DNA from: Octopus bimaculoides | Taxonomy: Eukaryota | Length of the DNA stretch: 41,947 nt | Reading direction: 5' to 3' | NCBI RefSeq assembly: GCF_001194135.2 | Contig: NC_068982.1 | Location: 100,279,493 to 100,321,439, forward strand | Shown: positions 1-41,947 of the stretch, in pieces | Position numbering within the stretch: the first letter of the stretch is position 1 | How the letters are laid out: each line of letters opens with the position of its first letter | The notes under the pieces: model-generated | What the model was told of the DNA's origin: nothing | What the model saw: the letters and a program-made list of their open reading frames with translations, nothing else | The model's database searches: none | Made by a program: the position numbers and the translations under genes

Positions 1-676
1 TATATATATATATAAGTTCAAAAAAAGACAAAAAACAATAACAAAAAACAACAAAGTGAGGACGTGATACGGATAGTGTTATTAGACGCTCGGGAAAGGA
101 AGATATATATAATAGTTTATGTATATATTAATATTATCTCAGTTAAAAAAAACCTTGACAATGTAAATATGTTAATAGTTACCATGGGTAGCAAAAAACA
201 CAAAAAAAACCTGGATATCACACCCGTTTTATAGGGAGAGATACCATATATATTTATATATATATGTATGTGTATATATATATATGTGAAGGCTGTCATG
301 TAGATTGGTTAATACTTCCATTTTTTTTTAGGCTCTCTTTGAGTCATTATCATCATCATTTAAAATCCGTTTTCCATGCTGGCGTGGGTTGGACAGTTTG
401 ATTGAAAACTGGCAATTACCAGATGATTTCTCACTATTTTAAGTTGTAGTGGAATCGCAACCTATATCGCAAATAGGCATATGAATATTGTATAAGTCTT
501 TATGATTGAAAAATTTACTGTATTTTGTACATGTGAGTATATCAGCCTGTGGGCACAACAAAATGGGCTCACGGGCACAATTGTACCTGTGGGTGGGGTT
601 TTCCGCATCCCTGCTTTATATTATAGTTAATAAATTTTTATTTTTCACAACCTGTTTTTTCTTGTTTTCTTTGTAG

Positions 677-888
677 GTTCTGAGCTAAATCCTTCTTCCT
701 CAATTGATGAGACTGCTGAGAAAAGGTTGCAGTATTACTTAGGGGGAGTATATTCACATATAGAACTTCTTAAGATACACATGAAAGAATTGAACCCTAA
801 ATTTACTGAAAACACAAATCCATACTTATTGATGATGGACCATATTACTGACCTTCTTAATGAAGATGTTATTCTATCTGCTTTTTAA
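677..888 (+). CDS. Terminal coding exon of an unidentified gene that begins upstream of the window: xSELNPSSSIDETAEKRLQYYLGGVYSHIELLKIHMKELNPKFTENTNPYLLMMDHITDLLNEDVILSAF*
   Basis: Strong acceptor tttttcttgttttctttgtag|GT, then 2 nt plus 69 sense codons and TAA at 886-888. Non-repetitive, protein-like composition. AATAAA at 1051-1056. The family is not recognised. Confidence 0.65.
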
Positions 889-965
889 TTATTGTATAGA
901 TAATTTTTTTTTTTCATAACATGTAAGTTTCTGGTGAATGATATTGGTGAATAACAATAATCTGA

Positions 966-968
<3 letters not shown>

Positions 969-1002
<34 letters not shown>

Positions 1003-1118
1003 TGTTGATGTCATCAGTATGATGTAGATGTACGGACACATACATATATAAATAAAAGAAAGTAGTTAGGATCTGGATAAAAGCTATTTAGCATGTTCAC
1101 CCCTTTTAAGGGATTCAT

Positions 1119-1178
<60 letters not shown>
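969..1178. repeat. Two (TA)n microsatellites (about 969-1002 and 1121-1178)
   Basis: Seen directly in the sequence. Confidence 0.95.
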
Positions 1179-1390
1179 GAATTTCATTTATGTATATATA
1201 TGAATTTCAGCTGCTGTGAAACATGGGATTAAGAAACCTAGAGTAGAGCTGGAGTGAAACTTCAAATATATAAATAAACTCTACTTCGTGTATTAAGTAA
1301 TCTTTATTTTTCGCTCCATTTACTTTAAGGCCTTTTGATTACAGCTTTTGTTTCTATGCCTTGAATTTCTTCTTTAAATCTTCTACAGAT

Positions 1391-2165
1391 TCAGCCTAAA
1401 GGACCAGCTCATCAGCACATAAGGGTTTGCATGGGCAGCTAGTCTTGAACTCCTGTGTTATAGCCTGTGACATGACTCTTTTCTGTTATTTCCCCACAAT
1501 GTGACAATCAGGACTGACTTAAGTGACTTTGAGTGTTCCTCATGCTTATCAAGGTTTCTCTCACTTCACTTTCTGGCTCAGAGGAAAGGGCAGTCTCGCT
1601 GTTGAGTCTGTTTAAGATGGGACTTTTTCTCTCTCTCTCACAGACACATTTTCCACACCTCTTTCTTTTTGGTGTCAATAAGAGCAAGTGCACCATTATC
1701 ATATCATACATACTTCTCAACATCTTGATTCTTGCCTGAGAGAGACAAGGTGGGGTTGTTAAGTGTATCAATAATGCTATATTCAAAAGCCTTAATAGAG
1801 TCTCACTCCATTTGTTGGTTTGGTATATAGCAGTTGTCTCCTTGTGATCATCTGTCCTTTGAGACTGGTGTTGTTTTTTGTACTGTCAGTGTATTCCCAA
1901 TTTAATCACCAACATCAAGTAGAACTGGTTTACATTATCATCAATAGCAGTTCCAGCAGCCTTCATAACCTAAACACCACTAGCTAACGTATTGCTGTCA
2001 CTTGATTGGCTGGTCATTCTTTTTAGTGTATTTGAGGAAGACCTTCTCTCTTTGTTGTGTTGCTCTCATCCATCAACCTCTTTTAATACCACTTCTGTGT
2101 TTCCTTCAGCACCAGTAAGAGTAAATCTCCCATTATATTTCTGTACACACTTCTCCCCAATGATG
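1391..2165 (-). mobile_element. Degenerate RTE-type LINE reverse-transcriptase fragment
   Basis: Minus-strand translation runs from ..IGEKCVQK.. (also in the 27772 fragment) to ..GCPCKPLCADELVL, a decayed YADD motif. Many stops and frameshifts. Confidence 0.75.
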
Positions 2166-2208
2166 TATTGATTTTTTTCTTACCTACTGCCTTGCAATCC
2201 ATAATAAC

Positions 2209-2376
2209 TATTTGGCAAAGGCGGGAACAGGCTAGTCACTAAAATAAATGCTACAGGAAGATATCATACTCAATGATTGGTATAAAAGTATCATTGTCAA
2301 CTGCTACATGAGCATGATCTACATCTTCTTATATTACCTATTTGAGTAACTAGCCTGTTCCCACCTTCACCAAATA
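2209..2376. mobile_element. Putative MITE (~168 bp) with ~32-bp imperfect terminal inverted repeats and TA ends
   Basis: TATTTGGCAAAGGCGGGAACAGGCTAGTCACT (2209-2240) is the reverse complement of AGTAACTAGCCTGTTCCCACCTTCACCAAATA (2345-2376) with 4 mismatches. Confidence 0.7.
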
Positions 2377-2382
2377 TTTTAA

Positions 2383-2598
2383 CCCGTGAGCATTTAATCC
2401 TGCCATATCCAGCCCAAATATTCTGTTTTATGTTCAAACTGACCAGATCCTGCCTTTCACATCTACCCTACAATTTCATTTTGAAAATATACAATCACAT
2501 CATTGAGATTGCTATGTTACAAGGTGATAAATGATTAGTTGAAAACAATATGAATAAATAAACATTACATTTGACAGAGTAATCTGAATGCTAAAGGG
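2383..2598 (-). mobile_element. piggyBac-type MITE, copy 1 (TTAA-flanked)
   Basis: TTAA|CCCGTGAGCATT ... AATGCTAAAGGG|TTAA. The interior is the reverse complement of the copies at 14066 and 14332. Confidence 0.8.
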
Positions 2599-3014
2599 TT
2601 AAGCATTTCAACAGTTATGCCAAACAGATCAACCCTATCAAGGACCTTCAGAATATCCATTTCATTGAAAGATGACCATGGCACTGTGAGGATCCTATTT
2701 CAGTGGGAATAGGTTGGAAAGTCCATTTCAGCTAATGCACATTGACAATTTACTATCTCATCTCTAATAATAATCCGTCTCATTTGCCCACCACAGCAAA
2801 CCTTAGGATTATATCACCAAACTGATATTAATAGTTTTTCTTTCTTAGAGTATAATATTGAATATTAAAATATCTTTTTCTAAACTATTCATCAATTAAA
2901 TGATGTTCATTTTTGTCATTTTATTGATATTGATAAAAGTTGCACGAGTTTAATTAAAATTTTCATGTTTAAACTTACATCATTAAAAAAAAAAAAGAGT
3001 AAATATACATTGAT

Positions 3015-3935
3015 ATGTGTGTGTGTGGCGTACTTGATATTATGTCATTGTTGTAAACTAGTATCTTTATCATACAAGTGATGTTGTTCATTTCCAATCT
3101 TCCATGGAAATGTGTCCAGCCATGGGGAAATTTGACCTTGCTTGTTAATAGGTGAGGGATGGTGATACCAGGAGGGGCATCCAACCAGAGGAAATCCAAT
3201 TAATTCATGCCAAACAAGTATGAAAAGTTAGATAATGATGATGATATAAAATTGTTTATCAAAACATTTTGAAGATCAAATTTGAGAGGCTTCTTTACTC
3301 AACATAATTTCTGGACTTCTCATGCAAGGTTCTCCACAGATTCAAATTTCTTACTGGATTTTTTTGGCAGCAGAATAAATTTTCCAAAATATCTGTGATT
3401 CCAGACTGAGAGCATGACTGTGCAGTTGAGAAGTTTGCTTCCTTAACCTGTGGTTTCAGGTTCATTCCCACAGTATGGCACCTTGGGCAAGTGTCCTCTG
3501 CTATAGCCCGGTGAGTAGTAGACAAAAACTGAAAGAAGCCCATTGTTGTCATCATCATTTAATGTTCCATGCTGGTATAGATTAGATGGTTTGACAGCAT
3601 CTAGAACTGCATGGTACTTGAATGTCTGCTTCAGATGGCTGGATGCCCTTCCTTACACCAGCCACTTCACACAATGTACTGAGTGCTGTTTTTTAAGACA
3701 CCATATATTGTACATATGCATATGTATGTTTGTGCATCCAGTTCTTGACATGATACTTGTAAATGTATATCACTGTCATAAAAGCAGTGTTATCTGTTTT
3801 CACTTCCCCATGAAAACATGTTTGGTTATGGGGAAACATTACATTGCTAAGAAACAAGTGAGGGCTGATCATTGCAAAATCATCTATCGCAAAGAATTTT
3901 CCAACCCATGCAAGCATAGATAATTGGATGTTAAA
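3015..3935. mobile_element. Cluster of SINE-like fragments (RTE-tail family about 3015-3250 +, 3544-3700 -, 3770-3935 +; tRNA-derived SINE about 3410-3545 +)
   Basis: Motifs GGAAGGGCATCC/GGATGCCCTTCC, (GAT)n tails and GGTTCATTCCCAC..GGCACCTTGGGCAAGTGTC are shared with many other copies in the window. Confidence 0.75.
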
Positions 3936-5208
3936 ACTTCAGAGACCCAGAGTTGTAGATTATCATTGTTTTATTTTTTGTTTTTGTTTATACAAAATTA
4001 AGATAAAAAATCCTGTTTGCTTTCTAAAAGAAAATGTTTTTTTACACTTATAAAGAGCAATGTTGTTATATTATTGTGAGAGATGGGAATGAAATAGAGA
4101 TTGAAAGCTGGAGAGAAATAAGGTGAGCATTGAATGTGTAATGTCAGCATGCATGAATGACAATAAATGTGAGCTCAGAAAGAAAAGAATGATATTTAAG
4201 TGAAGATGAACCAAACAACCAAAGTAGAAGAAGCCTGCAGAACAAACTTCTTCATAATGTGTTTTATGAGAAAAATATTGTAAATTATTTTCAATTCAAC
4301 TATTTTATGTTATTGTAACATTACATTGCAATTGGAGCAGTATCATACTATAAAGCATTCCTATCCAATTATGATGAATAAAATATCTTCAGCCTGTTCC
4401 CTCTTTTTTGTTTGTTATATTTTGGTTCTGATTATTCTTGTGCATCTTAAATCAGTTCCTCCAAATAAATATTAAAAGACAACTGTACATAAACTTTAAA
4501 AAACTAACACAAAAATCAATAACATTACACTTTATGTTAATCATAAGCTCATCAGCCTTTTACCAGTTTTGTCATCTCAACATGGGTTGGTCAGTTTGTC
4601 ATAGTTTGGCTCTTTCTTGGGAGTCACTGCTCCTATAAACTAATGCTTGTCTCATTTGGCTTGATGCTCCTCTTATCACCAACCACTTTACAGAGTCTAC
4701 TGGGTGCATTTTCTCATGGTACCAACACTAGAGAGTTTAACTAATAGGGTCTAAGAATTCTGCTCATTTGGTAACATATTTTCTTATATATTATCCCTAC
4801 CCTATAAATTGTGTGCATTCAATCAAAATGATGAGTAATTAATTAAGTCTAAACTTATAACCCAACACTGCATATGTAGGATGGTTATATAGCAGATGTG
4901 GAATTTAAAAGGTTAGATTGACTAAATAAAGTTTATTTGTATAGTTAGTGTTAACATATTAGAAATAATTACATAGTAAGGAAAAGTCTATTAATGATTA
5001 GATGCAAGTGTAGCTATGTGGTTCAATAACAAAAAGTAACTAAAAAGCACATTTTGATAAAAAAAAAAATGTTGAAGTCCTGCAAGTGTGGAAAAGCTAA
5101 CATTAAAAACAATACTGGTGATATCTGTTTTCACAAAAGTATATATCTCATAACTATTAAAAAGACTAGTTAAAGAAAACAAACACTAATGGAAATTTCT
5201 CAAAAAAA

Positions 5209-5214
5209 TTTATT
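5209..5214 (-). other. Candidate polyadenylation signal for MRPL35 (another at 4932-4937)
   Basis: AATAAA on the minus strand ~370 nt after the stop codon. Motif only, in AT-rich DNA. Confidence 0.3.
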
Positions 5215-5584
5215 AAAAGGTTCGTTTACTTCAACTACCTGAATCTGTTGGTGTTACTCTCGGAGACAGGCTGAAAGTAGTGAAGTGCATCAGTTTTATA
5301 TACATAGAGTATGTCTTTAAATGTAATCAAAATACTCAATACAAGTAGAGTAAATTCATTTAAAGCAGATATTTCACTCTTTCATTAATTTCAAGTCTTT
5401 GCTCAAATAAATGTAGGGAAACTTAGCCATAGTTCAGCTTTGGATGAAAACATATATACATATACACATAAGCTATATAGCTAATGAAAGTTTTTGTTTT
5501 CAAAGGCTTAAAAAGCTGGATCACTGTATCTTTTGAGTTAAAGAGCAAAATATATAATAAATTTGATCCATTAAAATATATTAT

Positions 5585-5948
5585 CTATGGGAAAAACAAA
5601 GGCTTTTTGACTTCAAATTTTGTAGTGCTTCTATCTTGATATATTTCATAAGGATCATCTGGGAAATATCTTTTCTTCAGCCAGTGACGAGAAACCATTT
5701 TCTCTAATTTCTTAGATTGAGTCTTGTTGCAAAAAACTGTTTCTTGGAGCCTGAAAATACGCCTGCTGGATTTAGCCCAACGTTTATTATTTCGACCAGA
5801 TCTTGCTCTAATCCAAAGTCCAGATCTCAAGCGATAAAATCGACTTATTACAGCTGAACTAGATTTTGGTCTGCCTCTTTTATAGCTACAAACTATTTTA
5901 TTTCGAATGCTTATGACATTAGGTGTCTGTGGAGCACTCAGTAGTTTT
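5585..5948 (-). CDS. MRPL35: Mitochondrial ribosomal protein L35 (bL35m), coding exon 3 (terminal; contains the L35 domain)
   Basis: [75 protein letters not shown] matches recalled vertebrate MRPL35 ([44 protein letters not shown]). Acceptor ttttgtcttcttccag|A, phase 2. TAG at 5587-5585. Confidence 0.95.
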
Positions 5949-6194
5949 CTGGAAGAAGACAAAAAAATATGATGAATGGATATTTAAAAATATAGGTTTC
6001 TTATGACAATACAACAAAGTTTATTTTCTTTTTATAAGCAAGAATAGTATCAATTTAAATATATTTACTATAAGTATTTGTGAACTTCAAAAGCTGAAAA
6101 GTGAAAGTAACCTTGGAGCAATTTGAACAGAGAATGTGTCACTGAATTAGTTACAAAACTGCCATTCTTATGAAAATACTATTCATTCTTAGGA

Positions 6195-6400
6195 ATCATC
6201 ATCATTTAATGTCTGTTTTCCATTCTGGCATGGATTGGATGGTTCGACAGGAGCCAGCCAGCTGAAGAGCTGCCCAGGTTCTACAGCTAGATGCTCTTCA
6301 TAACACCAACTACTTTACAGTGTACTGGGTGCTTTTATGCAGCATCAGCACAGGTGTATTTACGTGGCACCAGCACCCATGAGTCACAAGATTAGGATCA
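6195..6400 (-). mobile_element. RTE-tail SINE-like element
   Basis: catcatcatttaatgtc...gatgctcttcataacaccaactactttacagtgtactgggtgc matches the family. Confidence 0.75.
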
Positions 6401-6454
6401 CTCAGCTGGAGAGGGATGCAAGGCTCAAGCCTGTATGCAAGGGCAACCACACTT

Positions 6455-7230
6455 TTATTTAGCTTTGTGTGTTTTCTCAAGCACAGCAAACCACCAGGAA
6501 CCTTGGTCCCCTATCATTCCCTGTGAGTCCCAAAGTCAGTAGATCCTTTCTCACCACTTCATTCCACGCTTCCCTGGGTCTACTCGTTCCACATGTTCCC
6601 TCTACTGTTAGAGACTGGTACCTTTTGATGCAACTGTCTTCATTCATATGCGTTACACGGCCATACCAGTACAGTCTTCTCTCTTGCACACTACACTAAA
6701 TCACTTACACTCTGTCACATATGCACACTGATATTACTCAACCAGTGGAGCATACTGGCTTCATTTCTTTCAAGCCTTCTCATATCCTCAATAGTCACAG
6801 CCTATGTCTCACTGCCATGTAGCATAACTGTTTGTAGACAGGCATCACACAACCTGTGTTTCACTCTGAGGTAGAGGCCCTTCGTTATCAGATATAGCAG
6901 CTTTCTGAACTTTGCCCATCCTATTCTTATTCTAGCAGCTAAGCTTTCAGAACAACATCCCCCACTACCAACTTGGTCACCTAAGTAATGGAAACTGTCT
7001 ACTACTTCTAAGGAGTCTATTTTTTATTCATTTGACATTTGAGTGAGTCTACTTTTTATTCATTCCTGGTGTTTAATGCACTTGTACATCTCTTAGTCTT
7101 CCAGTAATATTGCTGCACCCCTTATGTATCCACAGCTTGCACTAAGTACACTGTATGGAGTGTCTCCCAACACCTTTTCAATATATCGATCAGGGCCATC
7201 TCCCTGAAAGGATCTGTGATTTGTCTGGTT
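6455..7230 (-). mobile_element. RTE-type LINE 3' fragment
   Basis: MQERRLYWYGRVTHMNEDSCIKRYQSLTVEGTCGTSRPREAWNEVVRKDL is the typical C-terminal region of RTE ORF2. Confidence 0.85.
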
Positions 7231-7264
7231 CAATGCAATTCAATCAGAATTATTCATCACATAG

Positions 7265-7425
7265 GCAAGGTCATGGCTGTGTGTTTAAGAAGTTTGCTTC
7301 ATAACAACATGATTTCAGGTTCAGTCCCACTGTGTGACATCTTGTGCAAGTGTCTTCTAGTAGTGTCCAAATCTTTATGAGTGAATAATTTGGAATGCAG
7401 AAATGGGAAAAAAACCTGGTGTGTA
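7265..7425 (+). mobile_element. tRNA-derived SINE with CORE-like segment
   Basis: catggctgtgtgtttaagaagtttgc..ggttcagtcccactg..cttgtgcaagtgtcttct, with A/B-box-like head. Confidence 0.8.
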
Positions 7426-7429
7426 TGTG

Positions 7430-7925
7430 TTGAAAATATAGAAGCTAAAATACAAATTAGCTGGAGAAAGTTTAGAGAATTTTTACCTCTGTTGGTAGCA
7501 AAAGGCCTCTATCTCAGAAGGAAAAGCAGATTGTATGATGCCTGTGAATGAACAGCAATGCTACATGGCTGTTAAAATTGGGCTATGAATGCAGAGAACA
7601 CGCAAAGACTTGAAAGAAATGAGACAAGTATGCTCTGATGGATGTGCAATGTCAGTGTGCATATAAGACCAAGTACAAATGTGTTTGGAGAAAAATTAGG
7701 TATAAGAAACACTGGATATGGTGTGCAGGATAGAAGATTGAGCTGGTAAGTGGATGGATAAGGGCAGCTGTATAAAGAAGTGCTGATCGCTAACCATGGA
7801 AGGAACATGTGGAAGAGGTAAACTTAGGAAAATGTGGAATGAACTGGTGAAGACTGACTTCACAATGTTGAACCTCTAAGAGGAGAGGACAGAGATGAAT
7901 GGCATTACAAAGACCCATCCATCTC
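7430..7925 (+). mobile_element. RTE-type LINE 3' fragment, inverted relative to the 6455 and 10090 copies
   Basis: gctggagaaagtttagagaatttttacctctgttggtagcaaaaggcctctatctcag aligns by eye at roughly 70% to the reverse complement of 6780-6945 and 10400-10560. Confidence 0.8.
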
Positions 7926-8229
7926 AGCAAAATTGGGGCTCTTTCAAGCCTTCCTCTACAATTCATCTATTTTCTTCGCTTTCTGCTACAGTGAACTGAT
8001 ATCCTCTGAGTTCAATTCATTCCTTATCTCTAATCATGTCACACTATTTTCATTTAGTGCACTTCCTATTGTCTCATATTTATATTGTATCTGGACCCCA
8101 TATCTCTTTCTTGTCTCTCTTTCTTCCCCTCACTCTCCAGGTGGACAAGTCATGTATTTACGTCTTCAGCAAGTCACCTGCTCCTCTCCCTCTATCATAG
8201 TTTCTTTCCCCAGTCTATACCTTGTCCAC

Positions 8230-8380
8230 CCTGCTGGGTGGTTGGTGTTAGGAAGGGCATCCAACTGTAGAAACCATGTCAAAGCAGACATAGAGCCTGG
8301 CAGAGCCCCTGGCTCATCTGTTCCTGTCGAACTGTCCAACCCATGTCAGCATGGAAAAAGGAATGTTGAGTGATGATGAT
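8230..8380 (+). mobile_element. RTE-tail SINE-like element
   Basis: ggttggtgttaggaagggcatccaactgtagaaaccatg...gtgatgatgat. Confidence 0.8.
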
Positions 8381-8408
8381 AAACACACACAAACAAAACA
8401 TGCATGAG

Positions 8409-8551
<143 letters not shown>

Positions 8552-8764
8552 AATTTGTTGAGGCAGGTCTTCTATGCCCAGATGCTCTTCCTGTTGCAAA
8601 AGTTCACCAGTTTACGAGTAAGGTGATATTTCCCCATGGCCAGGCCATGGTTCCATGAGATGTTGGAAACAAAGAACACAGTTTCTATGACAATATTTTC
8701 TGTATGTGTTAGAAAATAAAGACTCGCAAATGAGAAATTTTTGCCATCTGCAAATGTTTGCTAT

Positions 8765-9115
8765 CTGCATGGCTGTGTGGTTTAAAAGGTTGCTCTGAAA
8801 CCACATAACGGACAGTATCTTGGGTGTTTCCAACTATAGCCCCATTCTGACCAATGCCTTGTGAGTGAATTTGGTGCATGGAAACTATATGGAAGCCTGT
8901 TTATGAAACTTTTTGTGTCTTTGCGCTTGTCTCTTACCACCACTTAAAAACCAGTGTTGGTTTGTTTACATCAACATAACTAAGTGGTTTGGGAAAAAAG
9001 ACTGATAAAATAAGGACCAGATTTAAAAATAGGTACTGGAGCCAATTTGACTGAACTCTTCATGGAGGTGCCCCAGCATGGCCGCAATCTGATGAGTGAA
9101 ACAAGTAAAAGATAA
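8765..9115 (+). mobile_element. tRNA-derived SINE with long tail
   Basis: catggctgtgtggtttaaaagg head and ...gcatggccgcaatc..gaaacaagtaaaagat tail. Confidence 0.8.
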
Positions 9116-9382
9116 TAGACCTTAAGCATGCATGTAAACAATAAAAACAACTAAAGTCAATTTAGTACATCAAAAAGTATGTAAACCATGAAAATAATTG
9201 GAAATCATTCTAATTCCTTAAACCATTTATCTGTTGAACCATTCAGCTGTATCAAAGCAACCTCTTGTTTTTCATTTATTAATCAAAATGGGACAACAAA
9301 CAAACATTGGCCCTGCTTCACAAAATAACCCTAGAAAAACTACAGATTTCAATATAAACATTTAGAGATATGACATACTTAC

Positions 9383-9584
9383 TGATTTAATCCATTACAA
9401 CCTATATATCTATGAATTTGCGTTGGTTGGCAGACAGAGACAAATGATCTGAGAGGCATAAGTGAATTTTGGTTGTTGAATTGATGCAAAAGTAGTGGTT
9501 TTGATGACACAGAAGAAATTATGCTTGGTAAAGATGCAGGTGAATACATAGATTTTGCCACATATTGAGTAGCAGCAGATAAAA
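9383..9584 (-). CDS. MRPL35: MRPL35 coding exon 2 (presequence-like: VLSAATQYVAKSMYSPASLPS...GCNGLNQ)
   Basis: Acceptor (t)12ag|TTTTATC and donor AATCA|gtaagt. The 202 nt convert phase 1 (exon 1) to phase 2 (exon 3), giving an open 594-nt CDS. Confidence 0.9.
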
Positions 9585-9789
9585 CTAAAAAAAAAAAAGC
9601 AATGATTAAAAATAAAATATATTTAATGCAAATAGCATATTGTTTAGTAAGTCATGACAATCCGGCAATTACAAATATTTTGTTCATAGTGATAAAGTCT
9701 TTTACATGTCACCTCATTTTTCAAAGACATCCAATTTCAGGATTCCAATTGTTGCCACTATACATTTAGATTATTAGTGCTGATATTTA

Positions 9790-9960
9790 GGTGTCATCTT
9801 TATCACACTGGGCAAAATGTTCGGAGTTCAAATTCCACCAAGGTCAAGTTTGCCTTTCATTCTTTTGGGGTCAATAAAATAAGTACCAGTCGAACACTGG
9901 AACTGATGTAACCAACTTACTCCCTCCCTGAAACTGCTGGCCTTGTGCTAAAATTTGATA
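9790..9960 (+). mobile_element. tRNA-derived SINE, second family (Meta-like core)
   Basis: B-box GAGTTCAAATTCC and core gtttgcctttcattcttttggggtcaataaaataagtaccag. Flanked by CTGATATTT at 9780 and 9961 (candidate TSD). The family name is tentative. Confidence 0.75.
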
Positions 9961-10089
9961 CTGATATTTGAGTGTTAACTGCAAGAAAGTCTTACTGAGA
10001 GGAGGTGATTACTTCAGGAAAGACATTTATTTTTATAAGGCAAATATCATGAGTCATAACACAAAATATGTTCTTTATGTACCACCACT

Positions 10090-10680
10090 ACGGATGCACT
10101 TGGCTTGACAGGTCCGCTCAAGCACAGCATATCGTCAAAAGTCTTCCTCACCAGTCATTGCCTCTGTGAAGTTTGAAGATCATGCTTCACCACCTTATCC
10201 CATGTCTTCCTGAGTCTACCTCTACCACAGGTTCCCTTCACAGAAATCGGCACTTCTTTACACTGCTATCCTCGTCCATACACATCACATGACCATACCA
10301 GCACAGTTGTCTCTCTTGCACATCACATCTGTTATGCTTAACTTTTCTCTCAAGATGCTTATACTCTGTCGAACAGGCACACTGACATTGTACATTCTCA
10401 AGCCTACGCATGTCCTCGACAGCCATAGCCCATGTTTCACTGCCATGCAGCTTAGCTGTTCACACACCGGCATCAAACAATCTGCCTTTCACTCTGAGAG
10501 AGAAGCCCTTTGCTGCCAGCAGGGATAGGAGCTCTCTGAACTTTGCCCAGCCTAATCTTTTTCTCACAGCTACGCTCTCAGAGCATCCACCTCCACTACT
10601 AACTTGGTCACCTAGATAATGGAAGCTATCTACTACCTCTAGCTTGATCCCCTGGCAGTTGATGGAGTCTATTTTCTGCA
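10090..10680 (-). mobile_element. RTE-type LINE 3' fragment
   Basis: LEVVDSFHYLGDQVSSGGGCSESVAVRKRLGWAKFRELLSLL and QERQLCWYGHVMCMDEDSSVKKCR in different frames. Confidence 0.9.
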
Positions 10681-10681
10681 C

Positions 10682-11690
10682 TGGGTCATCCCATAAGTAA
10701 TGCGGCATTTTTGTACTTCTTTTATTTTTCAAAATTAAGATAAAGTTCTTTTTTAATCTAAAATATACTCTCCTTCATTTTCTACAATGTTCTTCCATCT
10801 ATCTGGTAGACTTGCAAGGCCCCTCTTCCAAAATTCACTTGTCTGTGATGAAAAATACTCCTCCAGTACTGTTCTGACCTCATCTACAGAATTCATATTT
10901 TTTCCATCCAAATGATTTTTAAGACTGAGGAATTATCGTTTGGTTTGGGTTTAAAAGTTGAAAGTGGACTAAGCCTTTCATGTCCCACCAAACAGATAAT
11001 GACACCTAACGTGGGTGAAGACCTTCTTTAGCCTGGGGTGCCAGTGTTTCTCCTTTCCCTACATACTGTCTTTGGCACTTGACACTTTTATAGAGAACCC
11101 ATTTCTTGTCACCAGTCACTATTCGGTTCAAAAAAGGTTCATTTGTGAGAAGAGCACAAATTCACTCACTGCGTGTGATTAAACTTGGAAAGTTTGTGAG
11201 GAACCCATTGACTTAATTTGCTGACTTTTCCAATGGCACACAGGTGTCGATGAATGATTGAATGACCAAATCCAAGCTTCTCTGCTAGTTCCTCAACAGT
11301 AACGATGGGATTTTGTTTCAGCAGGGTTTGGGACGAGGCTCGTCGTCTAGGCTGTAGTTTCCGACTCGGAATTTCTGGAACCACCCTTGACACTGGCTTA
11401 CGCTTATTGTCCAATCCCCATATACTGCATTAATGTTCCTCATACTTTCCGTTGCCTTTATTGAACTCATAAAGCAAAATATGCCGAATATGCTCCTTTG
11501 TCACTTCTATTATAGCGTTAAAATAATAACTTAAAATCGAACTGCACTCTTCCAAACTTGTACTACAAATAAGGACAAGGTAAAATTACTACCTGCATTT
11601 ATAACAAGTTGATGCAGGTAGTTTATCCCGTGCCACTCCGACTTTTAGTTCATGCAATTGAAAAAACCGCATTATTTATGGGATGACCCA
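10682..11690 (-). mobile_element. Mariner-family DNA transposon, internally deleted and non-autonomous, with both TIRs
   Basis: 24-bp TIRs with 1 mismatch (10682-10705 and 11667-11690). Transposase remnants LKQNPIVTVEELAEKLG..SQWVPHKLS, RIVTGDKKWVLY, LHPR, SVWWDMKG and C-terminal RGLASLPDRWKNIVENEGEY. Confidence 0.9.
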
Positions 11691-12154
11691 ACATATAAAA
11701 GACGGGAACATCAGTCGAGATTATCATTGAGTACAGCCAGCTTGGGATTTAAGGAACACAGGGACAAAACAAGGACGTTTAAGTAGCTTGTTTTGTGCTA
11801 TATAAATTTTAGAAACATTAACTGTGATTTATAATTCATGCTTTTATATCACATTCTTATTAAACTCGAGGAATTACTGTGTAAACCTAAAAGAACAGAC
11901 ATAACCAATGAAACTGCTTTCTATATGTGTGTAATAGCAACTATTTACTACACTGTTAACTTCGATCTTCATATGACATCTGCATATTATCTAGCATAAT
12001 TGCATTAACGAACTGATTGATTGCAATACATATTTAGAGTGTCGACAGTATAAAAAGTATTGTTCGTACTCTATCGTATCATTCTGTTTGAGTGACACCA
12101 ATTTAAAACAGAAATAAGAAATGTCCAACAAAAGAATTTCAATAAACGACTCAC

Positions 12155-12182
12155 CTCTGAAGCCCTGCCTGACACAAGCCAT
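12155..12182 (-). CDS. MRPL35: MRPL35 coding exon 1 (MACVRQGFR)
   Basis: gcaATGG start context and consensus donor AGAG|gtgagt. Phase 1 fits exon 2. Arg-containing, acid-free presequence start. Confidence 0.88.
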
Positions 12183-12279
12183 TGCAATAACGTGCTCCTG
12201 AGCAGGTTCAAGGAGAACAACTCCCGACTTCCGGTTTTCAATCCATGTCGCTTCCTGTCGGTGGCTTGGTAGCAGCGCA
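12183..12279. promoter_or_regulatory. Shared bidirectional promoter plus both 5' UTRs (97 bp between the MRPL35 and IMMT start codons)
   Basis: Divergent ATGs at 12182 (-) and 12280 (+). About 8 CpGs in 12140-12310 against a CpG-poor background. The TSS positions are unknown. Confidence 0.85.
12227..12234 (-). promoter_or_regulatory. ETS/GABP(NRF-2)-type motif CCGGAAGT; a second ETS core, CAGGAAG, at 12251-12257
   Basis: Exact consensus match (ACTTCCGG on +), centred between the two start codons. Confidence 0.65.
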
Positions 12280-12318
12280 ATGTGGAAATCAAGTCGGGGT
12301 GTTTCAGCAAGATTAAGG
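12280..12318 (+). CDS. IMMT: MICOS subunit MIC60 (mitofilin), exon 1 (MWKSSRGVSARLR)
   Basis: gcaATGT start and donor AGG|gtagga. Phase 0 fits exon 2. The Arg/Ser-rich, acid-free peptide continues the presequence. Identified by splice logic and composition, not by strong homology. Confidence 0.82.
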
Positions 12319-13499
12319 GTAGGAATTTCCACTGAACTTTCATTTTAAAGGAATTATTATCGATTCCCAAATACATTTATAATATTACATACTCTGTTAT
12401 TCCACGCTATCTCTTCATTTACTTTACTTTTCCCTTCACTTAATTCGACCTTCATACCCTCATTCCGTATCACCTTTCTGTGATCTTCATTATAATATTT
12501 TTTTATGTACTTTTAACTGTCTTTGCTTACAGTATTATTAAAAATATAGATTAATTCAGACCTGAGCACTTTTTTTTATTTCCTTTTTGGCAGCAGTTAA
12601 TTAATAAATTATTAATTGACTTTTACTTTCTGAGTATACTATTTTAGTCAATCGACTATATTTGTAATGATTACTTTGATGACAAATTATTTAGTCGCTA
12701 TTTAAGAAAATCTTTGACATTTTACAGAACATTAACTCATAGAAAATAAATGTTAAAACTATTTAATTTTTATGTTCATTTTTAACTTTGAAAATAGATT
12801 ACAAGTTCACCGACCAATTGTTGCAAGGTGAAGCTTTTGGATAATAGATTTTGCTCCGTTTTATTAACAATAAAAAATAAATGTTATAAAATCACAGTAA
12901 GAACAAGACACATTTATAAAAACAAAATTATAAAATATAAATATAATTTTTTACATTCAACTGTTACAATTTTATATCACCCCCACCAATCATACGTTTG
13001 TAAAAGCATGATGTTAAATATTTAATAAATAGATCCCGTTAAAAATAAATCTATATAAAGGACATCAACCCTTGTTTCTTGCATGGCAAAATTCACTTTC
13101 CTTGTTTGGTCTATGACAACTGTGACTATTTATTTATTTATTTCCAATACATTAATGGGCTATCTTCGGTAAGCATTTTCATATTCGTACTCTTACTCGG
13201 GATATCCAAGATATATCCCCACCCGCAAATGTTATAGCTTCATTAATAGTCCTGCTGGTATATGCAGTGAAAACCAAAGACCGCCTAATAATGAGATTAT
13301 GGTAAAGTGCTCACGTGTATTTTTGAAGACTGTAAATTTGGCTGGTATTTTTAGTAGGTCGACCGAGGTTTCCTGGTTGTTTTCTGGAAACGAATTTGTA
13401 GAATCCGGTGATTGAATTGACCGTAGTATTTTACTAGTATAAATTCATGAGATTCCTGATATGATGTGCTACCAGTTGTTAGAAACCACACCTAAAATA

Positions 13500-13690
13500 A
13501 TAGTTTCTAACACAGACACAAAGCCAAAAGTATATTGAGAGGAGGGTGTTAGTCATTTAACTCGACCCCACTATTTGAGTGGTACTTCTTTTTATTGCCC
13601 CCTGAAAGATGAAAGGCAAAGTTTGAACTCAGAACGTAAAACGCCAAAACAACTACCACCAAGCATTTTGTCTAAAGGTCTTACGGCTTT
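13500..13690 (-). mobile_element. tRNA-derived SINE (Meta-like family), antisense
   Basis: gtggtacttcttttattgcccctgaaagatgaaaggcaaagtttgaactcagaacgt is the reverse complement of the 23980 family. Confidence 0.75.
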
Positions 13691-13802
13691 GTCTATACTC
13701 CACCGTCTTTATCATGTTCTAAATTATGACATATCGTTTAACATGCTGAAGTACAAAATTAAAATATTGTTTGTTATAACAAGTCTTTTCCCCTTCTCTG
13801 TA

Positions 13803-13990
13803 TCAATCATCATCATCGTTTAATGTCCGTCTTCCATGCTGGCATGGGTTGGACGGTTTTACAGGAGCTAGGCAGGCAGGAACCTGCACCAGACTCCTGT
13901 GTCTGTTTTGACATGGGTTTTATAGCTGGATGCCCTTCCTAACACCAAGCACCCAACAGAGTGGACAAAGTGCTTTTTACATGGCGCAAG
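13803..13990 (-). mobile_element. RTE-tail SINE-like element
   Basis: catcatcatcgtttaatgtccg...gctggatgcccttcctaacacc. Confidence 0.8.
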
Positions 13991-14065
13991 CAGTAAAATG
14001 CCATCTCTGTTTATAGACTGGATAGTAAAAGTGTAAGATTTATCAATTTTGGCATCATTGTTTAA

Positions 14066-14283
14066 CCCTTTAGCATTCAGATTAATCTGTCATACGTAAA
14101 GCCTGTTTAATTACATTGTTTTAAATTAATTGTACAGCATCTTGTATCTGAGATTTTGATGATGTCCCTGTTTATTTTTAGAATGACTTTGTAGGGTAGG
14201 TGTGAGAGGTCAGAGCTGGCTGATTTGAGCATAAAACAAGAAGACAATTTTAGCCTGATATGGCCGGTTTAAACACTATGGGG
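14066..14283 (+). mobile_element. piggyBac-type MITE, copy 2
   Basis: TTAA|CCCTTTAGCATT...ACACTATGGGG|TTAA, 218 bp. Confidence 0.8.
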
Positions 14284-14331
14284 TTAAGCCACATCATATC
14301 AAGACCAGGTTGCTCTGCTTCAGTAGTTTAA

Positions 14332-14551
14332 CCATTTAGCATTTCAATTACTCTGTCAAATGTAATGCTTAAATATTCACATAGTTTTGGTTTAATCATG
14401 CATTTTCTCATTAGTTTCATGATTTCGATGATGTGATTGTTTATTTTTAGAACGACTTTTCAGAGTAGGTGTAAGAGGCTGGATCTGGCCAGCATAAACA
14501 TAAAACGGGTAGAATATTGGGGCCCGATATGACTGGTTAAATGCTGGAGGG
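14332..14551 (+). mobile_element. piggyBac-type MITE, copy 3
   Basis: TTAA|CCATTTAGCATT...AATGCTGGAGGG|TTA. The interior is homologous to copy 2. Confidence 0.75.
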
Positions 14552-15129
14552 TTATTTTAATTATAGATTCTTATCCCACTTAGGAAAAGGAGATGATTTA
14601 ATACAAATGGGTGAAATTTCATTTATAAAACCTCTTGAGGACAAGATAAACACAAACATATCTCTACTGTAAGCTATAGTTGTTCCCTAAAGTTGGTAGT
14701 TACCTCTGGATTTCATAATATTAAATGGTTGATTGATATATTTCTCTCTGATTAGGATCTGAGATACTGAAATACAGATTTGTAACCATTTAAACTAAGG
14801 CATTTTGAATGAAGTGTTTTCTGATCCATGACTGTTTTGTCTCAGATGTACCAATATTGATAACAAAAATTAGAATTTGAGAAAGAAAAAAAAAGAACCA
14901 GAGAAAAAAAAAACAATTTTGTAAAATTAGTTTGCATGCTGTGAAATAAAGTGAGTTTATGGCCCAAACAGGGCCATAAAATTTTTGTTATAGTCACAAA
15001 GTTATAGTTTTTTGCCATAGTCAGAGGCATAGCATTTATTTTAAGTGGCTTTGTTCAGAGACAGAGGTTTTCAAGTATTGGTATTTGTGTATTTCAATAT
15101 GTCTTAGTAGTGTAGTTGCTGTCTCTGTT

Positions 15130-15478
15130 GCTGTTGCCATGTGGGGTATAAGTTCAAAGAGTTTAGTTGAACAAATTGATCCCAGGCCTTATTTTTTAAA
15201 GTCTGGTACTTATTCTTTTTGTCTTTTTTGCATAACTGCTAAGTTAGAGGTATGTAAACAAACCAACACCGCCTGTCAAGCATTGGTGGGTGAGTGGCAA
15301 GCACACACACACACACACACACATGTATGAAGATCATTTAGTTATATATTTTTATCTACCTAATTGACTCACAAAGTCCAGGACTATAATAAAGATACTT
15401 GCCCAAGGTACTGTATAGTGGGACTGAACCTGAAACCATGTAGTTGCAAAGCAAGCTTATTAACCATTCAGCCATATC
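15130..15478 (-). mobile_element. tRNA-derived SINE with long tail
   Basis: Reverse complement of the 8765/25638 family, including cttgcccaaggt..gggactgaacc. Confidence 0.8.
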
Positions 15479-16197
15479 TTTAGAATATTGAAAATTTTTG
15501 ACTTACAAACCTTTTCTGCATTGGTATGTCATGAAAGTTTGGAGAATTTTATATGTTTTTGTTACATGGACAAGTTTTGTATTTCTGTTTCATAATTTAA
15601 AACCATGAGCACTTGTTTTTGTAATTTTTTGAATTTGATACAGTTTGACATATGACTTCCCCAATGTTTAACTTCTGGTTTTTATAGGAATAACTGCTTC
15701 TATCTATTAGCATGCTTTTTTCTGCTAGAAAGACAAAAAAAAAAAATGCTAATCTTTCAAAAATGTTTATACCTTTCATTGTCCATTTGAAATTCAAATT
15801 ATACCCTTATTCTTTTAGTATCTAATAAAAATGGTTTTGTCTTTTGTAGTGTGGAAACATCTATAGATTTTATCTCCAAAGGGTTAAATATTCAATTTCT
15901 ATTTTTCATCAATACAGAGATATCTAAATTTCCAAACTAAAAAATGTAAGGGAAAGACAGAACAATGTTGCTATTTATTTGAAAAATTAGGTTACACAAA
16001 ATTAAGTCTTACGTTTTGAGTAAACATTATAATTTCATTACAAAGAGCAATTTAGTATTAATTTCTTGATTAAGTGTATTTTTATCAGTTGCTTCATCTG
16101 TTTGTATTTCATATAATGTTTGTAGTATTTATTACTTAGCCAAATCTTTCAACTTTAATAGAAAGTCTCTTTTATTTTTGTGTTATTTAAATTTCAG

Positions 16198-16286
16198 CGC
16201 TGTTGTGTTGCTAAGTACCAGCAGGCCTTAATACACTCAAGAAGAAAGCTGTCAACACAAGCACCAGATTCTAGATCCTCTTTCAA
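16198..16286 (+). CDS. IMMT: MIC60 exon 2 (RCCVAKYQQALIHSRRKLSTQAPDSRSSFK)
   Basis: tttcag| acceptor and AA|gtgagt donor, phase 0 to 2. RRKLST resembles a presequence cleavage region (human RRYST). Confidence 0.88.
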
Positions 16287-17084
16287 GTGAGTTCAGATTT
16301 TATACTTTAAAATGGAATATTTTCAGATCAGTCATAATAGTAATTATGTGTTGTATATTGAACTGTAATTAGTTTGAATATTTAAGTAGTTTTCTTCACA
16401 ACCATATGGTTGGTACAAACAAAATCTATAGAAGCCTCTATGTGTGTGTGCTTTGCATCTGTATTGAAGAGAATAATGTTATAGCTAGCAACTAAACTAC
16501 ACTCAGCTATATTTCTCTGTTAATTAATAAATATATAAATAACATACTATAAATATTAGAATAAATTCATAGAAGACTCATAAAGCATCAATCTTTTCCT
16601 TTTAATTCTATGTGTTTGATGTCTCACTTCACTACCATCTATTAATTTTATTCTGTCTTATTTCTTAAACTTTAAATATTTAAATCCTTCTAAAACTTCT
16701 TCCTCACGTGCACTTCTAACTTTTGACTTGTAATAATTCAGTCTGATTATCAACCGCATTAACTTTACCCATTTGCCATATATTCTAGTCTTTGACCAAC
16801 CAGGTGAAGCCTAAGAAAATAAGTTATCAATAGATGACAAATTCTGGCATGGTTAACTTTGTATATATTTGAAGGCCAACTACTAATCAATCTGTCCTGG
16901 CTGAGGTGCTTGTAAAAACGCTGTAACTTCAAGTTATATTGTTATTCTTGATTTATTTATCTACCAAAATTACTGTGCCATTTATTGTTAATTTTACATG
17001 AAGTTTCAGAGGTTTTAATTACTTTTTAAATAAAACCCTATCATTTTGCTTACCACAACACTTGTTTTTTATTTCTTTTTATAG

Positions 17085-17273
17085 ACTTGGTAAATGGATC
17101 TTAGGGACTGGCTTAACAGGTTTCACTGGTGTCATTGGTTATGCTTGGTATGATCCTTCGGTGAAGAATGCTATTGAACAAAACATTCCCTATTCCAAAG
17201 AGGCCTTGAAACCAATCTTTGATATGTTGCCTGAAAAAGTTACTCTTCCTTCACTGCCTCCCTATATAAAGCA
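17085..17273 (+). CDS. IMMT: MIC60 exon 3 (transmembrane anchor, LGKWILGTGLTGFTGVIGYAWYDPSVKNAIEQNIPYS)
   Basis: Matches the mitofilin TM plus D..F/V...E..IPYS motif. Acceptor ttttatag|. Donor CA|gtagtg is the only one that keeps frame with exon 4. Confidence 0.9.
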
Positions 17274-17804
17274 GTAGTGTGTATACTTATTGTTTCTTCT
17301 CCATTCTTTATTTTTGTTTTGTTTATTAAAATCTTTGTTTTTAATTAGTGTTATGTAATTGAGTACTGCATTGTTTTTTTTGAATTGTGGTGAAAGCAAC
17401 AACAGCACTATCAACTAAAATTTATGTTAAATGTTCATAATTTCTGTAAATGTAATAAAGATTTGGTAATAGTTGTTCACTTTCTGAAATATTGTTAAAT
17501 AAATGAAATATAATTTTCTTGTTTTAAGTTGTTTGCTGTTGTTGTTGGTTTGCGCTCTAGAGCAGTAATTCAACTAATTTATATCTACTATACATTGCCA
17601 ATGAAAAGAAAAAATGTCTCATAAAAATGCTAGTTAACTCTAGAGTCATTAGAGTTGATGAGATATAAATTTCTCTTAAGATAGGACATCAGTGTCTTTC
17701 AGATTTTCAAAATTGATGGGTAAACTAAGTGCCCTGTCCAGTACTATCAATATATATTTTATTATAGTTACAGCTTTGTTCATCTTCATATCTGATGTTT
17801 TTAG

Positions 17805-17865
17805 TTTACCATGGTCAACAAAAGAAGAACCTGCACCACAAGAAGCCCCAAAACCTGTGAAAAAG
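17805..17865 (+). CDS. IMMT: MIC60 exon 4 (LPWSTKEEPAPQEAPKPVKK)
   Basis: tttttag| acceptor and AAG|gtaagg donor, phase 2 to 0. Confidence 0.82.
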
Positions 17866-18237
17866 GTAAGGGTTTACTTATATTATTTTGTTTTTGTTTA
17901 TCATTTTACAGGCACCCTAAAAGTATCAAGAATGCAATGTCTAGCTGTAGATAGCTCTTGAATTACACTATTTACAAAATAAAGTGTTTCTTGTCCTGTT
18001 ATTTTCAGAAGCATTTAGTTAACTTCAAAGCGATTATGTATTCAGTTCTTTGGATCATTGTTTAGTGTCATATCAGGTTTCTTTTTCTTTTTATAAGTAA
18101 CTCTCTACAGCTTCCAAAAACCAGTGTCAAATTATTGCTGTCAAATTAAGCTGATGTTTTGTTACCATCTTTGGTAGAGTTAATAACAGATACTTCGAGA
18201 ACTCCCAGTCATCACCATGTTAAATATTTTTATTTGT

Positions 18238-19215
18238 ATCATCATTATTTAATGTCCATTTTTCCATGCTTGAGTGAATCAGACAGAATTTGTTGAGGCA
18301 GGTTTTTGGTGGCTGGATGCCCTTCCTGTCACCAACTCTGACTTGTTTCCAAGCAAGGTGATATTTTCCCATAGCTACACATGTTTTTCACAGCAGACTG
18401 GAAATGAATAACCTTACTTGTATGATAGTCATGCTCATTTACAACCCTCATGTGATATCTAGTCATGAGTACACACAAACACACACACACATGGTTTCTT
18501 TCAGTTTCCATCTACCAAATCCACTCACAGGTTTTTCTATAATAAAAGACACTTGCCTAAGGTGCTGTGCAGTGGGATTCTTCTCAACCACACAGCTATC
18601 ATTGTGTATAGTGCCAAAACAAGCTGAAAATTTTAATTGAGAGCTGAAATGTTGTCTAAGACTAAATCTTCAAAGACATATCATTGAACAGTGTTTATTA
18701 TAATCTCTCATCCACACTTTTAATAATAGTAAAATGTCATCTGATACTTTAAACATTACCCTTCTTAAGGAATTTAAACATTTCATTAGATAACTTGTTT
18801 ACAGCTCAGAATATGTTCAGAGTTTTTGTAGAATCGCACCAGTTCATGATTCTAAATATTTCGAATGGTTTTGGCTGGTTGTGTGGTTAGAAGCTTACTT
18901 CTCAACCACATGCTTCTGGGTCCAGTTCGACTGCATGACACTTTGGGCAAGTACTTTCTACTATATCCCTGGTCTGATCATAGTCTTGTGAATGGATTTG
19001 GTAGATGGTAAATTGAAAGAAGCTCATCATATATATGTGTGTGTATGTGTGCATCTCTTTGTATATGTCCCCGTAACCTAGTGGTTTGGCAAACGAGATT
19101 GATAGAATAATTACCAGGCTTTAAAAAAAGCACTGGGTCTATTTGACTGAAAAAACCCTTCAAGGCAGTGCCCCAGTATGGCCACAGTTCAATGATTAAA
19201 ACAAGTAAAAGATAA
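18238..19215. mobile_element. SINE-like cluster (RTE-tail variant 18238-18480 -, SINE 18480-18600 -, SINE 18878-19215 +)
   Basis: Shared family motifs as above. Confidence 0.75.
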
Positions 19216-19322
19216 ATGTTGAAGTAGCTCTCCTGTAAAAATAACTGCTTTTTATTTATTCATTTAAAGTTCTGTTGAATGTATGTTGGTTTTGAACTGG
19301 AGGCATTTTTTTTCTCTTTCAG

Positions 19323-19362
19323 ATCCTTAAATTACCTGATCCTGAAGAAATAAAGAAAAAAG
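19323..19362 (+). CDS. IMMT: MIC60 exon 5 (ILKLPDPEEIKKK), 40-nt micro-exon
   Basis: tttttttctctttcag| acceptor and G|gtaaat donor. Needed to convert phase 0 to 1. Confidence 0.82.
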
Positions 19363-19974
19363 GTAAATGCATTGATTTATTGATCTTAAGTAACCAATAT
19401 GTTTAGCAGTAGTTTGGCAGATTTGGTAGAGCAACTGACAAAGTGCCATGTAGTATTTAGTTATGTTTTATTATCTGAGTTCAAATACTGACAGTTGACT
19501 AAGCATTGTATTCCCAAAAAACAGACAGTCATCATCATCATTTAACGTCCGTTTTCCATGTTGGCACTTGTTAGATGGTTTGACTTGAGCTGGTAAGACG
19601 GAGAGCTGTACTAGGGTCCAGTCGTCTGTTTTAGCTTGGTTTCTACAATTGGGTGCCCTTCCTAATACCAATCACTCTACACAGTGTACTGGGTGTCTTT
19701 TACATGTCACCAGCAAAGAGGCCCTTTTATGTGTCACCAGCACTGGCCAAAAGACAATTTACTTGTTAGCTCTGTGTATTGCTAAAGTATACCTTGGAGG
19801 ACTTGAAGTCATGTGGCTTGACTTATGAATTCAGGTAAGAATGGGCAAGAATTGTGCTTTGGCTGACCCTCCCCACATCTATTGATATTAACAATGAAAC
19901 TAAATATTATTAGAATAGTAAAGATGTTAATCATTAATGTATATTTATCAGTGTTGTATTCTCATGACTTTCAG

Positions 19975-20166
19975 AAGCTGCCGAGAAAAAGTTAGCAATG
20001 GCTAAAAAAGCCGAAGAAGAAAAGAGATTAGAAACTGAAAAAGAATTGAAGAAGAAGAAAGAGGCAGCAAAACACGAAGAAAGAGCTTTGGAAACTGCCA
20101 GACAGAAAGCTGAAGTGGAACGTCAGTTGAAGGAGAAACAAGCTGTAGAGGCTGCAGAAAATGAAG
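19975..20166 (+). CDS. IMMT: MIC60 exon 6 (E/K/A-rich coiled coil)
   Basis: tttcag| acceptor and G|gtacag donor, phase 1 to 1. EAAEKKLAMAKKAEEEKRLETEKELKKK. Confidence 0.88.
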
Positions 20167-20830
20167 GTACAGTTATTTTCTCTTCCATATTTTTTTTGTC
20201 CCTTAGCTGAATTGTTAACAATTACCAGAAACATACGACCAAGGGACATAACTTATGCTATCTACACCAAAAGCTTAGTGTCTCAGTACATGGTAGAGTG
20301 AGATAAACCAACCCAATGTATTATAATACATATGCAGTGATAGGAACTCAGTGATTATTTTAATTTGATCAGTAATTAATTTACCAAATATATTCTAGCA
20401 CTTTAGGTAAATATATTTTACTGTATCCTTGGGTTGATCAATAAATGTGCGTGCGTGTGCTTGTGTTTGTGTGTGTGGGGATGTGTGTGGTTCCATAACT
20501 ATAGGTCTATAAAATAAGTATGAGACTTGAATAAGTTCTAGGGTCAATAAGATTGACTAAAACATTTGAAAGCAGTGCCTCCGGATATTTGCAGCCTAAT
20601 AACTAATACCAGTTAAAGAATAGATACATACACTTGTATATACATAAACATAAATACATGTACATTAGGTACAGACTGTGAATATGCACTCTGGGTACAT
20701 ACTAAACTTCCCCATCCATGATACTACTTGTATTACTAACAATAATTTACAACTATCACATGATGTAAAGATAAGGTGACACAAACATACACATACTCAC
20801 ACACATATATACATGTATACATGCTTATGT

Positions 20831-21250
20831 ACTGGTGCCATGTAAAAAGCACCCACTATACTCTGTAAAGTAGTTGGTGTTAGGAAGGGCATCCAACTGT
20901 AGAAACGAGCCAAAACAGACAATTGGTGCCTGGTGCAGTGCTCTGACTTGTCAGCTTCTGTCAAAATGTCCAACCCATGTCATTATAGAAGGCGGATGTT
21001 AAATGATGTTGATCATCATATTCATCGTCGTTTAACGTCCGTTTTCAATGCTGGCATGGGTTGGATGGTTTGACTGAGGACTGGCAAGCCAGGAGGCTGT
21101 ACCAATCTCTAATCTGATTTGGCAAGGTTTCTACACCTGGATGCCCTTCCTAACACCAACTACTTGGAGAGTGTAGTGGGTACTTTTTATGTGCCAGTCA
21201 GGTGGCACTGGCATCAGTCGCGCTTGAATGGTGCTTTTTACATGCTACTG
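20831..21250. mobile_element. Tail-to-tail pair of RTE-tail SINE-like elements (+ 20831-21012, - 21013-21250)
   Basis: ...ggatgttaaatgatgttgat is followed directly by catcat..cgtttaacgtccg. Confidence 0.85.
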
Positions 21251-21659
21251 GCATGGGATGCTTCTTTCAGTTTCTGCCTATCAAATCCACTTACTAGGCT
21301 TTGGTAAGTTTGGAGCTTTGGTAGAAGACACTTGTGCAATATGTATGAATATATACACATACACACAGCCATATGCACACACACACACACACACACTCAC
21401 ATGCACACATGTGAGAGAGAACATGATGGAAGTCTGCTTATATCTGACAGACTAATGCCCTACATTTTAGAAAAGTTGCAGTAGATGGGTGTATCTCTGT
21501 AAATAATTGAAATATTTGACATTTTTTATTGTATACTCTCTACTCTATTTTAATATTTTTAGTCTATAATTGCTTACATTTTCATTATTATTTTTGGTTA
21601 ACATTGGGCCAACCAAAGCCTTGTGAGTGGATTTGGTAGATGGAAGTTGATGATTGTTT

Positions 21660-21946
21660 GTGTTTCCCTGTTTTGATGGCAGTTGTGAATGAGTGTCACT
21701 GTTATACTAGCAGTATTGTTTATTTTCAGTATTCTGCACAACATGTCTAACCATGGGGGAAATATTACCTTGCTTAGGAACAGGTGTAGGTTGGCTACAG
21801 GAAGGGCATCTGGCTGTAGAAAATTTGTGTAGGCATGGGAAAATGAACACTGAAATTATTCTTTTATTCTTTTACTTGTTTCAGTCATTTGATTGTGGCC
21901 ATGCTGGATCACTACCTTTAGTTGAACAACTCTGTAAAAACATACA

Positions 21947-21978
<32 letters not shown>

Positions 21979-22570
21979 TACGGTAGGCTTCTTTCAGTTT
22001 ATGTCTACCAAATCCTCTCACAAGGTTTTGGTCGGCCCGAGGCTATAGTAGAAGACACTCTCTGAGTGGTTGGCATTAGGAAGGGCATCCAGCTGTAGAA
22101 ACTCTGCCAAATTAGATTGGAGCCTGGTGTTGCCATCCGGTTTCACAAGTCCTCAGTCAAATCGTCCAACCCATGCTAGCATGGAAAGCGGACGTTAAAC
22201 GATGATGATGATGATGATGAACTCTACCCCAAAACTCATTCTTTGTAAGCCTAGTACTTATGCTGTCAGTCTCTTTTGCCAAACTGCTAAGTTGTGGGGA
22301 CGTGGACACACCAACATCGGTTGTCAAGTGATGTTGGGGGAACAACACAGACACACAAATACACGCACACATACACTCTCTCTCTCACACACACACACAC
22401 ACATACGGTAGACTTCTTTCAGTTTCTGTCTACCAAATCCTCTCACAAGGTTTTGGTCGGCCCGAGGCTATAGTAGAAGACACTTGTCCAAGGTGCCACA
22501 CAGTGGGACTGAACCTGGAACTATGTGGTTGGGAAGCAAGCTTCTTACTACACGGCCACTCCTGCACCTA
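21660..22570. mobile_element. Nested SINE cluster, including a young RTE-tail copy (22060-22220 +) and a tRNA SINE (22240-22570 -)
   Basis: Family motifs. A direct duplication, 21941-22059 and 22370-22484, is also present. Confidence 0.8.
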
Positions 22571-22910
22571 TGATGATAATTGCTATATATTTTCATTGTT
22601 ATCTTTTTTATGTTTTTTTTTTCTCGTGCACTCATGGGTTGAGCAAGTAGTCTTGAAGACTCCCACCTCTTGTTTCAGCCATTTTAACATCTGGCACAAA
22701 ACATGTTTTTACAGAATATGGAAAATGAATGACATTCATTTACATATATATATGTGTGCATATGTGCATGCACACACACACACACATATGCAACACAATA
22801 CATGTATTCTGGATTGTATTAAATCCAGTGTATTCCTCTCCTTCAAATTCATGGTTTTACACCAATGTAACCAGCCTATCATTATATAATTCCATTTCTT
22901 TTTTCCTCAG

Positions 22911-23050
22911 CTCTTGTACTCATAGTTACCACGGCAATGAAGAATGCTAAGGAGGCAGCAGCCAAAGCAAATGAATCTATGGGAAAAAGAGTGGAAGCAG
23001 TAAAGCAACATGCCAAATTCCTCAAGAATGCAATGGAGGATGCTTCAGCG
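22911..23050 (+). CDS. IMMT: MIC60 exon 7 (ALVLIVTTAMKNAKEAAAKANESMGKRVEAVKQHAKFLKNAMEDASA)
   Basis: ttttttcctcag| acceptor and GCG|gtatgc donor, phase 1 to 0. AV..H...LK.AM[ED] is typical of metazoan mitofilin. Confidence 0.92.
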
Positions 23051-23344
23051 GTATGCTAACCAGTTTTTTATCTAAATTCTTCCAACTCATCATGTCTACC
23101 ATTGACTTTTTATTAATACTTATCACTTCTTCCATTAATTAGCTTTTCTCTTAATTTCATCTTTCTTGCTTTATTGTTTTTTTCTCTTAACTTCTTTCCT
23201 TTTTTTCTTTTTTTACCTTTTCTCCTTTCTTTTGCTGTCTTTTCTTTCTTTCCATACCATTTCCTTGCTTATTCATGTTTTCTCCAATAATTTAAACTAA
23301 AATTATTCACATTAACTTCATGCTTAATTATCTCAATCCCCCAG

Positions 23345-23750
23345 TCTTGTAAATATTAAAAAAGCACTGGTGACGTACAACCATGTAAAGACACTGGTGA
23401 TGGTGCCAAGTAAAAAGCACCCAGTAAATATTCTGTAAAAACATATCAGGCCATGGGAAAATATTGACTTGCTTGGAAACGGGTAAGGGTTGATGACAGG
23501 AAGGGCATTCGGCCATAGAAAATCTATCAATAAAATCCACTTGACCCATGCAAGCATGAAAAAATAGACGATGAGGATTTGACATCAGAACATATAGAAC
23601 TCTGTAAAGTGGTTGGCACCAGGAGGGGCATCCAGCCGTAGAAACCATGCCAGCACAAACACTGGAGCCTGGTTTGGCCCCTGACCGTACCAGCTCCTGT
23701 CAAACCATCCAACCCATACCAGCATGGGAAAATGGATGTTAAATGATGAT
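23345..23750 (+). mobile_element. Two RTE-tail SINE-like elements with internal ~20-bp repeats
   Basis: aaaaagcactggtg repeats, gggcat(t/c)c cores and (GAT) tails. Confidence 0.75.
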
Positions 23751-23979
23751 GTGGGTGATGGTTAGTTGTAAGTTACCTTGAATAAGATATTTGCAGTTAT
23801 ATTCAGTACATATTTTATAGTGTATTGATAATTGATTTTCTTCTTTTTTTTTCTTCTTTTTTTTACAATTATTTAAGGTAGACTAGGAGATTTATGTGGG
23901 GGTTGAACACATCTCCACCTTCTCTCTTCATTTTCTAAGCTCTCACCTACATTTGAGTATCAATATTTTGGAATTCTAA

Positions 23980-24400
23980 GGCAGCGAGCTGGCAGAAATG
24001 TTAGCACACCAAGCGAAATGCTTAGTGGTATTTCGTCTGTCTTTACATTCTGAGTTCAAATTCTGCCAAGGTCGACTTTGCCTTTCACCCTCTCATGGTC
24101 GATAAATTAAGTACCAGTTGTGTACTGAGGTTGATCTAATTGACTGGCCCTCTCCCCAAACATTTTGGGCCTCAATTCTCTAAGGTGGTCAGCTGGCAGA
24201 ATTGTTAGCATGCCAGGCAAAATGCCTAGCAGTATTTCATCCATCTTCACATTCTGAATTCAAATTCTGCTGAGGTTGACTTTGCTTTTCATCCTTTTTT
24301 TGGGGTAAAATTAGTACCAGTTGAACACTGGGGTTGATGTAATTGACTTACACCTGCCTCTGAAATTGCTGGCCTTGTGCCAAAATTTGAAATCAATATT
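23980..24400 (+). mobile_element. Head-to-tail dimer of tRNA-derived (Meta-like) SINEs
   Basis: Two copies of gagctggcagaa..ttagca..GAGTTCAAATTC..gactttgcctttcatcc..aagtaccagttg (23980-24175 and 24184-24400). Confidence 0.85.
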
Positions 24401-24806
24401 TTGAAATTCTCTTAAAGTAGTATCTTCAACAGGTATAGCAATATCAATCGATTTGAATTGAATTTGAGTCATTATATTTCATTTCATTGTGCACCAAATT
24501 CTCAAGTCATATCTATAAAGTGTTCATACTGGATTATGCCAGCATGGAAAACCAATGTTAAATAATGATGATGATTATTATGACAGTATGACAGGAAATT
24601 GGAAAGTTACTTTATCAGCTTTTTTTCATTTCTGGTTGTAGCTAGTTTCGGTGATTGATATCTAGGATGAATTTGTTAAAGGCATGAATTTCAAACCTAC
24701 ATATATCTTCTTAAAAGTCCTTAATATATCGGGAATAATTTTTGTGTTGAAAAAATATGAAAGAGGCTAAGCAGTTTGATTTTTGTACCATTTTCTGCTT
24801 GTAAAG

Positions 24807-24904
24807 GTTTTGGAGAAAGACAGTCAGTGGCAAGCTGTAGCCAGTGCATATGAGATACGTCAAGCTGTCACAAATGAATGTGAGAAGAAAGTGATGAATG
24901 CCAG
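24807..24904 (+). CDS. IMMT: MIC60 exon 8 (VLEKDSQWQAVASAYEIRQAVTNECEKKVMNAR)
   Basis: K.SQW matches the conserved K.AQW motif. Acceptor ttttctgcttgtaaag| and donor AG|gtaaat, phase 0 to 2. Confidence 0.9.
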
Positions 24905-25637
24905 GTAAATGTCATTGTTTTATGTTTCAAAACTTCTACAGTAGTCATGTTAGTGCAGAGGTAAGAGTGTTCAATCTAATGCATAAGTGTAACGAGCTCA
25001 AAATCTGTAGCTCTGTGGTTCAAATCATGCAAAAATTTCTTAGGTTCATGAATAACTTATCACTAGATGTTAAACAATGATTACACACACACACACACAC
25101 ATATATGAGAGAGAGAGAGGCTTCTTTCAGTTTCCATCTACCAGATGCACTCACAAGGCAGTGAAGAATGTTGTGAAGAGAAAAGGGATGAGATGCTGGG
25201 TCATCTGCTGAAGAAAGAATGACTAAGTTTGAGGTAACAGTTTGTGTGGATCATATGTTTAAGTCCAAACTGTCAGCATAGTCTCTGGTTTACAAATGAA
25301 CAGTTAGATCTAGAAGTGAAGTCACTTCAAAAGAATAAATCATGCTTCCATTCTTTATGGTTTGGTGGTAGGAAGTGTGTATATTTAACAGTGGTAAAAC
25401 TCCAGCTTGTGCGTCATATGCAACTCTCAAAGCTAATATCTGCAGCTCCTGAGATTTACAACCTACCAGCTGGATTTTGAAGTATTAATTGAAAAAATGA
25501 AAATTCAGTAAATGTTTTCAATGTGCAGAGATAAATCAATTCAGCTTTGTCAATAAAACTATGTAAGAGCATATTTTCTTGTTTTAAATATTATTCTTAC
25601 ATATATTGTAACTTTTGAAATAAAATAAAAGAAAAAT

Positions 25638-26030
25638 CATAAGCACAGGTGTGGTTGTGTGGTAAGAAGCTAGCTTCCCAACCACATGGTTCTGGCTTCA
25701 GTCCCACCGTGTGGCACCTTAGGTAAGTGTTTTCTACTATATCCTTGGGCTGACCAAAGCTTTGTGACTGGATTTGGTTGATGAAAACTGAAAGAAGCCC
25801 TTTCATATATCTATGTGTGTGTCTGTGTTTAACCCCCATCACAGCTTGACAAACAGTATTGGTGTGTTTAGGTCCCATTGACATAGCAGTTCGGCAAAAG
25901 AGACTGATAGAAAAGGACCAGGCTTTAAAGAAAAAGGACTGCGGGGTTGACTCATTCGATTAAATATTTTTCTAGGTGGTGCTCCAGAATGGTTGCAGTC
26001 TCACAACTGAAACAAGTTAAAGATAAAAGA
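25638..26030 (+). mobile_element. Near full-length tRNA-derived SINE
   Basis: gtggttgtgtggtaagaagc..gcttcagtccc..gtggcaccttaggtaagtg..tail gaaacaagttaaagataaaaga. Confidence 0.85.
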
Positions 26031-26133
26031 TATATGTGACTAAATAATTGTGTTATCATTTCCAATACACAGCAGTGTCTTTAATAGAATTTTGACTGAT
26101 GTCTTCTTGAATATTTTTCTCTTTAAATTTCAG

Positions 26134-26269
26134 ATTACAATTAGAAAAACTTCGCAAAACATTGGATGATGGTTTTAGTAACACTGTTACCAAACACAAT
26201 GCACAATTGATTGACGGACAAGAGTTATTTAATAATATTTCACATAGCTTGAATATATCTTCAAGTGAG
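26134..26269 (+). CDS. IMMT: MIC60 exon 9 (LQLEKLRKTLDDG...NISSSE)
   Basis: tttcag| acceptor and GAG|gtaaga donor, phase 2 to 0. Confidence 0.9.
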
Positions 26270-26314
26270 GTAAGATCCTCTTTCTTTTTTTCTATTCATT
26301 TCTCTTTTTCTATC

Positions 26315-26830
26315 ATCATCATCATCATATGTCTGTTTTCCATGCTGGTATGGACGGCATGACAGGAAGTGGCAAAGCCAGGTACTGCACCAGGTTTTCA
26401 TCGCTGGATGCCCTTCCTAATGCCAACTACATTGTGTACTGGGTGCTTTTTATTTGGTACCAGCACCAGTGCTTTTTTCGTGGCACCAGCACCCACACTA
26501 ATGCTTTTTGTATAGCAACTTGGTTTTAGGGTCTCAGTTCTATTCTGGCAGGCAGGTCTTCTCGAGCACAGCAATGCACCACATATTTCGATCTGCTGTT
26601 ATCTCCTTTATTAGGTTCAGAGTTTTGAGATTGGCCTTCAATACTTCATCCATTGTCTTCTTGGGTCTTCTTCCTCTTCTGCAACTTCCCTCCACTCTAA
26701 GTAATTGGCACTTCTTTATGCAACTGTCCTTATCCATCTGCATTACTTGACCAAGCCAGCATAGACTCCTCTCTTGCATACTATCTAATTCCTCTTATCC
26801 CCAAACCTCTCTCTAAATACACCAATACTC
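26315..26830 (-). mobile_element. RTE-tail element plus RTE LINE 3' fragment
   Basis: MQERSLCWLGQVMQMDKDSCIKKCQLLRVEGSCRRGRRPKKTMDEVLKANL. Confidence 0.85.
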
Positions 26831-27700
26831 TGTTGTACATGCACACTGACATTGCATGTGTGTATATATGTTACAATGGTGACCCACTGTCTCTTTCTTC
26901 CCTCTCAATAATATGTAATGGAATGGAGCCTGTTTGTTGTCAGTCAAGTTAATTGAAGCAAGCAGAACCTAGGAATTTACGAGTATTACACAATAGCTTT
27001 AGTAATATTTGAACTTGCCACCTTGTGATCAAAAGTACAGTACCTTAATTTCATAGTTATTGTGATATTATGATAGCATTTACTTCCTGAACTTATGAAC
27101 AATGGCTCAACATGTGTGGAATGCTGTAATGTTCAAGCCAATCCAAAGAGTTATTAGAGCTATAATTAATGTGAAGTGGTTCCAACAAAAAATTTAAAAC
27201 TGGCTCATAGTTTTCGTTCACTGGAAGTTTTCTTCTACACTACACAGATTGATCAGTCTTCAGGCATATGGCAAACAGAATTGTGCAGGAGGAAAACAGA
27301 CGTTTATTTCTAATTTCCATTTTCCTTATTTGCATGGATTGGTTGGAAACCATTGAGGTAGATTTTCTATGGCTGGATGCCCTTCCTGTCAAGAACCCTT
27401 ACCTGTTTCCAAACACACATTTACATACGTATATACATATACATAGTGATGATATACACATATACACATATATTTTTTTATATATATACATGTATCATCA
27501 TCATCATCGTTTAACGTCCGCTTTCCATGCTAGCATGGGTTGGACGATTTGACTGAGGACTGGTGAAACCGGATGGCAACACCAGGCTCCAGTCTGATTT
27601 GGCAGAGTTTCTACAGCTGGATGCCCTTCCTGTCAAGAACCCTTACCTGTTTCCAAACACACATTTACATACGTATATACATATACATAGNNNNNNNNNN

Positions 27701-27751
<51 letters not shown>

Positions 27752-27769
27752 CACACACACACACAGAGT

Positions 27770-28110
27770 GTGTGAGAGAGAATCATGATGTCATAGGAGA
27801 GAAATGTGTCCGCAAGGATGATGGCTCACTTGCATTTAATGAGGCTACAAAGAGAGAGACTTGGAGATGCCATTATGAAAGGTTGCGAAATGAAGAGAAT
27901 GAATGGGAGAAAGAGAGTCTGCCAAATGTCAACCCAACAAAGGGACCAGCTATCTGAATTGACAGTATCTTGGTAGATAAAGCAATTAAGGGTATGAAGA
28001 CAAGAAAAGCCCCCCAGTCCATCAAGAATCACCATAGAGATGCTTAAAATATCTGGTGGTGTCAGCTACAGTCTAGTCACCCGTATAGTCAGTCAGGTGA
28101 TACACGAAGG
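27770..28110 (+). mobile_element. RTE-type LINE ORF2 fragment (upstream of the RT core)
   Basis: DVIGEKCVRKDDGSLAFNEATKRETWRCHYERLRNEENEW, then VDKAIKGMKTRKAP and, after a frameshift, ITIEMLKISG. Confidence 0.85.
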
Positions 28111-28490
28111 AGACCTTGCCAGATCAGATTGGAGCTTGTTACAGCCTGGCTTGCCAGTCCTCAGTCAAACTATCCTGCCCATGCCAGCATGGAAAGCAGA
28201 CGTTGAACAACGATGATGATATATATATATATGTACACACACACACACACACATATATATGCATGATAGGCGGGCTTCTTTTAGTTTTTTCTACCACATC
28301 CACTCACAAGGCTTTGGTCAGCCCAGATTATAGTAGCAGATAATTGTGCAAGGTGCCACACAATAGGATTGAACCTAGAACCAAGTGGTTGGCAAATAAC
28401 CACACAGCTACACCTATGCTTAGGTTTTCTTATATTTGAATTTATTTAGCAGTTATATCCCTAACCGTTTTTTCCATTCATATCTGACAG

Positions 28491-28617
28491 GTATCTAGAG
28501 CAGAAAGTGAAGGTAAAATGGCTGAGAAGTATAAACATCTTGTGGATCAAAGCCGGGAGAAATTTCGAAGAGAGCTCGAAAGTATTGTGCCTAATGTAAA
28601 GCTTGGTGATAAACAAA
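28491..28617 (+). CDS. IMMT: MIC60 exon 10 (VSRAESEGKMAEKYKHLVDQSREKFRRELESIVPNVKLGDKQ)
   Basis: Matches the conserved ..Y..LV...R..F..EL.SI.P motif. gacag| acceptor and A|gtaagt donor, phase 0 to 1. Confidence 0.95.
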
Positions 28618-29205
28618 GTAAGTATCTAAATCACATATTTCCATTGGGTAAGGCATATCTAAGTGATTAAGAAGTTCTCATGAGCTTAAACATTTTATCC
28701 TACTGCATGGCATCTTGAGGCAAGTGTCTTTATACCATAGCATTGGTACAATGGTTGTACCAAGCCTTGTTTGTCAAATATAGTATAGTAAAACTGTAAG
28801 AAGGTGACAAATAAGAGGATCTTCCTTGTGACTTCACCCCCCCCCCACATACATACATACTTTTTTGTATGTATGTATGTGTGTGTGTGTATGTGAAAGC
28901 TGATCTTAAGATGCTGTTTCTTACGAAGGAGGTGACAGAAGACCGAGATATCTAATGCCTTGTTGTACTCAAGAAGACCCGTCCACCACAGCAGAATTGA
29001 TATCCTAAAACCACCTTAGTAATGCTTACCTCTATCCTCTCTGCCCCATCAACTTTCTCCCTCCTTGACAATATCATCCCCTAACACCCATCACTTCCTC
29101 TGTTGCCTGAGGGCAGAATAAGCACATACTACATTGCCTGGCTTTCTTGGTTACTTGTTCCTCTCCCTTCCCAGTTACCTTTCTCCCCCCCCCCCNNNNN
29201 NNNNN

Positions 29206-29510
29206 GCCAACTCTTTACTCTTTTACTTGTTTCAGTCATTTGACTGCGGCCATGCTGGAGCACCGCCTTTAGTCGAGCAAATCGACCCCAGGACTTATTC
29301 TTTGGAAGCCTAGTACTTATTCTATCGGTCTCTTTTTGCTGAACTGCTAAGCTACAGGGACGTAAACACACCAGCATCGGTTGTCAAGCAATGTTGGGGG
29401 GACAAACACAAACACACACACACACACACAACATATATATATATACATATATACGACGGGCTTCTTTCAGTTTCCGTCTACCAAATCCACTCACAAGGCT
29501 TTCTGCATCT
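29206..29510 (-). mobile_element. tRNA-derived SINE, 3' half, next to a gap
   Basis: Nearly the same sequence as 41645-41947. Confidence 0.85.
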
Positions 29511-30900
29511 TTTCTTCCCATTCTGTGCTGCTCTCCACTATCAAACATCTTGCTTCCTGCTATCACCCTCAGTGCCCTCACGTATATACTGTGACCCATG
29601 TCCTTGAGCCTCATCTATATCTCTCCATCATTTGCTACAGTCACCTCATCCTGCCCATTGACCTAACCCAGTCCTCTTTATCACCACATCTATTCTCACT
29701 ATCCCTCATGGGCATATCCCAACACATCTTCGCCATCATCTCTCTCACTATCACTCTCTTTATCTTACTCTCCAACTCACTCTCCTTTGTTTTCCAACTG
29801 GAGTATCTATGTATCTACTCTACAGCAAGACACCTATATCTGTCCCTTCTATACTTCAAATCTCTCAACTGGCACAAAGCCACGTTCCCTCAATACCACT
29901 CCTACTTCTCCCCACTCCCAGTTGAGGGGTTTTTGTGTTGCAAGGTACTTGGTGACCCTGTTGGTGCTGGTGCGACATGAAAGCAGTGGAGCTGTTGCCA
30001 TGTAAAAGGTATTAGTGCTGGTGCCATGTAAAAAGTTCTGGTGATGGTACTGCATGAAAAACACTGGCAATGGTGTCACATGAAAAGCACTGGTGCTGGT
30101 GCCACATAAAAAGCACCCAGTACACTCTGTAAAGTGGTTGGCATTGGGAAAGGCATTCAGCTGTGGAAACCATGCCAAAACAGAAAGTGGAACCTGGTGC
30201 TGCTCTCAATCTTGCCAGCTCCTGTCAAACTGTCCCATACCAGCATAGAAAATGGATGTTAAATGATGATGATGATTATGTTATATATCATCATTATTAT
30301 ATTTTAATGTTCATTTTACATGCTGTTGGATGGTTTGACAGAGTCCAGCTGGTCTAAAGACTGCATTGTGTCCCAGTGTCTCCTTTGGCATGGTCTCTAC
30401 AGTTGGACACCTTTCCTAATGTCAACCAATTTACAGAGTGTACTGAGTGCTCGCTGTGCCACTTGCAAAACTAAGATCTTCTAATGAGTAAGGCTACATC
30501 AGAGTTCGAGGTAGCTTTAGGCTCGGAGATGGGAGTTCAAAATATGAAAGAGAGTCAGAACAGAGGAGTTACATAGCTACCCACATAAAAGCGTGGGTGG
30601 GAGTAATTAGAGTGGTGCTGGAAAGAGAGATAAGCTAATGATGATGAAATATCAGAGTGGACCTTGGAGGTAGGTGTATAGAAGTGAATGGGAACAGAAA
30701 ACTGCAAGAATGTATGGGTAGTGAGGGACGGTTAGAGATGAGAAATGGGTGAGGGGGAAAATATAATGAAGATTAAGCATTGAGGGGAGGTAGGGAGGAG
30801 TAGGTGATGTGTTTAGAGATAGGGAATGGTTGAGGGGGAGGATGTAGTGGATGGTGGACAAGAGTGGAGGAGTGATTGATGAAGGTGGCAGGGCAGTAAG
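29510..30900. mobile_element. Two long composite RTE-tail elements, tail-to-tail (+ about 29510-30275; - about 30285-30900)
   Basis: Each has a strongly pyrimidine- or purine-skewed 5' part and the family 3' end; the + copy also has ctggtgcca(c/t)(a/g)taaaaagca repeats. A related copy is at about 36370-36900 (-). Confidence 0.65.
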
Positions 30901-30988
30901 CTAGTAATTCCAAATAACTCTTGATCACTTTACTAGTTCATCTGGGTGCTGTTTTGAGTTGAAAACCTTCTGTATTGATTACTTCTAG

Positions 30989-31212
30989 GTAAAAAGATGT
31001 CTGAAGAGGACCTGAACTCATTGATTGTTCATGCCCACACTCGCATTGATCAGTTACAGAAACAGCTTGCTAAACAGGTTGCCCTGGAGCAGGAGAGGTT
31101 CCAAGAAGCAGTGTGCGAACAACGGGCAGATGATGCCAGAATGGCTGATATAAGGCTGAATGAAGAGTTAGACTATGCTAAGAAACAATTTGAAATTGAA
31201 AAAGAAAAATTA
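30989..31212 (+). CDS. IMMT: MIC60 exon 11 (SKKMSEEDLNSLIVHAHTRIDQLQKQLAKQ...EKEKL)
   Basis: Hallmark DLNSLIxHAHxRIDQL motif. ttctag| acceptor and TTA|gtaagt donor, phase 1 to 0. Confidence 0.97.
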
Positions 31213-32011
31213 GTAAGTATCCATTTAAATAAAAATAAGAAAAAACACTACTTGAATATTTCAGATTGGCTTGATGTAAAGACTGACCATCATCATCATC
31301 ATTTAATGTCTATTGTCCATGCTGACATGAGTTGGGCGTGTAAAACTGTTAATGTAAAACTGTTTTTATTATTACTGAACATAAAAACAAACATTAATAT
31401 ATGTGTGTGTGTGTGTGTGTGTTTGGGCATAAAATGAATGCACTGCATCTTCAACATAGAAGTGTAAACTATTAGCTTTATTTAGTAGTGTTACTTATGG
31501 GGAAAATAAACCATAAAGTTAAGTAGATTATTTTTTAGTGATAGACTTGTCTGATATATTAATCTGCACTACATATATATTCAATCAGTGGTTCAATATA
31601 TGATTATTCTGAGCTTCCATTATTTAAAAAAAAACAACTTTATCCAATGTCAATAATTATAAGGGAATATAATCAAAAACATGACCTCATACTTAATGCA
31701 GTATCTCTTGTCTACCATCAGTTATTCAATTTTTTTTTACTTACTGAGTCCGGAGGAAGGGACATTGCCAATGATCTTTACAATCATGAAACCAATGAAC
31801 TTGATGCCATTAATTGGTTATGTTAGTGCTATAGTTACTGTTCAAACAGACCTGTCTAATGATAGCCATTACCTTATTCTCTTGCTCTCAAAATCTCAGG
31901 ATCTTGTTTGTGAGAAAAACCATGCCAAAACAGACAGTGAAGCCTGGTCAGCTCCTGTCAAACTGTCCAACCCATGCCAGTATGGAAGGCAGACGTTAAA
32001 TGATGATGATG

Positions 32012-32056
<45 letters not shown>

Positions 32057-32308
32057 TTTTNNNNNNNNNNNNNNNNNNNNNNNNNNNNNNNNNNNNNNNN
32101 NNNNNNNNNNNNNNNNNNNNNNNNNNNNNNNNNNNNNNNNNNNNNNNNNNNNNNNNNNNNNNNNNNNNNNNNNNNNNNNNNNNNNNNNNNNNNNNNNNNN
32201 NNNNNNNNNNNNNNATATATATATATATATATATATACATAGCTCATCATGTGAGTTTATGTAAAAATTTGACAAAAATTTGGAGTAAATTGCAATTTTT
32301 TTTTTTAG

Positions 32309-32537
32309 CTGAGGAAATCTGCAATTCAATTTGAAGAAGATTTACGATCACATCTAGCACGTCAAGCTGCAGCTCATAGTTGCCACCTGAAGGATGCTCT
32401 CGAAGTACATGAAAAAGAACTTGAGACAGAGTTTGATAAGAGACTCAATATGAAGATTCTGGAAGAACGTGCTACCTTCCAGACAGAGATGTCTGGTTGG
32501 ATTGGTCGGCTGAAAGGTATTGAAGCTGCAGTTGAAG
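32309..32537 (+). CDS. IMMT: MIC60 exon 12 (FEEDLRSHLARQAAAHSCHLKDALEV...RLKGIEAAVE)
   Basis: Hallmark RQAAAH..HL and RL.GIE.AV motifs. (t)nag| acceptor and G|gtaggt donor, phase 0 to 1. Confidence 0.97.
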
Positions 32538-32659
32538 GTAGGTCATTTTAGCTTTTTGTTTATCATTCTAATTTCAATATTTAATATTTTCTATTCTGTG
32601 TTAAAAAAAACATTGCTGGCTTTTCAAAAAGCTGAATCAGCATTTTGCTTTTTTTTTTT

Positions 32660-33058
32660 TGTTTGATCGTTGCCAGTGCCGATGGACTGGCTCCTGTGCA
32701 GGTGACACATAATACACCATTTCGAGCATGGCCTTTGTCAGTAAGACATCCAAGCAAGATCGTTGCCAGTGCCGATGGACTGGCTCCTGTGCAGGTGGCA
32801 TGTAAAATGCATCAATTTGAGCGTGGCCGTTGCCAGTACCTGCCTGACTGGCCCTCGTGCCAGTGGCACATAAAAGCACCCACTGCACTCTCGGAGTGGT
32901 TGGCGTTACGAAGGGCATCCAGCTGTAGAAACTCTGCCAAATCAGATTGGAGCCTGGTGTCGCCTCCTGGTCCACCAGTCCTCAGTCAAATCGTCCAACC
33001 CATGCTAGCATGGAAAGCGGACGTTAAACGACGATGAGGATGATGATGATGATGATGA
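32660..33058 (+). mobile_element. Young RTE-tail SINE-like element with a duplicated internal 40-bp unit
   Basis: gatcgttgccagtgccgatggactggctcctgtgcaggtg occurs twice. CpG-rich, with a (GAT)n tail. Confidence 0.85.
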
Positions 33059-33234
33059 CACTTGAGAAACCTTAAATGGCAGAAAACTGAAAATGTTCTG
33101 TCTCTTATAAATCTATCACCTTGTATACATGTAAGAACATTAAAATTGTTGTTAGTGTTGTTTTTCTTTCATAAGTTTATGAAGTTGTATTAATTGTAAA
33201 TTGCAATGTCTCTTTTTTTTTTTTTTGTCTTTAG

Positions 33235-33854
33235 CCCGAGCAGAAACAGAGAAATTAGCTAAACAAGCTCAAGAGTTATGGCTGGCTTGTGTAGCTCTTA
33301 ATGGTGTCATTCGACAGGGGCGTAAAAATATACTATCTAATGAAAACCAATTGAAACCGCTGAAGAAAGAAATCAGAACAGTTACTGATGCCGGGCAGAA
33401 CCATCCATTTGTGACAACAATCTTAAACTCTATCCCTGCAGTGGCAATTGAACGTGGAGTTTGGACAGAGGATGCTCTGAAGGAGCGTTTTGTTAAAGTG
33501 AAAAAAGTGTGTAAAAATGTGGCTATGATAGAAGCTCCAGGCGCGTCTTTGTTTAAGTATTTCCTCTCCTACTTACAGTCGTTTCTTATATTTGAGGCTG
33601 CATACATCAAGATAGAGAAAGATCCAATAAATGTTGAAGAACTGACTACGTTTGCCATATTGGCCAATGCCGACCATTATCTTGAAAAAGGTGATATTGA
33701 GAGAGCTGTGCGCCTCATGAACCAATTACATGGCCAGTCCCGGTATGTGGCTTCAGATTGGCTTCAGGAAGCCAAATTGTTCCTCGAGACACGACAAGCT
33801 GCTGAAGCTCTCATTGCATTTGCAGCAGCCCGAGGACTAGGACAGTTATTTTAG
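33235..33854 (+). CDS. IMMT: MIC60 exon 13 (terminal; lipid-binding and mitofilin domain)
   Basis: AQELWLAC, GVWTEDALKERF, SLFKYFLSYLQSFL, GDIERAVRLMNQLHGQSRYVASDWLQEAKLFLETRQ. Phase-1 acceptor. TAG at 33852-33854. Confidence 0.98.
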
Positions 33855-33984
33855 GTTTGTAACTGATTTCATACTTGATCAGCCCTTATTTAATATAGAT
33901 CATTGATGAGGTCATCATAGTTATACAGAAATGTAAAAAAAACAAAAAAAAACCAACCACTTGTGTGAATGTACGAGATACACT

Positions 33985-34069
33985 TATATAGTCACATGTG
34001 TGCTGCTTTATATATGCATGTGTTGTGTGTGCACATTCATACACACGTATGTATATATGTGTGTGTGTG

Positions 34070-34118
<49 letters not shown>

Positions 34119-34658
34119 CATATATATATATATATATGTATGTATGTGTGTGTGTGTGTATATATGTATGTATATGTGTGTGTGTATATATATGTATGTA
34201 TATGTGTGTGTATATATATATGTGTGTATATGTGTGTGTATATATATATATATGTGTGTATATGTGTGTGTATATATATATATATGTNNNNNNNNNNNNN
34301 NNNNNNNNNNNNNNNNNNNNNNNNNNNNNNNNNNNNNNNNNNNNNNNNNNNNNNNNNNNNNNNNNNNNNNNNNNNNNNNNNNNNNNNNNNNNNNNNNNNN
34401 NNNNNNNNNNNNNNNNNNNNNNNNNNNNNNNNNNNNNNNNNNNNNNNNNNNNNNNNNNNNNNNNNNNNNNNNNNNNNNNNNNNNNNNNNNNNNNNNNNNN
34501 NNNNNNNNNNNNNNNNNNNNNNNNNNNNNNNNNNNNNNNNNNNNNNNNNNNNNNNNNNNNNNNNNNNNNNNNNNNNNNNNNNNNNNNNNNNNNNNNNNNN
34601 NNNNNNNNNNNNNNNNNNNNNNNNNNNNNNNNNNNNNNNNNNNNNNNNNNNNNNNNNN

Positions 34659-34715
<57 letters not shown>

Positions 34716-34760
34716 GTGTGTGTATATATATATGTATATATGTATGTGTGTGCATGCATG
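33985..34760. repeat. Long (TA/TG)n compound microsatellite with an N gap (34288-34658), starting ~130 nt after the IMMT stop
   Basis: Seen directly in the sequence. Confidence 0.95.
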
Positions 34761-34895
34761 CACACACTCTTACACTCCATCATATGATGTTATTGTTTTT
34801 ACATCTACTTTTTCCCTGCTGACTGGTATTGACTGAGATTCCCTTGCAAACATAGAAAAAAGTGCATGTAATAACAATGATGATGTTACATGTGA

Positions 34896-34930
<35 letters not shown>

Positions 34931-35518
34931 TATGTATCATACATACTCAAACACAAATATGCTTTTCACTCTGTCAGGTGTGAAGTCTGGAGTTCAAACC
35001 TCGAATTCAACTTGCCTTTTTCTCCCTTGTGTTTGGGTGTAAATAAGAAATTAAAAAACTTATCTGTCTCTCTCTCTCTCTTTGAGGCTAATTAAGGACT
35101 GCAGAAAGAGTTTCAATAATGTGTTATCAGTTATCAGAGAGTGTTTTAGTTAAAAAGAAAAAAAAAATATTCGTTTCAAAAATATGAAATCATAGTTTAA
35201 CAACAAATAATCTCAACACTTGTTTTTTTCTTCTTCTTATTTCATCTTATTTTTCAGTGACTTTGCACTATTCTAAACCAGTGTTAAATCAGCTTTAGCT
35301 TCAGGAAATAAGAAATTACAAATTCAAAATACTACAATTTTTTTCCCCACTGTTACTTTTTCTTTAAATATCATTAAGCTTGAAACAGCAGATTGTCTTA
35401 GTTTTTAATACTGTAATGTTTCTCTGACAATTGCAATTATCACACAAACCACCTTTCGCCATTTTTTCAACATTATGAAAACTTTTTAGCCAATTAGTTT
35501 TCTTGAAGTCCTTCTATA

Positions 35519-35551
<33 letters not shown>

Positions 35552-35644
35552 GCCTCACAGTAAAACCTAAAAATTGGTGGATCCTCTAGTTTTTTTTTTT
35601 CCCTTTTTCTTCATAAGAATATTATAAAGCATTCTTGAACTGGA

Positions 35645-35669
35645 AATAAATTATACATTTGCAAATAAA
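35645..35669 (+). other. Candidate IMMT polyadenylation signals (AATAAA at 35645 and 35664; ATTAAA at 35050)
   Basis: First canonical hexamers I found after the stop, excluding gap sequence. Motif only. Confidence 0.3.
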
Positions 35670-35998
35670 AACTGATTAGAAAATTTAATTTTTTTTTCTT
35701 GCATTTGTAGCATTTTTGAAAATTTGGCAATTAAAAACACAATTCACGTATTGTTTNNNNNNNNNNNNNNNNNNNNNNNNNNNNNNNNNNNNNNNNNNNN
35801 NNNNNNNNNNNNNNNNNNNNNNNNNNNNNNNNNNNNNNNNNNNNNNNNNNNNNNNNNNNNNNNNNNNNNNNNNNNNNNNNNNNNNNNNNNNNNNNNNNNN
35901 NNNNNNNNNNNNNNNNNNNNNNNNNNNNNNNNNNNNNNNNNNNNNNNNNNNNNNNNNNNNNNNNNNNNNNNNNNNNNNNNNNNNNNNNNNNNNNNNNN

Positions 35999-36233
35999 GG
36001 CACATAAAAGACACCATTTCGAGCGTGGCCGTTTTCGTGCGGGTGACACGTAAAAGCACCCACTACACTCTCTGAGTGGTTGGCGTTAGGAAGGGCATCC
36101 AGCTGTAGAAACTCTGCCAAATTAGATTGGAGCCTGGTGTTGCCATCCGGTTTCACCAGTCCTCAGTCAAATCGTCCAACCCATGCTAGCATGGAAAGCG
36201 GACGTTAAACGATGATGATGATGATGATGATGA
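35999..36233 (+). mobile_element. Young RTE-tail SINE-like element with (GAT)n tail
   Basis: Differs from 22060-22220 at only 2 positions over the aligned ~140 nt. Confidence 0.9.
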
Positions 36234-36980
36234 TAGTCTAGAAGTAGAACCTGCTGTCAACCAGGCATACTTATGCATGCAGAGTTACAATCCTTGTTCA
36301 GAACTACAATAGAATATCTGAAATATGTTTTGAATTTTGCCTCATGTGATCTTTGTAGCACCATCATGTATGCATGCATCCATCAAAACGTCTATTCCAT
36401 GTTGGTCTGGAAGGTGTTGTACATTTAGATAGTTTCAGGATAATGATTATGATCAGTGTCTGCTTTGACAGGGTTTCTATAGCTGGTTGCCCTTCCTAAT
36501 GCCAACCTCACCAGAGTGTGAATTAGGTGCTTTATTTGTAGCACTAGCATTTATGGGGTCACCAAGCAACTTGCAAAACAAGACCCCCCTTGACATATTG
36601 AAGGTGCAGTATTGAGGAAGATAGCTTTGTACCAGGTGTAGAGAGGCTAAAGTAGGAAAGGAGGACAGGAACAGGTGTCTTGTTGTAGAAGAGATACTTG
36701 GGTATCATAGCAGGATAGGGAGAAAGGAGATGAGGTATCAGGGCATACCCTCAAGGTACAAGAGAGAATGGTGAGAGAATTGAGAATCCTCATCATTTAA
36801 TGTCTGTGTTCCATACTAGAATAGACTGGAATAGATTTGAAGAAAAGTTGCAAAGAATTTGAGCTGGTGTGAGAAAAATAACAGGTGAGTAAATATGGGA
36901 TCAAATGTGGGAATTAAAGGAAAAACATGCCACAGTGAGGGCAATGGTGTTTTGGTGGTTCTAAAGATTTTGTTAGAGTG

Positions 36981-37820
36981 TATGAGGTGATATTAAAAAG
37001 TTCCTGGACAAGTTCTGTAGCGTGCCAACAGATGGCAGCACACGGTTGCATACACAGTGAGAGCTAACAGTGATCTTCATGAAGCAGTGTGCTGAGTGAC
37101 ATCACTGTCTTTACTTCACAAGGTGTGAAATTTGTTTCTGTGATCACGCGTATGCAGTAGCCTATTTTTGTCATTGACAGGAACAAAAAGCTAATGTGAA
37201 ATTTTGTTCTAATCTTGAGAAGTCTACTACAGAGACATTGAGCATGCTTTGACAAGTTTACAGTGACAAAGCAATGGGTTCTACACAATGTTTCGAGTTG
37301 CACGGTTGCTTCAAAAGTGGAAGAATGTCCCTGGAAGACCTGCCATGAGTGTCACCCCTGGAAACATGGAAAAAATTCATCACCTTGTGCATGAGAGTTG
37401 TTGCAGGACAACAATGTTTTAAAGTGTTTGAGGGAGATCATTTGGCAAAAGCGACTGGATCTGTAGAGCATGAAGTATTGGATTCTTCACAACGACAATG
37501 CACCCTGTCAACAAGCTCTCCTCACTCATGAGTTTCTCACCAAAAACATGGTATTTCTTCTCCACCCACCCTATTCACCAGATTTAGCACCTGCAGACTT
37601 CCATCTCTTTCCCAAAATGAAAATATAACTCAAAGTGAATCACAGAAGGTCATCAACTTGCTTACGGAAAACAACTTCTAGCATAAATTCCAAAAGTGGC
37701 AGGAATGCTGGGACCAGTGTATTGCTGCACAAGGTTTTGAAGGAGATAATGTTAAAACTTACGTAAATAAGTGATTTTTTATTGAACATAGCTAGTCCGG
37801 GGACTTTTTGATCTAGTGTA
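36981..37820 (+). mobile_element. Second mariner-family remnant (irritans/Hsmar2-like), internally deleted
   Basis: EQKANVKFCSNLEKSTTETLSML..GRMSLED N-terminus, WILHNDNAP and HPPYSPDLAPADFHLFPKMK. Degenerate TIRs AAAAAGTTCCTGGACAAG and rc AAAAAGTCCCCGGACTAG. Confidence 0.85.
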
Positions 37821-38269
37821 TTTTACATCTTACTACGAGGATTTAAGCTTAGCTATTCAATTTAACAGTGTGCTGTATCACCCTCAATAATTATTAATTG
37901 TTCTAATGGAGAAGGAGTTCCTATGTGGGTGCTAAGAGTAGCAGCCAAATCTTCCCACAAATCGCATTTTGTTGTCTTGATAAAAAGATATATTGTACAT
38001 GTCGTCTTGACTTTACTGTGCTTAGGCATTAAAAGGGATGCTGACAGCTGCTATTGCGTTTATGGTTGTTTTCTTAATGAATCCGAGTATGTATTGCCAT
38101 CAATGATTAGGACACAAAATTTTAGGATTTGCCAAACAAGAGAGAACAGTTTGTTATAGAAATCTATAACTCAAATCGGTTGGACTGTAGCATGAGATAA
38201 TTAAGGTGCATGGGTTACCTTTGAGTGTTGTGATGATTATTCTAGAGAGAGTCTGTACACAAATTGTGG

Positions 38270-38665
38270 TATACAGTTAGAATTCAAGAAAATCTTATGA
38301 AGGAAACAGAAAGGTTCAGGAGAATGATTTAGTGTTGGAGAAATCTTAATAGTCAAAAGACTCACTGAGGGAGTTGGGGCCAAAAATCTACAAATAGCCT
38401 TACCATTTGTAGCTTTCTAGAAAGCTTTTAATTCTGTCCAATAAGATGAAATGGATCAAATTCTTTTTGCATATAGTGTACCTTGAGAGAAGTAGTAGTA
38501 GTAGTAGTAATGATGCTCTACAAGAATACAGGAGCTAAAGTAGTATTAACTAACAGAGACACTGATTTCTTCAATATTAATGCAAGCATCTTGCAAGATG
38601 ACATGCTTATACCATTCCTATTTATCATTTTCCTGGGTTATAACCTTTGCACTTCAATTGTCAAA
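38270..38665 (+). mobile_element. LINE reverse-transcriptase remnant of a second family (RTE-X-like, tentative)
   Basis: FVAF*KAFNSV..MDQILFAY..IMMLYKNT-like..DTDFFNINASILQDDMLIPFLFIIFLGYNLCTSI, corresponding to RT motifs D..KAFD and GVLQGD.L.P.LF. Confidence 0.75.
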
Positions 38666-39431
38666 ATTCAAGAATTGAGCTCCACTTCACAAAATCCATT
38701 TCTACTCATCACATAACCACAATGATAAAAGACATGTTTCCCATGCTGATCCTCACAGACATCTGCTCAAAAGCTATGACCTCACTGCTTAACCGTGAAA
38801 ATGTTACAGAAGATATTGGTTTTTTTTTTTTTTTCACATCATGAGTTTATTGTAAACAAGTTTTACCAACATACATATTGCAATGTTTGTTTGCAATTTT
38901 CTATGGAAACAGGTGAGGGTTACTGACAGGAACAGCATATGGTTGTTGAAATTCTCCCTCAATGGTTCATGTTTAACCCATGCATGAAGATTGGAGAAGT
39001 ATACACCAAAATGATAAAGTGGCGACAATGTTTAATGCCTCAAAAACTGAATATATTTGCTTAAAATGAGGAGAGCTCAATAAATACAATGAAACAAAAT
39101 CCTTTAAGGTCTGTAAACTCCTTCATATTTTCAGAAAATAATACTGCATCTACAGAAAAGAATGTAACAGTTTGTCTTGCAAAAACATTGGCTGTTGTGG
39201 ATCGAGAATTGAACCAAGTCAAACAAGTGTTGGTTCTTGTTATTTGACAGCTTAGTGATATTGATGACAGAGAACTGTAGCTTGCAGTATTTTTTGAAGT
39301 GGTGCATGGAGGGCCCCCCAAAAAATGTGCTGCTCTTCATATGAAGGTCAAAATATTTGTACACTTTGAACAGGAAGTTAAAGATTTATGAAAAAGGATA
39401 AACTATTGTTAACTTTATGTTAATGATACTG

Positions 39432-40800
39432 GTACATGGCTGTGTGATTAAGAAGTTTGCTTTATATCCACATGATTTCAAGTTCAAGGCTAGTGTCATC
39501 TATAAACCCAGGCCAACTGATGACTTGTGATTGAATTTAATTGAGAGAAACCCTGCAGAGGCCATCACACACACACACATTTGTGTGTGTGTGTGTGTAT
39601 ACAGGTATGGGAGAATTTACAAAAATAACAACAGACGAAGACAGGTGGTGTAAACAACAAATGGATGTATTATTTTAACGCTCGGGAATAGAGAAAGTCT
39701 TTGACGTTTCGAGCTACGCTCTTCAACTGAAAGGAGCACAGAAACAAATGAGGAAAGAAACAAGGAAAAAAAAAAAAATAAATGTAGTGGTCATCTCTTG
39801 ACAATTGGTTTGTTTCCGTCCCCCTAAAATTAATGGTTTGTTAAAAAGAATCCAGTACTACCAGACATTAAAAAATAAGTCTTGTGGTCGATTTGATTGA
39901 CTAAACTCTTCAAGGTGGTGCCTGGGCAAGGTTGACTAAAGAAGTAAATTAGTAAAGAGCAGAACAAAAATATGAATAGCTTAGTGTTTCAGGATACTCG
40001 GGCATATTAAGTATTAATTCTCTAAGCCTTAAATTCATCATCATTGCTTTAATGTCCACTTTTCCATGCTTGCATGCATCAAATGGAATTTGTTGAAGTA
40101 GATTTTCTATGAGTGGATGTCCTTCATTTTGTCAATCCTTGCTTTCAAGCAAAGTAATCTTTCCCTATGACTGGACATGTTTTCACAGAAGACTGGTAAC
40201 AAACAGCACCACTTGTATGACGGTGACACTCATTTACAATCATCACATAATGTCAATGAAGAAAACATGCAGTCACATACATACATACATATATCTTTTA
40301 CTTGTTTCACTGCTGCCATGCTGGAGCATTGCTTTGAAGGGTTTTAGTTGAATAAATCAGCTCCAATACTTAAATCAGCCCCAATACTTAAAAATAAGTC
40401 TGGTACTTATTCCATCAGCCTTTTTTACTGAACCACTAATTTAAGAGGATGTAAGGAAACCAACACCAGTTGTCAAACAGTGATGGTGGTGGTGGGACAA
40501 AAGCACATATATGATGAACTTCTACTCAGTTTCTATTTATCAAATTCGCTTGCAATCATTGGTTGACTTGAGGTTTTAGTAGGAGACACTTGTCCAAGGT
40601 GCTGTGCTGTGGGACAGGATCTGTAACTACATGGTTACAAAGCAGATTTCTTAACCATACAGCCAGGCCTGCACCCCAACACAGACAGGCTTCTTTAAGA
40701 TATATCCACTCACAATATCAACCCAAGACTATACACGGTGGGACTGAACCTGAAACCATGTGGTTTGGAAATGAACTTAACTATACAGCCGTACCTATAC
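39432..40800. mobile_element. Cluster of SINE-like and other dispersed repeats (39432-39600 +, 39610-39740, 40035-40270 -, 40290-40800 -)
   Basis: Family motifs. 39667-39688 shares (t)tatt..acgctcgggaa with 76-96. Confidence 0.65.
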
Positions 40801-41357
40801 CTTATATCATATTTCAAAAAACCCTCTGTGCACCCCACCTATATATTTCTTGCTGTGCATCAATGTGTTGCAGTGAATCGTTTGAGAAACTCTGGTCCAA
40901 TAACAATTGCTTAAACATCTGCTGGTGTCTGGCTACAATTTGAGAAAAAACAAATCTCCATTGAAACAAACTGAAGCAGATACAACTAAACAAAAAAAAA
41001 AGGAAAAAAATTATCAAAAGTTCACCATTTAATTGATTTTAATTCATTTTATTATTTACAAACAAAATCTTGTTAAAATTCTTTATTGAAATTACACACA
41101 ATAATACATTTATGAAAAAATACTGCTTAGTTATATTTATTTATTTAAACAAGATTTCTTCCATTAAATACTTGTAAAATTGATTTAATATGTTCCAAGC
41201 CCTAATCATAGGGATATGACATTAATTATTGCTTTTTGAATAAATACATGATTGTTTCTGAAATACAGTTTTTTGATATGTATATGTTCACCACTTAAAA
41301 GTGGACATTGCGTTAGTACAAACATGCATTGCCACTTGGTGTCTATCATTGAAAAGA

Positions 41358-41477
41358 TTAATTAGGCCCAGACCACGTGATCTGGTAGTCTGAACAGCGG
41401 AAGTAGCAGCAATTGTCTACAGCACGTGATAGCTCTGATGTGCTTTTATGCACAATGTAACCATATGAGAGTTTCTT
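41358..41477 (-). CDS. Possible terminal exon of an unidentified gene beyond the window end: KKLSYGYIVHKSTSELSRAVDNCCYFRCSDYQITWSGPN*
   Basis: Non-repetitive, retains CpGs, acceptor-like ttttccag|, followed by AT-rich sequence with minus-strand AATAAA near 41083 and 41137. The splice phase cannot be tested. Confidence 0.3.
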   Translation of the reverse strand, partial: KKLSYGYIVHKSTSELSRAVDNCCYFRCSDYQITWSGPN

Positions 41478-41644
41478 CTGGAAAATATTGCAGTATTTGT
41501 GTGTGGTAATGCAACATCCTCTTTTAAGTGGTGAATAACTTTTAGTATGAATACTGCTTCTATCACCCAATTTATTTTATATGTGTGTGTGTATATAATA
41601 TATATATATATATATAATATATGTATATATAATTTATACATATA

Positions 41645-41947
41645 CTCTTTTACTCTTTTACTTGTTTCAGTCATTTGACTGTGGCCATGCTGGAGCACTG
41701 CCTTTAGTCAAGCAAATCAACCCCAGGACTTATTCTTTGTAAGCCTAGTACTTATTCCATTGGTTTCTTTTGCCGAACTGCTAAGTTACAGGGATGTAAA
41801 CACACCAGCATCGGTTGTCAAGCGATGTTGGGAGGACAAACACAGACACACAAACACATATATATATATATACATATACATATATACGATGGTCTTCTTT
41901 CAGTTTCCGTCTACCAAATCCACTCACAAGGCTTTGGTCGGCCTGAG
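41645..41947 (-). mobile_element. tRNA-derived SINE, 3' half, truncated by the window end
   Basis: tactcttttactcttttacttgtttcagtcatttgactg tail and the family body. Confidence 0.9.

What the first reader, a model, noticed from the sequence alone, without database searches (positions are those of the whole stretch)
12155..12318. Ultra-compact bidirectional promoter: only 97 bp separate the MRPL35 and MIC60 start codons
Seen: the first coding exons of two spliceable mitochondrial genes diverge from ATGs at 12182 (-) and 12280 (+). Both core promoters and both 5' UTRs must fit in 97 bp or overlap, although every intron here is repeat-inflated. The ORF track hides both exons. Inference: one nucleosome-free region could co-regulate a mitoribosome subunit and the cristae-organising MICOS core, and is under selection against TE insertion.
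Basis: partly seen in the sequence, partly recalled or inferred. Interest (0 to 1): 0.78.

Follow-up and report, generated by a model that had tools for sequence, protein, structure and literature searches.

The report
Octopus MRPL35–MIC60 shared divergent promoter
Two octopus nuclear genes for mitochondrial proteins (mitoribosomal bL35m/MRPL35 and cristae organiser MIC60) really do start back-to-back 97 bp apart, around two cephalopod-conserved ETS-type binding motifs; this is an ordinary kind of bidirectional promoter whose coding starts are already in public annotation.

Summary
The window is Octopus bimaculoides. The ATGs at 12182 (-) and 12280 (+) are 97 bp apart, and each is followed by a canonical donor. 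The spliced MRPL35 translation is identical to XP_014773688.1. RefSeq's MIC60 coding sequence starts at exactly 12280.

The same head-to-head pair occurs in three other cephalopods, with 97 bp (O. sinensis), 95 bp (Argonauta) and 103 bp (cuttlefish) between the start codons. The spacer is a small GC- and CpG-rich patch. It holds two ETS/GABP-like motifs that are invariant in all four species: CCGGAAGT, and ACAGGAAGCG inside an invariant 14-mer. Their GGAA cores are always 23 bp apart.

The best reading is a compact, ETS-driven bidirectional promoter, which is a well-known class. Nothing here maps a transcription start site.

Three caveats apply:
- RefSeq v2 (XP_014773688.2) reads through the spacer and MIC60 exon 1 from a 5' exon 21 kb away, so the 5' ends may overlap.
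- Conservation extends about 260 bp into MIC60 intron 1, so regulation is not confined to 97 bp.
- 97 bp is typical for this class, not "ultra-compact".

A ground squirrel keeps the head-to-head adjacency at 2.9 kb with two separate CpG islands. The four other animals checked do not show the pair within 10 kb.

Verdict: new member of a known kind, modest interest.

The parts
12183..12279 (.). 97-bp spacer between the two start codons; proposed core of the bidirectional promoter
   Evidence: Length and sequence. GC is 54% and CpG o/e 0.86, against 36% and 0.28 for the window. Identity is 97% to O. sinensis, 76% to Argonauta and 48% to cuttlefish. The adjoining MRPL35 intron scores only 88%, 44% and 39%. 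Spacer length is 97, 97, 95 and 103 bp in the four species.
12227..12235 (-). ETS site 1: ACCGGAAGT, matching 8 of 9 positions of the strict GABP consensus CCGGAAGTG; nearer MRPL35
   Evidence: This is the only CCGGAAGT in the 41.9-kb window; 0.17 are expected by chance. ACCGGAAG is invariant in all four cephalopods. The consensus is from PMC2077898.
12249..12262 (-). ETS site 2: ACAGGAAGCG inside the invariant 14-mer ACCGACAGGAAGCG; nearer MIC60
   Evidence: All 14 bases are invariant in Octopus (two species), Argonauta and cuttlefish (invariant columns 159-172 of the first sequence). It is the only exact match in the window. Its GGAA core lies 23 bp from that of site 1 in every species, with no gaps between them in alignment A3, although the intervening bases diverge.
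12155..12182 (-). MRPL35 (bL35m) coding exon 1, MACVRQGFR + 1 nt, donor GTGAGT
   Evidence: The spliced product is identical to XP_014773688.1. The orthologous start is annotated in O. sinensis, O. vulgaris, Argonauta and cuttlefish. In Argonauta and cuttlefish, in-frame stops lie 42-45 nt upstream.
9383..9584 (-). MRPL35 coding exon 2 (presequence region)
   Evidence: Conserved in O. sinensis and Argonauta.
5585..5948 (-). MRPL35 coding exon 3 with the Ribosomal_L35p domain and the stop codon
   Evidence: Pfam PF01632, E = 3.8e-11.
12280..12318 (+). MIC60 coding exon 1, MWKSSRGVSARLR, phase 0, donor GTAGGA
   Evidence: The RefSeq coding sequence starts here. Nucleotide identity is 39/39 to O. 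sinensis and 38/39 to Argonauta. The cuttlefish exon has the same 13-codon length. The next in-frame Met lies after the transmembrane segment, so this ATG is needed for the targeting sequence.
16198..16286 (+). MIC60 coding exon 2 (rest of the basic presequence)
   Evidence: The acceptor AAATTTCAG| and the donor are conserved in O. sinensis and Argonauta.
17085..17273 (+). MIC60 coding exon 3 (transmembrane anchor LGKWILGTGLTGFTGVIGYAW)
   Evidence: A weak Mitofilin N-terminal hit below the Pfam cut-off. Conserved in O. sinensis and Argonauta.
17805..17865 (+). MIC60 coding exon 4 (in frame with exons 1-3)
   Evidence: Overlaps the block 17782-17875 that aligns with Argonauta.
30989..33854 (+). 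MIC60 3' coding exons, approximately 30989-31212, 32309-32537 and 33235-33854 including the stop (Mitofilin domain). The middle exons between 17866 and 30988 are only partly mapped (about 19975-20121, 24807-24905, 28491-28617).
   Evidence: tblastn with mollusc and human MIC60. Pfam Mitofilin E = 4.7e-55. Candidate exon boundaries. RefSeq coding sequence end.
12319..12577 (.). Conserved non-coding block in proximal MIC60 intron 1 (upstream of MRPL35 on its strand); likely an extension of the promoter or regulatory region
   Evidence: Together with 12751-12861, this is the only co-linear non-coding sequence still alignable with Argonauta: window 12141-12577 aligns at 74%. It contains fully conserved stretches such as AAATTCGACCTTCATACCC. 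It is not alignable in cuttlefish.
33576..33677 (-). Alternative 5' coding exon of RefSeq model XP_014773688.2, antisense inside MIC60's last exon. It is spliced (donor CT|GTAAGT) to an acceptor at 12337/12336 and then reads through MIC60 exon 1, the spacer and MRPL35 exon 1.
   Evidence: It is probably a minor isoform or an artefact. The extension is acidic and does not resemble a targeting sequence. Its frame is closed by stops in Argonauta and cuttlefish, and its acceptor AG is lost in Argonauta.

Best explanation
The 97-bp interval is the core of a compact, TATA-less, ETS-driven bidirectional promoter. It is shared by two nuclear genes for mitochondrial proteins of Octopus bimaculoides: bL35m (MRPL35, - strand) and MIC60 (IMMT/mitofilin, + strand).

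Shown:
- Both start codons, the first exons and their splice junctions.
- The gene identities.
- The same arrangement, with a 95-103 bp spacer, in four coleoid cephalopods.
- Two invariant ETS-type motifs at a fixed 23-bp spacing.
- A local GC/CpG peak.

Inferred:
- An ETS-family activator of the GABP/NRF-2 type, possibly bound as a heterotetramer across the two sites, holds one nucleosome-free region open.
- Transcription starts in both directions within or just beside the spacer. This gives very short 5' UTRs (under about 60 nt) or 5' ends that overlap slightly.
- The conserved ~260 bp of proximal MIC60 intron 1 adds further regulatory input.
- Dependence on shared elements keeps the spacer free of insertions and keeps the two genes linked.
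For: - Coordinates and splice sites.
- The MRPL35 model equals XP_014773688.1.
- Pfam L35p and Mitofilin hits.
- The RefSeq MIC60 coding sequence starts at window 12280.
- The same head-to-head pair with coding-start gaps of 97 bp (O. sinensis), 86 bp annotated or 95 bp to the orthologous ATG (Argonauta) and 103 bp (cuttlefish).
- In alignment A3, ACCGACAGGAAGCG and ACCGGAAG are invariant and their spacing has no gaps.
- Against cuttlefish, the only alignable non-coding DNA is 12227-12321, which covers the ETS sites and MIC60 exon 1.
- CCGGAAGT occurs once in the window against 0.17 expected.
- Spacer CpG o/e is 0.86 against 0.28 for the window.
- The spacer is more conserved than MRPL35 exon 1 or either flanking intron.
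- In-frame stops with no alternative ATG lie upstream of both starts.
- Both N-termini are basic and almost free of acidic residues, as mitochondrial presequences are.
- Literature: GABP binds more than 80% of human divergent promoters, and inserting a single CCGGAAGTG increased reverse-direction activity in 4 of 6 unidirectional promoters (PMC2077898). Head-to-head pairs most often have start sites 101-200 bp apart and resist separation (PMC1487180). Conserved 5'-5' pairs such as HSPD1-HSPE1 are attributed to co-regulation (PMC3514665).
Against: - No transcript, start-site, chromatin or expression data could be consulted, so promoter activity and co-regulation are unproven.
- RefSeq XP_014773688.2 contains an exon running from 12336 through the spacer, preceded by a 5' exon 21 kb away. 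At least some MRPL35 transcripts may therefore start outside the spacer.
- Acceptor-like sequences lie just upstream of both ATGs: TGCTCAG|GAGCAC on the - strand and GGTAGCAG|CGCA on the + strand (read directly). Non-coding 5' exons elsewhere therefore cannot be excluded.
- An out-of-frame upstream ATG at 12245 (+) would sit in the MIC60 leader if its start site were upstream of it. It is not conserved.
- The binding factor is assigned by motif only.
- Site 2 has GGAAGC rather than the optimal GGAAGT.
Confidence: 0.68

Rival explanations
1. Two overlapping promoters with overlapping transcripts. The MRPL35 start site lies upstream of the spacer, inside MIC60 exon 1 or proximal intron 1 (about 12320-12580). 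The spacer would then be MRPL35 5' UTR, and the two mRNAs would be antisense to each other at their 5' ends. The ETS sites would serve mainly MIC60.
For: - The RefSeq v2 exon extends to 12336 on the - strand.
- The conserved non-coding block lies only on the MIC60-intron side, at 12319-12577. The MRPL35-intron side is not conserved.
- MIC60 exon 1 is conserved even at synonymous sites between Octopus and Argonauta, 38/39.
- The distance from ETS site 2 to the MIC60 ATG is nearly fixed, whereas the distance from site 1 to the MRPL35 ATG varies by -2 to +7 nt.
- Overlapping head-to-head pairs are a recognised subclass (PMC1487180).
Against: - Such a leader would carry an upstream ATG (ATGGATTGA at 12247-12239, - strand).
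- The 12319-12577 block is not conserved in cuttlefish, yet the pair and the spacer are.
- Both ETS sites have their GGAA on the MRPL35 sense strand.
- There are no RNA data for either view.
Confidence: 0.2
2. The spacer is not a promoter. One or both genes are transcribed from distant non-coding or alternative first exons, such as the exon at 33677-33576 (-). The 97 bp would be internal exon or 5' UTR sequence conserved for other reasons.
For: - XP_014773688.2 joins 33576 to 12336 with canonical GT..AG sites.
- Acceptor-like sequences lie just upstream of both ATGs (sequence).
Against: - The acceptor AG at 12337 is lost in Argonauta.
- The N-terminal extension has 8 acidic residues in 85 and does not look like a presequence.
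- Its frame is closed by stops in Argonauta and cuttlefish.
- Annotations of O. sinensis, O. vulgaris, Argonauta and cuttlefish, and v1 of O. bimaculoides, all start at the orthologous ATG.
- A precisely spaced pair of invariant ETS motifs in a CpG-rich patch is the signature of a promoter, not of a UTR.
Confidence: 0.07
3. The arrangement is chance juxtaposition of two housekeeping genes with no shared regulation. The spacer is short only because nothing has inserted there.
For: Only about 31% of the window consists of intra-window repeats. The repeat-free zone around the promoter (about 11415-13793) is not exceptional in size.
Against: - The pair, its orientation and a 95-103 bp spacer persist in four cephalopods spanning octopods and cuttlefish.
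- Motif-level invariance and fixed spacing sit within otherwise diverged sequence.
- The head-to-head adjacency is also found in a mammal.
Confidence: 0.05

Closest known systems
GABP (NRF-2)/ETS-dependent bidirectional promoters of vertebrate housekeeping and mitochondrial genes (Collins et al. 2007, PMC2077898; PREPL-C2ORF34 with NRF-2 + YY1, PMC2713978)
   Same: Divergent gene pair, very short TATA-less intergenic segment that is richer in GC and CpG than its surroundings, ETS core motifs matching CCGGAAGT, two tandem sites, and both genes encoding mitochondrial proteins.
   Different: Factor binding, start sites and bidirectional activity are untested here. The organism is a cephalopod, for which I know of no such promoter being characterised. 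The CpG-rich patch is tiny (about 100-160 bp) rather than a kilobase-scale CpG island. Site 2 is GGAAGC, which is suboptimal.
Conserved 5'-5' co-regulated microsyntenic pairs (CAMPs), e.g. HSPD1-HSPE1 (Irimia et al. 2012, PMC3514665); conserved head-to-head pairs such as MRPS11-MRPL46 (Li et al. 2006, PMC1487180)
   Same: Unrelated genes of one organelle or pathway are kept head-to-head over long evolutionary times. Here the pair is found in coleoid cephalopods and in a mammal.
   Different: I could not check whether MRPL35-IMMT is on the published lists, because the supplements are not held. The pair is absent within 10 kb in starfish, Trichoplax, an icefish and Polypterus. Ancient linkage is therefore plausible but not shown.
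Mammalian IMMT-MRPL35 locus (thirteen-lined ground squirrel, L005/L006; from my own recollection the human genes are also neighbours at 2p11.2, followed by REEP1)
   Same: Same two genes in the same divergent orientation. MRPL35 is followed by a convergent gene (a REEP-type TB2_DP1_HVA22 gene in the mammal).
   Different: There are 2,885 bp between the coding starts, and two separate CpG islands are divided by about 1.8 kb of CpG-poor DNA. This does not meet the usual <1 kb criterion for a bidirectional promoter. The compact single-patch form is the cephalopod state.

Membership tests
Bidirectional (head-to-head) promoter | Two adjacent genes on opposite strands transcribed away from each other | tested here: met
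   MRPL35 is on the - strand from 12182 and MIC60 is on the + strand from 12280. The same arrangement is found in three other cephalopods.
Bidirectional (head-to-head) promoter | Transcription start sites less than 1 kb apart (Trinklein/Li definition, PMC1487180) | not testable with these tools
   Only coding coordinates are available. The start codons are 97 bp apart, so the criterion is met unless a start site lies in a distant 5' exon, as in RefSeq model XP_014773688.2.
Bidirectional (head-to-head) promoter | Shared cis-elements or bidirectional activity of the intergenic fragment; correlated expression | not testable with these tools
   This needs reporter assays and expression data. The indirect support is the motif-level conservation.
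GABP/NRF-2 (ETS)-dependent promoter | Presence of an ETS/GABP consensus site (CCGGAAGTG) in the promoter | tested here: met
   CCGGAAGTc at 12227-12235 (-), matching 8 of 9 positions of the strict consensus, and ACAGGAAGCG at 12249-12258 (-). Both are invariant in four species.
GABP/NRF-2 (ETS)-dependent promoter | Actual binding by GABP alpha/beta (or the cephalopod orthologue) and dependence of transcription on the sites | not testable with these tools
   No ChIP, EMSA or mutagenesis was possible. Several ETS-family members share this motif, so the factor assignment is inference.
Mitoribosomal protein bL35m (MRPL35) | Ribosomal_L35p domain with an N-terminal presequence; orthology to annotated bL35m | tested here: met
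   Pfam PF01632 scores 43.7 bits against a cut-off of 28.9. The model is 100% identical to O. bimaculoides bL35m (UniRef A0A0L8HD38) and 91% identical to O. vulgaris bL35m. There are no acidic residues in the first 77 aa.
MICOS subunit MIC60 (mitofilin/IMMT) | Mitofilin domain, N-terminal presequence plus a single transmembrane anchor, coiled-coil middle region | tested here: met
   Pfam PF09731 at E = 4.7e-55 on the last exon, with further exon hits. Homologues are named MIC60 from oyster to human. The N-terminus has 11 basic and 1 acidic residue in 43 aa, followed by LGKWILGTGLTGFTGVIGYAW. The middle exons are not fully modelled.
Conserved ancestral microsyntenic pair (CAMP, Irimia 2012) | [quoted passage not shown] | tested here: inconclusive
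   The linkage is present in cephalopod molluscs (four species) and one mammal. It is absent within 10 kb in a starfish, Trichoplax, an icefish and Polypterus.

The most novel reading that the evidence does not exclude
The MRPL35-MIC60 head-to-head linkage is an ancestral bilaterian co-regulatory unit. On this reading it has been retained for more than 500 million years in both cephalopods and mammals because the mitoribosome subunit and the MICOS core share ETS/GABP-type promoter elements. Cephalopods would preserve the compact, single-patch form with strictly spaced tandem ETS sites. Initiation from start sites less than 100 bp apart, or overlapping, might couple or mutually limit the two genes' outputs.
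Probability: 0.3. Interest if true: 0.5.

Novelty: new member of a known kind. Interest (0 to 1): 0.3.

Why it matters
If the promoter works as proposed, it is a clean and very small natural example of a bidirectional promoter in a mollusc. It has about 100 bp, two fixed-spacing ETS sites and no surrounding CpG island. It links mitochondrial translation (bL35m) with cristae architecture (MIC60).

It could serve as a compact dual-expression element for cephalopod transgenesis. It could also serve as a test case for whether ETS/GABP control of nuclear mitochondrial genes, established in vertebrates, extends to lophotrochozoans.

The presence of the same divergent pair in a mammal hints at an old co-regulatory microsynteny.

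None of this challenges current understanding. It extends a well-described promoter class to a new lineage, and the coding annotation is already public.

Tried and rejected
- **Octopus MIC60 protein.** I tried to retrieve the full-length protein to verify junction 12318/16198 residue by residue. The search returned only C-terminal fragments and distant homologues. I relied instead on the RefSeq coding range and on exon and splice-site conservation.
- **Complete MIC60 exon chain.** A filtered splice-site and ORF screen recovered exons 1-4 and the 3' exons. It did not give a phase-consistent middle section: the candidate exon at 19975-20121 is out of phase with exon 4. I left this unresolved because it does not affect the finding.
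- **Contig look-ups that failed.** Ostrea, Marmota and Lemmus MIC60 isoforms were not on record.
- **N-terminal extension of XP_014773688.2 as the true start.** Rejected, because it is acidic, is not conserved as an open frame, and its acceptor is lost in Argonauta.
- **Non-coding RNA in the spacer or the conserved intron block.** There were no Rfam or tRNA hits anywhere in the window.
- **TE-like ORF remnants near the promoter** (10238-10732 and 11166-11414). They gave no Pfam hit, so calling them LINE or mariner remnants rests only on my reading of the sequence.
- **Literature.** I found no paper discussing MRPL35 and IMMT as a bidirectional or syntenic pair. Supplements of the two genome-wide pair catalogues are not held.
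- **YY1 and NRF-1 motifs.** There is no convincing match in the octopus spacer by direct reading. I searched them by pattern only in the squirrel locus.
- **Bacterial promoter/terminator scan.** Not used, because it does not apply to a eukaryote.

Full report
**Organism and observation**

The window is eukaryotic. It has 36% GC and contains assembly gaps, microsatellites and interspersed repeats. My spliced translation of the minus-strand gene is identical over 197 aa to Octopus bimaculoides bL35m (XP_014773688.1 / UniRef A0A0L8HD38). The window is therefore O. bimaculoides.

- The minus-strand ATG is at 12182. Exon 1 (12182..12155, MACVRQGFR plus 1 nt) ends at CAGAG|GTGAGT.
- The plus-strand ATG is at 12280. 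Exon 1 (12280..12318, MWKSSRGVSARLR, phase 0) ends at AAGG|GTAGGA.
- 97 bp (12183-12279) lie between the two start codons.
- The acceptors at 9584 (-) and 16198 (+) are canonical.

**Gene identities and models**

MRPL35 has three coding exons: 12182-12155, 9584-9383 and 5948-5585. The product has a Ribosomal_L35p domain (PF01632, 43.7 bits). Its closest relatives are annotated bL35m proteins of O. vulgaris/O. sinensis (91% identity) and Argonauta hians (70%).

MIC60 exons carry the Mitofilin domain (PF09731, E = 4.7e-55 for the last exon). They match MIC60 from oyster to human. In the chromosome-level RefSeq annotation (locus L009), the Mitofilin coding sequence is 728 aa. It maps to window 12280..33854, so RefSeq uses the same start codon.

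MIC60 exons 1-4 (12280-12318, 16198-16286, 17085-17273, 17805-17865) join in frame. They encode a basic presequence followed by the transmembrane anchor LGKWILGTGLTGFTGVIGYAW. The next in-frame Met lies beyond that anchor, so the ATG at 12280 is needed for a functional protein. Exon 2, with both its splice sites, is conserved in O. sinensis and Argonauta.

Both N-termini look like mitochondrial presequences. MIC60 has 11 basic and 1 acidic residue in its first 43 aa. MRPL35 has no acidic residue in its first 77 aa. I did not resolve the poorly conserved middle exons of MIC60.

**Is the arrangement more than chance?**

Yes. The same divergent pair is annotated in three other cephalopods:
- O. 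sinensis, with a 97-bp gap between coding starts.
- Argonauta hians, with 86 bp as annotated and 95 bp to the orthologous ATG.
- The cuttlefish Acanthosepion pharaonis, with 103 bp.

Identity of the spacer to O. bimaculoides is 97% (O. sinensis), 76% (Argonauta) and 48% (cuttlefish). The adjoining MRPL35 intron scores only 88%, 44% and 39%.

Against Argonauta, the only co-linear non-coding DNA that still aligns across 13 kb is 12141-12577, plus 12751-12861. Against cuttlefish, only 12227-12321 aligns.

Within the spacer, two motifs are invariant in all four species:
- ACCGACAGGAAGCG (window 12249-12262, - strand).
- ACCGGAAG (12228-12235, - strand; the full site reads CCGGAAGTC).

Their GGAA cores are 23 bp apart in every species, although the bases between them have diverged. 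CCGGAAGT occurs once in the window against 0.17 expected. The exact ACAGGAAGCG also occurs once.

The spacer has 54% GC and a CpG o/e of 0.86. The window as a whole has 36% and 0.28.

**Mechanism**

These features match a well-described class: TATA-less bidirectional promoters driven by ETS-family factors, especially GABP/NRF-2. The supporting literature is as follows:
- Collins et al. (PMC2077898) give CCGGAAGTG as the strict GABP consensus. They report GABP at more than 80% of human divergent promoters. Inserting one site significantly increased reverse-direction activity in 4 of 6 unidirectional promoters.
- Li et al. (PMC1487180) show that mammalian head-to-head pairs most often have start sites 101-200 bp apart and resist separation.
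- Irimia et al. (PMC3514665) show that deeply conserved gene pairs are mostly 5'-5'. They attribute some of these to co-regulation, with the mitochondrial HSPD1-HSPE1 pair as their example.

I therefore propose that an ETS factor bound to the two fixed-spacing sites keeps one small nucleosome-free region open. Both genes would initiate from it, with very short or slightly overlapping 5' UTRs.

This step is inferred. No start-site, chromatin or expression data were available. The factor is assigned by motif alone.

**Complications**

1. The current RefSeq model XP_014773688.2 (282 aa, "uncharacterized protein LOC106871627") adds an N-terminal extension.
   - Its first coding exon lies at window 33677-33576 on the minus strand, antisense inside MIC60's last exon.
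   - A strong donor (CT|GTAAGT) is spliced to an acceptor at 12337/12336.
   - From there the model reads through MIC60 exon 1, the spacer and MRPL35 exon 1.
   - I do not think it marks the real translation start. The extension has 8 acidic residues in 85. The frame is closed by stops 42-45 nt upstream of the ATG in Argonauta and cuttlefish. The acceptor AG is lost in Argonauta. All other annotations start at the orthologous ATG.
   - It still keeps alive a rival in which MRPL35 start sites lie upstream of MIC60's ATG and the two transcripts overlap.
2. Conservation with Argonauta is asymmetric. It extends about 260 bp into MIC60 intron 1, with fully conserved stretches such as AAATTCGACCTTCATACCC, but stops about 14 bp into MRPL35 intron 1. 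The regulatory region is therefore larger than 97 bp and lies on the MIC60 side.
3. Acceptor-like sequences sit just upstream of both ATGs, so distant non-coding first exons cannot be excluded from sequence alone.

**Wider distribution**

In the thirteen-lined ground squirrel, Mitofilin (-) and MRPL35 (+) are also head-to-head, with a REEP-type gene downstream. There the coding starts are 2,885 bp apart. Each gene has its own CpG island, and the two islands are separated by about 1.8 kb of CpG-poor DNA.

The pair is not found within 10 kb in four other animals:
- A starfish.
- Trichoplax.
- An icefish.
- Polypterus.

I checked these four loci by tblastn.

Independent chance adjacency of the same two genes in the same orientation in molluscs and mammals is unlikely. 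An ancestral linkage is therefore plausible.

I found no paper that discusses this pair.

**The "TE exclusion" claim**

About 31% of the window consists of intra-window repeats. The nearest repeats to the promoter are at 10117-10641 and 13794-13992, and a further TE-like ORF remnant lies at 11166-11414. Those remnants gave no Pfam hit.

The repeat-free zone around the promoter is about 2.4 kb, which is not remarkable in itself. The better argument for constraint is the near-constant spacer length across lineages whose introns have diverged beyond alignment.

**Verdict**

The case is best described as a new, uncharacterised member of a well-known class of promoter, for a gene pair whose coding annotation is already public. 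"Ultra-compact" overstates it. Interest is modest. The most interesting open points are a possibly ancient MRPL35-MIC60 linkage and the strictly spaced tandem ETS element conserved across coleoid cephalopods.

Noticed in passing
window 33576-33677 (-) and 12336 (-): RefSeq XP_014773688.2 starts MRPL35 with a coding exon antisense inside MIC60's last exon. Its 21-kb intron spans the whole MIC60 gene. It is either a real rare antisense-spanning isoform or an annotation artefact that turned bL35m into an "uncharacterized protein".
   Followed up: partly
window 12319-12577 and 12751-12861: Conserved non-coding blocks in proximal MIC60 intron 1 are shared with Argonauta but not with cuttlefish. They include fully conserved stretches such as AAATTCGACCTTCATACCC at about 12441-12460. 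On the MRPL35 strand this stretch reads ...TGAAGGTCGAAT..., which loosely resembles a nuclear-receptor/ERR half-site. That resemblance is a lead from memory only.
   Followed up: partly
window 12245-12316 (+): An out-of-frame upstream ATG (ATGTCGCTT...) overlaps ETS site 2 and ends at a TAA inside MIC60 exon 1. It is present in both Octopus species, absent in Argonauta and followed at once by a stop in cuttlefish. It suggests the MIC60 start site lies downstream of 12245, or that a small upstream ORF is tolerated.
   Followed up: partly
L005 6901-10200 (Ictidomys tridecemlineatus): The mammalian IMMT and MRPL35 genes are head-to-head. They have two separate CpG islands and 2,885 bp between coding starts. 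A REEP-type (TB2_DP1_HVA22) gene lies convergent to MRPL35.
   Followed up: partly
window 6193-6379, 8219-8382, 13794-13992, 15157-15482 and others: A short interspersed repeat family has up to about 15 copies in the window. Copies also occur in the O. sinensis and Argonauta loci. A (TA)n/(CA)n microsatellite-rich segment at 8391-8640 has more than 90 self-matches.
   Followed up: no
window 10238-10732 (-), 6476-7010, 26540-26779; 11166-11414 (-): Retrotransposon-like and transposase-like ORF remnants lie in MRPL35 intron 1 and in MIC60 introns. None reached Pfam significance, so the classification is unverified.
   Followed up: partly
window 27691-27700, 29196-29205, 32061-32214, 34288-34658, 35757-35998: Assembly gaps (runs of N) are flanked by TA/CA microsatellites. 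The gap at 32061-32214 lies about 95 bp upstream of a MIC60 exon (32309-32537).
   Followed up: no
window 1-888 (+), by mapping from L009 42790-48093: The 3' end of a convergent neighbouring gene (a 510-aa product with no Pfam domain) appears to fall at the left edge of the window, tail-to-tail with MRPL35. O. sinensis and Argonauta have a similar neighbour of 494-509 aa.
   Followed up: no
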